Source: Actinomycetes bacterium (lineage in GTDB: Bacteria > Actinomycetota > Actinomycetes > S36-B12). From it: a stretch of DNA of 64,000 nt. The notes beneath the pieces were generated by a model. That model had not been told where the DNA came from. It worked only from the letters and a program-made list of their open reading frames with translations, and did no database searches. The DNA is taken from NCBI GenBank assembly GCA_014190275.1, contig BJGE01000001.1, forward strand, positions 12,289 through 76,288, written 5' to 3'. Positions 1-64,000 of the stretch are shown in pieces; the first letter of the stretch is position 1, and each line of letters opens with the position of its first letter. The position numbers were made by a program, and so were the translations under genes.

Positions 1-1
1 C

Positions 2-370
2 GGTGGGTGCCAAGAGCGCCAACCCACCGCCCATGCAAAATCCCAGCACCGCGATCTTGGTACTCGTCACCTCTGGCCGGCCCACTAGATAGGTGGCCGC
101 ACCGGCGAGATCAGCCGCTGCGCCCGACACCTGCAAACCCATCATTAACTTCTGGGCTTCGTCCGGCTCGGTGGTCTCGACGCCGCGGTAGTGATCCACC
201 GCTAGTGCCACAAAACCAGCCGCCGCCAGCCGTTGCACCAACCCTTGGATATGAGGTACCAACCCCCACCACTCTTGGATGACTAGGACCCCAAGGCCCG
301 ACCCCGAAGCGGGTAGGGCGATAACGCCGTCAACCTGCTCACCTTTGATCTCGACTTTGATATTGCGCAC
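2..370 (-). CDS. dienelactone hydrolase family protein, N-terminal part (3' end lies beyond window start)
   Basis: Absent from the supplied ORF track because it is open at the window edge. Own translation of the minus strand from GTG (368-370, in-frame TAA just upstream) gives VRNIKVEIKGEQVDGVIALPASGSGLGVLVIQEWWGLVPHIQGLVQRLAAAGFVALAVDHYRG...TKIAVLGFCMGGGLAL. The GFCxGG nucleophile-Cys motif is typical of DLH-fold hydrolases. Confidence 0.7.
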   Translation of the reverse strand, partial: MRNIKVEIKGEQVDGVIALPASGSGLGVLVIQEWWGLVPHIQGLVQRLAAAGFVALAVDHYRGVETTEPDEAQKLMMGLQVSGAAADLAGAATYLVGRPEVTSTKIAVLGFCMGGGLALLAPT

Positions 371-404
371 ACTGCATTATTGCTCATCCGCCGCGCTGAC
401 GCGA

Positions 405-478
405 TGCTGACCGGTTGCTGACCGGTTGCTGACCGGTTGCTGACCGGTTGCTGACCGGTTGCTGACCGGTTGCTGACA
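405..478. repeat. perfect tandem repeat, 11-bp unit TGCTGACCGGT x6 plus 8-bp partial copy
   Basis: Read directly. Copies start at 405, 416, 427, 438, 449 and 460, with a partial copy at 471-478. Intergenic, between the LacI stop (494) and the hydrolase start (370). Confidence 0.97.
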
Positions 479-493
479 GGCCCGCGCCCGAAG

Positions 494-1504
494 TCAATTG
501 GGCGGTGGCGCCGAAGAACCGCGGACAATTAGGTGGGTGGGCGCCTGCACCTGGGCCGGAGCCGGCCGGTCGGTACTTCGGATTTGGCTCAGTAGTGACT
601 TTGCCGCAATGCGTCCTAGGTCTTGTACCGGTTGCGCAACCGTTGTTAAGTCGAGCAGTTCGGACATATCATGGCCATCAATCCCGGCAATTGAGATCTC
701 GCGGCCCGGCTGCAATCCGTGGCTGCGTACGGCTCGCATCGCCCCGAATGCCATTTCATCAGACATCGCGAACACCGCCGTCGGTCGGTCGCGCTGGGTC
801 AATAGCTCAGTCATCGCCTTCTCTCCACCCGCAATGGTGAAGTAACCACGTACCTGGAGTGTTGGGTCGACCGCCAGATCAGCCTGCTGCATTGCTTCCA
901 TGAATCCACGAAAGCGCGCATGCGGTGCGGTAAAGAGTGCACCGGGAGGTGCACCGGTGATCACCGCGATGCGCCGGTGCCCAAGCTTGATTAAATGCGT
1001 AGTGGCGGCTTTGGCCGCGGCTACGTCATCGATGCTGACACTTGAAACACCATCAATTGCGACGCCAATGAGGCTAGTTGGCAGCCCCAGGGATAGCACG
1101 CTTTGCAGCTGCGCGTCTTCCGGTGCCAGGGCTATGGTGATGACGCCGTCGACTCGACGGTTCAAGCGCGGTGCTACCGGATCATCAGGTGTGCCGGTGG
1201 CCTCGTCGCCAACACTGAGTAGTAGTAAATCCATTGTGGATTGCTGTAGCACGGTTTCGATACCAGAAAGTACCGTCGAGAAATACCACCCTGCCACCCG
1301 CGGCGTGATGACCCCAATGCTGCCGGTGCGACCACTTGCCAATCGCGAGGCACTCGGTGAGATGACGTAGTCCATCGACAGGGCCACCCGCTTGACCTTG
1401 TCCCGGGTGGCTTCATCAACATTTGGCAGGCCGCGGAGGGCGCGTGAAACCGTGGCGGTCGAAACCCCAGCCGCCTGGGCCACATCCCGAATGGTGATTG
1501 TCAT
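494..1504 (-). CDS. LacI/GalR family transcriptional regulator
   Basis: N-terminal HTH MTITIRDVAQAAGVSTATVSRALRG followed by a periplasmic-binding-protein-like sugar-binding fold. ATG at 1504 preferred over the upstream GTG at 1516. Confidence 0.9.
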   Translation of the reverse strand: MTITIRDVAQAAGVSTATVSRALRGLPNVDEATRDKVKRVALSMDYVISPSASRLASGRTGSIGVITPRVAGWYFSTVLSGIETVLQQSTMDLLLLSVGDEATGTPDDPVAPRLNRRVDGVITIALAPEDAQLQSVLSLGLPTSLIGVAIDGVSSVSIDDVAAAKAATTHLIKLGHRRIAVITGAPPGALFTAPHARFRGFMEAMQQADLAVDPTLQVRGYFTIAGGEKAMTELLTQRDRPTAVFAMSDEMAFGAMRAVRSHGLQPGREISIAGIDGHDMSELLDLTTVAQPVQDLGRIAAKSLLSQIRSTDRPAPAQVQAPTHLIVRGSSAPPPN

Positions 1505-1557
1505 AAAACCCCTCACGGCAGCAGTCTAAACTCCGCCAGAGTCAAGAAGGCAACCGC

Positions 1558-2511
1558 TTACATTGAATCGGTTACTTTGGTTCCGCCTTTGGGGCTGGTC
1601 AACTTGTAGATGATGCCGTCGAGAATATCTGTCTCGGACACGATCACCTCGGCGATCCCGGTTGCTCGGACGATGGCTCGCAGCACCATCGCCCCTGCGC
1701 CGATTACATCGACCCGACCCGGATGCATAAATGGCAAAGCGGCGCGGTCGGCCTTCGTCATCACAAGTAACCGTGCAGTTACAGTCTCCACCTGCTCCGC
1801 GGTGATGGTTGACCCATGCAGCAAAGCCGGGTCGTATGCGGGTAGATCGAAAGCCATCGCCGCCACGGTAGTAACCGACCCGGCCAGCCCGACCACACTG
1901 GCAGCCTGCTCCAACGGCACGACCGCCCGAACCTCAGCAAGTGCTTTCGAAAGATCCGACTCAACAGCTGCTAGTTGCTGAGGTGTTGCTGGGTCAGTTA
2001 TTAGATGCCGTTCGGCGAAACGCACACAGCCAATGTTTACGCTTATACGATAGCCGGGTTCAGTGGTACCCAGAACGAATTCGGTCGAGCCGCCACCGAT
2101 GTCGACAACAAGTGCTGGCAGTTGCACCAAGCCGGTGGGCAGGCCGCGGACCGCGCCGGTGAATGAAAGCACTGCCTCTTCATCACCGGAAATAACGTCC
2201 GGAATAACGCCTAAGCGAGCCCGCACACCAGCGACAAACTCATCGCGATTTCGCGCATCACGGGTTGCCGACGTCGCAACGAACCTCACCCCGTCCACAC
2301 CCGCCGCTGCGATTAGTGCGGCGTACTCATCGCAAGAAGCGAAGGTACGCGCGAGGGCCCCCGCCGAGAATTCACCGGTGCGATCAACTCCCTCACCTAA
2401 TCTTACGATCTGCATCATGCGCAACTGCTCATGCAATTTCCCGGTTTCATCAACTTCGGCTATCAAAAGCCGGATTGAATTAGTTCCGCAATCAATAGCG
2501 GCGTAGCTCAT
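1558..2511 (-). CDS. Ppx/GppA family exopolyphosphatase/phosphatase
   Basis: MSYAAIDCGTNSIRLL ASKHA-fold N-terminus. The ATG at 2511 overlaps the upstream stop as ATGA. Confidence 0.9.
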   Translation of the reverse strand: MSYAAIDCGTNSIRLLIAEVDETGKLHEQLRMMQIVRLGEGVDRTGEFSAGALARTFASCDEYAALIAAAGVDGVRFVATSATRDARNRDEFVAGVRARLGVIPDVISGDEEAVLSFTGAVRGLPTGLVQLPALVVDIGGGSTEFVLGTTEPGYRISVNIGCVRFAERHLITDPATPQQLAAVESDLSKALAEVRAVVPLEQAASVVGLAGSVTTVAAMAFDLPAYDPALLHGSTITAEQVETVTARLLVMTKADRAALPFMHPGRVDVIGAGAMVLRAIVRATGIAEVIVSETDILDGIIYKLTSPKGGTKVTDSM

Positions 2512-3017
2512 GCGTGATCCCCGCACGGATTCCGCGTCCACCAAGGCGCTAGGGCCGCCAACACCTCGTCACCGAGTGGGTTTACCCCGAGCCCAACTGC
2601 AAGCGAGTGCGCCGCGAGCACGTGCAGGCACTTAACCCGATCTGGCATTCCGCCGGCGCTGATGGCAGCCAACTCAGCCACCTGAGCAATTGCCCTACGG
2701 TCGGCCAGATACTGCTCGTGCGCGGTTGAGTACTTGGCAGCTAACTCGATGTCAGCTGCCAGCCGCTGCTCCATCTCGCGCATTAAGCCACTCGCCTCCA
2801 AGGTGCCGATGGCACCGGCCAAGCGCGGGCAGGTGGCGTAGTACAGGGTTGGAAATGGCGTGCCATCAGCAAGGCGCGGAGTGGTGCGCACCACATCCGG
2901 TGCACCGCACGGGCAACGATGCGCTATCTGCATTTCACCGCGCGGTGCCCGACCCAATTGCTCTTCAACGAGTTCAATATCTCGCGTGGAAGCCGGCTCC
3001 ATCACCCGGACTTTCAT
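2508..3017 (-). CDS. DUF501 domain protein
   Basis: 169-aa Cys-containing protein (HRCPCGAP...YYATCP) directly upstream of ppx, as in other actinobacteria. 4-nt overlaps on both sides. Confidence 0.7.
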   Translation of the reverse strand: MKVRVMEPASTRDIELVEEQLGRAPRGEMQIAHRCPCGAPDVVRTTPRLADGTPFPTLYYATCPRLAGAIGTLEASGLMREMEQRLAADIELAAKYSTAHEQYLADRRAIAQVAELAAISAGGMPDRVKCLHVLAAHSLAVGLGVNPLGDEVLAALAPWWTRNPCGDHA

Positions 3018-3754
3018 CTAAAGAACCTAGTCAGCCCGGCTAGTAACCAGTTTGCGTAATCTCGCTGACCCGCGGTCGTGGTCATCAGCGCTGCATCTTG
3101 GGAGTTGCGCATATTTCCCACCTCTACAATGACCGTGGGTACATCACTGAAATTCAAGGTCGACTGTTCTCGACTGACCATGAGCTGCCCGGCAATATAG
3201 GTCGATGGCGGCGCGCCTGCTGCCTTCATACCGGAGATCATGTCAGCCGCCAGCCTCTGGTCAACCGCGATTACATCGTCGGTCCAGCCCTTGATTTTTA
3301 CCGGCTGAATCACAAAGAACCCGCGGCCGCTCGACGGACCGCCATCGGCATGAATGCTGACCATGGCATCGGCTTTCACCGCGTTGCCGATGCCAGCGCG
3401 GTCCCAAACGCACGGACCCCACTTTGATCGCGAGTTGGAATCGCGCGTTAACACCACGGTTGCGCCCTGCGCCTCCAGCAGGCGCCGCAACTGTTTTGCG
3501 ATCCTCCAATTCAGTGTGGCCTCCGGGAAACCGGAGTTCGTGGCAGTACCGGTTGTGTTACATGACTTAACGATGGCCCCATTGAACTTGGTGGCACTCA
3601 TCTCATCCGCGAACTTGGGGTTGCCGTTACCCAATTGATGTCCCGGGTCAATGACGATGGTCTTGCCAGACAATGGCTGATCAAAGGCCGGTGCGGTGCT
3701 TGACCCAAAAAGCACCAACCCCATGGCGACCAAAGTAACCAAGATGCCTCTCAC
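3014..3754 (-). CDS. secreted N-acetylmuramoyl-L-alanine amidase (Amidase_3)
   Basis: Signal peptide, then VIDPGHQ...SIHADGG...EVGNM motifs of zinc amidase family 3. Confidence 0.85.
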   Translation of the reverse strand: MRGILVTLVAMGLVLFGSSTAPAFDQPLSGKTIVIDPGHQLGNGNPKFADEMSATKFNGAIVKSCNTTGTATNSGFPEATLNWRIAKQLRRLLEAQGATVVLTRDSNSRSKWGPCVWDRAGIGNAVKADAMVSIHADGGPSSGRGFFVIQPVKIKGWTDDVIAVDQRLAADMISGMKAAGAPPSTYIAGQLMVSREQSTLNFSDVPTVIVEVGNMRNSQDAALMTTTAGQRDYANWLLAGLTRFFR

Positions 3755-4242
3755 AAGAGCAGGAGCATCCGTTGGTTGCCTAAGGTGTTCGGCTTAACCC
3801 GCTCGAGGTCGAGAAACTCCGCAACGCCCTCGTCATATGACTGTAGTAACTGCTCGAATACCGCGTGCTCAACAGGTGCACCTTCAATCTCCGTAAACCC
3901 GTGGCGCCCGAAAAACTCAGTTTCGAACGTTAGGCAAAAAACTCGTTTGATTCCAAGGCTGCGCGCACGATCCAATTGTGCGGTCAAGATCTTCGAGCCA
4001 ACACCGCTGCGACGAAAGTCCGGATGCACCGCAAGGGTGCGGACCTCAGCAAGGTCTTCCCACATCACATGCAAGGCACCGCAGCCAACTACTTCATCAC
4101 CGCTGACGGCGACGAGAAACTCCTGGACATCTTCATACAAGGTGACAGTTGCCTTGGACAGGAGCCGGCCATTTGGCGCGTAGGCGTCAACCATGCCACG
4201 GATGGCCCGGACGTCGCCGGTTGTCGCGGGGCGAATTTGCAC
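3751..4242 (-). CDS. GNAT family N-acetyltransferase (ArgA-like amino-acid acetyltransferase)
   Basis: FRRSGVGSKIL acetyl-CoA loop. GTG at 4242 chosen because the longer ORF would overlap the lysS 3' end by 41 nt. Confidence 0.8.
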   Translation of the reverse strand: MQIRPATTGDVRAIRGMVDAYAPNGRLLSKATVTLYEDVQEFLVAVSGDEVVGCGALHVMWEDLAEVRTLAVHPDFRRSGVGSKILTAQLDRARSLGIKRVFCLTFETEFFGRHGFTEIEGAPVEHAVFEQLLQSYDEGVAEFLDLERVKPNTLGNQRMLLLL

Positions 4243-4252
4243 GCTGACTCCC

Positions 4253-5779
4253 TTAACGTTCTGGCTTAACGAGAGGGAATAAAATGGTCTCACGAATACC
4301 CAAACCGGTTAACGTCATGAGCAGCCGGTCGATACCGAGGCCAACCCCGCCGGTTGGCGGCATCCCGTGCTCAAGGGCCCGCAAGAAGTCCTCATCGACC
4401 TGCATTGCCTCGGCGTCACCTCGGGCACCCAGCGCTGCCTGCTCCGTGAGGCGCTGCCGTTGTATCACCGGGTCAACGAGTTCTGAGTACCCGGTGGCCT
4501 GCTCGTAGCCATTGATGTACAGATCCCACTTTTCAACCTTGCCGATATCGGTGCGGTGCTCGCGCACCAACGGCGAGGTGTCAACCGGGTAATCCATCAC
4601 AAAGGTTGGCCGGCCACCAAAACCCTCGATGACATAGTGCTCGAATAACTCTTCGACAAGCTTGCCCGACACCGCGGTCGGTTCAACCGAAATACCGGCG
4701 GTGGCACACCAGCTCTGCAGTTGTTCACGCGGAGTCGAAGTGGTGACCTCGGTACCTAGGGCAGTAGATACTGCGTCATATAGGCGGACTTCAGGCCAGA
4801 CTCCAGACAGGTCGTGCACCGAACCATCAAGGTGCGATACCTGCTCACTGCCGAACGCCGCGCGGGCGGCGGCTTGTATGAGCTCACGGGTGATTGTTGC
4901 CATCACCCGGTAGTCGGCATATGCCTCGTAGAACTCGAGCATTGCAAACTCCGGCGAATGGGTGGAGTCGGCACCTTCATTCCGAAAGTTTCGATTGATC
5001 TCATAAACCCGCTCGAGCCCACCAACCACCGCGCGCTTCAAAAATAACTCCGGAGCGATGCGTAAAAAGAGTTGCAGATCCAAGGCGTTGGAGGTCGTGA
5101 CGAATGGCCGAGCCGAGGCTCCCCCGTGCAGCGTCTGCAGCATTGGGGTTTCAATCTCCAGATACCCGCGGGCATCGAGTGACTGCCGAATGGATGCAAC
5201 CGTCGCCACCCGCGTTCGGGCGATCTGCCGCGCCTCCGGGCGCACGATCAGGTCGACATAGCGCTGCCGCACCCTGGACTCCTCGTTGAGCGGCTTATGG
5301 GCAACGGGCAACGGGCGGAGCGCCTTAGCCGCCATCAGCCAAGAATCGGCCAGCACGGATAACTCACCACGTTTTGAAGTGATCACCTCACCGTGGATGA
5401 AGACATGGTCACCGATATCAACTAGGTCTTTCCAAAGATCCAACAGGGGTGCCCCGACCCCGGCCAGTGAGACCATGGCCTGGATTTCAGTGCCCTCGCC
5501 GGACCGCAGGGTTGCGAAGCAAAGCTTGCCGGTATTGCGCTGGAAAATTACCCGCCCGGCGATACCCACTACCTCGCCGCTTTGGTGGTCAATTGGCAGG
5601 TCCAGGTGGGCCGCCCGGACGGCTGCAATCGTCGTGGTAATCGGCACCTGCACCGGATAGGCGTCCAGGCCGGCCTCGGCGAGCCGATCGCGCTTATCGC
5701 GCCTAATCCGCATTTGCTCGGGCAGATCGACCTCGGGGGCCAGATCTTGATCCGTGTTTTCGGCGGCCATAGGGCCCAA
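4253..5779 (-). CDS. lysS: lysine--tRNA ligase (class II)
   Basis: Full-length class II LysRS pattern: OB-fold N-domain, [15 protein letters not shown]. The start could be the ATG 9 nt downstream. Confidence 0.97.
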
Positions 5780-5798
5780 GGCTATCGGGCGGGCCGGC

Positions 5799-5981
5799 TC
5801 ACAGCGCGAAGCGCCGAGCCAATGCCATCCCCCTGTCGACTCGGAGCTTCAATTGGGCGCCCGTGGTTATGGTCTCGGCTTCGGCGGGCGGCACGAAGAT
5901 CGCGTCTGCCTCAGTGGTCTTGCTTAGGTGCACGAATCCCATGATGGTCAAGATGAACATCACCAATGACAACCCGAGCAT
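5799..5981 (-). CDS. possible small membrane protein (hypothetical)
   Basis: 60-aa ORF with one hydrophobic helix ([16 protein letters not shown]) just upstream of lysS. No recognisable family. Confidence 0.25.
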
Positions 5982-6016
5982 GCAGAACTGTGATCCTATT
6001 CCCCTATGGTTCGACC

Positions 6017-6694
6017 ATGGCGTTCGTCACGTACCCGCCCATCCGGGCGGTCATCTTCGATATTCATTCAACATTAATCGATCAAGGCTCAGCGATCAAC
6101 TGGTTGGACGCCGCACTCCGGTCAACGCCACACAATTTAACTATTCCAGAACGCGCCGAGTTAACGGAGTTCCTGGACCGCATTTGGGAGGGTGCCCGCA
6201 TCAGTGATCCGCAGAGCCTTCGTGACCTCTCATTCGCCGATCATGAGCGGATTTTTCACGAGTTGCTGCAAACCGGACCCGGGGTTGACCCAACACTTGC
6301 GACAGCACTTTATGAAGTCATGCTCGACGTCTGGCAGGCATATGACGACACGGTGCCAACCCTGCAGGCGTTAAAGGCCGCCGGGATCAAGATCTGCCTA
6401 CTTTCAAATGCTGGTGTGCCCATCCGAGATGTACTCGATCGTGATGGCCTCACGCCACTGGTTGATGCGGTGGTGCTTTCTTATGAAGTTGGCTACGTCA
6501 AGCCGGACCCACGTATCTTCGCCGCGGCCCTTGCCGCAATCTCCTGTGCTCCCGCTGAGGCCCTGATGGTTGGTGATAGCGGGCGCGACGACACCGGCGG
6601 CGTGGAACTCGGCCTTCGCACCTTGATCATGCCGCGCACCTGGGGGCCGGTGCACGGGTTGGCGGCGGTTACCAGGCTGATACTGCCGAACTAA
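6017..6694 (+). CDS. HAD superfamily hydrolase
   Basis: Motif I region VIFDIHSTLID (second Asp replaced by His), LLSNAG, and MVGDSGRDD motif IV. ATG at 6017 preferred. Confidence 0.8.
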   Translation: MAFVTYPPIRAVIFDIHSTLIDQGSAINWLDAALRSTPHNLTIPERAELTEFLDRIWEGARISDPQSLRDLSFADHERIFHELLQTGPGVDPTLATALYEVMLDVWQAYDDTVPTLQALKAAGIKICLLSNAGVPIRDVLDRDGLTPLVDAVVLSYEVGYVKPDPRIFAAALAAISCAPAEALMVGDSGRDDTGGVELGLRTLIMPRTWGPVHGLAAVTRLILPN

Positions 6695-6704
6695 CCGGAT
6701 GCGC

Positions 6705-8630
6705 TCAACTTAAACTCAAGGATGGTTCGGCTGAGGCCGGGACCAATACCGGGATCGACTTTGACGGCTCCGCCGATGGCGAAACAGCTGGGGTCGATGA
6801 CGGCGACGGGGAATCGGTCGCTGACGGCGACGGTGAATCGGTCGGAACTACATCCGGTAAAACCGCCGGCACCGGTGCTACCGGAGCTGACCCAGTAACC
6901 GACCCAATCGAACATGGAGCCGTGGTGCCATCACTGCGGGTATAGGTGCAGGTGGTGGGAGTTGAAGTTCCGCTCTCACCGAAAGCCACCCCCGCATCGC
7001 TGGTGGTCAGCGTCAGCTTTCCAGAGGCAACCACCAGGCAGCCCGGCTGCGCGCAACCTGCATCTTGGCCGACCCAGGTGACAGAGCTACTCCACGGCGA
7101 GAGCACTACGGTCATCGGGTACGGCACACTCGAACCGTTGACGGTGATGGTGGTGGTTCCGGCGCTGCGGGCAATATCGACTCCAACGGTGCCGGCCGGC
7201 GGAGGGGTTGGGCCCGGCGGTGTCGGCGGGCTGGTCGGACACGTGTTGCCACTTAGCCCCGCTTGAAAACTGCTGACGAATAGGTAACCGGGGTCGGCAT
7301 CGGGTGCCTGCGGGCCCACCTTCCACCAGCCCAGGCTGCTGACATTGCCGGCCTTGGCGATGGACGCACCGAGGGCGCAGGCGTTGGCGGTGGTGAAGTT
7401 TTCACCCGAGCCCTGTACCCCGAGGGCCGGTGTTACCCCGGCGGGGAGGTTGGGGAACTGGGCCTGCGTTGCCTGCAGGGAGGCGAACACCGTCGCGCCC
7501 ATGTCGGGTTGATCGGACCCGAACCACATCGCCATCGCGTTGAGACTCAGGTTTTTAACACCGGCGTTAACGAAGTCATTGACGACACTGACCGCTGCTT
7601 GAGGTAAACCATCAGGCAAGGTCCCGAGGGTCAGGCTGATCTGCAGATCAGGATGTGCAACCTGCAGTCCCGCCACCGCCGCTGCGCGTCGCTGGGAGTT
7701 TGCCTGGTTGTACACGATGCCACCTGAAGCTTCGATATCGAAGTCCAGGCGATCAAGGTTTAGGCCGCTGACAATTTGCTCGAATGCCGCCTGCAACTTC
7801 ACCACATCAGGGCAGTTTGCGCTCAGATCAGCCGGGCCACCTTCGGGCGCCGACTGCCCACCGATGGATGGGATCACCCGACCACCCACCGCTTGGAAAG
7901 CCGTGATAGCCGCGGCAACTGTGCCACCGGTGACGGGTTGATTAGCTCCGCCCCACTGTGGCACGCACGGGGCTGATTGGGTGATGAACCCGGCAGAGAA
8001 GTTCTTCAGGCCCGTCGCGCTGCCCATGCCAACGAAGTCAGGTACCGGCCAGCCACCCGCATCCACATAAGGCGCCACCAGCACGTTACTTGCCCAAGCA
8101 TTAGATGGTAGTGAACTGGCTCCGTCGATGAAGAGCGAGGCGGTATTGAATTTCATCGGCGCAGCAGCTTTTCGAGTGCCAACGGCCCCTTCAAGGGTTT
8201 CCGAAATTGCTTCATCCGCCAAGATGGTGACCGGGTAGGTGACGACACTGCCCGTCATCTTCGGGGTACCGAGTGTCATGACAACCGAGTCTTCAGCACC
8301 CGCTGGATTCAATTCAACTAGCACAGCATTGGGGGCATCACCTTGAAAGATCTCGTTCCACGAGTTGACGACGCCAGAGGTGTTAACCACCTTGGCGGCC
8401 CGGATCGGGCGATCCGTGAATGCCAATGTGTGCATATCTATACCGGTTAGTGCCAACGTGTAGCTGCCATCGGCGTTCTCACTGAGGGAGCCGCCCTGGG
8501 CGCCTTGCGTGAAAAGCCAAGACTCCGCCGCGGCATCTGAGGCGGGCCTGGCAATTGCCCACACCCCGGCTGCGGCAATCAGCACCGCGGCAATGACGAT
8601 TCCAGTGATCCAGCCCTCACGTTTTGTCAT
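6705..8630 (-). CDS. membrane-anchored glycoside hydrolase family 18 (chitinase-like) protein
   Basis: N-terminal TM helix, then an unknown ~140-aa domain, then a GH18 core with catalytic DxxDxDxE (LDRLDFDIE). This is followed by a Pro-rich linker, a 4-Cys beta-rich C-domain and a Ser/Pro tail. Paralog of 58045-59895. Confidence 0.7.
   Translation of the reverse strand: MTKREGWITGIVIAAVLIAAAGVWAIARPASDAAAESWLFTQGAQGGSLSENADGSYTLALTGIDMHTLAFTDRPIRAAKVVNTSGVVNSWNEIFQGDAPNAVLVELNPAGAEDSVVMTLGTPKMTGSVVTYPVTILADEAISETLEGAVGTRKAAAPMKFNTASLFIDGASSLPSNAWASNVLVAPYVDAGGWPVPDFVGMGSATGLKNFSAGFITQSAPCVPQWGGANQPVTGGTVAAAITAFQAVGGRVIPSIGGQSAPEGGPADLSANCPDVVKLQAAFEQIVSGLNLDRLDFDIEASGGIVYNQANSQRRAAAVAGLQVAHPDLQISLTLGTLPDGLPQAAVSVVNDFVNAGVKNLSLNAMAMWFGSDQPDMGATVFASLQATQAQFPNLPAGVTPALGVQGSGENFTTANACALGASIAKAGNVSSLGWWKVGPQAPDADPGYLFVSSFQAGLSGNTCPTSPPTPPGPTPPPAGTVGVDIARSAGTTTITVNGSSVPYPMTVVLSPWSSSVTWVGQDAGCAQPGCLVVASGKLTLTTSDAGVAFGESGTSTPTTCTYTRSDGTTAPCSIGSVTGSAPVAPVPAVLPDVVPTDSPSPSATDSPSPSSTPAVSPSAEPSKSIPVLVPASAEPSLSLS
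6798..6845. repeat. 2 x 24-bp near-identical in-frame tandem repeat inside GH18 tail
   Basis: tgacggcgacggggaatcggtcgc / tgacggcgacggtgaatcggtcgg, encoding TDSPSPSA/TDSPSPSS on the minus strand. Confidence 0.85.
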
Positions 8631-8767
8631 ACCGAGATGGTGCGATGCCGAGCCAGGAAATACAAGCCAACGCAGGCACTATCTGAAACATTTAGGCAAA
8701 AGGTGAGGATTACCCCACCAAACTGCCGACATGCCGAGTATCCGACAGGTGGCTGCCGGTGGCCCGA

Positions 8768-9523
8768 CTACTGATTTTTCTCGTAGACCAACCGTAGTCC
8801 GATCAATGTCAAATCCGGCTCGTGATGGGTTATCGTGCGCGACTCGGGCACCACGATGGGCGCCAGCCCACCTGTTGCAACAACGGCGGTCAACTCATCA
8901 AGTTCCTCGCGGATGCGGTCGACCAGGCCATCGACTTGACCCGCAAAACCGTAGAGCGCCCCTGACTGCAGCGCCTCGACCGTGTTCTTTCCAATTGGTG
9001 AGCGCGGGCGCACCAACTCAACCTTGCGCAATTGCGCTGCGCGCTGGGCGAGTGCGTCAAGGGAAATTTCAATACCGGGCGCAAGCGCCCCGCCTAAGAA
9101 CTCACCCTTCGCTGACACCACGTCAAGGTTGGTCGAGGTACCGAAGTCAACAACAATGCACGGTCCGCCGAACAGTTGATGCGCGGCTAGCGTGTTGACA
9201 ATGCGATCAGCGCCAACCTCTTTTGGGTTATCCGTCAAAATCGGTACTCCGGTCTTGATACCAGGCTCGATGATGATGGTTGGGACACCGATGTAATAGC
9301 GATCGAGCATCAGGCGCATCTCGCTCAGCACGGCGGGCACGGTGCTGCAGAGCGCAATTCCGGTCACTTTCTCCTGACCCGCGAGCAGGCCCCGATAGGT
9401 GAGCACTAGTTCATCGGCAGTGGTGCGACCATCGGTCTTGATCCGCCACGAGGCGGTCAGGTGATCACCATTAAACATCCCTAGAACAGTGTTGGTGTTA
9501 CCAACGTCAATCGCTAACAGCAC
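8768..9523 (-). CDS. coaX: type III pantothenate kinase
   Basis: [21 protein letters not shown]-terminus and overall CoaX pattern. Confidence 0.93.
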
Positions 9524-10402
9524 CTAGTTCTCCTGCCGTAAGTCGGCGCCGATGTCCAAAACCGGCGCCGAGTGCGTCAGCGCACCAACCGCAAGGTAGT
9601 CCACCCCGGTAGCGGCGACGGCAGCAGCCACTCCCAAGCTCAGCCCACCCGACGCCTCAAGTTTCGCGCGTCCCTTGGTGCGTTGCACCGCAGCACGCAA
9701 TTGCTCGACGTCGAAGTTATCGAGGAGCACTAAATCGGCGCCGGCTGCCAATACCTCATCAAGTTGCGCAAGTGAGTCGACCTCGACTTCAACCGGCACA
9801 CTCGGGAACCTCGCCCGCACCGCGGCAAAGGCTTGGGCTACACCGCCAGCAGCCAGCACATGGTTGTCCTTGACCAAGGCGGCATCCGACAGTGACATGC
9901 GGTGATTCTGCCCGCCACCGCAGCGCACCGCGTATTTCTCCAGGGCGCGCATACCGGGCGTGGTCTTACGGGTATCGCGAACAGCCGCCCCGGTACCGGA
10001 AATCGCTGCGACCCACGCCGCGGTCAACGTTGCGATACCGCCGAGGTGACCCAGCAGATTAAGTGCTGGGCGCTCGGCCCGCAACAGGTCATGGGTCGGG
10101 CCAGTTATTGAAATCAGCACGACACCGCACTCGACCCGATCACCGTCGCAGGCCAAGGCTTTGACCTGAAGTGCCGGGTTTACGCATTCGAACACCGCTA
10201 CCGCGACCGGAATGCCTGCCGCAGTGCCCGTTTGCCGAGCTACCAGATCAAGGGTCGCGCGCTGCCCCATCGGCACCGTGGCAACGGTCGTTACATCCGC
10301 ACCGCCAGCCAGATCCTCGGCTAGGGCGATCGCGACGAGCCGGTTCACGTCAGCCGGGTCAAGCCCGGCCTCAATTAGTGCGGCCACTGTCGAATCAATC
10401 AT
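9524..10402 (-). CDS. nadC: nicotinate-nucleotide diphosphorylase (carboxylating)
   Basis: QPRTase pattern (RKTTPGMR, LDNF, EASGG). Abuts coaX with no gap. Confidence 0.95.
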   Translation of the reverse strand: MIDSTVAALIEAGLDPADVNRLVAIALAEDLAGGADVTTVATVPMGQRATLDLVARQTGTAAGIPVAVAVFECVNPALQVKALACDGDRVECGVVLISITGPTHDLLRAERPALNLLGHLGGIATLTAAWVAAISGTGAAVRDTRKTTPGMRALEKYAVRCGGGQNHRMSLSDAALVKDNHVLAAGGVAQAFAAVRARFPSVPVEVEVDSLAQLDEVLAAGADLVLLDNFDVEQLRAAVQRTKGRAKLEASGGLSLGVAAAVAATGVDYLAVGALTHSAPVLDIGADLRQEN

Positions 10403-12071
10403 TGCCGCGACCTGAGTTCGCCTCGACAGCTATTCGCCTAGTCTCCAGTTGCCCCTGCTCGTTAAGGCGCGAGACTAACCGCGCCCGCCAAACTGCATCA
10501 TTTAGGTCCGGGAAATCCTCGCGCCAGTGCGAACCACGGGTCTCCTCCCGTAACGACGCATGATGAACGAGCACGCTGGCGAGTGCATGAATATTGGTAG
10601 TCTCCCAGTCTTCGGTGCATGGCTTTGCCCCATCATGGGTTTCAAGAGCAGCGAGTTCCTTGGCGGCGCAGTCCAAGGATGCCTTACTACGCAGCACACC
10701 GGCATGTTGATCCATGGTGCGTTGAATATCCCGGCGCACGGCGTTAGGCAACAAATCCGCGCTGGCCGCGTTTAACGCCGGCTCCCGCACCACCGGGTGC
10801 TCCTGCGCCAGCACATCACCAATTCGGGTGGCAAAAACAAGCCCTTCAAGCAGTGAATTGGATGCCAACCTATTTGCGCCATGCACCCCCGTGCAGGCTA
10901 CCTCGCCGCAGGCAAAGAGGCCGGGAATGGAAGTACGACCCCACAGGTCGGTGAGAACGCCACCGGAGGCAAAGTGTTGGGCGGGTGAAACCGGGATGAG
11001 ATCGGTAACCGGGTCGATACCCCGGGTTCGACATGATTCAAGGATCGTCGGGAAGCGGTGCACCCATCGGTCAGCGCCAAGGGCCCGGCCGTCAAGCCAA
11101 ACGTGGGCCGCGCCCGTCTCGCGCATGCGGCGCATAATCGCTTTGGCCACCACATCACGCGGGGCTAGATCAGCCAGCGGGTGTTCATCCAACATAAAAC
11201 GCTTGCCGCCGCTATCAAGAAGCACCGCGCCCTCCCCGCGCACCGCTTCCGAGACAAGTGGCTGCTGGCCTTGGGCTAGGGGCCCGAGCCAAAGCACAGT
11301 CGGGTGAAATTGGACGAATTCAAGGTCGGCAATATCAGCACCGGCCCGCAGGGCTAGCGCAACGCCATCACCGGTCGCAACATACGGGTTTGTGGATTGC
11401 AGAAAGACTTGACCAAAGCCACCCGCGGCAAGTACGACGCTCGGGGCGAGCGCTGCACCAATCCCGCCGCGTTGCCCGGTACCGACCACGTGCAAGGTCA
11501 CCCCTTGCGCGGCACCAGTTTCATCCAGGAGCAGGTCGAGTGCAAGTGCGTTCTCGACTACTTCGATGCCTTCATCAGCCGCAACCGCTGCGACCAAGGT
11601 GCGCGATACTTCTGCGCCGGTGGCATCACCACCCGCATGCGCAATGCGATCACGCAGATGCCCACCTTCACGTGTTAGTGAGATCTCGCCGGCAGCATCG
11701 AGATCAAAATGCGCGCCGAAGGTGATCAGTTCGCGGACGGCGGCCGGCCCTTGGGTGACGAGTACCTTCACCGCCTCTTCGTTACATAGCCCAACCCCAG
11801 CGACCAAGGTGTCCTGCAGATGCTCCTGCGGTGAATCATCTTCGGCCATTGCCGCGGCAATGCCACCTTGGGCCCACCGCGTTGACCCTTCATTGACTTG
11901 CGCTTTGGTAACTAGCAATACCGTCTTTCCAGCAGCCCGAGCATGCAATGCCGCCGTGAGACCTGCGACCCCTGAACCCACGACCACCACATCAGCGCGG
12001 GCCGTCCAACCGGGTTGATCCGCGCGCAGCCGCTGCGTGAGCCGAAGGTCGCGCAGGCCAATGTCACTCAT
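10395..12071 (-). CDS. nadB: L-aspartate oxidase
   Basis: FAD motif VVGSGVAGL, plus GGIAA and RGSHWRED signatures of the NadB/succinate dehydrogenase flavoprotein family. Confidence 0.95.
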   Translation of the reverse strand: MSDIGLRDLRLTQRLRADQPGWTARADVVVVGSGVAGLTAALHARAAGKTVLLVTKAQVNEGSTRWAQGGIAAAMAEDDSPQEHLQDTLVAGVGLCNEEAVKVLVTQGPAAVRELITFGAHFDLDAAGEISLTREGGHLRDRIAHAGGDATGAEVSRTLVAAVAADEGIEVVENALALDLLLDETGAAQGVTLHVVGTGQRGGIGAALAPSVVLAAGGFGQVFLQSTNPYVATGDGVALALRAGADIADLEFVQFHPTVLWLGPLAQGQQPLVSEAVRGEGAVLLDSGGKRFMLDEHPLADLAPRDVVAKAIMRRMRETGAAHVWLDGRALGADRWVHRFPTILESCRTRGIDPVTDLIPVSPAQHFASGGVLTDLWGRTSIPGLFACGEVACTGVHGANRLASNSLLEGLVFATRIGDVLAQEHPVVREPALNAASADLLPNAVRRDIQRTMDQHAGVLRSKASLDCAAKELAALETHDGAKPCTEDWETTNIHALASVLVHHASLREETRGSHWREDFPDLNDAVWRARLVSRLNEQGQLETRRIAVEANSGRGND

Positions 12072-12922
12072 GCGGGCGCCCCCAACTCACAGGATGCATT
12101 ATCGAGCAACCTGGTGGCACCAATGCGCACCGCAATGATGACCCGAGCCCGGCCACTTGCCGGAGCTGGCCCCAGATCTGGCGCGGTCACCACGAAATAG
12201 TCCACTTTTATCTCTGGCTCCTTATGAAGGACTGCTAAGCCTGCAGCAACAGCTGCCCTCTCACCATATTGCGCGGCGGCAACCGCCGCAGCGACCGCCT
12301 GCGGGATCAACGCTGCTTGGGCCCGCTCGGGCGCACTTAGGTAGCGATTGCGACTACTTAAGGCCAACCCATCGGTTTCGCGCACCGTCGGTACCGGCAC
12401 CACCTGGACAGGCACTTCACGTTCGGCAAACATCAAGGTGACGAGCACCAATTGCTGATAGTCCTTCTCGCCAAACATCGCAAAATGCGCACCGGTCAAA
12501 TACTGCAGTCGGCGCACGACGGTTAGCATGCCGCGAAAATGTCCGGGCCGGGAAGCACCTTCCAGAATCAGTCCGACCGAGCCGGCATCAATCATTTCGC
12601 TTTCGGCTAATTCTGCCATATTCGCGGTGCCGTAAACATCTAAGGCTTCCGGCGCGTAGACGATGTCGACATCATTTGCTTCACAAATCCTAAAGTCAGC
12701 ATCGATGGTGCGCGGATACTTAGTGAAATCCTCACCGGCGCCGAACTGAGTCGGATTGACAAATACCGTGACGATGACAGTGCCATCGGGGCCCACGCAT
12801 TCGCGGGCAACCCGCATCAACTCTGCGTGGCCATTGTGTAACGCGCCCATCGTCATCACTACCGCGATTTCACCTCGGCGTAGTTCTGGAATATCGCGGT
12901 GAAAATGCACCAGGTGGGTCAT
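12068..12922 (-). CDS. panC: pantoate--beta-alanine ligase
   Basis: MGALHNGH (HxGH) and SSRN motifs. 4-nt overlaps with both neighbours. Confidence 0.95.
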   Translation of the reverse strand: MTHLVHFHRDIPELRRGEIAVVMTMGALHNGHAELMRVARECVGPDGTVIVTVFVNPTQFGAGEDFTKYPRTIDADFRICEANDVDIVYAPEALDVYGTANMAELAESEMIDAGSVGLILEGASRPGHFRGMLTVVRRLQYLTGAHFAMFGEKDYQQLVLVTLMFAEREVPVQVVPVPTVRETDGLALSSRNRYLSAPERAQAALIPQAVAAAVAAAQYGERAAVAAGLAVLHKEPEIKVDYFVVTAPDLGPAPASGRARVIIAVRIGATRLLDNASCELGAPA

Positions 12923-13803
12923 CGCCCCTCACCCAAGACTTCCAGCAATGGTTCGGCGGCCTGCGGGCTAAGTAACCCGGCTGCCACCGCGCGGTCGGCG
13001 GTCAGCCGCCCCAACGCCCGATAGCCGGCAGCGCCCTGCTCAGAAACCTGGGCGATCGCCTCAAGGTGAGCGGCAACGGCTGCGGCATCACCACGCGCGA
13101 CCGGCCCGGTTAGCCCCTGATCTCCGAGCCGCAACGCATTGTCAAGTGAGGCGCTAAGCAGTGGCGCAATAAGTTGTTGCGGATTCTCGATCCCGGCAAC
13201 TTTTAAGAGGTCAACCGTTTGTGCTACCAGAGTAATTAAATAATTGGATCCGTATGCAAGTGCCGCGTGATACAGGGCGCGGGCCTCCTCCGGGACCCAA
13301 ACCGGGTCACCACCCATCTCGACAACAAGGGCTTCGGCAATCGGCCGCATGGCAGCTGGAGCGCTCACCCCGAATGGGCAGTCCACCAATCGCGCTAGGT
13401 CGACGCTGGTGCCCGTGAAAGTCATGATCGGATGCACCGCAATCGGCACCGCACCATGTTGGGTTACCGGTGCCAGCACTGAAATGCCGTAACGGCCAGC
13501 CGGATGCACCCAGAATTGCCCCGGGTGCACATTGCCCGTTTCGGCGAGTCCCGCTACCAGACTTGGCAAAGTGTCATCGGGTACCGCAACAAGCACCAGG
13601 TCGACGTCCTTGGTCGCACCCGGCACATCGGTGATCGGTACCCCCGGTAGGAGCGCCTCGGCGCGCAATCTAGACAAGTCGGAAACCGCCGATACCGCGA
13701 GTACTTGATGGCCGGCCCGGCGCAGCGCCGCCCCCAGTACCACCCCGGCCCGCCCAGCGCCAATCACGCCGATTCTCAGTCGGGGTGGGCCGGGTTCGTT
13801 CAC
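12919..13803 (-). CDS. Rossmann-fold oxidoreductase-like protein with DUF2520 C-domain
   Basis: RIGVIGAGRAG dinucleotide-binding loop. Sits upstream of panC as in other actinobacteria. GTG at 13803 preferred. Confidence 0.72.
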   Translation of the reverse strand: MNEPGPPRLRIGVIGAGRAGVVLGAALRRAGHQVLAVSAVSDLSRLRAEALLPGVPITDVPGATKDVDLVLVAVPDDTLPSLVAGLAETGNVHPGQFWVHPAGRYGISVLAPVTQHGAVPIAVHPIMTFTGTSVDLARLVDCPFGVSAPAAMRPIAEALVVEMGGDPVWVPEEARALYHAALAYGSNYLITLVAQTVDLLKVAGIENPQQLIAPLLSASLDNALRLGDQGLTGPVARGDAAAVAAHLEAIAQVSEQGAAGYRALGRLTADRAVAAGLLSPQAAEPLLEVLGEGR

Positions 13804-13891
13804 ATGGTGAGCGTAGAGGCAGGCGACCGCCCCGCACCAATCGCGCCCGGTCGGTCGGACCGCCACCTAACCGCGACTAACCTTAAATCTC

Positions 13892-14812
13892 GTGGCTACC
13901 CAGCATTCTTGGCAACAGGCCTGGGAGCACACTCTTGCCGGAGCCAATAGTTTCTATCGCGACCACCCGCCGGCAGATCACTTCACAACCTCGGTGATGT
14001 TCAATGCCGAGGTCGCATCGGCTGTAGCCGAGTTGATCCGTGGAATCGATGACGGCACCGAGTTGATTGTGACCGATGTGGGTGCCGGCGCCGGGCAGTT
14101 ATCAATCGCCCTTGCCGACCAACTGGGTGAGCGACCATGGATCAGCTTTGAGGCAATTGATCTTCGACCGGCACCCGAGCTGCTACCACAAAAGGTGCAG
14201 TGGTTGGTGGGTGACGCCCGCTCGCTGTCGCTGCACCCAGCACGTCGGGTGGTTATCGCTCATGAATTCCTTGACGATATCCCTTGCGAAATATTTGAAG
14301 TCGATGACCGGGGCGAAGCACACTTGATCATCGTCGCTGACGGTGAAGCGATAATGGGGCCGCGTTTAGCCGATGACATCGGGTGCGCCCGACTGGAGGT
14401 TAACGCGGCGCAATTACGCAACTGGCTGGATAAGTGGTGGCCGGCCCACCGGCCCTTTGTGCGTGGTGAAATCGGCAATACCCGCGATGCCACCTGGCGC
14501 CACTTGACCGGTTGGATAACAAGTGGCCTCGGAATCGCAATCGACTACGGGCACCTGAGCGCAGAGCGCGAAGCTGGCACCTGGGATGGTGGCACCTTAA
14601 CTGGCTTTCGCGGTGGCCGGGCCGTATCACCGATCCTTGACGGCTCCTGCAATATCACCGCTCATGTGGCCATGGATGCAATAGCAGCAGCGCGGATAAA
14701 TTGCGAGGTCACCCTTAAGCGGCAAACCGAGGTGCTGCACGGGGGCCACGTAGCAAAGCCCGGTGGCCTAGGCGAGATCCTCTGGCTGACCCAGAAGTTC
14801 TCGGACACCTGA
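13892..14812 (+). CDS. MidA/NDUFAF7-like (DUF185) class I SAM-dependent methyltransferase
   Basis: DHFTTS...VTDVGAGAGQL (SAM loop), HEFLDDIP, AIDYGH and NITAHV blocks match my recollection of the DUF185/MidA family. Confidence 0.72.
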   Translation: MATQHSWQQAWEHTLAGANSFYRDHPPADHFTTSVMFNAEVASAVAELIRGIDDGTELIVTDVGAGAGQLSIALADQLGERPWISFEAIDLRPAPELLPQKVQWLVGDARSLSLHPARRVVIAHEFLDDIPCEIFEVDDRGEAHLIIVADGEAIMGPRLADDIGCARLEVNAAQLRNWLDKWWPAHRPFVRGEIGNTRDATWRHLTGWITSGLGIAIDYGHLSAEREAGTWDGGTLTGFRGGRAVSPILDGSCNITAHVAMDAIAAARINCEVTLKRQTEVLHGGHVAKPGGLGEILWLTQKFSDT

Positions 14813-14824
14813 CAAGATGAGCGG

Positions 14825-15937
14825 GTGCAGGAGTTGCTGGTTGCCGTAGGAGCAGCGAGATACCTTGACCATGACTATGTGCTCGAGTTGGACGATCTGC
14901 ATCCCGCGTCACATGCTGCACTACAAATCCGGATAACTCTCGATGACCAAGGTCTGATCAGCACCGCCGATCCACAGGTCGGGTTACTGCACCGAAGCGC
15001 CGAAAAGCTTTTTGAAGCACGCGACTACCGACAGATCATGATGCTCGCCAACAGGCATGATTGGCTATCGGCCTTTTCCTCCGAACTGGGCGTAGCCCTC
15101 ACGGTTGAGGCCGCCATGGGTATCTATCCGCCACCGCGCGCGACCTGGACTCGAACATTGCTCGCTGAGATGAATCGTGTTTCGGCATCACTGCTGCTAT
15201 TGGGTGCCCCGACCCGCGATCTGCAACTGCTGCAATTACGCGAGCGATTCTTGACGCTGCAGGAGCTGGCAAGTGGGGGTCGCGTACACCCGATGATCAA
15301 CCGCATCGGAGGCCTAGCGCACCCACTCACCGAGCAATGGATCACCGAACTGATGACCGTGATCGACGAACTCAATTCGCAGCTACCGGCCATCACCGCC
15401 GCCACCGAAGAAGCAACTGCACCATTTGCTGGTTACGCGGTTTTATCGAAGGCCGATGCCATCGCCTACGGGGTCACCGGGCCGGTGGGGCGCGCAAGTG
15501 GTCTTGACCTAGACCTTCGACGGGACGATCCGTACTTGTCGTACGGCGAATTGGCTGATCTGCTAATCGTGCCAACTTCGGCCGCTGGCGATCTGCCGGC
15601 GCGTTACCGCATGTTGCTTGATCAGATACCCGTGTCGCTCAATTTGATGTCTGCGTGCACCGACCACGTGCTCGGTGTGGGTGAGATAAATGTGCCGCTG
15701 CCAAAGGTTGTCAAAGTCCCAGAGAGCACTTCGTATGGCCAAGTCGAAGGTCCACTCGGAGTAAGTGGCTACTTGCTGGTCAGTATCGGCGCAAAATCAC
15801 CTTGGCGACTAAAACTTCGCACCCCATCACTTAGCAATGTGCAGGCGATGGCCATAGCGGTCTCCGGGCTGCCGCTGGCAGATCTTGGACCAGCGTTGAT
15901 GTCGTTCTTCTTCGTGGTAGGTGATATCGACCGGTAA
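14825..15937 (+). CDS. stand-alone NuoD/Nqo4/NDUFS2-like protein (complex I 49-kDa subunit paralog)
   Basis: Gapless by-eye alignment to Nqo4/NDUFS2: LHPASHAAL~QHPxxHG, GLLHRSAEK~GLLHRGTEK, NRHDWLSAF~PRMDYLHSF, C-terminal VVGDIDR~VMGDVDR. No other nuo genes in the window. Confidence 0.85.
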   Translation: MQELLVAVGAARYLDHDYVLELDDLHPASHAALQIRITLDDQGLISTADPQVGLLHRSAEKLFEARDYRQIMMLANRHDWLSAFSSELGVALTVEAAMGIYPPPRATWTRTLLAEMNRVSASLLLLGAPTRDLQLLQLRERFLTLQELASGGRVHPMINRIGGLAHPLTEQWITELMTVIDELNSQLPAITAATEEATAPFAGYAVLSKADAIAYGVTGPVGRASGLDLDLRRDDPYLSYGELADLLIVPTSAAGDLPARYRMLLDQIPVSLNLMSACTDHVLGVGEINVPLPKVVKVPESTSYGQVEGPLGVSGYLLVSIGAKSPWRLKLRTPSLSNVQAMAIAVSGLPLADLGPALMSFFFVVGDIDR

Positions 15938-15969
15938 CCGGGATTTAACTGTGGCGAAAGTTCGCCAGG

Positions 15970-16254
15970 TTACTTCTCGTGCTCGCGTAGATAGGTCGCG
16001 AACCGCGCCCGAAGCAACGCTTCGGTGGTTGGGTCCAGTTGCTCATCGCCCAGCATCTCGCGAACTGCCTTCACCGTCTCAATGAAAGTTCCGCCGACCG
16101 CCCCGAGGTCACCGCCTTCACCCTCGATGGCAACCATCCCCGGCATATGGCCGAATAGATCGGTGAAGAACCCGAGGTCAAGGCGCTTCTCGGCGACATG
16201 AAAGGCGCGTTGGCGCAATTCATCAAAAGGCAGATCCTCAAGAACCTCACTCAT
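15970..16254 (-). CDS. hypothetical acidic 94-aa protein
   Basis: MSEVLEDLPFDELRQRAF... The ATG at 16254 overlaps the DUF3180 stop as ATGA (translational coupling). The longer 216-aa track ORF is rejected. Confidence 0.55.
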   Translation of the reverse strand: MSEVLEDLPFDELRQRAFHVAEKRLDLGFFTDLFGHMPGMVAIEGEGGDLGAVGGTFIETVKAVREMLGDEQLDPTTEALLRARFATYLREHEK

Positions 16255-16733
16255 GGGGCTGACCCTATCTGGGCGCCTTTGACATCGTCGTCGTCGATAG
16301 GCAATCGGCAAATATATTCCAGCCAGAGTGCGACGATCACCAGCGCCAAGGAGCCGGCCGCCGTGCCGACAGCAGCCCAGAGGGTGCCTTGACCCGCAGC
16401 CGTGAACCGGGCCGGTAGCGCGGCCAGTGAAACCCCAACATAAAACCCCCCGACAAGTGATCCGGTGCGCGAGGCGGCCATCGCTAGGGCAGCCGTGCGC
16501 GCAGCGACAATCGGTGGCATTGGTTTGGTACCCGGCCGGCGTTGTAGACGTGGGCGAGCTAGGAAGGTCCAGATGCCCAGTGCCAAGGCCAAAATCCACA
16601 TGGTGCTGGCTGCCAACCACGACACCGGCAGGGTGCGCCCGGTTTGCCCCTGCATCAAGCCCACCGCACCCCAGCCGATGGCGCCTGCCAGCACCGCCAG
16701 CACGATAAGCACCCGCACCTTGGTTGGCTTCAT
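16251..16733 (-). CDS. DUF3180-like integral membrane protein
   Basis: Four hydrophobic helices. Lies immediately downstream of folK, which is conserved in actinobacteria. Confidence 0.7.
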   Translation of the reverse strand: MKPTKVRVLIVLAVLAGAIGWGAVGLMQGQTGRTLPVSWLAASTMWILALALGIWTFLARPRLQRRPGTKPMPPIVAARTAALAMAASRTGSLVGGFYVGVSLAALPARFTAAGQGTLWAAVGTAAGSLALVIVALWLEYICRLPIDDDDVKGAQIGSAP

Positions 16734-16743
16734 AGATTGCCTC

Positions 16744-17256
16744 TCATGGGTTCAACCCCTGGAAAGGTAGTACCGAGGTACGGCGCACCGATCCGGTAGG
16801 CCGGGCAGCCACCAACCCAGCAACCGGTCCAATGCCGGGGAGCTCCGCCGATGGGTCGATCTCCAGCCAAGGCACTAGGACGAATTCTCGCCCACCTGCA
16901 CGCGGATGCGGCAAGGTCAAAATCTCGTCCAGCGACACGAGATCTCCGTAAGTAATGATGTCAATATCCAAAGTGCGCGCCCCCCAATGCACCTCGCGGG
17001 TTCGATGCCAGGAGTTTTCAATCTCGTGGGCCACCGCGAGGAGTTCATGTGCTGTCAGCGTGGTCTTCGCCAGCACAACTGCGTTCAGGTAAACCGGTTG
17101 CTCGGGCCCGCCCACTGGATCTGTTTGATAAGCACTAGAAACCGAGGTGATTTCAATAGCCGGATGCTGACTTAGTGCTTTAACAGCACCTTGTAGTGCC
17201 GCCATCGGATCACCAAGGTTCGCCCCGAGCGCCAAAACCGTTGGGGTCGAAGTCAT
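16744..17256 (-). CDS. folK: 2-amino-4-hydroxy-6-hydroxymethyldihydropteridine diphosphokinase
   Basis: HPPK pattern (LGANLGD..., RTLDIDI, HPR). Confidence 0.93.
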   Translation of the reverse strand: MTSTPTVLALGANLGDPMAALQGAVKALSQHPAIEITSVSSAYQTDPVGGPEQPVYLNAVVLAKTTLTAHELLAVAHEIENSWHRTREVHWGARTLDIDIITYGDLVSLDEILTLPHPRAGGREFVLVPWLEIDPSAELPGIGPVAGLVAARPTGSVRRTSVLPFQGLNP

Positions 17257-17609
17257 GGCCGGGTAATGCGGAGCGCGACATCGCTGAATGGCACCGGGAT
17301 CGGGGCCTGCGGCTTGTGCACGGTGATCTCGACTTTCACTACCCCAACCAGTTGGAGAATCGTGGTTGCGATGTTTTCGGCAAGGGTTTCAATGAGATCA
17401 ACCGGATCGCCGATTATCAGCCCATGAACTATCTGGGCGACAGTCGCGTAATTGACAGTATCGACCAGCGCATCCGTGGTGGCGGCGGCACTTGTTTGCA
17501 TATATACAAGGGCATCGACGATGAACTCCTGCCCGTCGCGGCGCTCCTCGGGGAAAACCCCGTGGTGCCCATGACCTCGGATCCCGGTCAACATGATGAC
17601 GTCACTCAC
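17253..17609 (-). CDS. folB: dihydroneopterin aldolase
   Basis: GIRGHGHHGVFPEERRDGQEF core. GTG at 17609 shares 1 nt with the folP TAG, so the upstream part of the track ORF is rejected. Confidence 0.9.
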   Translation of the reverse strand: MSDVIMLTGIRGHGHHGVFPEERRDGQEFIVDALVYMQTSAAATTDALVDTVNYATVAQIVHGLIIGDPVDLIETLAENIATTILQLVGVVKVEITVHKPQAPIPVPFSDVALRITRP

Positions 17610-18472
17610 TACTGCCTCCCCCTCGCGCAGGCCCGCCCGACGAGCACTGCATCCACCGCAGCCTTGACATTGTGGACACGTACCCCCCACACCCCGCCCG
17701 CAGCTGCGATCGCCGAAACCGCATCGGTCGCGGCATCGCGTTCGGCGAAGGTACGGGGTTGTCCCGCAGTGTCGGCCAACAGGGCACCCAGAAATCGCTT
17801 GCGCGAGGCCCCGATAAGCACCGGGTACCCCAAATCGACAAACTCGGCGAGATGATTTAGCAACCGCCAGTTGTCATCTGCTTCCTTGGCGAACCCAAGG
17901 CCGGGGTCCATGATTATGCAGTCAGGATCGACTCCCCCGGCGATCGCCGTCTGCAATCGCTCATTGAGTTCCCTGAGGACATCGCCGACGACGTCGTCAT
18001 AGACGGCAAGTTGGTTCATCACCGCGCCGTGCCCGCGCCAATGCATGATCACATAGGGCACATCAAGACCCGCCACCGTCGAATACATGGCCGGATCGGC
18101 AAGACCGCCACTGACGTCGTTCACGAGGCAAGCGCCGGCGGCTACGCACTCACGGGCGACTTCGGCCTTCATGGTGTCGATGCTGACATTGACGCCGGCA
18201 CCAACAAGTGCGCTCACCACAGGCAATACCCGCTTCAGCTCCTCTTTCACATCAACCAAAGTCGCACCCGGCCTGGTGGACTCACCACCCACGTCGACGA
18301 TGTCAGCGCCGTCTCGGCGCAGGGCGATCCCATGCTCAACGGCGCTATTTACTTCGAAGTGTTTGCCACCATCCGAAAATGAATCTGGCGTGACATTAAG
18401 TACACCGATCACAAGTGGTCGCGGCAACTGCAGGAGGGTGTCGGGCAGACCCGACGGGTGGCGGCGCGACAT
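17609..18472 (-). CDS. folP: dihydropteroate synthase
   Basis: Pterin-binding domain (GVLNVTPDSFSDGG, DVGGESTRPG). Confidence 0.95.
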   Translation of the reverse strand: MSRRHPSGLPDTLLQLPRPLVIGVLNVTPDSFSDGGKHFEVNSAVEHGIALRRDGADIVDVGGESTRPGATLVDVKEELKRVLPVVSALVGAGVNVSIDTMKAEVARECVAAGACLVNDVSGGLADPAMYSTVAGLDVPYVIMHWRGHGAVMNQLAVYDDVVGDVLRELNERLQTAIAGGVDPDCIIMDPGLGFAKEADDNWRLLNHLAEFVDLGYPVLIGASRKRFLGALLADTAGQPRTFAERDAATDAVSAIAAAGGVWGVRVHNVKAAVDAVLVGRACARGRQ

Positions 18473-18485
18473 GAAACGCTCTGAG

Positions 18486-19097
18486 CTAGCGACTCATGAT
18501 GAGAGACATCGCCTCGGCCCGGGTGGCTGGCACCATCAAGGAGCCGCGCACCGCACTGGTGATCGTCTTGGCTCCCGGCTTACGCACCCCGCGCATTGCA
18601 ATACATAGATGCTCAGCCTCAATGATGACAATCGCACCACGGGGATCAAGGATTCGCATTAGTGCATCGGCTATCTGAGTTGTTAGGCGTTCTTGAACCT
18701 GGGGTCGGCGTGCGAACACGTCAACTAGTCGCGCCAATTTAGATAACCCGGTGATGGTGCCACTGCTGTTTGGGATATAGCCGATGTGGGCAACTCCGTG
18801 AAACGGCACCAGGTGGTGCTCGCACGTACTATACATCTCGATATCTCGCACGATGACGAGTTCCTCGTGCCCCATATCGAAGGTCGTGGTCAAGACCTCA
18901 TCCGCGGTCATTTGCAGGCCGCCGAAGATCTCAGCATACGAGCGCGCCACGCGCGCCGGGGTATCGCGCAAGCCTTCACGATCTGGGTTCTCGCCAATCG
19001 CCACCAATAGATCGCGAATTGCTCGTTCCACCCCGGCCGCGTCGTACGGCCCCGCGGCGTCGTCACCGGTTAGGGTCACCGGCCCGATGCCGGTCAC
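18486..19097 (-). CDS. folE: GTP cyclohydrolase I
   Basis: CEHHLVPF zinc site and overall FolE pattern. Confidence 0.96.
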
Positions 19098-21031
19098 GTG
19101 GCTTCCGTGGGAACCCCGTGATACCCATTTGCTGACGGCGTAGCGACCGGCCCACGCTCATCCGGGCGACGCCTTGTCGAACCCGTCCAGGCCGGGCGCA
19201 CCTCGCGCAGTTTCAATGCGGCAAATACTTCTTCGATCTGTGCTTTATCGAGGGTTTCTTTCTCCAGCAGTTCAAGAACTAATGCGTCAAGCACATCGCG
19301 GTTAGCCACCAGCGCCTCATACGCCTCTTGGTGCGCTGCCTCGATGAAGGCACGGACTTCTTCATCAATAGCTGCCGCGACCTCTTCGGAGTAATCTCGC
19401 GTTTGGCCCATATCGCGGCCTAGGAACACCTCGCCCTGCTCTTTGCCATATCTGATCGCACCCAAGCGCTCGGTCATGCCGAACTGCATGACCATCGCAC
19501 GCGCGAGCGCCGTCGCTTTCTCAATGTCGTTCGACGCCCCGGTTGTCGGATTGTGGAAGATAAGTTCCTCAGCCGCGCGGCCGCCCAACATGTAGGCGAG
19601 TTGGTTAAGCATCTCACTGCGAGTTGTGGAGTATTTTTCCTGATCTGGAAGCACCATCGTGTAACCCAGTGCACGGCCACGCGGCAAGATGGTGATCTTG
19701 TGCACGGGGTCATTGCCCGGCAGCGCTGCGGCAACAAGTGCGTGCCCGGCTTCGTGGTAGGCGGTGATTTTCTTCTCTTCGTCGTCCATTACCCGGGTGC
19801 GCTTTTGTGGGCCGGCGATAACACGATCTATTGCCTCGTCAAGTGCCAGATCGTCAAGGAATGACTTGCCCTCGCGCGCCGTAAGGAGCGCCGCTTCGTT
19901 AAGCACATTGGCGAGGTCCGCGCCGGTGAAACCTGGGGTGCGGCGGGCAACCGAGCGCAGGTTGACGTGCTCAGCCATCGGCTTACCCTTTGCGTGCACC
20001 TCCAGGATTGCTTCACGGCCATTCAGGTCTGGTCGCTCGACCGCAATCTGTCGATCAAATCTGCCCGGGCGCAGCAATGCTGGATCCAAGATGTCGGGTC
20101 GGTTGGTGGCTGCGATCATGATGACGTTCTGGGTGGCATCAAAGCCGTCCATCTCAACCAGCATCTGATTCAGCGTTTGCTCGCGCTCATCATGGCCACC
20201 GCCCAGCCCGGCACCGCGGTGGCGACCCACGGCATCAATCTCGTCAACGCAAATAATTGCATGCGCATTGGCCTTGGCTTGCTCAAAAAGATCGCGAACC
20301 CGGCTAGCACCGACGCCAACGAACATCTCGACGAAGTCGGAGCCTGAGATGGAGAAGAACGGCACTCCGGCTTCACCGGCCACCGCACGTGCCAACAATG
20401 TCTTGCCAGTGCCGGGCGGGCCGTAGAGCAGCACACCCTTGGGGATCTTCGCGCCGACAGCTTGGAACTTCGCCGGCTCCGCGAGGAACTCCTTGATCTC
20501 CTGAAGTTCCTCGACGGCCTCCTGCGCGCCGGCAACGTCCGCGAAAGTTGTTTGTGGCATATCCTTCGTGATCATCTTGGCCTTGGACTTGCCAAAGTTC
20601 ATGATGCGCGAGCCGCCACCTTGCATCTGGCCCATGAAGAAGAAGAGCAAGAAGACGATCAACGCAATCGGCAGCAACGAGACCAATAAGGTCATTAGCA
20701 GGCTTTCGCTCGGCACCACCACGTTGTAACCACCGGGTAGTTGACCAGCATCAGCTTTTTGCTGCAACAACTCTTGGAGGTTTACTCCCTGCCCCGTCAC
20801 ATATGAGGTCCGGACTTTGGTGCCGTCTTTTAGGGTCAGGTCCAGCACCTGATCGCGGTCGGTGATCACCGCGGTATCTACATTGCCCGCCTGAATATCG
20901 CTGACCGCAGCCCCGGTATCTACCTGGTCGGGCGCGCCGAGGCCAGAGACCAAGCTGGAGCCTAGGAGCACGAGCAGGACGGCCAGCACGATCCAAAAGA
21001 TCGGCCCGCGAAAAAGGCGCTTGAAATCCAC
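19094..21031 (-). CDS. ftsH: ATP-dependent zinc metalloprotease FtsH
   Basis: Two TM helices, Walker [12 protein letters not shown], and HEAGH zinc motif. Confidence 0.98.
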
Positions 21032-21131
21032 CTCCTGACGGTACTACGAGCCCGCTGACCCCACACCCGCGCGGTTGCCCTTTGCGCGCAGAGCGAACCG
21101 GGGCCACCGGCACCGGGGGAGGGTTTGCTGG

Positions 21132-21686
21132 TTAGCCGCCGTAGACGTGCGGGGCCAGCGTGCCCACGCAGCGCAAATTCCGATACTTCTGGGCGTAATC
21201 CAAGCCGTAACCAACCACAAACTCATTCGGGATATCAAATCCCACATAGCGGGCCTTCACTTCGACCTTCATGGCGTCGGGCTTGCGCATCAAGGTGAAT
21301 ACCTCGACCGAGGCCGGCCCGCGCGAGCTGAGGTTCCTGAGGAGCCACGACAAGGTCAGGCCAGAGTCAACAACATCCTCGACCAGCAGCACATTGCGGC
21401 CGGCAATGTCCGCGTCTAGGTCTTTGAGGATTCGCACCACGCCACTGCTCTTGGTGCCCGAGCCGTAGGACGAGACGGCCATCCAGTCCATGTCCGAACT
21501 GCGCTTTAGGGCCCGCGCTAGGTCTGCCATCACCATCACCGCACCCTTCAACACCCCAACTAGCAGCAGATCCTTGTCCGCATAATCGGCTTCGATCTGC
21601 GCCGCTAACTTTGAAATTCGCCCGTGGATCTGCTCCTCCGTGAGCAGCACGTGGGCAAGATCGGTTCCGAGATCTTCTGGCTGCAA
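21132..21686 (-). CDS. hpt: hypoxanthine phosphoribosyltransferase
   Basis: PRPP loop [13 protein letters not shown]. Confidence 0.95.
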
Positions 21687-21698
21687 CTTTTACTCCCA

Positions 21699-22721
21699 CT
21701 ATTGGGTCACCCGGCTTATCGTAAGCCTGTCACATGCGCGATGCGCCTGAACTCCCCCCGGCAAAAATGCCGGCCCCTGCCCCGTCCACTTCGCCACCAG
21801 CCGGTCGACGGCCAGCACGTGGTCCCGGTTTAAGTCCCCTGGCACCACTCCGGCAGCCAAGCACATCGCGCGAACCAGACGGGTGCGGATCGCTCGTGGA
21901 ATACCGTCAAGGTCATCGACTGCGACCGACACCGCACCGTTGTCGATAGTTACAGCGTCGGCAAACAAGGCATCGGTTAATTCATCAAGGGCGTCAGCGT
22001 CATCTCGCAACAAGCTGGCAGAACGAGCTAGCCCTACGACCACCCCGGGGCCGAGTCCTACTCCCAGCGAATCCAATATTTGCCGAACGCGAACGCGCGC
22101 AAAGTGCGGGTCCAAGTTATGGGGGTCCTGCCATGCCTGCTCCCCCAGCTCGGTGAGCACTTGTGTTGCCGACTCATGCACGAGGGCCCGCGGTATTTCA
22201 AGTAGTGGGCGGTGCCACAGGCCGTTGACCTCCGCCATCGCCGCTAATGACCTAGCCCCGGACCCACGGGTCAGGCGAAGCAGCACGGTTTCCGCTTGAT
22301 CATCTTGGGTGTGGCCAAGGAGCACCACCGTGGAGCCAAGTCGCTCGGCAGATTCAGTAAGTGCTGCATAACGCGCAGCACGGGCCGCCGCTTCCAGCCC
22401 GCCAGAGCCGTCAACCCGAACAGCAACCACCGAGGCGGGGCTCAGGCCAAAGCGCTCACATACCCTGGCCGCCCATGCTGCGATCTGGGCCGAGCCCTCC
22501 TGCAATTGGTGGTCGACGATTACCGCACCAGCTAAGAGCCCGAGGCGCTGCGCTGCCCAACCGGTGGCTGCGGCCAAGGCGAGTGAATCCGGCCCACCGG
22601 AGCAGGCAACAAGTACTCGGTCACCCGGTTCGCACTCACCGAGCGCACGCGTTACCGCATTGCGGATCAATACCGTTGCCTCACCAGCAGGTGCCATTAG
22701 CCTGCCATCCGCTTGATCCAC
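21699..22721 (-). CDS. tilS: tRNA(Ile)-lysidine synthase
   Basis: PP-loop ACSGGPDS. The start may be the ATG at 22697. Confidence 0.9.
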   Translation of the reverse strand: MDQADGRLMAPAGEATVLIRNAVTRALGECEPGDRVLVACSGGPDSLALAAATGWAAQRLGLLAGAVIVDHQLQEGSAQIAAWAARVCERFGLSPASVVAVRVDGSGGLEAAARAARYAALTESAERLGSTVVLLGHTQDDQAETVLLRLTRGSGARSLAAMAEVNGLWHRPLLEIPRALVHESATQVLTELGEQAWQDPHNLDPHFARVRVRQILDSLGVGLGPGVVVGLARSASLLRDDADALDELTDALFADAVTIDNGAVSVAVDDLDGIPRAIRTRLVRAMCLAAGVVPGDLNRDHVLAVDRLVAKWTGQGPAFLPGGVQAHRACDRLTISRVTQ

Positions 22722-23770
22722 ACATCAGGATTGGTTATCTCGGTTCGCGTCGGGAGTGTCTGCGGTGAAGTCCATACTTGGTTGAACCCTGTCATGCCGA
22801 CCGCCTCAACTACTTGGCGGACGAACGCAGCGCCTTCGGTGTATTGGCGCAGTTTTAGATCCATGCCGAGGGCGCGGCGAGCCACCGCATCTATGGCCTT
22901 GGGACTATTCCTGCGCTCGGTGAAACGCTCGCGAATCAGCGCCACGCTCGGGACCACCTGTGGACCGACCGCATCCATCACCACATCAGCATGGCCCTCG
23001 AGAAGTGACATAACACCGGTCATTTTGTTGAACACCTCACGTTGCTCAGGTGATTGGGCGGCTTCCATCAGGCTCGTCCGGCGGGCAATGGACCCCAGCA
23101 CCGCCGTCACGCGCCGCAACGTCTCATTAAAACTTAGGTCAGAAGCCTCGATGAACTCATTCACCAGCGAAGCTAAGTAGCCGCCGAGCCATGACACCGC
23201 CCCAAATTGCACGCGGTGGGTTTCCTCATGCAGGCAAACCCAGAGCCGAAAATCCCGGGACGGGACTTGTAGTTGCTGCTCCACCTGCACAATTGTCGGG
23301 GCTACGAGCAGCAACCGACCCGGCTGCCCTGGTGCGGTGAATACTTCGTACTGTCCCAGCACCTTGCCGGAGAGCCATCCGAGAACCAATCCAAGTTGCA
23401 CCGCGGAGCCGCGGGTGCCCAAACTGCGCACCCCGGCCGGCAGCCCGCCTTCATAGATAGTTTCGGAAAGGGACGCTAACGCAATCTGCATTCCGGCCAC
23501 ATTTGATTCAATCCACGTGGCGCGATCAACGACCTGTGCCCGCGACGTGGGCGGTGCAGCCAACCCGGTGACCTGCTGCACCGGCTCTACCGCCTCCAGG
23601 GCTAGGTCGCGCAACATATCGACCGCCGCTTGGGTTTGCTGCCGTGACAAAACCGGTCCGCTCGGGGCAATCCTCGTCGCCGTACTGATTGCCAGCGACC
23701 AGTCGACGCTATCGTTGACCAAACTTTCAGCGGCCATCTGCGGCACTTGCATCCGGGGGGCGGCAGGCAA
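22697..23770 (-). CDS. zinc-dependent metalloprotease (DUF2342 family)
   Basis: HEETHRVQF HExxH motif. Conserved position upstream of tilS. Exact start uncertain (23737-23770). Confidence 0.8.
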   Translation of the reverse strand: MPAAPRMQVPQMAAESLVNDSVDWSLAISTATRIAPSGPVLSRQQTQAAVDMLRDLALEAVEPVQQVTGLAAPPTSRAQVVDRATWIESNVAGMQIALASLSETIYEGGLPAGVRSLGTRGSAVQLGLVLGWLSGKVLGQYEVFTAPGQPGRLLLVAPTIVQVEQQLQVPSRDFRLWVCLHEETHRVQFGAVSWLGGYLASLVNEFIEASDLSFNETLRRVTAVLGSIARRTSLMEAAQSPEQREVFNKMTGVMSLLEGHADVVMDAVGPQVVPSVALIRERFTERRNSPKAIDAVARRALGMDLKLRQYTEGAAFVRQVVEAVGMTGFNQVWTSPQTLPTRTEITNPDVWIKRMAG

Positions 23771-24761
23771 CAGCTACGCAACTACCTTCCAGGGACCAAT
23801 CCCCCGCCACAAATGGTACGAGTGCTACTTCACCGCGAGTGACTTCAACTGACCCAAGGTTCGTGACAAGAACCCCGCTGCCTTCGGTAATAAGCACGAT
23901 CGCAAACCCCGCATCCACATTAACCCGGCCGGCTGCGGTGTCGATCCGCTGCGCCCGAAAATATGGGTCGGCCTGGGTTGGCATCACCGAAACCAATCCG
24001 GCGCCCTGAATTGTCGAAGCCGGGACCACCAAGTGATCAAGGTCGGCCGCCGTTATCGCTGAGAGATCAACCGCATGCAGTGCGACATCGAATCCGAGGT
24101 CGAGGTGACCGTCCTTTGCGCCATCAACGGCAAACCCCTGCCACTCCAGCAGGATCGATAGGTCGGTTGGCTCCTGCAACTCAAGTACGAAGACACCGTC
24201 GGCAACAGTGTGCGGCAGACCCGCCGGCACGAGCATCGCATCACCCGGATGCACAACCTTGGTTTGCAGGGCCCCAAGCAGCGCTGCGCTATCGCGTTCG
24301 CGTACCCAAGATGAAACCTGATCCAGGGTCATCGCATCCTTAAACCCAACACCCACTTCAGCGCCCACCGGTGCATCAAGTACGTACCAAGCTTCGGTCT
24401 TGCCGTGTGACAGGCCGAGATGGGTTTTGGAAAATGCGCGATTCGGGTGCAAGTGCACCGGCAATCTTTGACCCAGATCAAGTAGCTTCACTAGTACTTC
24501 GGTACTTGCGCCATAGCGTGCAACATGCTTAGCTCCAAGCCACGCCAGCGGGTCATCGTCAATCGCCTCGACAAGTAAGCGGCCGTCGGGCAACACGCTG
24601 TACCCCTGCGGTGCCTGCCCAAAGCGCGCGGTCGTTGACCCGATCCACTCCTCGGGTCGACTCGGTCCACCCGGCCCATGGCGGAGGGCGCCTATGCGGT
24701 CCCCACCCCGGTAGAAATGGTCAAACTGATTTACCGGCAGCAGCGTCACCGTGACTGTCAT
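23727..24761 (-). CDS. class I phosphomannose-isomerase-like cupin protein
   Basis: LPVHLHP...HGKTEAWYVL metal-site pattern of type I PMI. The ATG at 24761 overlaps the dacB stop as ATGA. Confidence 0.68.
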   Translation of the reverse strand: MTVTVTLLPVNQFDHFYRGGDRIGALRHGPGGPSRPEEWIGSTTARFGQAPQGYSVLPDGRLLVEAIDDDPLAWLGAKHVARYGASTEVLVKLLDLGQRLPVHLHPNRAFSKTHLGLSHGKTEAWYVLDAPVGAEVGVGFKDAMTLDQVSSWVRERDSAALLGALQTKVVHPGDAMLVPAGLPHTVADGVFVLELQEPTDLSILLEWQGFAVDGAKDGHLDLGFDVALHAVDLSAITAADLDHLVVPASTIQGAGLVSVMPTQADPYFRAQRIDTAAGRVNVDAGFAIVLITEGSGVLVTNLGSVEVTRGEVALVPFVAGDWSLEGSCVAVACRPPDASAADGR

Positions 24762-26119
24762 CCTGTGCACCCACACTTCGCTAGTTTGGTTGCGAATAAA
24801 TCAACTGACTGCCTTACCGCAATCAGGCTCTTGACATTGTTCGCGAGAATGGCAAAGACGAGTATCCGCCCGTCGGCATCCTTGACCGTGCCGGTCAAGC
24901 CAATCACACCGGTCAGCGAACCGGTCTTCGCATGCACATAGCCCGCACCGCGTGCGGTGGGCCCGGTCAAAAAGCGATCAGCCAAAGTGCCAGTCGCGCC
25001 GGCTATTGGCAGTCCAGATCCAATAGCAGAAAGCACGGGATTGGTGTTGCGTGCTACTTCGGCCAGTAGGGCCCCGTAGGTATCAACGCGGACCCGGTCG
25101 CTACTAGAAAGCCCGCTCCCATCGACGATGACTAACCCGGCAGTCGGCAACCCCAATTTCTTGATGGCCGCTGTCACTGCTTTCGCTCCGCCCGCAAATG
25201 AGGTACCGGCTCCGCTCGCCCCACCGACTAAATGGGCAAGTGACTCACCCATGTCGTTGTTCGAATCGGTTAATAGTTGCTCGACTAAGTCAGCCACCGG
25301 CGGGGACTCCACTCGGGCGATTTCGGTCGCACCGGATGCCGCTTTGCCCGCGGTGGTCTTCGTGACTTCAACACCGGCTCTGCCGAGATAATCGGCGAAA
25401 ACCTCCCCCGCTTGCCTAGCCGGGTCACTGACCCGCGAGATCGCTCCCGGCCGCACCCGGCCCTCGCCCACCATCAAGGCGCTGACCGGTGCGGCGATGC
25501 CAAAACGCGCTGCCTGCTTTGGCCAGTTCGGTCCCGTGGTCGGACCGGTAAAGAGTGAGTCGTCGTACTTCAGTTGCACCGGTTGGTCCGGTAGCGCCGC
25601 TGCCGTCAGCTCAGCGAGCGCCTTGAGTGATGCAGCACCACCAGTGAGCGGGTCACCACCGCGGGCGCGCACCAAGGAGGTGTCACCGCCACCCACCAAG
25701 GTGATGGTGTTGCCATCGCGCATTACCTTGGTCGCGAGTCTGGTTCGGGGGCCTAGCACCTCAAGGGCGGCGGCGGCGGTCAACAGCTTGATCGTTGACG
25801 CCGGGATCCGGGGTTTGTTGGCGTTCACCTCAAGTAACACCTGATCGGTCGCCGGATCGATGACCAATGCGCTGTAGGCACCCAGGGCGCTGCTGGCAAG
25901 CACTCGGGCGGTGGCCTTTTGGACCCCTCCCGGTGTGGGCGCCGGTGCCTTCGAGCCGACCACCGTGGTGGGGTTCAGCACCGGGCCGGCCGGCGGGATT
26001 GGGTTCGCCGCACTCGCGGTAGGCACTAGGGACAGCACGGCCACCAAGGCCAGCACCAAGCCGGGCACCGCGTAGGCTGCCGCGCGGTATTGCCCTGTCA
26101 ATGGTGCCCGGGTACCCAC
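24758..26119 (-). CDS. dacB: D-alanyl-D-alanine carboxypeptidase/endopeptidase (PBP4 family)
   Basis: Signal/TM segment, SxxK (ASTIKLL), KTG motif (HAKTGSL). Confidence 0.9.
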   Translation of the reverse strand: MGTRAPLTGQYRAAAYAVPGLVLALVAVLSLVPTASAANPIPPAGPVLNPTTVVGSKAPAPTPGGVQKATARVLASSALGAYSALVIDPATDQVLLEVNANKPRIPASTIKLLTAAAALEVLGPRTRLATKVMRDGNTITLVGGGDTSLVRARGGDPLTGGAASLKALAELTAAALPDQPVQLKYDDSLFTGPTTGPNWPKQAARFGIAAPVSALMVGEGRVRPGAISRVSDPARQAGEVFADYLGRAGVEVTKTTAGKAASGATEIARVESPPVADLVEQLLTDSNNDMGESLAHLVGGASGAGTSFAGGAKAVTAAIKKLGLPTAGLVIVDGSGLSSSDRVRVDTYGALLAEVARNTNPVLSAIGSGLPIAGATGTLADRFLTGPTARGAGYVHAKTGSLTGVIGLTGTVKDADGRILVFAILANNVKSLIAVRQSVDLFATKLAKCGCTG

Positions 26120-26139
26120 AATAGGGAAGACTACGACAC

Positions 26140-26637
26140 ATGCAGCCCCTTATCTTCGACGTCACAATTGAGATCCCCGGCGGCAGCCGCAACAAGTACG
26201 AAATCGACCACGTCACCGGCCGGATTCGCCTTGATCGAATGCTGTTCACCTCGACCAGGTATCCGCATGATTATGGGTTCATCGAAGACTCCCTCGGGCT
26301 CGACAGCGACCCGCTGGACGCCCTCGTGCTGCTCGGTGAGCCCACCTTTCCCGGGGTGCAGATCCGGTGCCGGGCGGTCGGCATGTTCCGGATGACCGAC
26401 GAAGCCGGTGGTGATGACAAAGTGCTCTGCGTGCCGGCGAGTGACCCACGTGTTGAGCACCTACGAGACATCCACCATGTACCAGAGTTCGATCGACTTG
26501 AAATTCAGCACTTCTTCGAGGTCTACAAGGAACTTGAACCCGGTAAGAGTGTCGAAGGTGCCACCTGGGTGGGACGCGCCGAAGCCGAGGCCGAGATAAA
26601 AGCGTCCTGGGATCGATTCAAAAACTCCCAGCGCTAG
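26140..26637 (+). CDS. ppa: inorganic diphosphatase (family I)
   Basis: [11 protein letters not shown] and [10 protein letters not shown] signature. Confidence 0.97.
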
Positions 26638-26931
26638 TTAATTCAGAAGTTCAAGAGTTCGGCAGACCATGGGGAGGTCCGATGAATTCCAACTGTTTGA
26701 AGGACGAACCACCAGTATTCTCCAACAGGAAACCGTAATTTCGAGGGTGCCTCAACCTGGCTTAATTCGGCCCTGCGACTCCTAGCCCGCGGTGATCTGG
26801 AACTCCGTGCAAATCCACTCGGTGTCCTGACCCACGCCGAAAGTGTAACGGCGGTTCGCGAGTAGTGGGGCGGTTCGGCTCTGCACCTATAACCTGCTCA
26901 CCGAAGGTGCAAGGGTGAGATTCATTTGAAG

Positions 26932-28008
26932 CTAAGTCTGGCCGCTGCCATCGGTGAGTTTCGAGGCAACTACTTCGGTGCGGCGCAAGTAGGTACCGAC
27001 AAAGGCTTTCAGTGTTGCCGCGAATGGCAGTGCCAAAAAGGCCCCAACGGGCCCGAGCACGGCCGCGCCAGCAAGCACGCTCAAGAATGAAACAGCGGTA
27101 TTCAACTCCATCGCCTTGGCCGAAATCCGTGGCTCAATCGTCAAGTTCTCAACTTGTTGATAGGCCAAGATGAAGGCCAAGGTGGCAACACCTTGGATCG
27201 GGCTCGAGCCGAAGGCGACGGCAACCGGCAAGATCCCGCCGATGTAGGTTCCGATCGTTGGAATAAATGCCGAGACCAAGCCGGTGAAGACACCCAGGGC
27301 CAACCCATTGGGCACCTGGATGATCAACAGGAAAACGGTGGTCGCGGTCCCGCAAACCAAGGCGAGAATTGACCTTGAGATCATGTAACTGGAAGTCTTA
27401 TCAATCGCCACCTCCCAGACGGCCAAGATCTCGCGCTGCCGGCGCTGGGAGAAAAGCGAGCACACGACGCTGCGAAAGCGCGGGCCGTCAACCACCAGGT
27501 AGAAAGTCACCAGTAACACCGTCAGCCCCCCAAATACCACCCCCAGGAACGTGTTGATGACACCAATCACACCATTGGCCAGGAGTGAGACGGCATCCGT
27601 GAGGTACTGGTCCATTAAAACTGACGGCTCCGGAAGGGTGATTGATAGGGATTCATCGAAGAAACCTCGGATACCGTCGTAAAGATTGGGGATTTCAGAG
27701 ATTAGGTCGACGACCTGTTGGAAGAAGACCAACCCGAAGAAGGCAAAGAATGCGGAAACCGCAACGATGCCCACTACGTAGACGAACAAGGTGGCCAGTC
27801 CGCGCCGCCAGCCCCGCGCCGCGAGTCTGTTGACGATTGGTTCAATGCAAAATGCCAAGAAGAAGCAAATGGCCACCGTGACCATTAAGTCGGTGAGTTG
27901 AAGTGCGATGTACCACCCCGCGATTGACAATGTAACGGCGAAAATCGCATACCAGATTGCTTTCACGTACCAGCGTGGCAACTGGGCGCCCTTGCTGCCG
28001 TCTTCCAT
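26932..28008 (-). CDS. AI-2E family (PerM/UPF0118) transporter
   Basis: About 8 TM helices and characteristic length and pattern. Confidence 0.85.
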   Translation of the reverse strand: MEDGSKGAQLPRWYVKAIWYAIFAVTLSIAGWYIALQLTDLMVTVAICFFLAFCIEPIVNRLAARGWRRGLATLFVYVVGIVAVSAFFAFFGLVFFQQVVDLISEIPNLYDGIRGFFDESLSITLPEPSVLMDQYLTDAVSLLANGVIGVINTFLGVVFGGLTVLLVTFYLVVDGPRFRSVVCSLFSQRRQREILAVWEVAIDKTSSYMISRSILALVCGTATTVFLLIIQVPNGLALGVFTGLVSAFIPTIGTYIGGILPVAVAFGSSPIQGVATLAFILAYQQVENLTIEPRISAKAMELNTAVSFLSVLAGAAVLGPVGAFLALPFAATLKAFVGTYLRRTEVVASKLTDGSGQT

Positions 28009-28053
28009 GGCCCCACCCTAGGGGCAGGCCGAACGCCTTAGCCCGGTTACCTG

Positions 28054-29253
28054 CTAATTGGAAACCGGTGACGCACTCGGTGCTTCCTCACCGTCCACGT
28101 TGACAACAACCTTCAGCGGACCAAATGTTTGAATTCGAATTGGCTCTGGCATTGGCGTCAGCCCGAATGACTCAAGTGAGCCCTGCCCGGCCAGGCGGAC
28201 CAAATACTGGGCAAAGAGCAGCGGCAGCGGCTCCGCCGGGTTATCGCAGATCAACAGGTGCGCGTACCCTAGAACCGGCCAGCCCGCAAGCGGTGCGCCA
28301 TCGGCGATCATGATTTTAGATGAGGCAAAATCAAAATTACCGTCAACCGGGAACCCGCCGGTTGCCGGGCTGGCGAAGAGATTGCCCGAGGCATCCTTAG
28401 TGACGGTGGTGGCACCGGAACCGATCTTGTAGAGCTGCACATCATCGGTGGTAATGACTGCGTCAACTTCTTGGCCGTTGGCATCGGTGCCCTTAACCGG
28501 CAAGTTTGCTGTCGCCAAAATATTGTTGTACGCCACCGAGATCGGCAGCACCGCAATTGAACCTTCGACCGCCAGTATCTCAGCCAGCAGATCGGCTTGC
28601 GATGCGAACTTTTGGCCCATCTCCAGCATGCCAACCTTGCCCTGCGGCCATGAGGCGGGGTCTTGCTGGATTAGCCAGGTTGTCATCGCCTCGACATCAC
28701 CTTGGGGTGCGTCGATGGACATTAGGGCGATCTGCGGCAACAGGGTCAAATCGAAGTCCGGGTTTGCCTCCAGCAGCAGTGGGTCCTCCCAAGAGGTAAT
28801 CGCGCCACTGAGAATCCCCGACACAATCTGGGGAGTCATGAATAGGCCCTCGAGTCCAACCACGTTGTAGGCCAAAGTCACGGGATACGCAAATGCCGGT
28901 ACGACGATGACCGGATTATCCGGGCATGAAGTGGCCTTAAATGCCTCGATGTCGGCCGGAGAGGGGGTCTTGTCAACCAACGCCAGCGGCGCGGATTCGT
29001 CTACCGGCACCTCAAATACGGTCTCATCCGGGCACACCGACGACAGTGCGGCCCCAACCGCGTCCATCGCCCCGCTGAACCCGGTTGGCACGCTTACTCG
29101 AACCTCACCGGTGCCGCAAGCCACTTGGGCTTCAGCGCGAGCTGCAAGCACATCCGGGGGCATCGGCGGCGTACAACCTGCTATCAGAACGGTTAGGAAA
29201 CCAGCGAGGACGATGCCCCGGATTGTCATGACTCTCCGAGGCATCGCCCGCAC
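28054..29253 (-). CDS. PstS-like (PBP-like_2) lipoprotein with degenerate phosphate-binding residues
   Basis: Lipobox LIAGC. AITSWEDPLLLEANP resembles the PstS ITTWNHPEILKDNP. The anion-binding RSDASGTS block of the neighbouring PstS aligns to SIDAPQGD. The start may be the ATG at 29229. Confidence 0.62.
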   Translation of the reverse strand: MRAMPRRVMTIRGIVLAGFLTVLIAGCTPPMPPDVLAARAEAQVACGTGEVRVSVPTGFSGAMDAVGAALSSVCPDETVFEVPVDESAPLALVDKTPSPADIEAFKATSCPDNPVIVVPAFAYPVTLAYNVVGLEGLFMTPQIVSGILSGAITSWEDPLLLEANPDFDLTLLPQIALMSIDAPQGDVEAMTTWLIQQDPASWPQGKVGMLEMGQKFASQADLLAEILAVEGSIAVLPISVAYNNILATANLPVKGTDANGQEVDAVITTDDVQLYKIGSGATTVTKDASGNLFASPATGGFPVDGNFDFASSKIMIADGAPLAGWPVLGYAHLLICDNPAEPLPLLFAQYLVRLAGQGSLESFGLTPMPEPIRIQTFGPLKVVVNVDGEEAPSASPVSN

Positions 29254-29284
29254 CTTTGCGCTTCGTTGTTGCTGCTGAGACTTA

Positions 29285-30340
29285 CTAGGAGACCTTCGCT
29301 ACCAATGTCTTGGCCGTGGCAAGCACCTTGCCGGCGACCGGTACATAACCAAGTGATGCAGCGCGGGACGGACCGCACTTCTGCAGCACGTAGTCGAAGA
29401 ACTGGCGCACGCCCAGCCCGTTGGGGCCTCCCCCATCGGTCCGTGCTAGCCCGTAGCTGAAGATCCCGATTGGGTAGGCACCCGAAACCGCTACCTTGTA
29501 GTTGAGCGCAACCAAGCCGTTGGCGCCAACCGCAGTCTGATTCGCCAAGTTCTTCGCGGCGGAGGCAGACGACGGAGCGATGAACTCACCCAGGGCATTT
29601 TGGATACGCGCTGCAGGATAACCCTTGGCATCACCTAGGTCTACGTAGCCGATGGTGCCCTCCTTGGCGAGCACATTCGCCATCACGCCCGAGTTACCCT
29701 TGCCGGCGACCGAGTTGGCCGGTGGTACGCCACCTGGGAAGGCGGTGCCCATGTCATCTTGCACCTTCGGGAAGACAGTCGGAGCCCAAGCATTCATGTA
29801 CTGCAACCAGTTGTTGCTTGTACCAGACGCATCCGAGCGGTATGCGATGGTGATTGGTGTTGCAGGCAAAGACTTGGCAATTCTCGGGTTGTCCTTGAGG
29901 ATCTCCGGGTGGTTCCAGGTCGTGATGGCCCCTGCGAAGATCTTCGCCAAGGTGACCTGCTTCAACTGGATGGACGATCCCAAGGTGCGACCGGTCGTGG
30001 GGTTTTTCAAGTTGATCGGTGCGGTTATTGCACCGCCGATGTCCGGGATGTATTCCCAGCCGAAGGTTGGTGCACCCGAGGAGTAAGCCGAGTCTGACTG
30101 TCCGTAAACAAAGGTTCCTTTGGAAAAGTTACCTTTGCCGGTACCAGATCCGGTGGACGTGTAGGACACAGTGAAGTTGCTCTGTGAGCCGTTGAAGTCC
30201 GCGGCGCACTGCTGCATGAACACATTCGGGAAGGATGCCCCCCCGCCCGAGATATTCTCGGCGGCTTGGGCCGGCGCAGCCAATGCTACCGTGCCGACCG
30301 CGAGTGCACTACTGGCTAGAAGCGCGATTAAGCGACGCAC
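29285..30340 (-). CDS. pstS: phosphate ABC transporter substrate-binding protein
   Basis: Signal peptide, then GGGASFP, TGSGTG, YRSDASGTS phosphate-ligand blocks. GTG start preceded by AAGGAG 7 nt upstream. Confidence 0.93.
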   Translation of the reverse strand: MRRLIALLASSALAVGTVALAAPAQAAENISGGGASFPNVFMQQCAADFNGSQSNFTVSYTSTGSGTGKGNFSKGTFVYGQSDSAYSSGAPTFGWEYIPDIGGAITAPINLKNPTTGRTLGSSIQLKQVTLAKIFAGAITTWNHPEILKDNPRIAKSLPATPITIAYRSDASGTSNNWLQYMNAWAPTVFPKVQDDMGTAFPGGVPPANSVAGKGNSGVMANVLAKEGTIGYVDLGDAKGYPAARIQNALGEFIAPSSASAAKNLANQTAVGANGLVALNYKVAVSGAYPIGIFSYGLARTDGGGPNGLGVRQFFDYVLQKCGPSRAASLGYVPVAGKVLATAKTLVAKVS

Positions 30341-30434
30341 TATGTACTCCTTAGAGTTGAAGTTAACAACATGGGAAGGGTAATCAACGCCGGTGAATCC
30401 ACCCTGTCTCTATGGCGAAACTCGCTGGACTTTT

Positions 30435-30462
30435 AGGTGAACAATCCATGTACAGGTGAACA
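30435..30462 (-). promoter_or_regulatory. candidate PHO-box-like direct repeat upstream of pstS
   Basis: AGGTGAACA at 30435-30443 and 30454-30462 (TGTTCACCT on the pstS coding strand), 95-120 nt upstream of the pstS start. GTTCACC resembles actinobacterial PhoP/RegX3-type boxes. Confidence 0.35.
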
Positions 30463-30467
30463 GCGGG

Positions 30468-31313
30468 TTAACCGAACCTGCCATTTACGTAGTCAAGGGT
30501 ACGCTGCTCCTGCGGATTACCGAAGATTTCTGTTGTCGCCCCCTGTTCAACCACGTGTCCCGGGGTGCCTTCTTCCGAAAGAAAGAATGCGGTGTAGTCG
30601 GAAACACGGACCGCTTGCTGCATGTTGTGCGTGACAATGATGATGGTGACCTCTTTCGAGAGTTCGCGAATCGTCTCTTCGATTTTCAAGGTCGACGCCG
30701 GGTCCAAAGCCGAGCACGGCTCATCCATCAAAAGCACATGTGGCTGGACTGCCAGCGCCCGCGCAATTACGAGTCGCTGCTGCTGGCCACCGGATAAATC
30801 ACCGGCCGCATTGCCGAGGCGATCCTTCACCTCGTTCCATAGGCCGGCTGCGGTGAGGGTCTCCTCGACAATGTCGTCGTGATTAGCACGCTTCATCCCC
30901 GAGAGCTTCAAGCCAGAGAGCACATTGCCACGGATAGTCATGCTGGGGAACGGGTTCGGCTTTTGGAAGACCATGCCGATCTGCAGGCGAATATGTACCG
31001 GATCCACGGCGGCGTCGTAGATGTCCTTGCCTTCATAAAGTACCGACCCGGCCAAAGCGGCCCCCGGTATTAGTTCATGTAGGCGGTTCAGGGTACGTAT
31101 GAAGGTCGACTTGCCGCAACCTGATGGGCCGATGAGCGCAGTCACCGTGTTCTTGGGGAAGGCGATGTTGACGCCTTCCAGCACCTTCCGCTGCCCGAAC
31201 CAGACGCTGACGTCACGCGACTCCATCTCGGTTGGGCCCGCCGGGTGGGCGGTTGAGGCCTCAACGCCCTCGATGTCTAGGTCCATAACATCCTCAAACT
31301 CAGCAGTTGACAT
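30468..31313 (-). CDS. pstB: phosphate ABC transporter ATP-binding protein
   Basis: Walker A GPSGCGKST, signature LSGGQQQR, Walker B LLMDEP. Confidence 0.97.
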   Translation of the reverse strand: MSTAEFEDVMDLDIEGVEASTAHPAGPTEMESRDVSVWFGQRKVLEGVNIAFPKNTVTALIGPSGCGKSTFIRTLNRLHELIPGAALAGSVLYEGKDIYDAAVDPVHIRLQIGMVFQKPNPFPSMTIRGNVLSGLKLSGMKRANHDDIVEETLTAAGLWNEVKDRLGNAAGDLSGGQQQRLVIARALAVQPHVLLMDEPCSALDPASTLKIEETIRELSKEVTIIIVTHNMQQAVRVSDYTAFFLSEEGTPGHVVEQGATTEIFGNPQEQRTLDYVNGRFG

Positions 31314-31325
31314 GGGCTTCGCTTC

Positions 31326-32408
31326 CTATCGTCCGACACGCCCACGCCCGATGATGCGGGCTAGGGTAAACAAAATGGCAACCAAAATGATTAGCACTAA
31401 GGCCGATCCCCAAGCCCTGGCAACCGCATCGGGGTACGGGAGGGCGACATTGTTGAAGATATAGGTCGGCACCGATGAGATCGGCGAGCCGAACGGATTC
31501 ACCACTGTCTGGTCGTTATTACCGGCCGCCAACAGCAAGGGAGCGGTCTCACCAATAACCCGGGCCACCCCGAGAATGATCGCCGTGATGATTCCGGTGC
31601 GGGCGGCCGGAATCACAACTCTTAGTACGGTTCTAGCCCTAGTGGAGCCGAGCGCTAGCGCCCCGGTGCGCAGATCATCGGGCACCAACTTGAGTACTTC
31701 TTCGGCGGTTCTGGCAACCGTCGGCAACATCAAGATTGCATAAGCCAGCCCGCCGGCAAATGCACTCTGATTGAAGGCACCGGTTGCCACCACTATTGTC
31801 AAGATGAAAAGACCGGCAACCACAGATGGCACACCGCTCATGGCCTGAACGAAAAAGCGAACGTATGGAACTGCTCGGCCGCGAACTTCGGTGATGTAGA
31901 CAGCGGTAGCGATACCGATCGGCACCGAGATTAGCGATGCGATGAAAACGATGAGCAGCGTGCCAACCAGTGAGTGTCCGATACCGCCGTAATCCAATGG
32001 CGTACTCGGGCTGATGTAGACGCTGTTTTGAAAGAGGAAGTGGGGGCTAACAGCTCGCAAACCGCGAACGATCAGTGACCCTATGATGGATACCAAGACG
32101 ATCACACTGAACAGGCTTGCACCAATGGCATTGACGATTATCACGGAATCGGCAATGCCGCGGGTGCCTTTAGTCGCCCACGCTGCTATTCCTGATGCAA
32201 TCAGCTGCAGCGGTAGATAAATTACGACAAGCAAGATCGGCACCGGGATGTCGCTGGTCAGATAGAGAGCGGAGACAATAAGTGCAGGGATGACCACCGC
32301 CAAGGTCACCGAAGCGGTGAACCTGTTTGGCTTTTTGCGCCACGGGCGCGTGGACTTTTGCTGCTGCAGGCTCTCCAAAGTCTCCGGGTCAAAAGTTATG
32401 GTGCTCAT
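31326..32408 (-). CDS. pstA: phosphate ABC transporter permease PstA
   Basis: Multi-TM permease with an EAA-like loop, located between pstC and pstB. Confidence 0.92.
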   Translation of the reverse strand: MSTITFDPETLESLQQQKSTRPWRKKPNRFTASVTLAVVIPALIVSALYLTSDIPVPILLVVIYLPLQLIASGIAAWATKGTRGIADSVIIVNAIGASLFSVIVLVSIIGSLIVRGLRAVSPHFLFQNSVYISPSTPLDYGGIGHSLVGTLLIVFIASLISVPIGIATAVYITEVRGRAVPYVRFFVQAMSGVPSVVAGLFILTIVVATGAFNQSAFAGGLAYAILMLPTVARTAEEVLKLVPDDLRTGALALGSTRARTVLRVVIPAARTGIITAIILGVARVIGETAPLLLAAGNNDQTVVNPFGSPISSVPTYIFNNVALPYPDAVARAWGSALVLIILVAILFTLARIIGRGRVGR

Positions 32409-33376
32409 TTTTGCAACCGACCCGTCCGGCTCACAATTAGGTTGGCGATGACGTTAACAACCAGCGTCATGATGAAAAGGAAGAAACCCGCGGCCAGGAG
32501 CAACTGCAATTCGAGGGGGCCGGACACCTCGCCGAAGCGGCTAACGATCAGGGTCGCCACCGAACCGCCGCCTGACTCAATGACTTTATCCCAGTTGGTC
32601 TCAAAGACAATTTTGAGTACGAAGAATACCGCGATGGTCTCACCGAGTGCGCGCCCAAGGCCCAGCATCACTCCGCCGACAATGCCGCCCCGCCCATAAG
32701 GCAGTGCCACGTATCGCAGCATCGTCCAAAGTGAGCAACCAAGAGCCTCTGAAGCATTGATGAGATCCGGTGGCGTACGACTTAGCACCTCTCGGGTGAC
32801 CGCGGTGATGATCGGAATCATCATGATCGCGAGCACAAATCCGGCGATGAATGGGGTTCCCAGAAAGTTACCCGAAGTATTCTCGAAAATCGGAATCCAC
32901 CCGAGGTACTTGTTGAGCAGCACCTGCCACTCTTCGGCCGTCGGGTTCAGGATGTAGAAAGCCCACAAGCCCAAAATCACTGATGGGATTGCTGCCATCA
33001 GGTCGATCAGGTTGGTGAGTACTTTCGCAAGGCGAGGAGGAGACAAGAACACCATGAAAACGGCCAGTAGTAACGACGCAGGTACCGCGATCACCAAGCC
33101 GATGACCGCTAGCAGCACCGAGCCATAGAGCATGCCGAAGATGCCCACGGTCGGCGGGGTGGTGTTGATATCCCAGCCCGTTGTCGTAAGGAACGCCCAG
33201 CCCTGGGTCTGGAATGCCGGAATCGCCTGTAGGCCCAAGAAGATGGCTATCCCCGCCAAGACCGCCAGGGAGGTAAAGGCCGCCCCCGCTACCGTCCGGC
33301 TAAATACCCGATCGCCACGATGTGAGGTAGCCGCGGACTGAAGATCGCGAAGCTCCATCTGGGCCAAATTCGCCAT
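32405..33376 (-). CDS. pstC: phosphate ABC transporter permease PstC
   Basis: Multi-TM permease (GRALGETIAV EAA loop). 4-nt overlap with pstA. Confidence 0.92.
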   Translation of the reverse strand: MANLAQMELRDLQSAATSHRGDRVFSRTVAGAAFTSLAVLAGIAIFLGLQAIPAFQTQGWAFLTTTGWDINTTPPTVGIFGMLYGSVLLAVIGLVIAVPASLLLAVFMVFLSPPRLAKVLTNLIDLMAAIPSVILGLWAFYILNPTAEEWQVLLNKYLGWIPIFENTSGNFLGTPFIAGFVLAIMMIPIITAVTREVLSRTPPDLINASEALGCSLWTMLRYVALPYGRGGIVGGVMLGLGRALGETIAVFFVLKIVFETNWDKVIESGGGSVATLIVSRFGEVSGPLELQLLLAAGFFLFIMTLVVNVIANLIVSRTGRLQK

Positions 33377-33440
33377 GGCGTAAGTGTCGTGAAACCATGT
33401 TTCCGAATTACCCGCAATTAGAAACCAAAGCTTTAACAGA

Positions 33441-33462
33441 TGATGAACGGATAGTGAACGAG
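33441..33462 (-). promoter_or_regulatory. candidate PHO-box-like direct repeat upstream of pstC
   Basis: TGAAC at 33444-33448 and 33455-33459, exactly 11 bp apart (GTTCAC/GTTCAT on the coding strand), 68-83 nt upstream of the pstC ATG. Confidence 0.4.
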
Positions 33463-33532
33463 TTTTTCAGGAGCACCCGATCCGGTTCGAGCTGAGCGAT
33501 CCAAGTGAACACCGGGCTTCGAGTCAGGACCC

Positions 33533-34024
33533 CTAGTGCTGGCCGCCCCGGATCTGATCCAAGGCATGTAGCAAGGTCGGCTCAAGGGCCACTGCAGCAT
33601 CATGGGCCCCACCAGCGGACCCGGGCACATTGATGATCAAGGTGCGCCCGGCCAGGCCTGCTAGTCCCCGGGATAAGGAGGCGGTTGAGATACCGGCGGC
33701 AATACCCTGGGCCCGGATAGCCTCGGAGAGCCCGGGTATCTGGCGATCCAAAAGCGGCGCCGTCTGTTCGGGGGTGAAGTCGGTTGGGCTGAGCCCGGTG
33801 CCGCCGGTGGTCACGATCAGGTCGAATCCTGAGTCAATCCCGGACCGTAACGCCGCTCCGACCGGGTCACCGTCCGCGACAATAACCGGCCCTTCGACTG
33901 CGATACCGAGTGCACTTAAACCTGCGACGAGAATTGGTCCGGACGTATCCTGCCAAACACCGGCCGCGGTGCGCGTTGAGACTGTAATAACCAGTGCTCG
34001 GTAACTCACCGGCCCCGCACCCAA
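33533..34024 (-). CDS. mog: MogA/MoaB family molybdopterin adenylyltransferase
   Basis: VTTGGTG motif and MoCF_biosynth domain pattern. Confidence 0.88.
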   Translation of the reverse strand: MGAGPVSYRALVITVSTRTAAGVWQDTSGPILVAGLSALGIAVEGPVIVADGDPVGAALRSGIDSGFDLIVTTGGTGLSPTDFTPEQTAPLLDRQIPGLSEAIRAQGIAAGISTASLSRGLAGLAGRTLIINVPGSAGGAHDAAVALEPTLLHALDQIRGGQH

Positions 34025-34485
34025 TGCCCCGAACGACCCCCCTGCTTTTCAATAAGTTCGACGCTGGAAATTGAAGCCATTCGATCCACGCCTTTCACCA
34101 TGTCGATCAGCGCTAGCGCCGCCACTGAAACCCCAGTGAGAGCTTCCATTTCAACCCCGGTCCGATCAGCAGTGCGCACGGTGACCGTGATGTCAACCCC
34201 AGCGTCAACCACGAGTAACTCCACCTCCACCGCGTGGATGGCGAGGGGATGGCAGAGCGGGATGAGATCTGGGGTGCGCTTGGCTCCTTGGATTCCGGCG
34301 ATGCGAGCAACCGCTAAGGCGTCACCTTTTGGGACACCAGCGCCGCGCAGCATGCTCACCACCTCGGCAGAGATTGAAACCTGCCCGCGCGCGGTTGCTG
34401 AGCGCACGGTGACTTCCTTCGTGCTGACGTCAACCATCCTTGCGTCACCTTGGTCATTTAAATGCGTGAACGATTTTTCCGTCAT
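34006..34485 (-). CDS. moaC: cyclic pyranopterin monophosphate synthase
   Basis: KGDALAVARIAGI...IPLCHPL core. ATG at 34485 lies 2 nt after the moeA stop. Confidence 0.95.
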   Translation of the reverse strand: MTEKSFTHLNDQGDARMVDVSTKEVTVRSATARGQVSISAEVVSMLRGAGVPKGDALAVARIAGIQGAKRTPDLIPLCHPLAIHAVEVELLVVDAGVDITVTVRTADRTGVEMEALTGVSVAALALIDMVKGVDRMASISSVELIEKQGGRSGHWVRGR

Positions 34486-34487
34486 GT

Positions 34488-35702
34488 TCACCAATTCCTC
34501 AAATCGATGACGTCAACGGTAGCGCCCGCCGCCACCGATGCTTGGCCGGCTGGGATAACAATAAAGCAATCGGCCTGCGAGAGCCCACCGACCGCATGGG
34601 AGCCTTGACCGCGCACCGGGGCGACCGTCGCCTTTTGCGCCCCGCCGAATTTGGCGCGCACGAACTGGCGCTTAGCCGGGGGTGAGGCCAGCTCCACCTC
34701 GCAGATGGCCTGCACATAAGGCCGGTAAATTTCCTGGTGCCCTTGCATTGTGCGAATCACCGGGCGCACAAAAGTCTCAAACGAGACGTAAGCGCTGACC
34801 GGATTGCCCGGCAGGGTAATGATGGGCGTGCCATTCGGCCCAATGCGCCCGTGGCCCTGGGGCATTCCCGGGTTCATGGCGACTTTCGTAAAAGTGACAG
34901 TGCCGAGTTTGCTTAGCACCGCCTTGACGGTGTCGTAGGCGCCCATGCTGACACCGCCGCTGGTGACGATTAGATCTGCAAAGTGCAATTGATCTTCAAG
35001 TGTTGACATGAAGACGCCTTCGTCGTCAATCACAGGTGGCACCCTAAATGCCACCGCACCCGCCTCCTGCGCCGCCGCGACCAGCAGAAAACTATTCGAA
35101 TCGGTAATCAGTCCCTTTCGCAATTGCGTACCCGGCTCGACCAGTTCACTGCCGGTTGAAATCACCACCACCCGCGGCTTTGGATGCACCAGCACCGAGC
35201 CTTTACCCACCGAGGCAAGTAGTGATAGCTGCCTCGAGGTCAGATAGGTGCCCGGGCGCATCACCACCTCACCCAGCAGTACATCCTCACCCGCCAACCG
35301 AATATTCGCACCGCTACTCACGGGCTCATTTATCTGCACGAGGTCGGTGCCACCGTCGGTCTTCTCCACCGGCACGACGGCGTCGGCGCCCTCGGGCATC
35401 GGCGCTCCGGTCATGATGCGGATCGCGACCCCCTGCACCACAACCTCGGTGGCTCGAAAGCCCGCCGGCACATCGTCAACCACCGTCAATTGCACCGGGT
35501 GCTCGCCGGTGGCGCCGGCTAGGTCAGCCGCGACCACCGCGTAACCATCCATCGAGGAGTTGTCGAAGGAAGGCAGTGGCCATGGAGCCGAGACCTCGGT
35601 GGCCAGGACGCAGCCATGGGCATCAAGAAGTGGCATTTCAATGGGCGCCAGCGCCTTGACCCCCGCCAATACCTGAGCCCGGTAATCCTCAACGCTGAGC
35701 AT
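34488..35702 (-). CDS. moeA: molybdopterin molybdenumtransferase
   Basis: MoeA N/linker/MoCF/C-terminal domain pattern (TSGGVSMG). Confidence 0.93.
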   Translation of the reverse strand: MLSVEDYRAQVLAGVKALAPIEMPLLDAHGCVLATEVSAPWPLPSFDNSSMDGYAVVAADLAGATGEHPVQLTVVDDVPAGFRATEVVVQGVAIRIMTGAPMPEGADAVVPVEKTDGGTDLVQINEPVSSGANIRLAGEDVLLGEVVMRPGTYLTSRQLSLLASVGKGSVLVHPKPRVVVISTGSELVEPGTQLRKGLITDSNSFLLVAAAQEAGAVAFRVPPVIDDEGVFMSTLEDQLHFADLIVTSGGVSMGAYDTVKAVLSKLGTVTFTKVAMNPGMPQGHGRIGPNGTPIITLPGNPVSAYVSFETFVRPVIRTMQGHQEIYRPYVQAICEVELASPPAKRQFVRAKFGGAQKATVAPVRGQGSHAVGGLSQADCFIVIPAGQASVAAGATVDVIDLRNW

Positions 35703-36924
35703 GGCTTAAGCCTATGGGTTTACCAGCGGACTCAAGTTTTGGTGAGCGGTCAACGGACGAAGCGCCGATCGCCCGCACCACATCTTCCAGCGCCTGCACC
35801 GAATGTCCACTGACAAAGGTGTCGACATAGGGCAAGGCCGCAGCCATTCCGCCGGCTAGCGGCTCAAAAGATGCCACCGCTTTTCGTGGGTTGACCCAGA
35901 TAATGTGGTGGGCGAGCCGCGAGAGTCGCTCCATTGCGATCCGCACCAGTGCCGGATCCTCAATCTCCCAGCCATCAGAAATTATTACCAAGACGGCCCC
36001 ACGCGCAACGCCGCGCCGCCCGTAATCATTAATGAAACGCATCAAGGTTTCACCTATTCGAGTGCCACCTGACCAGTCCGGCGCCGCCGCCGCCGCCTTT
36101 CGATAGGCAACATCTGGATTATTAATTGCCAGCGCCCGGGTTAGCCTGGTCAGCCGGGTGGCAAATACAAATGCCTCCGCACCAATCGCGAGCACTCCAC
36201 CCCTTGCCAGGTGCAGATATACCCGGGCGTATGGCTCCATGGAGCCGGAGATGTCTGCGATGAAGACGATGCGGCGAGGGCGGGGGACCCGAGCGCGCTT
36301 GACCAGCTTTACCGGGTCACCACCGGTTCGGTGGGACCCTCGCAATGTCTTGCGGATATCCAGGCGCCGACCGGCACTGTGCGATCTTTCGCGCCGCCCT
36401 TTGCGCATCGGCGGTACCAACGGCAACTGCTCGACCAACTGCCTAATTAGCAGTAACTCCTCCTCGGTAACCGCCGCAAAATCCTTATTCGAAAGCCGCT
36501 CATCGGTGCTCATTGCCGCGAGCATGCTCGCCTCGTCTGCGCCATCATCATCATCGCGGGCACCGGGGGTGGCGTTGGTTCCGCGCGGATTGTTATTTGA
36601 CTCCCCGGTGCGCTCGGGGTCTCCTGGCTTGCGCTCACCGGTCGGAGCGGCGGCCGGTGGAGCTTGATTTGCGCTTTCACCACGAAAGTCAGCCATATCA
36701 ATGATGCCACGAAATACCTGAGCAAAGCTCCGGTCATATATATCGATCTGCTCATGAGCCGTAATCAGGGTTACCCGACCCAACCAATACAGCTGTGTCA
36801 GGTCTTGCGGTGCTGCGAGGGTGATGGCGGCTGCGAATCTCGCACTCCGCTCAGGAGTAACCGGCACACCGGCGGCATGAAGTAAGTGGCCGAATGAGGC
36901 CGCAATCTGCGCGAGCTCAGCCAC
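35689..36924 (-). CDS. coxE: VWA domain protein, CoxE-type CODH maturation factor
   Basis: MIDAS DISGSM and VWA fold. GTG start overlaps the coxD stop by 8 nt. Confidence 0.85.
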   Translation of the reverse strand: MAELAQIAASFGHLLHAAGVPVTPERSARFAAAITLAAPQDLTQLYWLGRVTLITAHEQIDIYDRSFAQVFRGIIDMADFRGESANQAPPAAAPTGERKPGDPERTGESNNNPRGTNATPGARDDDDGADEASMLAAMSTDERLSNKDFAAVTEEELLLIRQLVEQLPLVPPMRKGRRERSHSAGRRLDIRKTLRGSHRTGGDPVKLVKRARVPRPRRIVFIADISGSMEPYARVYLHLARGGVLAIGAEAFVFATRLTRLTRALAINNPDVAYRKAAAAAPDWSGGTRIGETLMRFINDYGRRGVARGAVLVIISDGWEIEDPALVRIAMERLSRLAHHIIWVNPRKAVASFEPLAGGMAAALPYVDTFVSGHSVQALEDVVRAIGASSVDRSPKLESAGKPIGLSHAQR

Positions 36925-37801
36925 CCGCGACCCAGGCGTAGCCTTGATCTCGCACTAACTCCTGGTCTTCACGATATTTCAGCACCGACCCCAAGGTCTG
37001 CGACACCGCCTCAGCGCTCAACTGCTCGACCCCCAACAGCACTGCTGCGTGCACCCAGTCAATGGCCTCGGCGACTCCGGGTGGCTTTTGCACATCTAAG
37101 CCGCGCAATCGCTGCACCGCACCCGCAATCTGAGCCGCGAGCTCTGGCGAGGCTTCCGGCACCCGCAACCGCACAATTGCGACCGCGTGCTCAAGGCTCG
37201 GGTAGTCGATCCAGTGGTACAGGCAGCGTCGTTTCAGCGCGTCATGCAGATCCCGAGTTCTATTCGAGGTCAAAATCACGACCGGCGGGATGGTGGCCCG
37301 CAGGGTGCCGATCTCCGGAACAGTCACGGTCGACTCAGCCAGCATCTCGAATAGAAATGCCTCAAACTCCTCATCAGCACGATCGATTTCGTCGATCAGC
37401 AACACCGCAGGGTTTGGGCCCCGATGTTCGAGGGCTTGCAGGAGGGGGCGTTCCACCAAGTACTCGCGACTGAAAAGGGACTCTTCGGCTAAATCTGATC
37501 CTCGCGCCTCAGCAAGTCTAATCCCAAGCAATTGCCTCGGATAGTTCCACTCATAAAGTGCTTCAGAGGCATCAATCCCTTCGAAGCACTGCAGCCGGAT
37601 CAGCGGGGTGTCGAGCATTGTTGCGAGTGCTTTTGCAGCTTGGGTTTTACCTACCCCCGCTTCGCCTTCGAGCAATAGCGGCTGCGGCAGGCGCACCGCG
37701 CAAAACAAAGACGTGGCTAGGCCGATCTCGGTCAGATAATCCTGCTCGGCCAGCCCTGCCATCAAATCCTGCGGTGATCCGATTTTGTCAGCGATGCTCA
37801 C
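36917..37801 (-). CDS. coxD: MoxR-type AAA+ ATPase, CoxD-type CODH maturation factor
   Basis: Walker A GEAGVGKT, Walker B LLIDEIDR. GTGA overlap with the upstream gene. Confidence 0.9.
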   Translation of the reverse strand: MSIADKIGSPQDLMAGLAEQDYLTEIGLATSLFCAVRLPQPLLLEGEAGVGKTQAAKALATMLDTPLIRLQCFEGIDASEALYEWNYPRQLLGIRLAEARGSDLAEESLFSREYLVERPLLQALEHRGPNPAVLLIDEIDRADEEFEAFLFEMLAESTVTVPEIGTLRATIPPVVILTSNRTRDLHDALKRRCLYHWIDYPSLEHAVAIVRLRVPEASPELAAQIAGAVQRLRGLDVQKPPGVAEAIDWVHAAVLLGVEQLSAEAVSQTLGSVLKYREDQELVRDQGYAWVAGG

Positions 37802-38703
37802 ATCACTCCCGCGAACTTAGCCGGATCAGTTAGGAATTTCTCCTTGCAGCCAAGGCAGCAGAAGTACCAGCGGGCACCGTCATGATCTGCGTGAATGCTC
37901 GTTGCTACGGCAGCAACACTCATGTGGCAAATCGGGTCAACGGCCTCCTCGGCACCGGACACCGTCACCATCGCCACCACGCCCTCCTGTTGCGACGCGC
38001 GCCGTTGCTCAATTATCTGGGCAAAGATCGACACCGCGATCTCTTCGGGGGATTGCGCACCGATATTCAAGCCGGCGGGGGCATGAACACGAGCCCGCAT
38101 ACAGGTGGTGACATCAAGGGAATCAAGTACCGCGGACCCTCGCTTCGGGCTGGCGACCAGGCCTATGTATGGGACATTTGCCTTTAGCGCGGCAATTATC
38201 GCGGCCTCCTCGTCGTCGCCATGCGAGGCAAGAATTACCGCATCAACATTGGTCAGCGGGCCACTCACCCACGGCGCCACCTCGTAACCCAAGGTCGAGC
38301 CGATAACGGTTAAGGCCTGAGCAATCGGGCTGTTACCAAGTACTCGAATAAGTGGCGCTGGAAAAACCGGCTCCATAAAGATCTCCAATGTGCCACCGGA
38401 AAGGCATGGGTTGTGGACGACCAACTTGCCATGCTGGTCAGCTTCAGGGGTTGGAGCAATTCGTAGCAGCACGCAGTTGCCAGTGCTCAAAGCCGCGAGT
38501 CCTTGGGCGCGCACCGTTGCCTCAGCGCATTGCCCACCGACAAAACCCAACATTGTTCCGTCACCGAGGATCAGGGCTTCATCACCAGGCTTTGCCGAAG
38601 TCGGCTTCTCTGCAAACACAACACGGGCATGCACGAAAGGGATCCGATTAGCAGAAAGCTGCTCGGCCCTTTCGCGCACCGCCCGTCTTGTCATGCTCCG
38701 CAT
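37798..38703 (-). CDS. XdhC/CoxI/CoxF-family maturation protein fused to a C-terminal YHS metal-binding domain
   Basis: XdhC N-domain (FVHARVV...GFVGGQCAE), a Rossmann-like domain, then DPICHMSV...WYFCCLGCKEKFLTDPAKF (YHS/TRASH pattern). ATG at 38703 chosen, 8 nt after the coxL stop. Confidence 0.85.
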   Translation of the reverse strand: MRSMTRRAVRERAEQLSANRIPFVHARVVFAEKPTSAKPGDEALILGDGTMLGFVGGQCAEATVRAQGLAALSTGNCVLLRIAPTPEADQHGKLVVHNPCLSGGTLEIFMEPVFPAPLIRVLGNSPIAQALTVIGSTLGYEVAPWVSGPLTNVDAVILASHGDDEEAAIIAALKANVPYIGLVASPKRGSAVLDSLDVTTCMRARVHAPAGLNIGAQSPEEIAVSIFAQIIEQRRASQQEGVVAMVTVSGAEEAVDPICHMSVAAVATSIHADHDGARWYFCCLGCKEKFLTDPAKFAGVM

Positions 38704-38710
38704 TCTTTCG

Positions 38711-41158
38711 CTACTCGATTGCCATATCCACACGGATGGCATTGCCTTGAATTGCCCGCCACACATTGGCAGGGGTCAATGGCATGTCCGCATGCCGCAC
38801 CCCGAACGGGCTGAGCGCATCGATCACCGCGTTTACTACGGCGGCAGGTGATCCAACGGTCGCTGATTCACCAACACCCTTGGCGCCGATCGGGTGATGG
38901 GGTGACGGGGTCACCGTCTCGCCCAGTTCCCAATCCGGGCACTCGACGGCCGTCGGCAGCAGGTAATCCATGAACGAACCACCAAGGTTATTGCCATCGG
39001 TATCGAAAGCAATCAGCTCCATCAAGGCCATCCCGACACCGTCGGCCAAACCACCGTGCACCTGGCCTTCGACGATCATCGGGTTAATCCGGGTGCCACA
39101 GTCATCAACCGCGATGAATCTTCGGACTTTGACCTGGCCGGTACCCGGATCAACATCGACTACGCAGATGTAACACCCATACGGGTAGGTCAGACTCGGC
39201 GGGTTGTAAACCGCCGTCGCGTCAAGGTGACCTTCCACGCCTTCTGGCAGTTCGAGGGAACTGTGTGAGAGCAGAGCGATTTCGGCAATGGTCTTGCCAC
39301 GTTCTCTATCACCCTTCACATACCAGCGACCCAACTCCCAGTCCAGATCATCTGGCGCACACTCCAACGCTGCGGCCGCAACGATGCGAGCGCGATCGCG
39401 TACCTTGCGCGCCACCACCGATGCTGCGGCACCCGACACTGGAGTCGACCGAGAACCGTAGGTACCGAGGCCAAAAGGGGTGTTATCGGTATCTCCATGA
39501 AGAACTTCAATATCCTCCGGGGGAATACCGAGCTCATGGGCCACAATTTGAGCAAAAGTGGTCTCGTGGCCTTGCCCTTGGCTTTGCACAGACAAACGCA
39601 GTTGCGCTTTACCAGTTGGGTGTACGCGCAATTCGATGCCATCGGCCATGCCCAGCCCGAGGATGTCCATGTCCCTGCGGGGCCCGGCGCCCACCCCTTC
39701 GGTGAAGAAGGAGATCCCGATACCCATGTATTCGCCGCGAGTGCGCTTTTCGGCTTGCTCACGACGAAGTTCGTCGTAACCGGCCATCTCCATCGCCACC
39801 CGCATCGTCTTCTCGTACTGCCCGGAGTCGTACTCCCAGCCCGTTGGCGAGGTGTAGGGGAACTGCTCGGGGCGCAGCAGATTCTTCAATCGAAGTTCGG
39901 CCGGGTCCATCTGCAATTCTTGCGCTAGGCAGTCCACCACCCGCTCGATTACATATGCCGCCTCGGTAATGCGGAAGGAGCAGGCATAGGCAACACCGCC
40001 CGGGGCCTTATTGGTGTACACCGGGGTCACTTTGCAGTGGGCATCCGGGTAGTCGTAGGAACCAGAGAAAATATTGAAGAACCCTGCCGGGTAATTGGTC
40101 GGCTGGGCCACTCCATTGAAGGCCCCGTGATCGGCCAGCACATCAACATCGACCGCCAAAATCTTGCCCTCTTTGGTGGCCGCGATGGAGGCGGTCATGT
40201 GGTAATCACGCGCAAAGCCCGTGGAGGTCAGGTTCTCGTTGCGGTCTTCTATCCACTTAACCGGCTTACCGGTAACGATCGTACCGATGACCGACAGTAC
40301 GTACCCTGGGTAAACGGGCACCTTGTTGCCGAACCCACCACCGATATCCGGGCTGATAATCCGGATCTTCTGCTCCGGCAGCCCAGCCACCATCGCATAC
40401 ACCGTTCGGTGGGCATGTGGTGCCTGCGTGGTCGTGTACATGGTCAATTGACCTGTCACCTTGTCAAGATACGACACCGAACCGCAAGTCTCCATGGGTG
40501 CTGGATGCACGCGCGGGTACATGATCTCCTGCGTGACGACTACGCAATTCGGGTCTGCCTTCGCGGCTGCAATAGCCGCCGCTGTTGACTCTGCATTACC
40601 TGACTCCCAGGTCTTGTTCCCATGGACGTCGGTAATGCTGTTATCAGTTTGCCCTTTGTCATCTCGGATAATCGGCGCGCCCGCATCCAACGCCATCTTG
40701 GCATCCATGACCGGTTCCAAGACTTCATAATCTACGTCGATCAGCTCTAATGCATCCTTAGCGATATAGCGGCTTTCGGCGATGACATAAGCCACTTCCT
40801 GTCCTTGGAAACGCACTTTGTCAGTGGCAAGCACCGCCTGGGTGTCATAAGACAGCGTAGGCATCCACGCGAAGTTATCTCCGAGTAAAGATGGGCGCGG
40901 AATACCTTCCAGGATCTTTCCGGTAATGACAGCCACCACCCCTGGCAGTGCTTCTGCAGCAGAGGCATCGATCGACACGATGCGCGCGTGCGCATGTGGA
41001 CTGCGCAGGATGGCGCTATGCAGCATGCCCGGCAGGTTTACGTCGTCAACGTAGTTGCCTTGGCCACGTACGAACCGGGCGTCCTCAACTCTTCGCATCG
41101 AACCAAACCCAATTGGGTTCCCGGCCGCACTCAGCGGCACCTCTTCTACGGCGGTCAT
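38711..41158 (-). CDS. coxL: aerobic carbon-monoxide dehydrogenase large (molybdopterin) subunit, form I
   Basis: 815 aa. The active-site loop VAYACSFR matches the form I AYXCSFR signature. The ATGA overlaps the coxS stop. Confidence 0.92.
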   Translation of the reverse strand: MTAVEEVPLSAAGNPIGFGSMRRVEDARFVRGQGNYVDDVNLPGMLHSAILRSPHAHARIVSIDASAAEALPGVVAVITGKILEGIPRPSLLGDNFAWMPTLSYDTQAVLATDKVRFQGQEVAYVIAESRYIAKDALELIDVDYEVLEPVMDAKMALDAGAPIIRDDKGQTDNSITDVHGNKTWESGNAESTAAAIAAAKADPNCVVVTQEIMYPRVHPAPMETCGSVSYLDKVTGQLTMYTTTQAPHAHRTVYAMVAGLPEQKIRIISPDIGGGFGNKVPVYPGYVLSVIGTIVTGKPVKWIEDRNENLTSTGFARDYHMTASIAATKEGKILAVDVDVLADHGAFNGVAQPTNYPAGFFNIFSGSYDYPDAHCKVTPVYTNKAPGGVAYACSFRITEAAYVIERVVDCLAQELQMDPAELRLKNLLRPEQFPYTSPTGWEYDSGQYEKTMRVAMEMAGYDELRREQAEKRTRGEYMGIGISFFTEGVGAGPRRDMDILGLGMADGIELRVHPTGKAQLRLSVQSQGQGHETTFAQIVAHELGIPPEDIEVLHGDTDNTPFGLGTYGSRSTPVSGAAASVVARKVRDRARIVAAAALECAPDDLDWELGRWYVKGDRERGKTIAEIALLSHSSLELPEGVEGHLDATAVYNPPSLTYPYGCYICVVDVDPGTGQVKVRRFIAVDDCGTRINPMIVEGQVHGGLADGVGMALMELIAFDTDGNNLGGSFMDYLLPTAVECPDWELGETVTPSPHHPIGAKGVGESATVGSPAAVVNAVIDALSPFGVRHADMPLTPANVWRAIQGNAIRVDMAIE

Positions 41159-41634
41159 GCTGTCACCTCACTTGTCAATGGATGCTCAGCTGCCCATTGG
41201 ATTGAGGCAACAATGTTTTTGTAGCCGGTGCACCGGCAGATTTGTCCTGAAATACAGTCCCGAATCTCTACCTCCGATGGGTTTGGATTGTTATCCAAGA
41301 GCCAGCGGCCGGTCATCATCATTCCCGGCGTGCAGAACCCGCACTGGAGACCATGGCACTCGATGAAGCCCTGCTGAATTGGATCAAGGACACCACCTTG
41401 CTCCAACCCCTCGACGGTTGTCACCTCGTGCCCATCGGCTTGGGCCGCGAGCATGGTGCAGCTTTTTACCGGCGAGCCATCAACCCAGAGGACACAGGTA
41501 CCGCAATTTGAGGTATCACAGCCCCAATGGGTGCCCCGTAGCCCGGCGTTCTCGCGTACGAAGTGCACCAGCAGCGTCCGGGGTTCAACGTCACTCGTCA
41601 CCGGCGTGCCATTGATTGTGATCGTAACTTCCAT
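41155..41634 (-). CDS. coxS: CODH small [2Fe-2S] subunit
   Basis: CDTSNCGTC and CGFCTPG cluster motifs. Confidence 0.95.
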   Translation of the reverse strand: MEVTITINGTPVTSDVEPRTLLVHFVRENAGLRGTHWGCDTSNCGTCVLWVDGSPVKSCTMLAAQADGHEVTTVEGLEQGGVLDPIQQGFIECHGLQCGFCTPGMMMTGRWLLDNNPNPSEVEIRDCISGQICRCTGYKNIVASIQWAAEHPLTSEVTA

Positions 41635-41635
41635 G

Positions 41636-42505
41636 TCAGGCTCCTTGGCTAGACGCTACGGCCCTGCGCAACACGCGGAGGGTGAGTTCATGGGCTAGAT
41701 GCAACTTGTAGTCCACCGGGCCGCGTTGATCGGCGTACGGGGTGCAGGCATCCGCGGCCAACTTGGCTGCCGCCGAGAGGTTTTCTTCGGTCGGGGCCTT
41801 GCCGATTAGGAAGGCTTCGGCATCGGGAGCGCAGAAATGTTCCGCGCCCACCGCCGTTAGACCGATCCCACAATCCTTGACCACTCCACCGGCAACGACG
41901 ACAAAAGCCCCAGCGGATGCTACCGGCCAGTCCCCTACCCGCCGCTCGACTTTTTCATAAGCACTGCCGGCGCCCGGGCGAATCGGGAAACGCACCTCTG
42001 TCAGGATTTCCGCGTCACCAACCTTGGTTTCATACGGACCTTCGTGAAACTCGCGCAGAGCCAAGCTGCGCTTTCCACCACTGCCTTGAATAATCACCGA
42101 CCCTTTGAGGGCGGAGCCGACGGCCGACAGATCCTCCGATGGATCCGCCTGGCACATGGAGCCCCCGATAGTGCCCTTGTTACGCACGATCGGGTCTGCA
42201 ATTACTTTCTCCGCCTCGCGGAAGATCGAGTAGTGCTCGGCGAGCACCGGTGAGTCAAGAATCTCGGCGTGGGTGACCATCGCACCCACCACAATTTCAT
42301 CACCCTCTATGCGGATCCCACGAAGCTCATCGAGATCATTTAAGTCAATCAAGATCTCAGGTCTGGCAAGGCGCAATTTCATCATCGGAAGCAAGCTGTG
42401 GCCACCGGCCAGGAGTCGGGCCTCATCGCCGTGCTTTTCCAACAAGGCAATCGCATCTCCTACCGAGGTGGCTCGCGCATATTCAACCGGCGCAGGTGTT
42501 TGCAT
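41636..42505 (-). CDS. coxM: CODH medium FAD-binding subunit
   Basis: FAD_binding_5 pattern (AGGHSLLPMMKLR) and CO_deh_flav_C. Confidence 0.93.
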   Translation of the reverse strand: MQTPAPVEYARATSVGDAIALLEKHGDEARLLAGGHSLLPMMKLRLARPEILIDLNDLDELRGIRIEGDEIVVGAMVTHAEILDSPVLAEHYSIFREAEKVIADPIVRNKGTIGGSMCQADPSEDLSAVGSALKGSVIIQGSGGKRSLALREFHEGPYETKVGDAEILTEVRFPIRPGAGSAYEKVERRVGDWPVASAGAFVVVAGGVVKDCGIGLTAVGAEHFCAPDAEAFLIGKAPTEENLSAAAKLAADACTPYADQRGPVDYKLHLAHELTLRVLRRAVASSQGA

Positions 42506-42565
42506 TGCTGACCTCTCTCTTATAGGTTAATTTGAACGGGTCGGTACTTGAAAAGGTGTTATCGA

Positions 42566-43198
42566 TCAACGAGCTACGAGCCACCAGATAATTGCTACTA
42601 CGACGATGACTCCAATGAGTACCGGAATGGCACGCTTGAGAACCGGCGCGCCCGCGGTGCCAAGTAGGTCAATGCTGTCAGCAGCCTTAATCACGGGGGG
42701 GGCAGCCACGGCTGCTGGGTCACCAGAGGCTTGTGCCGCGGCTTGATCCCCGCGAGCACCAATTACCTGCTCCAGGTTGCTGGAGAACTGATCAATGATG
42801 CGGCCCGCCACATCCTGCATGACCCCCCTGCCGAATTGTGCGGCTTTTCCGGTAATGGTCAAAGCCGTGGTCACGTCAACGCGGGTGCGATCCGCGGACT
42901 CGGCTACCAAGTTAGTGGTGATGAGTGCCTTTGCAGTCCCGGCCCCACGGGTCTCTTTACCGGTGCCTTCGATGACTGCGGTGTGATTGGTTTCGTCTTT
43001 GCTAAGAAAACGGGCTTCACCGTTGTAGGTCATTGACACCGGGCCGAGCTTTACTTTCACACTCGCGGTGAACTCATCACCATCCACCGACTCCAAGGTC
43101 GCACCGGGCATGCATGGCGCAATTGACTCCACGTCCAACAAGGTCTTCCATGCGGTATCGATATCAGCCGGCACCGTAAAAGAATTCTGCAGATCCAT
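42566..43198 (-). CDS. coxG: CoxG-like SRPBCC protein with C-terminal transmembrane anchor
   Basis: SRPBCC/CoxG N-domain (MDLQNSFTVPADIDTAWKTLLD...) plus a terminal hydrophobic helix IPVLIGVIVVVAIIWWLVA. GGAGG RBS upstream. Confidence 0.85.
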   Translation of the reverse strand: MDLQNSFTVPADIDTAWKTLLDVESIAPCMPGATLESVDGDEFTASVKVKLGPVSMTYNGEARFLSKDETNHTAVIEGTGKETRGAGTAKALITTNLVAESADRTRVDVTTALTITGKAAQFGRGVMQDVAGRIIDQFSSNLEQVIGARGDQAAAQASGDPAAVAAPPVIKAADSIDLLGTAGAPVLKRAIPVLIGVIVVVAIIWWLVAR

Positions 43199-43351
43199 TT
43201 AGCCTCCGTCGGTGGGCCGCCACCAAGAGATGTTCCAGCCCCAGCTTTCGCGTAATGCGAGGATAGGGTCAAAAGGGCCAGAGCGCATCCACAAGACAAT
43301 TTTTGTCGCCTCCGGAGCAAACCCCCGGACCCGCCGCGTACCCTCGGCCCC

Positions 43352-43600
43352 ATGGGGACCGTAGAAGTGCACCTGTTCGCGGCGGCTCGGGCCGCGGTTG
43401 GGCAAGCATCCGTCACCACCTCCCCTGCTTCCCTAGGCGCGGTGGTGGCCTTGCTAATCGCCAAATACCCTGCCTTCGCCGCGGTCGCGCCGCGGTGCAG
43501 CTACTTGGTTAATGGCTTGGCGGCCCATGGTGACCTAGCCCTGGTCAGCCTCGGTCCGGGTTCACGGGTAGATGTGCTCCCACCATTTGCCGGCGGCTAG
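43352..43600 (+). CDS. moaD: MoaD/ThiS-family sulfur carrier
   Basis: 82 aa ending in ...PPFAGG. Converges on moaA with a 4-nt overlap. Confidence 0.8.
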   Translation: MGTVEVHLFAAARAAVGQASVTTSPASLGAVVALLIAKYPAFAAVAPRCSYLVNGLAAHGDLALVSLGPGSRVDVLPPFAGG

Positions 43601-44598
43601 CCCCCGATTGCCGACATGGGCCGATCGGGCTGAATGAACGACGGGTCATTTATCCCATGGCCAGGTAATTTCGCCAGCACCGAACCTTGGAATAACCTCG
43701 CAATACTCGCGCGGCGATCTTGATCAGACAGCAGCGGGTTGCGCAAGGTGCCTCGGACATCGGTTTCATCGCGGGCAAATAGGCAATTGCGGATTTGCCC
43801 ATCGGCGGTTAGCCGCAGCCGGTCACAGGAAGCACAAAATGGCTTCGAGACACTTGCGATAATCCCAACCGTGGCCGGGCCGCCATTGACGAAGAATTCC
43901 TCCGCCGGAGCAGAGCCGCGGTTTGACACCGCAGTTAGTTCAAATTCTGTCGAAAGCACTTCAAAAATCTCTGCCGCGGTAACCATCGAGGACTTCTCCC
44001 ATGAGCCACCAGCATCAAGTGGCATCTGCTCGATGAATCGCAGACTCCAGTCGTTCGCCAAGCTATGTCGCAGCAACGGCAAAGCCTCATCATCATTGAC
44101 GCCACGCATTAACACGCTATTGATCTTCACCGGAAGTAAACCTGCCGCCTTAGCAGCATCAATCCCGGCAATCACGTCATCGAACCGATCCCGGTAAGTA
44201 AGTGCCTTAAAGCGATCGCGTTGCAAAGTGTCGAGACTGATGTTGACGCGGCCTAGACCGGCATCGGCGAGATCTTGCGCCATCTCCGGCAGTCGCAAGC
44301 CATTGGTCGTCAATGCAATTTTCGGTGCCAATGGCAGCGCCTTAATAAGCCTGACTATGTCGACGATGTCGGGGCGGAGGAGTGGTTCTCCACCGGTGAG
44401 CCGGATGCCGGTGATCCCCTGCGAGGTTGCGACCTCAAGCACCGTCATCAACTCGTCGGTACTTAATAGGTGATCCCCGGGGATCCAGTCGGAAAAATCA
44501 TTGGGCATGCAATAGGTGCACCGCAGATTGCACCTGTCGGTTAGCGACACCCGCAGGTCACGGTGTGCTCGGCCGAAAGTATCAATTAGCATGCTCAT
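43597..44598 (-). CDS. moaA: GTP 3',8-cyclase (radical SAM)
   Basis: CNLRCTYC cluster motif and a C-terminal CxxCxnC. The ATG at 44598 forms an ATGA with the moaE stop. Confidence 0.95.
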   Translation of the reverse strand: MSMLIDTFGRAHRDLRVSLTDRCNLRCTYCMPNDFSDWIPGDHLLSTDELMTVLEVATSQGITGIRLTGGEPLLRPDIVDIVRLIKALPLAPKIALTTNGLRLPEMAQDLADAGLGRVNISLDTLQRDRFKALTYRDRFDDVIAGIDAAKAAGLLPVKINSVLMRGVNDDEALPLLRHSLANDWSLRFIEQMPLDAGGSWEKSSMVTAAEIFEVLSTEFELTAVSNRGSAPAEEFFVNGGPATVGIIASVSKPFCASCDRLRLTADGQIRNCLFARDETDVRGTLRNPLLSDQDRRASIARLFQGSVLAKLPGHGINDPSFIQPDRPMSAIGG

Positions 44599-45017
44599 GC
44601 GCAGTTCACCCATTCATCGGTGCCGTCGGCGAAAACTTGGTGCTTCCAGACCGGAAGCCTGGCCTTGGTTAAATCCACTAACGCCTGACACGCGGCGAAG
44701 GCCTCCCCACGATGCCCGGTAGAAACGACGGCCACCAAGGCGGCGTCGGAGATCTGCAGTTCGCCAACCCGGTGGGCTACGGCCAAACCAATGAGTTCAA
44801 ATTGCCCAGCGATTTCTTCGGCCACCTGCCTGAGCACCGCGGCCGCCGTCGGGTGTCCCTCATAGGTAAGCGAACGCACCATCTTGCCATGGTCTACGCC
44901 CCTGACATCCCCGCTGAACGTAACCACGGCCCCGGCCACCGCGTCTGCCACCAACGCCTGCATCGCTTGGGCGTCGAGGGGTTGCTCGGTAACCTCGGCC
45001 AGCCGGATGATACCCAC
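44595..45017 (-). CDS. moaE: molybdopterin synthase catalytic subunit
   Basis: MoaE pattern (TFSGDVR...HRGEAF...PVWKHQ). Confidence 0.92.
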   Translation of the reverse strand: MGIIRLAEVTEQPLDAQAMQALVADAVAGAVVTFSGDVRGVDHGKMVRSLTYEGHPTAAAVLRQVAEEIAGQFELIGLAVAHRVGELQISDAALVAVVSTGHRGEAFAACQALVDLTKARLPVWKHQVFADGTDEWVNCA

Positions 45018-45076
45018 GACCCCATTATCAAGGGGTTCCCCGCGCGAGGCAGCACCGGATACGCGAAAGTAGCCCT

Positions 45077-46183
45077 GTGCGAGAAGTCCTGAGCGAATTA
45101 GTGGCCGCCACCAATGGCGGTGGCAGCACGGCTATGGCCACGGTGGTGCGCACCTGGCGCTCCGCACCGCGGCCAGCCGGTGCCTCAATGCTCGTCACCG
45201 ATACGGGCGAGGCGGTCGGCTCGGTTAGCGGCGGCTGCGTTGAGGGGGCGCTGTACGAGCTGGGCCAGCAGGTCTTGGCAGATGGCTCACCCCGCTACGA
45301 AACCTACGGGGTCAGCGACGACGATGCGTTTGCCGTGGGGCTGACCTGCGGCGGCATTCTTGAGGTCTTTGTTGAGAAGGTAAATAGTGAAACTTGGCCA
45401 GAGCTCCCCGGGATTGCAGCAAGTATCGATGGCGAGCAACCGGTTGCCGTAGCGACAATCGTGCAAGGACCGCACTATGTGGGCCGACACTTAGTGGTTC
45501 GACCTGATCACTCAGAGGGCTCACTCGGCACCACTCGCCTTGATGACACCGTGCGAGAGGACGCCATCGGCATGCTCGCATCTGGTGCGACGGGATTCTT
45601 GCACTACGGACCGGACGGCGAACGGCTCGGGGAGGGTCTGGACGTGTTCGTCGCTAGTTATGCGCCGGCGCCACAGATGTTCATCTTCGGTGCCATCGAT
45701 TTTTCAGCAGCACTCGTTCGTGTCGGCAAGCTCCTCGGATTCAAGGTCACCGTTGTCGATGCCCGCCCCGTTTTCGCCACCAAGAAGCGTTTCCAAGATG
45801 CTGACGAAGTTGTCGTGGACTGGCCGCATCGTTGGCTCGAAAAGCAGCATGTTGATCCGCGAACAGTTATCGCCGTACTAACCCATGATGCAAAGTTCGA
45901 TGTCCCTGCGTTGGTAATTGCCTTGCGCACAAACGCCGGTTACGTAGGTGCGATGGGCTCGCGCCGCACGCACGAGGACCGGCTAGTGCGCCTGAAGGAG
46001 GCTGGCTTAACAGAAGAAGAACTCACCCGTTTGCACTCACCAATCGGACTTGATCTGGGGGCACGCACCCCGGAGGAGACCGCCATCTCGATCGCCGCGC
46101 AAATGGTGCAAAGTCGTTGGGGCGGCACCGGGGCTTCACTTGCCAGTACCGACGGCCCAATACATCCGGGGGCACCCCGCTGA
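45077..46183 (+). CDS. XdhC/CoxI family molybdoenzyme maturation protein
   Basis: XdhC_CoxI N-domain (GSVSGGCVEGA) and XdhC_C Rossmann domain (IFGAIDFSAAL). Confidence 0.88.
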   Translation: MREVLSELVAATNGGGSTAMATVVRTWRSAPRPAGASMLVTDTGEAVGSVSGGCVEGALYELGQQVLADGSPRYETYGVSDDDAFAVGLTCGGILEVFVEKVNSETWPELPGIAASIDGEQPVAVATIVQGPHYVGRHLVVRPDHSEGSLGTTRLDDTVREDAIGMLASGATGFLHYGPDGERLGEGLDVFVASYAPAPQMFIFGAIDFSAALVRVGKLLGFKVTVVDARPVFATKKRFQDADEVVVDWPHRWLEKQHVDPRTVIAVLTHDAKFDVPALVIALRTNAGYVGAMGSRRTHEDRLVRLKEAGLTEEELTRLHSPIGLDLGARTPEETAISIAAQMVQSRWGGTGASLASTDGPIHPGAPR

Positions 46184-46731
46184 CCGGCTTACCTAAATCC
46201 ACCGCAGGGCTCATCTTGGCCGCCGGCGCAGGTAAGAGATTCGGCGGCCCGAAAGCCCCGGCGGTCGTGGGCGGTGAGCGGCTGGTGGATCGATCGGTTC
46301 GGATATTGCAAGAGTCCGGCTGCGCGCCAATAGTGGTCGTGCTTGGCGCGTGGATCGGCGAGGTTCCAGGCGCCATCCCTGTTATCAACTCGCATTGGCA
46401 AGAAGGTATGGGCTCATCGCTACGCACCGGCCTCGACTACTTACTCACCACCTCGGCAACGAGTGCGCTCATCACCTTGGTCGACCTCCCGGGGCTAACT
46501 GCAGTTGGGTGTGCTCGCATAGTCCGCTCACGCGCCGGGGTGGTCGCCGCGACTTTCCAAGGTGAGCGCGGGCATCCGGTTAAGTTCAACCGCGAGCACT
46601 GGGCCGAAATTATCGAGATCGCCCATGGTGACGAAGGTGCGCGGACCTACCTACGCGACCGCGAAGATGTTGAGTTGATTGAGATTGCCGACGTCGCATC
46701 AGGTGCTGACCTGGACTACAACATTTCATGA
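46117..46731 (+). CDS. mocA: MobA-like NTP transferase, probable molybdenum cofactor cytidylyltransferase
   Basis: GLILAAGAGKRFGG nucleotide-binding loop and TLVDLPG. Start uncertain: the ATG at 46117 overlaps xdhC by 67 nt, and there is no ATG/GTG between it and the motif. Confidence 0.72.
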   Translation: MGRHRGFTCQYRRPNTSGGTPLTGLPKSTAGLILAAGAGKRFGGPKAPAVVGGERLVDRSVRILQESGCAPIVVVLGAWIGEVPGAIPVINSHWQEGMGSSLRTGLDYLLTTSATSALITLVDLPGLTAVGCARIVRSRAGVVAATFQGERGHPVKFNREHWAEIIEIAHGDEGARTYLRDREDVELIEIADVASGADLDYNIS

Positions 46732-46740
46732 AGGCGCGAA

Positions 46741-47439
46741 TCACCCAACCAGTTGAGTCGGATCACTAACCGAATGCTGATGCCCGGTTGCCGGCCCACC
46801 AAGTGCCAGCATCATGCTGGCCACAAGCACTATCGCAATCCCGCTGGCCCGCAGCGCTACCGCGCCAACACGCTGCGGCTTCTCCCAGATCATAAATACT
46901 GTAAGGGCCACCATCGCAAGCAGCGAAACGGCTGTATGCAAACCGGTCAAAGTGACCACCCCGATCAACATGAGCGGGAAGCAGGCGGTCACGCAGGCAA
47001 GCCCCTCCTTTATCCCCGACGCAAACGCCGGATCCGCAGCGCGCAAGGACCGACAACGCCGTAAGGCTCGCTGTGTCCACGGAGTCAGTTGATAAAGCCC
47101 CACCGCAATCCAGCCCAATGAGATGAGCAGGCCGGACCAAGGAATCGCATCAACTAAAACTAACGCCGGGGCTGCCATCACCGCCCAGATCATTAAATAG
47201 CCAACCAGGAAAGCCCCGGCGCGCAATGCGGATCCCCCGGCTATCCGCACCAATGGGCGCAAGGCGGTCGGAATCATCATGGCAATCGCCATCAGGGCCC
47301 ACATGGCCACAAACCCCAATTGACTGTGGCTCATCGGCATGACCGCCAAGGCACACCATGAAAGCGCGATAACGACCAGCACAAGTGTCAGCACACGTCG
47401 GGTGTAGTCCACTCCCACCGGGGCAGCTGCGTCAATCAC
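46741..47439 (-). CDS. DUF2182-like predicted metal-binding integral membrane protein
   Basis: Blocks WALMAIAMMIPTALRP, GLYQLTPWTQRALRRCRS, GLACVTACFPLML and MIWEKP fit my recollection of DUF2182. Confidence 0.62.
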   Translation of the reverse strand: MIDAAAPVGVDYTRRVLTLVLVVIALSWCALAVMPMSHSQLGFVAMWALMAIAMMIPTALRPLVRIAGGSALRAGAFLVGYLMIWAVMAAPALVLVDAIPWSGLLISLGWIAVGLYQLTPWTQRALRRCRSLRAADPAFASGIKEGLACVTACFPLMLIGVVTLTGLHTAVSLLAMVALTVFMIWEKPQRVGAVALRASGIAIVLVASMMLALGGPATGHQHSVSDPTQLVG

Positions 47440-47501
47440 GGCGTCAGGCTATGGGGCATATCCACAGACCACAATGCCACTTTGCGAATTGCTGCAATCG
47501 G

Positions 47502-47990
47502 TCAGGGGCGTTTCACGCTATTGGTCACCCCGGCCGCCCCTAGGTGGACCATCAAGACCCGCACCGGCGCGTCGGTCCGATTGGAACCATTTAGCCAAAC
47601 GTTCATGGCATCAATAAGGGCGGTGCCCGCCGCAAACTCCTTGATGACACCTGCGTCATACTCAACCGTAAGAGTGCCTTCCAAAATATACGCATACAAG
47701 GGTGTGCGATATTTGTGCCAGCCGGTTTCCTGGCCAGGATCCAGGGCAAGAATCTCGCTCGTGATCTCCGCGGCTTTCTTTTTCGGGTATCGCACCGGTT
47801 GATCGAGTACGGTTAAAGCCTGAGCCTCGAGTAAAACATCCGGATCCCCCGCCACCGCGGACGCTGCGGCCACCGCACTTGGGGCCGCGGGGATTGCCGC
47901 TTCGTCACCTGATCCGCAACCAGCTAGTAACAGCAGTGCGCAAGCCAATCCTGGGGCCAGCCATGCCCTCGTTCGCGCACGTGCAATCAT
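47502..47990 (-). CDS. secreted cupin-domain lipoprotein
   Basis: Lipobox LLAGC. Cupin core GWHKYRTPLYAYILEGTLTVEYD. Confidence 0.65.
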   Translation of the reverse strand: MIARARTRAWLAPGLACALLLLAGCGSGDEAAIPAAPSAVAAASAVAGDPDVLLEAQALTVLDQPVRYPKKKAAEITSEILALDPGQETGWHKYRTPLYAYILEGTLTVEYDAGVIKEFAAGTALIDAMNVWLNGSNRTDAPVRVLMVHLGAAGVTNSVKRP

Positions 47991-48061
47991 CGGTCCTCCA
48001 AGAGTTCAAACGCTACCTCTTCGCGGCCTCAGATAAAGGGGTGTTCAGGATTTCCGACATC

Positions 48062-48766
48062 ATGAGCTGGCTGAAACCCTCACGAACTATCCCCGTGACC
48101 AGGTGGCGAGCCCCGTCGAGATGGCGCACCAAGCCATCCACCTTCGCCGTCCTCGTCATCGGCCTTTGGCTCTTCGGCACCGGTGACGGCATGCTGGTGG
48201 CCGCCGGTTTAGGGGTCAGCCCTTGGACGGTGCTCGCGCAAGGACTTTCAACCAAATTACCGATGTCAATTGGGCTCGCCACCTTTCTTGTCAGCGTGTT
48301 AGTGCTGCTGCTTTGGATTCCCTTACGGGAACGCCCAGGGCTTGGCACCATCTGCAATGCGATCGTCATCGCGCTCGCTTTGCAAGTGTCACTGATCTAT
48401 CTGCCGCGTCCCCAGATATTCGGTTTGCAATTGGCCGAGGTGCTAATCGGGATTGCTGCGATCGGACTCGGCAGTGGGCTCTACCTGACCACAAACCTCG
48501 GCCCGGGGCCACGAGACGGCTGGATGACCGGAATCCATCAGCGCACCGGGTGGCCCGTGCCTGCCGTGCGTTTGTCAATTGAGGTTGTGGTACTCGGCAT
48601 CGGCTGGTTGTTGGGCGGCGTCGTTGGGCTCGGTACCGTGCTATTTGCCTTACTCATCGGACCATCGGTGGGATACGGCCTGATGATCGTGGGTACTTTT
48701 GGCCGCGACCGCACGAAACCCGCGGAAAACATCAGCGAGGACGAGTTTCCAGAACTTGACGCCTAA
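48062..48766 (+). CDS. YczE/YitT-like integral membrane protein
   Basis: LFGTGDGMLVAAGLGVSPWTVL and GPGPRDGWM blocks. ATG at 48062 preferred, because the longer ORF overlaps the cupin gene. Confidence 0.62.
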   Translation: MSWLKPSRTIPVTRWRAPSRWRTKPSTFAVLVIGLWLFGTGDGMLVAAGLGVSPWTVLAQGLSTKLPMSIGLATFLVSVLVLLLWIPLRERPGLGTICNAIVIALALQVSLIYLPRPQIFGLQLAEVLIGIAAIGLGSGLYLTTNLGPGPRDGWMTGIHQRTGWPVPAVRLSIEVVVLGIGWLLGGVVGLGTVLFALLIGPSVGYGLMIVGTFGRDRTKPAENISEDEFPELDA

Positions 48767-48830
48767 ACCCCTGTGCACAACGAGGTCGTTACCCACGCAT
48801 TAGCAATGCATCAGAACGTAAACTGGTGAG

Positions 48831-49910
48831 ATGACCACGGTTCCATCTGGTAGAGTTAAGCCCGCCAAGAAGAACCCGTGGAGCAAGATCATCTTCGCTC
48901 TGGTGGGTATTGCCGTGATGGTTTTAGTCTTCGCCTTCCTCTTCCCGCAGTTCGGGGATTACCAGACAGCACTCACCAAGGTCGCTGCCATGGGGCCGTG
49001 GTGGATTGTCGCGCTAGGTGCCGCCTCGTTGGCGAATATCGTCATTTACCCATTTACCGGGATCGCTGCCATCCCTAAGCTTTCCTATCGTGCGACGTTC
49101 GTGTCGCGACAATCTGGATTCCTGCTCTCTAACGTGGTTCCCGGCGGCGGGGCAGTGGCCGTGGCAACGCAGTACGCCATCTTGGCGAAGTACGGGGTGA
49201 ACTCGGCACGCGCCGCCGCTGCCGTATCTGCCGACGCCGTGTTCACCTACTTATTCACCTTCGGGACTCCGGCCATCGCGCTGCTGCTCTTGAACATCAA
49301 TGGCCAATCAGTAACCGCCTACAACGTGCTAGCCATGGTTGGTGTGGTGATAGTCATCGTTTCCCTGATCGTCGTCATCACCATCTTGCGAAGTGAAGAT
49401 GCTGCCCGACGCATCGGTGCATTCGTAAGCAAGCCGGTCGGGGCAATCTTCACGAAGTTCAAGAAACCGGCGCCTAACATCACCGGCTCATTGGTCACGT
49501 TCCATACTCGGGCATCCCAGATGATCGCAACACGCTGGCCCCAGCTGACTATTGCCAACTTCGGCGCGCAATTGGCTCCGATCGGCGTGCTGATCGTGGC
49601 CCTAGCCGGCCTTGGCGCCTACCCGGGTGATTTGTCGTTCCTGGAGGTATTCGCAGCATTCTCGATCGCGTTGCTGCTTACCGCCGTTCCATTGACCCCG
49701 GGTGGCTTGGGCACGGTTGATGCTGCACTCGTCGCACTTCTAATTAGTTTCGGCCTTGATAGCTCGACCGCGATAGCGGCCGACCTGATCTGGCGTCTGG
49801 CTTGGTTCCTACCGCAGTTACTTGTTGGACTCGGGGCGCTCGGGCTTTACTGGTGGGACCGCCGGCGCCAGCGAAAAGGTCACCTACTTATCGACGAGAG
49901 CCTTATCTAG
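48831..49910 (+). CDS. UPF0104 / lysylphosphatidylglycerol-synthase-TM-region family membrane protein
   Basis: About 8 TM helices with the PLTPGGLGTVDAAL signature. Confidence 0.7.
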   Translation: MTTVPSGRVKPAKKNPWSKIIFALVGIAVMVLVFAFLFPQFGDYQTALTKVAAMGPWWIVALGAASLANIVIYPFTGIAAIPKLSYRATFVSRQSGFLLSNVVPGGGAVAVATQYAILAKYGVNSARAAAAVSADAVFTYLFTFGTPAIALLLLNINGQSVTAYNVLAMVGVVIVIVSLIVVITILRSEDAARRIGAFVSKPVGAIFTKFKKPAPNITGSLVTFHTRASQMIATRWPQLTIANFGAQLAPIGVLIVALAGLGAYPGDLSFLEVFAAFSIALLLTAVPLTPGGLGTVDAALVALLISFGLDSSTAIAADLIWRLAWFLPQLLVGLGALGLYWWDRRRQRKGHLLIDESLI

Positions 49911-51285
49911 ATCCAGGTTTACTGTTACGGGCGGTACCACTCTTTGCGGCTTTGCGATGCCCACCAGATTTCCCACCCGGCCGCGCGCCTGACGGGTGGC
50001 CGGTGGCGTGTTGGCGTGGGCCGCGTTGTCCGCGCGGGCCACCACGGCCTTGGCGAAATGCCGGCTTGGCCGGCTTCTCTTTCGGGGGGAACCACGCGAT
50101 GCCCGATGGCTCTTGCGCACCCGTGATCGAGATCAACTGGGCATCACCTGGACGTACTCGAGCCACCGCCGGCTTCACGCCGGCCTTGGAAGTCAGCGCA
50201 CTGATGTGACGCTGCTGCCGCGGTGAACCCAAGGTGACCACCGTGCCGGATTCACCAGCGCGCGCGGTGCGGCCGGCGCGGTGCAGGTAATCCTTGGGAT
50301 CATTAGGAGCATCCACGTGGACAACCAAACTGATGCCGTCCACGTGGATGCCGCGGGCAGCGACATCTGTGGCAATGAGTGCTGGCGTGATTCCGGCACG
50401 GAAATCAGCCAAGGTTCGTGTACGCACCGCCTGCGATTTACCACCGTGCAGCGCACCAGCAGCAACACCCTTAGACGTCATGTAGTCGGCGAGACGGTCA
50501 ACACCGGCTTGGGTGCGGACGAAGAATATGGTGCGACCGTCACGGGCACCGATTTGCGTGACAACTTCATTCTTGTCAGCCGGGTGCACTAGCAGGACGT
50601 GATGATCCATGGTGTCTATCGATGCTTGAACTGGTGATAGCGAATGCCGGACCGGATCCTTCATGTAACGCTTGATCAACGCATCGACATCGCCATCCAA
50701 GGTCGCGCTGAAAAGTAGACGTTGGCTACCCCGGCCGGTGAGGTCAAGGATTTCACGAACGATCGGCATGAAGCCCATGTCGGCCATCTGGTCTGCTTCG
50801 TCAAGTACCGTGAACGTGACTTTCGAGAGGTCGACCGAACCTCGGTTGACCAGATCTACCAGGCGCCCCGGGGTGGCCACCAGATAATGGACGCCCCGGT
50901 CAAGTGCCTGAATCTGCTTGACGTAAGGCATGCCGCCGGCGATCAACCGCCCGCGGACCCCGCAGGCATCCGAAAGCGGCTGCAAAGCATCGCTGACCTG
51001 CATGGCGAGTTCGCGAGTCGGCACCAAGATCAACCCAAAGGGCTGGCGGGGCTCGGCGCGACGGCCACCGAGCTTGGTCAGCATCGCGAGGCCGAAGGCG
51101 AGGGTCTTGCCGGATCCGGTCTGGGCTCGGGCTAGCACATCATGACCGGCAACCGAATCAGGAATCGTCGCCGCCTGAATCGGGAATGGCTCCTTGATAC
51201 CGGAACGTTTGAGCACGTCAACCAGAACGGAAGCAATGCCCAAATCGGAAAATTGCACAGCACTCTTCGAAGATTTCGAACTCAT
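49903..51285 (-). CDS. DEAD-box ATP-dependent RNA helicase with Arg/Gly/Pro-rich basic tail
   Basis: Q-motif region, AQTGSGKT, DEAD, SAT, HRAGRTAR. ATG at 51285 preferred. Confidence 0.93.
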   Translation of the reverse strand: MSSKSSKSAVQFSDLGIASVLVDVLKRSGIKEPFPIQAATIPDSVAGHDVLARAQTGSGKTLAFGLAMLTKLGGRRAEPRQPFGLILVPTRELAMQVSDALQPLSDACGVRGRLIAGGMPYVKQIQALDRGVHYLVATPGRLVDLVNRGSVDLSKVTFTVLDEADQMADMGFMPIVREILDLTGRGSQRLLFSATLDGDVDALIKRYMKDPVRHSLSPVQASIDTMDHHVLLVHPADKNEVVTQIGARDGRTIFFVRTQAGVDRLADYMTSKGVAAGALHGGKSQAVRTRTLADFRAGITPALIATDVAARGIHVDGISLVVHVDAPNDPKDYLHRAGRTARAGESGTVVTLGSPRQQRHISALTSKAGVKPAVARVRPGDAQLISITGAQEPSGIAWFPPKEKPAKPAFRQGRGGPRGQRGPRQHATGHPSGARPGGKSGGHRKAAKSGTARNSKPGSR

Positions 51286-51423
51286 TAAAAATATCCAATC
51301 AAGACGACAAGCGCGTCTCGATTGTGGTCCGGAATCGACCTCGATGGTGCCAAGACTCGCGTGCAGATGTATTGCGGGCTTCACAATCTACGCCATTGCG
51401 CCGAAAACACGAAATCCGCTGAA

Positions 51424-52941
51424 TCAACTGGCGTGGTGCACCTTGCTACCCCCATCAGCCACCGGTACCAGTGCCGGATCAACAACGCACGGCTTGCGGC
51501 GCCAAAACGGTGAGTCCGACACGCGCGAGGCCACCATGAAGATAATCCCCATCAAGAAGATGAAGGCACCGATCACCAGTGGTGGGCCCACTCCGAACCA
51601 GGATTCACCGGTCGCGGAGTTCGTCGGGTCCGCCATACTCAGCCCGGACAACACCAATAGAGCCAACAGCATAATTGAGCCAATGACCGGCCCAACGCCA
51701 ATTAAGAAGAAGGCTCGGCGATTATGCAGCACTTGGCGGCGGTAGTACACGGCGCAAGCAAATCCGGTGAGCGAGTAGTAAAAGGCAATCAGCATGGAAA
51801 GTGCGGTCACGGAGTCAATTAGCGCATTCGTGCTGATGAGATTAACTCCGACGTACCAAACGATTGCAATCGTCGCAACCCACCAGGTCGACACACTCGG
51901 AGTTTGGCGCGTCGCGGAAATCTTGCCGAAATATCTCGGGATGGCTTGATTGCGGGCCATCGAAAGCGCAGTGCGCGAGGCCGGGATGATCGTGGTCTGA
52001 GTGGACGCCAATGCCGATGTTGCGACCGCTGCTAGGACAATCCACTTCCAGCCACCTAGGGCATCACCGGCAACAGTGGCAAAAATCATTTCCTGCTGAT
52101 CGGAGTGCGCTGCTAGCAAACTCGGACCGAGGAATGCCAATACGGCGATGGCCGTCGCGACATAAGTGACAAGTAAAATCCCCGTTGACGCCAACCCGGC
52201 AAGGCCGGGAATTCGCGACGAATCTTTCGTCTCCTCACTTAGGTTAAAAGCTGACTCCCAACCCCAATAAGCAAAAACCCCTATTAGCAGTCCACCGGTG
52301 AGCGCACCGGAGCCTTGCCCGAAGGGATTGAGCCAGGACCACTCCGGCAACGGAGCACCCGGTATACCCGAACCGGTGAACGCCCGGATCAGCGCGACTG
52401 CGACCAGAATTAGCAGTCCGGCGATCTGCGCAAGCACCAAGACATTTTGCAGTTTCGAGGTCGCTTCCGTTCCAACTACGCAAATCCAGGTCATGAAGAT
52501 TATGACGACCACCGCGATACCCATTACCAGATATCGATTTTGGGCCATCTCATCCTGACCGAACATCAATAAGGTGAAACGAACTGCGACATCAGCGAGT
52601 GAGCCGACAACTAGCACTCCGGTCATCGCGATGGCCCAACCACCCAACCACCCCATCCACGGACCCATGGCCCGCGCAACCCACGAGAATGTAGTTCCGC
52701 AGTCCTGATCAACTTTGTTCAAGTAGTTAAATGCTGAGGCAATCAGCAGCATTGGCACGAAGGATGCGATTAGCACGCCGGGTGCACTGACACCGACCAA
52801 CACGACAATCGGTCCAAGTACTGCAGCAAGTGAATAGGCCGGAGAAGTGGAATTCAAGCCAATCGCCAGTGCATCCACGAAGGTCAGCGAATTGGCCTTG
52901 AGCCTGGGCTGAGCCGGGGTAGTTGCAGTTTCGGATGTCAC
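51424..52941 (-). CDS. APC superfamily amino acid/polyamine permease
   Basis: About 12 TM helices and an APC-type pattern. Confidence 0.88.
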   Translation of the reverse strand: MTSETATTPAQPRLKANSLTFVDALAIGLNSTSPAYSLAAVLGPIVVLVGVSAPGVLIASFVPMLLIASAFNYLNKVDQDCGTTFSWVARAMGPWMGWLGGWAIAMTGVLVVGSLADVAVRFTLLMFGQDEMAQNRYLVMGIAVVVIIFMTWICVVGTEATSKLQNVLVLAQIAGLLILVAVALIRAFTGSGIPGAPLPEWSWLNPFGQGSGALTGGLLIGVFAYWGWESAFNLSEETKDSSRIPGLAGLASTGILLVTYVATAIAVLAFLGPSLLAAHSDQQEMIFATVAGDALGGWKWIVLAAVATSALASTQTTIIPASRTALSMARNQAIPRYFGKISATRQTPSVSTWWVATIAIVWYVGVNLISTNALIDSVTALSMLIAFYYSLTGFACAVYYRRQVLHNRRAFFLIGVGPVIGSIMLLALLVLSGLSMADPTNSATGESWFGVGPPLVIGAFIFLMGIIFMVASRVSDSPFWRRKPCVVDPALVPVADGGSKVHHAS

Positions 52942-52958
52942 GGTGAAACGCTATCCCC

Positions 52959-53549
52959 ATGACGGGCAACATCTGGCTGATTAGACATGGTGAGACCCAA
53001 TGGAGTCGTGACCTGCGCCACACCGGACGCACCGACATTCCGCTCACCGCGCTCGGCGAAGACCAAGCTCGAACTGTCGGCCAAGAGTTAGCTGGTATCA
53101 CCCCCAGTTTGGTGCTGTGCAGTCCACTGTCTCGAAGCCGGCACACCGCCGAGCTTGCCGGCCTGCACCCGGATGAATTCACCGAGGATCTCCTCGAATG
53201 GGATTACGGTTCCTGGGAGGGCCGGACCACCAAGGAAATCCGCGCTGCAGTGGGTGATCCGAGTTGGGTGATTTGGCACCACCCGGTGACACCGGGCGAA
53301 ACCCCGGGCGAACAACTAGGCGATGTCGCCAAGAGAACCGCCCGCGTTATCAACAAGTGTCAGCCGGTGGTGTCCGCGGGTATGGACTGCGTGCTCGTCG
53401 CGCACGGGCATGTCCTGCGCATCCTGACCGCGACCTGGTTGGGCTTACCGCCCATAGACGGCCGCCTTTTCGCACTGGATCCGGCCCGGCTGTCCGCCCT
53501 CGGGTTTGAGCACGAGCAGCAGGTGATCCGGCAATGGAATGCCGAATAA
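52959..53549 (+). CDS. histidine phosphatase (phosphoglycerate mutase-like) family protein
   Basis: RHGET catalytic motif and a downstream HG. Confidence 0.88.
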   Translation: MTGNIWLIRHGETQWSRDLRHTGRTDIPLTALGEDQARTVGQELAGITPSLVLCSPLSRSRHTAELAGLHPDEFTEDLLEWDYGSWEGRTTKEIRAAVGDPSWVIWHHPVTPGETPGEQLGDVAKRTARVINKCQPVVSAGMDCVLVAHGHVLRILTATWLGLPPIDGRLFALDPARLSALGFEHEQQVIRQWNAE

Positions 53550-53594
53550 CCTGCCTGGGCCTCACGCACTAACGACACAAAGTACGCTGAGTTC

Positions 53595-53786
53595 GTGGAT
53601 CAGGTGACCCGTAGGCAATTGCGTTTTTCCCTCTTCCTGCAGGGTTTTGCAGCCTTCATGATCGCCCTTGCTCTTGGTGTCCGACTCGTGAATCAGCTGT
53701 TCGATTTCTGGACTCTCTTGTTCATCATCGCGCTCGCGATTGTCATAGCGGCATTTATTTTCACCCAACGCAAGTTGCGGAGTTGA
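53595..53786 (+). CDS. hypothetical small two-TM membrane protein
   Basis: 63 aa with two hydrophobic helices. Its stop lies within a few nt of the next gene's start (it overlaps the alternative TTG at 53783). No family recognised. Confidence 0.4.
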   Translation: MDQVTRRQLRFSLFLQGFAAFMIALALGVRLVNQLFDFWTLLFIIALAIVIAAFIFTQRKLRS

Positions 53787-53791
53787 GCGGC

Positions 53792-54244
53792 ATGGGCGAA
53801 AGAATTGGTCTCACCCTGCGCTCGGGGCCGTGGGACGAGGCTAAAATCCGCTCTTATCTCAACACCACTTGTATCCCGATAAGACTCGCGTCCTCCGGAC
53901 AAGTCAGCCCGATGGTGCAATCACTTTGGTATCTGTTCGACGATGATGCCCTTTGGTGCTGCACCCAGGCTGACTCCGTAGTAGCCAAACGCCTCCGCAA
54001 GAACCCAAATTGTGGATTCGAGATATCTGCGGACCAACCGCCTTACCGGGGTGTTCGGGGCACCGGCCTCGCCCATCTCATTGCTCCTGAGGCCGCCGGT
54101 CTGCTGCCGAAACTCTTCGAGCGTTATTCAATTTCGAGTGATTCGCAACTTGCTACGTGGCTGCTTTCACGCGTCGACCAGGAAGTCGCAATCCGAATTG
54201 ACCACCTAAAGATCACCTCTTGGGATTACTCCAACCGAATGTGA
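53792..54244 (+). CDS. pyridoxamine 5'-phosphate oxidase-like (split beta-barrel) family protein
   Basis: Pattern ...LWYLFDDDALWCCT...NPNCGFEIS...YRGVRGTG typical of PNPOx-like barrels. ATG at 53792 preferred over TTG at 53783. Confidence 0.58.
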   Translation: MGERIGLTLRSGPWDEAKIRSYLNTTCIPIRLASSGQVSPMVQSLWYLFDDDALWCCTQADSVVAKRLRKNPNCGFEISADQPPYRGVRGTGLAHLIAPEAAGLLPKLFERYSISSDSQLATWLLSRVDQEVAIRIDHLKITSWDYSNRM

Positions 54245-54297
54245 CCACTTAGCATCGGATACCGACGCGGCGACTGCCAATTGGTAGACCTACTTGG

Positions 54298-55068
54298 CTA
54301 GGGGCGAGCGCTGAGCCCACCGTCAAGCACCAGTACCTGCCCGGTCATAAATGAGGATGCGTCACTTGCCAAGAAAAGCGCGCCTTCGGCGATCTCCTCG
54401 GACCTGCCCCACCGCCCCATCGGCACTTGACTCAGCAGCCCTTGCTCGATGGCGTCTTCGGACCTTAGGAAACCCGTGAGGTCGGTTTCAATCCAGCCGG
54501 GCACCAAGGCGTTGACCCGCACCCCTTGGGTTGCTACCTCAATAGCCAGGCTTTGCGTCAGTGAGATCAAGGCGGCTTTGGCGGCTCCGTAGTGTGACAT
54601 TAAGGGCGCGCCGCGCAGGCCGGCGACCGAGGAGACGTTGATGATTGACGCGTTTCCACTCTCCATCAGTACCGGGAGAGCGGCTTGGATTAGCAGCACA
54701 ATTGAATCGACATTAAGTGCCATTGTCTTTTGCCAGCCACTGAATTTCATCGATTGCAGGGCTACTGAAAAACTGTTGCCGCCCGCGTTGTTGACCAAAA
54801 TATCAAGTCCGCCAAGACCAGTTACCGCCTGCTCGACAATGCTTGCTGCCGCCCCATCTTTGGTTACGTCAGCCGGTATGACCACGCATGCTCGCCCTAG
54901 CGCAGTTATCTCACCCTGCAGTTCGAGCAGTGCTTCCTCATTGCGGGCCGCAATGGCAACATCTGCCCCAGCCCGCGCGTAATACAACGCGATATCACGG
55001 CCGATTCCACGCGAAGCTCCGGTGACAAGGGCGCGCTTACCTCGCAAATATCCGGCTGACGGATCCAT
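54298..55068 (-). CDS. SDR family oxidoreductase
   Basis: TGASRGIG, NNAG, and S...YGAAK catalytic motifs. ATG at 55068 preferred. Confidence 0.92.
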   Translation of the reverse strand: MDPSAGYLRGKRALVTGASRGIGRDIALYYARAGADVAIAARNEEALLELQGEITALGRACVVIPADVTKDGAAASIVEQAVTGLGGLDILVNNAGGNSFSVALQSMKFSGWQKTMALNVDSIVLLIQAALPVLMESGNASIINVSSVAGLRGAPLMSHYGAAKAALISLTQSLAIEVATQGVRVNALVPGWIETDLTGFLRSEDAIEQGLLSQVPMGRWGRSEEIAEGALFLASDASSFMTGQVLVLDGGLSARP

Positions 55069-55291
55069 GCGACTCCTTCTGGTAGGTACCTGCGCAGACG
55101 AGACTCTACCTCGCTGGGCTGCCGACGTGGCAATCACAACGCTCACTCGCCGGGAAACTCCCGAGTACCTCTTCAACGTGGTCACCGCAGCCGGTATAGG
55201 TGATCTTCAAGCAATTCTGGCAAATCGCCGGGCTACACACGGACAGACTCCAGTTCAATAGTTGGGGTCGCTGACATTAACATGGCACTCA

Positions 55292-55606
55292 TCAGGCCAG
55301 TATCAGGAAAAGGCGCTGAAGTTGGGCCGACACCGCATCGGCATCAGCGCGATCTTCTTGTATGCATTCCTTGAGGCTCGATGAAATCAGGGTGAAGGCC
55401 GCGGTATCTATGGCCTTACTTACCGCTGAGATTTGCGTTATTACTTCCTCGCAACTTCGGCCACCTTCCAGCATCTTCACAATGCCGCCTAGTTGGCCCT
55501 GGGCCCGCGACAGGCGCTTGGTGATCTCCGCAAGGCGCTCTTGGTCAGACAGCACATGGGCTATCGGTGCCGGCGTCTTCTTCATAGCTACCGCCTTGGT
55601 CGCCAT
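55292..55606 (-). CDS. CsoR/RcnR/FrmR (DUF156) family metal- or thiol-sensing repressor, Cys-x-Cys type
   Basis: KRLSRAQGQLGGIVKML...C52...S77...C81, the all-helical DUF156 pattern. Confidence 0.85.
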   Translation of the reverse strand: MATKAVAMKKTPAPIAHVLSDQERLAEITKRLSRAQGQLGGIVKMLEGGRSCEEVITQISAVSKAIDTAAFTLISSSLKECIQEDRADADAVSAQLQRLFLILA

Positions 55607-55644
55607 CTTGCCTCCTAAGGTACGTGATCGTATTTCCCTATCAG

Positions 55645-55662
55645 TATACCCCTTGGGGTATA
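55645..55662. promoter_or_regulatory. 8-2-8 inverted repeat TATACCCC-TT-GGGGTATA, probable CsoR-family operator
   Basis: Read directly. Lies 39-56 nt upstream of the regulator's start codon. It has the G/C-tract-flanked-by-AT architecture typical of CsoR/RcnR operators. Confidence 0.6.
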
Positions 55663-55685
55663 ACCTAGGCTTATAGCAGAGGCAA

Positions 55686-56651
55686 CTAGTCGACCGGTTG
55701 GTGTTTCACGTAGGCCGACTCCAGCTCACTGCGCAAGAACTCGCCAAACACCAACGGTGGATAGGCGGGCAATTCACCGGGAGCCACACAAGTTGGCAGC
55801 GGATCGATCACGGTGCGGACATGCGGATCAAAGAAGAATGGCACCGAGTACCGCTCCCGACCGCTGCGATTAGTGACCCGATGCGGGGTGGAAAGGAGTA
55901 ACCCGTTACTCCACCTGCTGAGCATGTCGCCGACATTCATCACGAAAGTATCCGGCATGGGAGCCACATCAGCCCATTGACCGTCTGTCGTGCGAACGCT
56001 TAGCCCACCCACCTCGTCCTGCGCTAACAAGGTGATGGCACCGAAATCTCGGTGCGGTGCTGACCCGTATTCATCCGCCGGGGCCGTAGCCTCCTGCGGT
56101 GGGTAGTGCAATAGGCGCAGCCAAGTGGTCGGTGAGTCAAAGGATGCAGCCAGTCGACCATCATCGCCTAAGGCTGAAGCAATAATGCCGATGATCGAGC
56201 GAGCGAATTTGCTCATAGCATCGTGGTACTCACTAAGTGTCTCTTTGAATCCGGCCAGATCCATGGGCCATTGGTTAGCCCCTGACAAATACACCCCGGT
56301 AACCACATCATGATGGTCTGGACCAAGCTCCCGCATCATCATGAACGATTCGCTCTGATTCGGCTTGGTAATTTTTTCCAGGCTAGAGTTCACATCCGTG
56401 GATGCCTTGAACGGTATGTACCCACGATGTTGCGAATTGAGTTCGATCGCACGCTTGCGCACCATTGGCAGAGCATGGAAGTTGCGCGCTTGCTCGAAGA
56501 CCGCGCCCACGAGGTCCAAGGAAATCGGGTGATTCACCACGTAGCCGAAACCAACGCGGCTATATGCCTCGACTACCGCTTGGCCGATTCGGCTGTCGGC
56601 TTGCGGAGATAACCCAAGATCACTCAGATCGATTACGGGAATATCAGGCAC
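55686..56651 (-). CDS. 2-oxoglutarate/Fe(II)-dependent oxygenase (isopenicillin N synthase-like family)
   Basis: DIOX_N region plus the HRD...H facial triad (APHRDFG ... STPHRV) and RYS. Confidence 0.85.
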   Translation of the reverse strand: MPDIPVIDLSDLGLSPQADSRIGQAVVEAYSRVGFGYVVNHPISLDLVGAVFEQARNFHALPMVRKRAIELNSQHRGYIPFKASTDVNSSLEKITKPNQSESFMMMRELGPDHHDVVTGVYLSGANQWPMDLAGFKETLSEYHDAMSKFARSIIGIIASALGDDGRLAASFDSPTTWLRLLHYPPQEATAPADEYGSAPHRDFGAITLLAQDEVGGLSVRTTDGQWADVAPMPDTFVMNVGDMLSRWSNGLLLSTPHRVTNRSGRERYSVPFFFDPHVRTVIDPLPTCVAPGELPAYPPLVFGEFLRSELESAYVKHQPVD

Positions 56652-56725
56652 AGGCTGATTGTGCCATCAACGCGGTCCCGAGGCCGACGCTTCGTCCATG
56701 GGAGCCAAACTGCGGCTTACCCTCA

Positions 56726-57838
56726 TCACGTGCCTGTCGCCACGAGTTTGCCGGGCAGGGAGACCTCAAGCAGTTGAGCATCAGCCGAGATGTCTTTTAA
56801 TGCATGGCACTGATCGGCTGGCATCACGAATGAATCCCCTGCTTCCAAGATTCGATCAGCCTGCCCGGGGATTACCAAGGTAGTAGCACCCTCCATGATG
56901 AAAGTGAAGAAGAATTCGTTTTCGACCACCGACATCGGAGTTTGGACCGCAGTGATTGGCCGAACTACGCGCGCACCTGCTAGCCCAGATGTCGCCTCGG
57001 CGATACCAAGGTCGCGATATTCAAAACCGTCGTACCGCCACGGGAGCCAGGTGGCAGATTCGGCTTGATGGCGCACGAATAATTGGCCCGCAAAATCTCT
57101 ATCTGGTAGAAATTGCGGGGTCGGTAAAGTTATTACCTGCTCGGCGAGTGTCGCGTGCTCGGCCGGGCATCCTATTTCGATTACCTCTAGGCCGGGTGAA
57201 CTCTCAAGTACGCGATGGCGGATCTCTGGCGGTTGCAAAACGCAATCGCCAGCCTGCAAAATAAATGGTTCACCTTGATCCTCATAGACAACTTTCACCC
57301 ACCCGCGATAGCAGAAGATCATCTGGAAACGCACTTTGTGGAAGTGCACATAGTCGGGTACCGGGCCACCATCTGGAATTCGGATATGTGATGAAATGAA
57401 GCGGCCACCTTGGCGGTTAGGGTCAAGGTCGCGGTATTGCATACCCGCGCGACCCGTCCCCCACTTGGCATTTCCCGAAATGGTGCTGACCACGAGCGAC
57501 TGCGATACCGGCGGGATCACCACTACCGGGTCGGCTGCGACCAGCTCAACCAGCGTGCCGTTCGGTGCCGTGAGGGTGACCTCCCCATCAAAGAGGGACG
57601 CTGGATCCGAACAAAACAATTGAACATGACTTGGTGTGCACCTGCCGCTGACCACTTGCAATTTCAGACGCAGGCCGAAACCAAAGACAACCACCATCAC
57701 CGGATTGTCGGCGGGAGAGATCACCTCAAGTCGAAATCCCAACCTGTCGACGAAGAAGGCCAGAGTTTCATCAAGTTCATTGCAATCAAGCACCACTAAT
57801 GCGGAGTTCGTAATACCGCTCACGGGCGCCCAAGTCAT
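56726..57838 (-). CDS. VOC(glyoxalase-like)-bicupin fusion protein, function unknown
   Basis: N-terminal VOC-like LDETLAFFVDRLGFRLE, then two cupin barrels (DYVHFHKVRFQMIFCYRGWVKVVYED; FFFTFIMEGATTLVIPG). Confidence 0.62.
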   Translation of the reverse strand: MTWAPVSGITNSALVVLDCNELDETLAFFVDRLGFRLEVISPADNPVMVVVFGFGLRLKLQVVSGRCTPSHVQLFCSDPASLFDGEVTLTAPNGTLVELVAADPVVVIPPVSQSLVVSTISGNAKWGTGRAGMQYRDLDPNRQGGRFISSHIRIPDGGPVPDYVHFHKVRFQMIFCYRGWVKVVYEDQGEPFILQAGDCVLQPPEIRHRVLESSPGLEVIEIGCPAEHATLAEQVITLPTPQFLPDRDFAGQLFVRHQAESATWLPWRYDGFEYRDLGIAEATSGLAGARVVRPITAVQTPMSVVENEFFFTFIMEGATTLVIPGQADRILEAGDSFVMPADQCHALKDISADAQLLEVSLPGKLVATGT

Positions 57839-58044
57839 GGCCTGAGTTTATTACAGGCACCCGAGGATGAAACTCCTCCTCCCTGGGCCTGGGGAAAGCC
57901 TCACCTTTTGGCCACCGGAGCGAGATTTCCGTTAGAACTTGATAAATATTGAAACTTTATCCAAGTGCACCCCGTCAGAGCGTCTAGTGCCAACTTGTAT
58001 TCAAGTAAGCCTCGCATGGGCTTACCCAACTTAAGGAAGTCTCG

Positions 58045-59895
58045 ATGTCCCCGATTAAAGGTCGGACCGCAATATCCGTTGCAATCGCGGCAACCACAAT
58101 TTCCACGCTGGCGATCATCCCTGCAGTATCAGTGGCAGCTGCCACAAATACGGTTGTAACAAATGGAGTTAGCGCGATCACCACGGTAAATACTGATTGG
58201 AGTTCGGGATATTGCGCTGATGTGGCAATTACAACCCGCGCAACCACGGAACAAACGTGGAGTACCACCCTGCCAACCGGTATCACTGTTAATAGCCTTT
58301 GGAATGCTAAGAAATCCACCGGCGCCGACGGCAGTGTCCTGATCAATGGGGCGGCCTGGAACCCGACGGTAAAAGCGGACGCACCAACATCATTCGGCTA
58401 TTGCGCCACTCGGGCCGCGGCGGTCACACCCGCACCGTTTCCGACTGCTTCGCCTTCGGTTGCACCAACGACTACACCAACGTTGGCTCCGACAAGTGCA
58501 CCGACGGTTGCACCCACCGGTGCACCGATTACCGGCACCCCTGGCAAGACCGTGATCGCTCCGTATGTCGATATGGGTTTGTGGCCAACGGCCAACCTGG
58601 TGAATATGTCCGCGGCCACCGGCGTTAAAGCAGTCACCGCCGCGTTCGTGGTGCAAGAGGCTGGTAAAGCCTGCTCACCCTCCTGGGGTGGCTACGCCGC
58701 GTACGCGGTGGGCGGCACCAATGACTTCGTCGACATCATCGGCGACTTCCAACGGCAAGGTGGGCGCGTGATCCCATCATTTGGGGGTGCCTCCGGATCC
58801 GAATTGGCCAATGGCTGCACTAATGAAGCTAGCCTGCTCGCCGCCTATAAGAAGGTTGTCGACCGATTCGGCTCTGACCGTATCGACTTTGATATAGAGG
58901 GCGCTGATATTGCCAATTCGGTATCGAACCAACTCCGCGCCAAGGTAGTTTCGCAATTACAGAGGGACTACGCGGCCCAAGGCAAGACCATTGAGGTTTC
59001 CCTGACCGTTCCAGTCATGCCGTACGGCCTCGATAACAATGGCCTGCGCACCGTAAAGGAGTTTGCCGCCGCAGGAGTGAACCTTGCCTCGGTAAACGTA
59101 ATGGCGATGGACTACGGCACCGAATGGACCGACATGGGCACGCATGCCATTACCGCGGCCCAGAACACCGCCACCCAGTTGAAGACAATCCCGAAATATT
59201 CGAGCCTTTCGAATAGTGCGTTGCTTTCACTTGTTGGCATCACGCCAATGATCGGACAAAATGACGTCGCCAGCGAGATTTTCACCATCGCTGATACGGC
59301 TAAGGTCGCTAGATTCGTCAAGGACAATGGCGTCGGCACACTAGCCTGGTGGGAGTTGACACGCGATACTCCGTGCACCTCAACGAGTCAGGGTCTGTAC
59401 CTGTGCACGAAAACCAATGAACCGCAGTGGGCATTCGCCAGGGCGTTCATCGCGGGCATGGGTGGGACGGTCCCGCCAAATCCGGTGCCGACCGCTGCAC
59501 CCACTGCAACTCCGACGGCTACCCCCACTGCAACTCCGACGGCTACCCCGACGCCATCCGCACCCGCGGGTACTTCGGCACTGTCCATTGCCCTTGCGGT
59601 TGGATCCGACTGGGGTACCGGGCGCACCTTGGACCTGGTGGTCACCAACACCGGTAACCGGTCGCTGTCCACTTGGTCGGTGACCATGCCGTGGGCTGGG
59701 ACCGCAATAAAGATGTGGAATGCCACGGGCACTCTCGCCGGTGGCAAGTTGACGGCAGCGGCCGCCGACTGGAATGGCCAACTGGCACCGGGTGCATCGG
59801 TGACTGTTGGGTTCAATGACACAGGTGCTTTGACGCTGCCAACCACCTGCACTTCCTCGGTGGGAGCCTGTGTTGTCAGGCCGGGCACTTTGTAG
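58045..59895 (+). CDS. secreted GH18 (chitinase-like) hydrolase flanked by N- and C-terminal CBM2-like modules
   Basis: Signal peptide, CBM2-like module (DWSSGYCADVAIT...LWNA...AAWNP...FGYCA), Pro/Thr linker, GH18 core with DRIDFDIE, PTAT linker, then a second CBM2 (DWGTGRTLDLVVTNTG...MWNA...DWNGQLAPGASVTVGF...C...C). Confidence 0.78.
   Translation: MSPIKGRTAISVAIAATTISTLAIIPAVSVAAATNTVVTNGVSAITTVNTDWSSGYCADVAITTRATTEQTWSTTLPTGITVNSLWNAKKSTGADGSVLINGAAWNPTVKADAPTSFGYCATRAAAVTPAPFPTASPSVAPTTTPTLAPTSAPTVAPTGAPITGTPGKTVIAPYVDMGLWPTANLVNMSAATGVKAVTAAFVVQEAGKACSPSWGGYAAYAVGGTNDFVDIIGDFQRQGGRVIPSFGGASGSELANGCTNEASLLAAYKKVVDRFGSDRIDFDIEGADIANSVSNQLRAKVVSQLQRDYAAQGKTIEVSLTVPVMPYGLDNNGLRTVKEFAAAGVNLASVNVMAMDYGTEWTDMGTHAITAAQNTATQLKTIPKYSSLSNSALLSLVGITPMIGQNDVASEIFTIADTAKVARFVKDNGVGTLAWWELTRDTPCTSTSQGLYLCTKTNEPQWAFARAFIAGMGGTVPPNPVPTAAPTATPTATPTATPTATPTPSAPAGTSALSIALAVGSDWGTGRTLDLVVTNTGNRSLSTWSVTMPWAGTAIKMWNATGTLAGGKLTAAAADWNGQLAPGASVTVGFNDTGALTLPTTCTSSVGACVVRPGTL
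59500..59547. repeat. 2 x 24-bp perfect in-frame tandem repeat in PTAT linker
   Basis: cccactgcaactccgacggctacc occurs twice and encodes (PTAT)n. Confidence 0.9.
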
Positions 59896-59910
59896 CGGCA
59901 ACAAATGAAT

Positions 59911-59953
59911 CTAGGGCGGGTAGGGACTTCTCCCTCACCCGCCCTAGCTTTTT
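59911..59953. terminator. bidirectional intrinsic terminator between convergent genes
   Basis: CTAGGGCGGGTAGGGA-CTTC-TCCCTCACCCGCCCTAG stem (one bulge) followed by C-TTTTT. Sits between the GH18 stop (59895) and the minus-strand gene stop (59960). Confidence 0.8.
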
Positions 59954-59959
59954 ATCCGG

Positions 59960-60358
59960 TCAGGAACTGGCGAAGAAAATACGTGCCCGGCCACCAAAGA
60001 GAAGATAGAGAATGATCAGTGCGATGATGATGTCGATCAGGCCATTCACGATAATCTCGCGGCCCGCGAATAGATATGAAACGCCTTTAAGTAGGTTAAT
60101 GACGGTCAGGATTGCCACTATCAACCGCGAGATTCGGTTACCGTCAAAGATGCCTTTGGCCACCAGCAGGTAGATAACACCGATGACCAATGACACGATG
60201 ACGCCCCAAAGGCCAGCGCCTACCTCATCATTCAGATTGAAGAGCCCAAGTACGCCAAGAAGCACGCCGAGTAGGCCGCTGAGGACGATGATCACCCCAA
60301 CAAGGGTCACCCCGGCCGGACGAGATACGCCGTTTGCCATGCCTAACCTCATCTCCAT
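59960..60358 (-). CDS. small integral membrane protein (about 4 TM, HdeD/DUF308-like)
   Basis: Hydrophobic repeats. Visibly A/T-richer than the surrounding sequence. Start may be an internal ATG. Confidence 0.5.
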   Translation of the reverse strand: MEMRLGMANGVSRPAGVTLVGVIIVLSGLLGVLLGVLGLFNLNDEVGAGLWGVIVSLVIGVIYLLVAKGIFDGNRISRLIVAILTVINLLKGVSYLFAGREIIVNGLIDIIIALIILYLLFGGRARIFFASS

Positions 60359-60435
60359 TGTCTAAAAAGCCGACCTGATTTGTACCCAACTCTTGCACGC
60401 CCGATGCCACGCGCCTATTCGCCGCGCCGTAAACG

Positions 60436-61833
60436 CTAGCGGCGCTCGCCGATCACGACCACTTGGTCGCCGGCGCTGAAGGTGATCTGCTCACGTTTGG
60501 GCGGGTTGAGGTGAAGACCGCCTGCCAAGGAGCCAGGGGTGTCGGTCGCCGAAGCACACTGGTAGCCAATCGCGACTACTCCCCAATTGCGGGCCTCTGC
60601 GATGACCTCGCCAAAGGTCGTGCTGCCGAACGCGACGTAACGCTCGAATGGGTGCTTGGTCACGCTGGACCCATCGGCATCAAAAAGATCCGCGAACACA
60701 TCAACGAGTTGGGGGCTTTCGCTCAACTGCGCGAGTAGCAAACTGATCAATCGCTGGCTGACGATGAAGTCATCGCCATCGCCCTCATTGGCCAATTCGA
60801 CGTCACTTCGGTCACGCAGCTCGGCAACGATATTGCCCTCGTGCACAGAGCTCGCAGCGCGCAGGTGCATGAGGCTGAGAAGCACTCGAGCATCTGCTTC
60901 GTCGACGCCAAATGGTGGATTTTCACAAAGGATTAGGTCGTGGTCAAAAACTCCTGAATCAGCCACCGACAAAATGGTTGATCTGCTAATGGTGTCACCC
61001 TCAACCAACTGCAAAGACTGATTGGTCAGACCGAGTCCTTCAATTTGAGCGCTGACCGCACCTGGGTCGTACAGATCACCATCAATCAGAACCACTAACT
61101 CCGAATTCGAGGCCACATGAGTTTCTATTTCGTCAATGATAATCGGCGCCATTAGGTTCCAGCCCACTATCAATGAGCGCTCACGCTTGGCGTCTAGTGA
61201 CTCCCACACCCTGATATCACCAAGCTCCCAAGGGTCAGGTACTAGGTCCATAACAAATACCGAATCATCCGCCGCGATGCCTATTGCACAATCCCCCGCA
61301 CCAACAATCGTTCCGATTGGCGCATTCATCGGGGATAGGTCACCAAGGCGCGTGGGCATACCACTTCGCACGACCAATCGCGAATCACCCATGTCACTGA
61401 TATCACGATTCAACGCATCTGATAGGTCCACCACATCATCTGGACTCAGCACCACGATGACGTGACCACGATTACTCCGATTGGCTTCCACGAGTTCGGA
61501 GATGACCACCGGCAACTTCTCACTGCGGCCAATGATCAAGGTGTGGCCGCGTTCAATTACCGCCGACTGGCCCTGCCTAAGTTCTTCGAGTCGGCGCTCG
61601 ATGGCGCTGGAAATCAAACCGATGATCGCAGCGCCGATAAAAATGCCGACCAGGGTGATCCGCACACTAAAGATCCGGTTATTCGAACCCTGGTCACCGG
61701 TGAACGTACCGGCATCGAGGTAGCGGCCCATGGCGAGCCACACCCCTTCGGGAAAACTGGCCGGCTCATCACCAGGGCCTCGACGCGGGAGCCAGGTAAC
61801 CGTAGAAACCAGCAGCACTCGCACGGCGGTCAC
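60436..61833 (-). CDS. CASTOR/POLLUX-related putative ion channel with tandem RCK-like domains (short N-terminus)
   Basis: Pore-like segment GVWLAMGRYLDAGTFTG, a TM helix ITLVGIFIGAAIIGLISSAI, then two Rossmann-like repeats (HTLIIGRSEKLPVVISEL; SLIVGWNLMAPIIIDEI). Confidence 0.68.
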   Translation of the reverse strand: MTAVRVLLVSTVTWLPRRGPGDEPASFPEGVWLAMGRYLDAGTFTGDQGSNNRIFSVRITLVGIFIGAAIIGLISSAIERRLEELRQGQSAVIERGHTLIIGRSEKLPVVISELVEANRSNRGHVIVVLSPDDVVDLSDALNRDISDMGDSRLVVRSGMPTRLGDLSPMNAPIGTIVGAGDCAIGIAADDSVFVMDLVPDPWELGDIRVWESLDAKRERSLIVGWNLMAPIIIDEIETHVASNSELVVLIDGDLYDPGAVSAQIEGLGLTNQSLQLVEGDTISRSTILSVADSGVFDHDLILCENPPFGVDEADARVLLSLMHLRAASSVHEGNIVAELRDRSDVELANEGDGDDFIVSQRLISLLLAQLSESPQLVDVFADLFDADGSSVTKHPFERYVAFGSTTFGEVIAEARNWGVVAIGYQCASATDTPGSLAGGLHLNPPKREQITFSAGDQVVVIGERR

Positions 61834-61925
61834 GGCCCCGAGCCAGATCAGGACTACCCAGATGCCGCGCGCAAGGCCATTATCAAAGCGATATCGGAGT
61901 CATTGCTTCATGGTGAATCGTGCGG

Positions 61926-62315
61926 TCATGCGGCTCCATGGTCATCTGGTGTGGCTGGGTCGGTGATCACCAAGACCCGTAAAGGTATGGAACCGGTATT
62001 CGTTAAATCATGGTAGACCCCGGGTGCGGCCAACACGGCGTCCCCGGGGCCCAACTCCACCGTCACTCCATCCATTGTCATTCGAGCACTACCCTCAATA
62101 AGGAGGTAGACCTCAGACATTGCCCCGTATTCGGGCTCAGACTCGTCATGGGAATGTGCACCCTCACTCGCACCAACTGGTAGTTCCCAGATTTCTAAAT
62201 CCATCTTCCACGGGTGTGCACCCTGGAAATAACGTTGCACTGAAATCTTGCCAATCCCATCGTGCAGCTCCTCATATAGAAAAACGCCCTCGCCCGCCCT
62301 TACGACCTGCGCCAC
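61926..62315 (-). CDS. cupin domain protein
   Basis: 129 aa with GASEGAHSHDE...VYLLIEGSARM...PGVYHDLTN cupin motifs. Confidence 0.72.
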   Translation of the reverse strand: MAQVVRAGEGVFLYEELHDGIGKISVQRYFQGAHPWKMDLEIWELPVGASEGAHSHDESEPEYGAMSEVYLLIEGSARMTMDGVTVELGPGDAVLAAPGVYHDLTNTGSIPLRVLVITDPATPDDHGAA

Positions 62316-62341
62316 GATGCCCTCCCGCGTAAACTCAGAAT

Positions 62342-64000
62342 GTGTTTGAGAGCCTATTTAGCCCCCTTAGTCTAGGTTCAATCACCCTGAAGAACCGAAT
62401 GTTCTCCTCAGGTCATGACACCGTGATGGCCGAAAAGGGTCGGGTTGGCGATCAGTTGATCGCTTATCAAAGCGCTCGCGCGGCCGGAGGGGTCGGTCAT
62501 ATCGTCCTTCAAGTTTCCGGTGTGCACGAGACTGCTGAGTACACGGACAGTGAGTTAATGGCGACCAGTGATGACGTAATACCCGGGTATCGGAAAATCG
62601 CAGAGGCAATTCATGCCCATGACTGCCATGTTTTCGCCCAGCTATTCCATGGCGGGCGCGAAGTGATGACCACCCCCGACGGGCTACTAGGCGTTGCCTG
62701 GGCACCTTCGGCCGTGCCCAATGAGAGATTCCACGTGATGCCTCGGGCGTTACCCATCACTTTGATTGAGGAAATAGTGCAAGGCTTCGGCCTGACCGCC
62801 GCTCGAATGGCAACAGCGGGGATTGACGGGGTCGAAATAGTCGCAAGCCACGGATACCTGCCTGCGCAATTCATCAACCCCCGCACCAATATTCGTGATG
62901 ACCTTTACGGAGGCTCGTTTGAAAATCGCATGCGCTTCACGCGCGAGGTAGTTGCAGCGGTGCGCGCCGCAACCCCCGAAGGCTTCGTCGTCGGCCTGCG
63001 CATCAGCCTGGGCGAACGGGATCAGGACGGACTAACGCCGCCGGAGTCAATGCAGGCCTGCCGGCACCTCGCCAATCAGGTTGACTACCTTTCGGTGACC
63101 GCGGGCAGCAGCGCGACTTACGCAGGCAGCGTGCACATTGTGCCGCCGATGAACTACCCACCCGGCTACCTAGCAGACCTATCCTCGCAGCTACGTGACA
63201 CCGTGGACGTGCCTGTCTTCCTTACCGGTCGAATTAATACCCCCGCGGAAGCCGAACGAATCATCTCCTCCGGCAAAGCAGATGCGGTAGCGATGACCCG
63301 CGCGCTTATTTGCGATCCGCTACTGCCACGGAAAGCGCAGGCGGGCGATACGGCAACTATCCGACTGTGCATTGGCTGCAATCAGGCCTGCATCGGGCAC
63401 TTCCACCTCGGCGTGCCCATCTCCTGCATTCAATACCCCGAGAGCGGCCGCGAACGCGAGTTCGGCAACTTGCCGATGACCAGCAGCCCAAAACGGGTGC
63501 TCATCGTCGGTGGCGGACCGGCGGGCCTGAAAGCCGCCGCCGTTGCGGCCGCACGGGGGCATGACGTTGAACTCTGGGAAGCCGCGGCACTACTTGGTGG
63601 TCAGGCCCAGTTGGCGCAATTACTGCCGGGGCGCGCTGAATTCGGCGGCATTGTGCCGAACCTGGTCGGGGAGGCCACCCGCGCCGGCGCGCGCATTTCA
63701 ACCAACAAAACCGCGGATTGCAACTCAATTACCAAGCATCAAGCCGATCTTGTGGTGCTCGCAACGGGAGCCCTGCCCTATGCACCAACCATCGAAATCC
63801 TAGAAAAAGAACTAAGCTCCCCGATCTTGGATTCCTGGGAAGTCCTGCGCGGGGCTTTACTGCCTGCCGGTGAAATCCTCGTCGCTGACTGGCGCGGTGA
63901 CTGGATCGGCCTCGGCGTTGCCACCTTGATCGCGGAGCGTGGGCACCCGGTAACCCTTTGCGTTCAGGGTTGGGCCGCTGGACATGCACTGCAGCAATAT
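62342..64000 (+). CDS. OYE-like NADH:flavin oxidoreductase / 2,4-dienoyl-CoA reductase (FadH)-type Fe-S flavoenzyme, 5' part (runs off window end)
   Basis: Not in the ORF track (no stop inside the window). Own translation from GTG 62342 (in-frame TAA at 62330) gives VFESLFSPLSLGSITLKNRMFSSGH...AQLFHGGRE...ASHGYLPAQFINPRTNIRDDLYGGSFENR...CIGCNQACIGH (4Fe-4S)...VLIVGGGPAGLKAA (Rossmann). 553 codons with no stop. Confidence 0.88.
   Translation, partial: MFESLFSPLSLGSITLKNRMFSSGHDTVMAEKGRVGDQLIAYQSARAAGGVGHIVLQVSGVHETAEYTDSELMATSDDVIPGYRKIAEAIHAHDCHVFAQLFHGGREVMTTPDGLLGVAWAPSAVPNERFHVMPRALPITLIEEIVQGFGLTAARMATAGIDGVEIVASHGYLPAQFINPRTNIRDDLYGGSFENRMRFTREVVAAVRAATPEGFVVGLRISLGERDQDGLTPPESMQACRHLANQVDYLSVTAGSSATYAGSVHIVPPMNYPPGYLADLSSQLRDTVDVPVFLTGRINTPAEAERIISSGKADAVAMTRALICDPLLPRKAQAGDTATIRLCIGCNQACIGHFHLGVPISCIQYPESGREREFGNLPMTSSPKRVLIVGGGPAGLKAAAVAAARGHDVELWEAAALLGGQAQLAQLLPGRAEFGGIVPNLVGEATRAGARISTNKTADCNSITKHQADLVVLATGALPYAPTIEILEKELSSPILDSWEVLRGALLPAGEILVADWRGDWIGLGVATLIAERGHPVTLCVQGWAAGHALQQY

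Follow-up and report, generated by a model that had tools for sequence, protein, structure and literature searches.

The window analyzed here (the whole stretch of 64,000 nucleotides) comes from a Nanopelagicales-like freshwater actinobacterium. Within it lie two co-directional genes whose neighbors on both sides are on the opposite strand: one for a short, divergent methyltransferase of the MidA/NDUFAF7 family and one for a paralog of the 49-kDa subunit of complex I, which we call NuoD2. Both reading frames and the gap between them are as given in a preliminary description of this DNA. The features of the pair are as follows, with residue equivalences of the window NuoD2 taken from a HMMER alignment to Thermus thermophilus (Tt) Nqo4:

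13892 to 14812, + strand: MidA/NDUFAF7-family (COG1565, Pfam Methyltransf_28) SAM-dependent methyltransferase, 306 aa
14075 to 14101, + strand: SAM-binding loop DVGAGAGQL in the translation, MidA residues 62-70, aligned to the GAGxG loop in both 4F3N and 1ZKD
14813 to 14824, + strand: intergenic spacer of 12 nt, CAAGATGAGCGG, between the MidA and NuoD2 genes
14825 to 15937, + strand: NuoD2, a NuoD/Nqo4/NDUFS2 (complex I 49-kDa) paralog of the R-H-D-W type, 370 aa
14912 to 14914, + strand: His30 (codon CAT), equivalent to Tt Nqo4 His38, a quinone head-group ligand
14990 to 15007, + strand: HRSAEK motif, with Arg57 at 14993-14995 (codon CGA)
15053 to 15064, + strand: R-H-D-W motif, Arg77-Trp80, in place of the canonical R-[LM]-D-Y
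15062 to 15064, + strand: Trp80 (codon TGG), equivalent to the quinone-binding Tyr87 of Tt
15218 to 15220, + strand: Asp132, equivalent to Tt Asp139 (the partner of His38), present and adjoining a 7-residue deletion
15287 to 15289, + strand: His155, equivalent to Tt His169 (HMMER alignment), found in 125/125 family members
15908 to 15910, + strand: Phe362, at the alignment position of Tt Asp401 (quinone chamber; a piericidin-resistance site, PMC4758237)

The 306-aa protein matches Pfam PF02636 over residues 96-270 with 60 bits (cut-off 23.3). A phmmer search of the PDB with the single window sequence found no match, so the assignment had to come from a family profile and from a structure model: the profile, built from 40 MidA sequences, matched 4F3N (E=1.8e-10) and 1ZKD (E=2.3e-9), and the AF2 model (pLDDT 92) had its best six Foldseek matches among 4G67/4F3N (COG1565), 5ZTZ/5ZU0 (Dictyostelium MidA) and 1ZKD, with TM scores of 0.67-0.74 and E-values of 1e-13 to 1e-16 (1e-6 for the next class). 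Judged by this model, the window enzyme has the MidA-type fold, a Rossmann methyltransferase core carrying the family-specific extensions. Residues D62, G64 and L70 of the SAM-binding loop are unchanged across the 40 family members; the loop as a whole, together with AHEFLDDIP, DYGH and ITAHV, varies little or not at all within the family, and all four have aligned counterparts in 4F3N and 1ZKD. The protein is a divergent MidA/COG1565 methyltransferase; Pfam, profile and fold agree on the MidA type that the preliminary description had proposed.

NuoD2 matches PF00346 (Complex1_49kDa) at E=4e-42 and PDB NuoD chains at about 1e-39, and its alignment with NuoD models and PDB chains spans the full length, which bears out the end-to-end likeness to NuoD/Nqo4/NDUFS2 noted earlier; the AF2 model (pLDDT 92.7) superposes on 49-kDa subunits with TM scores of 0.82-0.89. 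The protein nevertheless misses the NCBIfam cut-offs for NuoD equivalogs (223 vs. 360 for NF004739 and 209 vs. 459 for TIGR01962). NuoD2 is a large family, widespread in Actinomycetota, and we counted residues in 125 non-identical members and in a canonical NuoD set (n=36). The HMMER alignment to Tt Nqo4 reproduced exactly the placement of His30, Arg57 and Trp80 that had been made by eye. Arg57, which is Arg in all 125 members, is the Arg of mitochondrial HRGTEK, where Thermus has Thr64; its counterparts are Arg85 of bovine NDUFS2, which is dimethylated, and Arg121 of Yarrowia. Each residue of R-H-D-W is likewise found in 125/125 members, with His78 standing at the position of Tt Met85 and with Trp replacing a Tyr that is present in 36/36 canonical sequences. 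Since both Trp and Arg are invariant in the family, the pattern in the window is not due to chance, and the departure from the canonical quinone pocket, first described for this one protein, is a property of NuoD2 as a whole.

The two sides of the site differ in how strictly they are kept. At the position of Tt Asp401, Asp in 36/36 canonical proteins, NuoD2 has Phe (95/120) or Gly (14/120). A His at the Tt His38 position, although present in the window protein, occurs in 93/125 members, and the Tt Asp139 position is acidic in 76/125, as against 125/125 for each of the residues facing cluster N2 (Arg57, Arg77 and His155, the latter two at the Tt Arg84 and Tt His169 positions). By these counts, the N2-facing residues of NuoD2 are constrained and those that protonate quinone are not. 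We take His155 (Tt His169) to be the equivalent of Yarrowia His226, the N2-associated His.

The two genes travel together. Both sit in a single conserved panC-folK island (>120 loci), and wherever a locus extends as far as DUF2520 (56/56) MidA is in the same island as NuoD2, so that the pair, as tested here, is indeed kept as neighbors in other genomes; it is also carried by the streamlined genomes of planktonic acI bacteria. The MidA gene directly adjoins NuoD2 in the relatives of the window and in Ornithinimicrobium, but several soil lineages have 0.7-4.5 kb of unrelated genes between them, some on the opposite strand, and the two do not form one operon in every lineage. The inserted genes (bPH_2 proteins, a P450, an aminotransferase) were considered as members of the system and rejected because they are lineage-specific and often lie on the opposite strand. 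High-GC metagenome loci were read directly and with Pfam, unsupervised ORF clustering being too noisy. Because the entire panC-folK island is syntenic across Actinomycetota, the shared neighborhood is a weaker sign of functional coupling than it would be if the surrounding gene order had been shuffled.

What does not accompany NuoD2 is the rest of complex I. In the 64-kb window, tblastn with actinobacterial NuoA, B, C, D, F, G, H, I, J, K, L, M and N found nothing beyond NuoD2 itself, and neither phmmer with the ORFs of 36 canonical nuo loci nor Pfam scans of the large ORFs found a further nuo gene, in agreement with the earlier statement that the window holds no second one. Other nuo genes are absent beside NuoD2 in about 123 loci, and among 44 genome and 80 metagenome loci no NuoD of the R-H-D-W type was found inside a nuo operon.

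A complete chromosome, that of Nonomuraea gerenzanensis (a PLSDB entry, the one chromosome in our complete-genome survey), places this isolation in another light. It has a canonical nuoA-N operon and exactly two NuoD loci, the canonical NuoD and NuoD2, and its single MidA gene lies 4.4 kb upstream of the latter. It also has a second cluster, nuo2, in the order A2, M48 peptidase, B2, C2, H2, UbiE-like methyltransferase, I2, J2, K2, L2, M2, N2, which is without D, E, F and G. NuoD2 is the only spare NuoD for this D-less cluster; the functional orphan status claimed by the preliminary description is thus not supported, and in Nonomuraea NuoD2 is the only nuoD available to a scattered second nuo set. 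The “orphan” label is misleading for NuoD2. The arrangement resembles that described for Streptomyces, where a separate nuoD2 likewise lies away from a nuo2 cluster (SCO4599-4608) without D, E, F and G; the likeness is one of description, and the Streptomyces papers have nuo2 without nuoC too, whereas Nonomuraea nuo2 has C2. A linked MidA gene, the R-H-D-W signature and the Arg-Thr swap described below are not mentioned in the papers searched on Streptomyces nuoD2, and the literature searched for SCO3392, for bacterial NuoD with NDUFAF7 and for COG1565/PF02636 does not describe the MidA-NuoD2 pair. The 11-subunit complex-I-like enzymes (NUO11, NDH-1 and the product of the Ca. Actinomarina operon) are comparable: they also lack NuoE, F and G and, like Nuo2, consist of the Q module and membrane arm only. 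The Actinomarina operon is followed by NDUFAF7 (PF02636) and htpX, and Nonomuraea nuo2 similarly contains an M48 (HtpX-like) peptidase. In all these systems, however, nuoD is inside the operon, whereas here D2 and MidA are in a housekeeping island.

The partner of NuoD2 is suggested by residues that have changed places between two subunits. Yarrowia NDUFS2-R121 and Thermus Nqo6-R83 fill the same space (PMC8042128). In two species, Nonomuraea and M. smegmatis, canonical NuoD reads HTG, i.e., it has Thr at the acceptor site, and canonical NuoB reads AGR, whose Arg corresponds to Tt Nqo6 Arg83. NuoD2 reads HRG/S (HRG in Nonomuraea), and Nonomuraea NuoB2, which has all four N2 cysteines, reads SGT, comparable to the AGT of mitochondrial PSST. 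In this one genome, therefore, NuoD2 appears matched to NuoB2 rather than NuoB1, with an Arg on D and none on B; mitochondria distribute the two residues alike, the 49-kDa subunit bearing Arg and PSST/NuoB bearing Thr. With Thr in this place in the canonical NuoD of actinobacteria, as read in the two species, NuoD2 is also the only NuoD-type Arg target there.

The enzyme-substrate relation proposed for the pair is strengthened by this Thr, by the 56/56 linkage and by the position of the lone Nonomuraea MidA gene at the NuoD2 locus. In humans, NDUFAF7 dimethylates NDUFS2 at the Arg57-equivalent site, an Arg that in Yarrowia (NDUFS2 Arg121) adjoins cluster N2 and whose role has been described (PMC8042128). 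The same modification is found in Nqo4 of Paracoccus denitrificans, though not in E. coli; symmetric dimethylation was demonstrated in Paracoccus in 2013, so Arg methylation in bacteria is not the new biology that it was first thought to be. The window pair shares with NDUFAF7-NDUFS2 and Paracoccus Nqo4 the methyltransferase family and fold, the target-subunit family and the HRGxE Arg by N2. It differs in that the window MidA, at 306 aa, is the shorter enzyme and has diverged strongly, and in that the presumed target has Trp for the quinone Tyr and is encoded apart from other nuo genes; the gene of the putative writer is linked to that of its target here, which is not so in mitochondria.

The reading that we favor, with confidence just above even, is that NuoD2 is the 49-kDa-type subunit of Nuo2, a second complex-I-like enzyme, and that MidA methylates Arg57 for docking onto NuoB2. 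Nuo2 would lack the NADH-oxidizing module, with nuoA2, B2, C2 and H2-N2 elsewhere in the genome. By analogy with NDUFAF7 and Paracoccus, freshly synthesized NuoD2 would be methylated by MidA, in a SAM-dependent reaction, at Arg57 of its HRSAEK loop; the methylated protein would then dock onto NuoB2, placing Arg57 within cluster N2's second coordination sphere, like the dimethyl-Arg of mitochondrial and Paracoccus complex I. The quinone head-group pocket would be rebuilt (Trp for Tyr, His for Met, Phe for Asp401), and many lineages can do without the His/Asp pair; the way in which Nuo2 deals with its acceptor is therefore probably not that of canonical complex I. We infer both the assembly of NuoD2 with Nuo2 subunits and the existence of a nuo2 cluster in the window's own organism.

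NuoD2 could instead be an exchangeable isoform that swaps for NuoD in the ordinary 14-subunit complex I, with MidA as a maturation factor, so providing a Trp-lined quinone site that is inhibitor-insensitive or specialized for another quinone. Engineered Trp mutants at this position (Tyr144Trp/Tyr87Trp) are poorly active with decylubiquinone and strongly resist inhibitors, and the NuoD of piericidin-producing Streptomyces combines Tyr87-to-Trp with changes at Met85 and Asp401, taken as self-resistance (PMC4758237); NuoD2 has the same substitution and is changed at all three positions. Hybrid nuo/nuo2 machinery has been proposed in the literature for Streptomyces, and an isoform would account for the pair in streamlined genomes even without nuo2. 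Canonical actinobacterial NuoB, however, already has an Arg in the space of NuoD2 Arg57, so that two Arg side chains would compete there, and the matching Thr sits on NuoB2, in a D-less Nonomuraea cluster that has its own B2 and C2. Nor does a resistance role fit a family that is universal in non-producers and planktonic lineages, and we consider an isoform unlikely.

Quite improbable, in our estimate, is the reading of the preliminary description, a true orphan: a free-standing NuoD-fold protein with a new, non-respiratory role (for instance sensing redox state, binding a ligand or metal, or serving in assembly or regulation), of which MidA is the dedicated writer. The absence of nuo neighbors at about 123 loci would suit such a protein, as would the retention of the pair in small planktonic genomes, the loss, by a quarter to 40% of the family, of the quinone His/Asp pair and the new invariant His-Asp-Trp cluster, which presumably occupies the metal-binding place of the hydrogenase ancestors. 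Yet the positions that NuoD2 keeps invariant are, in complex I, turned toward NuoB and cluster N2, the models predict that the full fold is retained (including the surfaces that are interfaces in complex I), a cluster missing exactly subunit D was found where this could be checked (Nonomuraea), and the Arg-Thr covariation of NuoB2 and NuoD2 is hard to square with a solitary protein. We likewise give a low probability to the view that the two genes are neighbors by inheritance, in a frozen panC-folK island, and that MidA modifies something else, another protein or DNA. The flanking housekeeping genes are equally syntenic, unrelated genes split the pair in several lineages, and the literature has inferred prokaryotic MidA function in silico only, with DNA methylation reported for Wolbachia MidA. 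But the sole experimentally known substrate of the MidA family is this very Arg of a NuoD homolog, an Arg missing from canonical actinobacterial NuoD and invariant in NuoD2; the pair is its own co-directional unit, opposite to both neighbors and with a 12-nt gap in the window; the only Nonomuraea MidA gene sits at the NuoD2 locus; and Ca. Actinomarina shows a separate association of MidA with nuo genes.

Returning to Nuo2, it is conceivable, though we think it unlikely, that with NuoD2 it is not a quinone reductase of a known kind: given the invariant Arg-His-Asp-Trp cluster, the Phe at Asp401 and the dispensable His/Asp pair, it may use another acceptor, cofactor or reaction. In streamlined planktonic actinobacteria, perhaps entirely without nuo2, the pair might work independently of a membrane arm; in that event, Arg methylation would serve specifically to mature, or to switch, a new complex-I-derived module.

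The enzyme family, the modification (one bacterium included), nuoD2 and nuo2 were all known, and the finding is not categorically new. It does offer a concrete hypothesis for actinomycete nuo2 clusters, supplying a missing D subunit, its NuoB2 partner and a maturation factor. It also bears on the changes at Tyr87, Met85 and Asp401, which were described as unique or very rare and tied to antibiotic self-resistance (Degli Esposti, 2015; PMC4758237): here they are a family signature of NuoD2 across Actinomycetota, freshwater plankton included. We infer that the published Y87W Streptomyces NuoD sequences are NuoD2 paralogs; on this view, the “Tyr87-to-Trp NuoD” associated with piericidin self-resistance would be the paralog signature of a whole family. 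Finally, the role of the dimethyl-Arg by N2 is still debated in the literature, because in mitochondria the modification is hard to separate from assembly. Actinomycetota, with MidA and a dedicated NuoD paralog, would be a better system in which to study it: they include Streptomyces-type bacteria, which are genetically tractable and have no acceptor Arg in their canonical complex I, and in which writer or target could be deleted and canonical respiration spared.

The methyltransferase and the NuoD paralog lie 12 nt apart on the plus strand, with minus-strand genes on both flanks, and the coordinates, spacing and codons given in the preliminary description were all borne out:

13892-14812, plus strand: MidA/NDUFAF7-family methyltransferase gene (ORF of 306 aa)
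14825-15937, plus strand: NuoD paralog gene (ORF of 370 aa; its product is called NuoD2 here)
15970-16254, minus strand: small ORF (94 aa) without a Pfam family, convergent to the NuoD2 3' end and upstream of DUF3180 and folK

Housekeeping genes make up the neighborhood, in the order lysS, coaX, nadC, nadB, panC, DUF2520, the pair, the small ORF, DUF3180, folK, folB, folP, folE, ftsH, hpt and tilS. The nearest genomes, at 86-87% identity, are actinobacterial MAGs of the Nanopelagicales/acI type from freshwater, and the genome of the window organism is probably small. The earlier statement that no other nuo gene lies within the 64 kb was confirmed: tblastn with a complete actinobacterial Nuo protein set returned the NuoD paralog only, and neither ORFs from 36 canonical nuo loci nor Pfam scans of the large ORFs added another. 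The position of the 94-aa ORF is kept in 47 related loci, with a gene of 95-97 aa, likewise without a Pfam match, in independent contigs. Elsewhere, the window carries a minus-strand cluster (34488-41158) of MoeA, a CoxE-type VWA protein and a molybdopterin-binding large subunit (xanthine dehydrogenase/CO dehydrogenase family); a 616-aa protein (58045-59895, plus strand) that combines a GH18 chitinase domain with CBM2 at its C terminus; and two long minus-strand ORFs with no Pfam match at E<=1e-5 (6705-8630, 641 aa; 60436-61833, 465 aa).

The 306-aa protein, whose SAM loop reads DVGAGAGQL, matched Methyltransf_28 (PF02636, the MidA/NDUFAF7 family) in Pfam at 60 bits, where the gathering score is 23.3. 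As a single sequence it found no match in the PDB; a 40-sequence family profile matched 4F3N and 1ZKD, two bacterial structures of COG1565/DUF185, at about 1e-10, aligning the GAGxG loop, [AG][HN]E..D..P, DYG[HF] and TAHV motifs. The top six structure matches of its AlphaFold model (pLDDT 92) were these two structures and Dictyostelium MidA (5ZTZ/5ZU0), and a gap of seven orders in E-value separated MidA-type structures from generic methyltransferases. Thus, although short and divergent, the protein is a genuine member of the MidA family.

Its neighbor matched Complex1_49kDa in Pfam (E=4e-42) and aligned end to end with NuoD models; its score fell well under the NCBIfam NuoD equivalog cut-off (223 vs. 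360 bits), marking it as a divergent paralog. Its model (pLDDT 92.7) shows the 49-kDa fold in full and matches complex I subunits at TM 0.82-0.89. Alignment with T. thermophilus (Tt) Nqo4 by HMMER reproduced the residue positions previously placed by eye: His30 corresponds to His38, Trp80 to Tyr87, and Arg57 to the methyl-accepting Arg of the mitochondrial motif HRGTEK, where Thermus Nqo4 has Thr64. Homolog searches yielded thousands of NuoD2-related sequences, and the roughly one hundred clusters formed at 50% share the motif HR[GS]xEKLFExRDYRQxxxLA[ND]RHDW, where canonical NuoDs have DR[LM]DY. Among 125 non-identical members from genome and metagenome loci, the acceptor Arg, each residue of Arg-His-Asp-Trp at Tt positions 84-87 and the His equivalent to Tt His169 are present in 125/125. 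The quinone ligand Tt His38 is retained in just 93 of the 125, the position of its partner Tt Asp139 is acidic in just 76, and that of the quinone-chamber residue Tt Asp401 is Phe in 95/120. Constraint is thus strictest at residues facing NuoB and cluster N2, and not on the canonical quinone-protonating chemistry.

We examined 44 actinobacterial genome loci (Nanopelagicales, Ornithinimicrobium and other MAGs) and 80 metagenome loci picked for their distance (37-51% identical to a remote family member). With rare exceptions, the NuoD2 gene lies in the same panC-DUF2520 ... DUF3180-folK island in both sets; a MidA gene is present in every locus that reaches DUF2520 (35/35 genome and 21/21 metagenome loci), the same pair is recovered when starting from MidA homologs, and none of these loci has another nuo gene near NuoD2. 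Several lineages of soil actinobacteria carry insertions of 0.7-4.5 kb between the two, made up of unrelated genes, some on the opposite strand; among their products are bPH_2 membrane proteins, an ABC transporter, a class-V-like aminotransferase and a cytochrome P450. The pair is therefore linked, not always co-transcribed:

L100, 7117-9063: region where unrelated genes separate MidA from NuoD2
L097, 5036-9814: region where unrelated genes separate MidA from NuoD2
L123, 7331-8644: region where unrelated genes separate MidA from NuoD2
L164 (Nonomuraea gerenzanensis), 7640-11142: region where unrelated genes separate MidA from NuoD2

In one exception, a 761-kb Nocardioidaceae contig (L104, 47-16824), NuoD2 lies outside the island, surrounded by glycosyl/glycerophosphotransferase genes of the teichoic-acid type, and no MidA gene occurs within 10 kb of it. 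Some MAG record titles, "Bifidobacterium breve" (L006, L029, L034) and "Rubrivirga sp." (L020, L022, L025-L027, L031), are at odds with the Nanopelagicales-type actinobacterial synteny of their loci and probably reflect taxonomic mislabeling of the deposits.

In Streptomyces, nuoD2 is known from the literature to be separate from a second cluster, nuo2, which is without nuoC, D, E, F and G. We surveyed one complete actinobacterial chromosome, that of Nonomuraea gerenzanensis (NZ_LT559118.1, 11.85 Mb; listed in PLSDB under the name "plasmid I" with just 10 annotated features). Exactly two NuoD loci were found at E<=1e-30, one inside the canonical nuoA-N operon and one, of the Arg-His-Asp-Trp type, in the nadB-panC-DUF2520-MidA ... 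DUF3180-folK island. A nuo2 cluster lacking D, E, F and G genes lies at a distance of about 70 kb from the canonical operon, in the order nuoA2, M48 peptidase, nuoB2, nuoC2, nuoH2, UbiE-like methyltransferase, Ser/Thr kinase (other strand), nuoI2, J2, K2, L2, M2 and N2. Its interruptions (L166; NZ_LT559118.1 ~1,209,700-1,214,900) are:

L166, 27701-29395: M48 (HtpX-like) peptidase between A2 and B2
L166, 32118-32882: UbiE/COQ5-type methyltransferase after H2

Possibly the peptidase recurs as an accessory factor, since in Ca. Actinomarina an 11-subunit nuo operon is likewise followed by NDUFAF7 and htpX (preprint). For the D subunit that the cluster lacks, NuoD2 is the evident candidate; Nuo2 would be an enzyme without the NADH-oxidising module.

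In both Nonomuraea and M. smegmatis (PDB 8E9G), the canonical NuoD sequence is GYLHTGIEK, in which Thr occupies the acceptor position, as it does in Thermus, and NuoB of both reads IVAGRVSQKMAP, its Arg corresponding to Thermus Nqo6 Arg83. The side chains of NDUFS2-R121 and Nqo6-R83 share one space beside N2 (Hameedi et al., PMC8042128). Nonomuraea NuoB2 retains all four N2 cysteines, scores higher with mitochondrial PSST than with mycobacterial NuoB, and reads IVSGTVTDKMAP, with Thr as in PSST (IVAGTLTNKMAP). The canonical pair is thus "Thr on D, Arg on B" and the second pair "Arg on D2, Thr on B2." NDUFAF7/MidA is known to act where the residues are arranged in this second way.

The neighborhood by itself is only moderate evidence of coupling because the whole panC-folK island is syntenic, and adjacency by inherited synteny alone would account for it; we consider this improbable, given that the one MidA-family gene on the Nonomuraea chromosome lies 4.4 kb upstream of NuoD2, the only NuoD-type protein with the acceptor Arg in such a genome. 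That NuoD2 is an exchangeable isoform within canonical complex I is unlikely in view of the Arg/Thr pairing. A true stand-alone protein would agree with the lack of neighboring nuo genes; it too has a low probability, as the nuo2 cluster lacks a D gene and NuoD2 is the sole extra NuoD on that one chromosome. The earlier proposal of an enzyme-substrate module therefore gained in its writer-target part (from linkage, the single MidA and the restricted acceptor Arg) and lost the functional orphan: NuoD2 most likely belongs, as a detached subunit, to a second enzyme of the complex I kind, and a writer-target relationship from MidA to NuoD2 is our best reading.

In humans, NDUFAF7 dimethylates the acceptor Arg of NDUFS2 and is required for assembly; the modification is present in P. 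denitrificans Nqo4 and absent in E. coli, so that Arg methylation of a bacterial NuoD, which the preliminary description supposed would be new, is not new. Prokaryotic MidA function has otherwise been inferred in silico only. For "NuoD of piericidin-producing Streptomyces," a Tyr87-to-Trp substitution was reported together with others at Met85 and Asp401; they were called very rare and taken as self-resistance (Degli Esposti, 2015; PMC4758237). These substitutions coincide with the NuoD2 signature (residues 80, 78 and 362 of the window protein), so the published sequences were probably nuoD2. In the literature searched (coverage incomplete), we found no description of the MidA-NuoD2 linkage, the Arg-His-Asp-Trp signature or the B2/D2 covariation. 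The pair opens a tractable bacterial route to what the dimethyl-arginine beside N2 does, and its reading as MidA and target provides a concrete hypothesis for actinobacterial nuo2.
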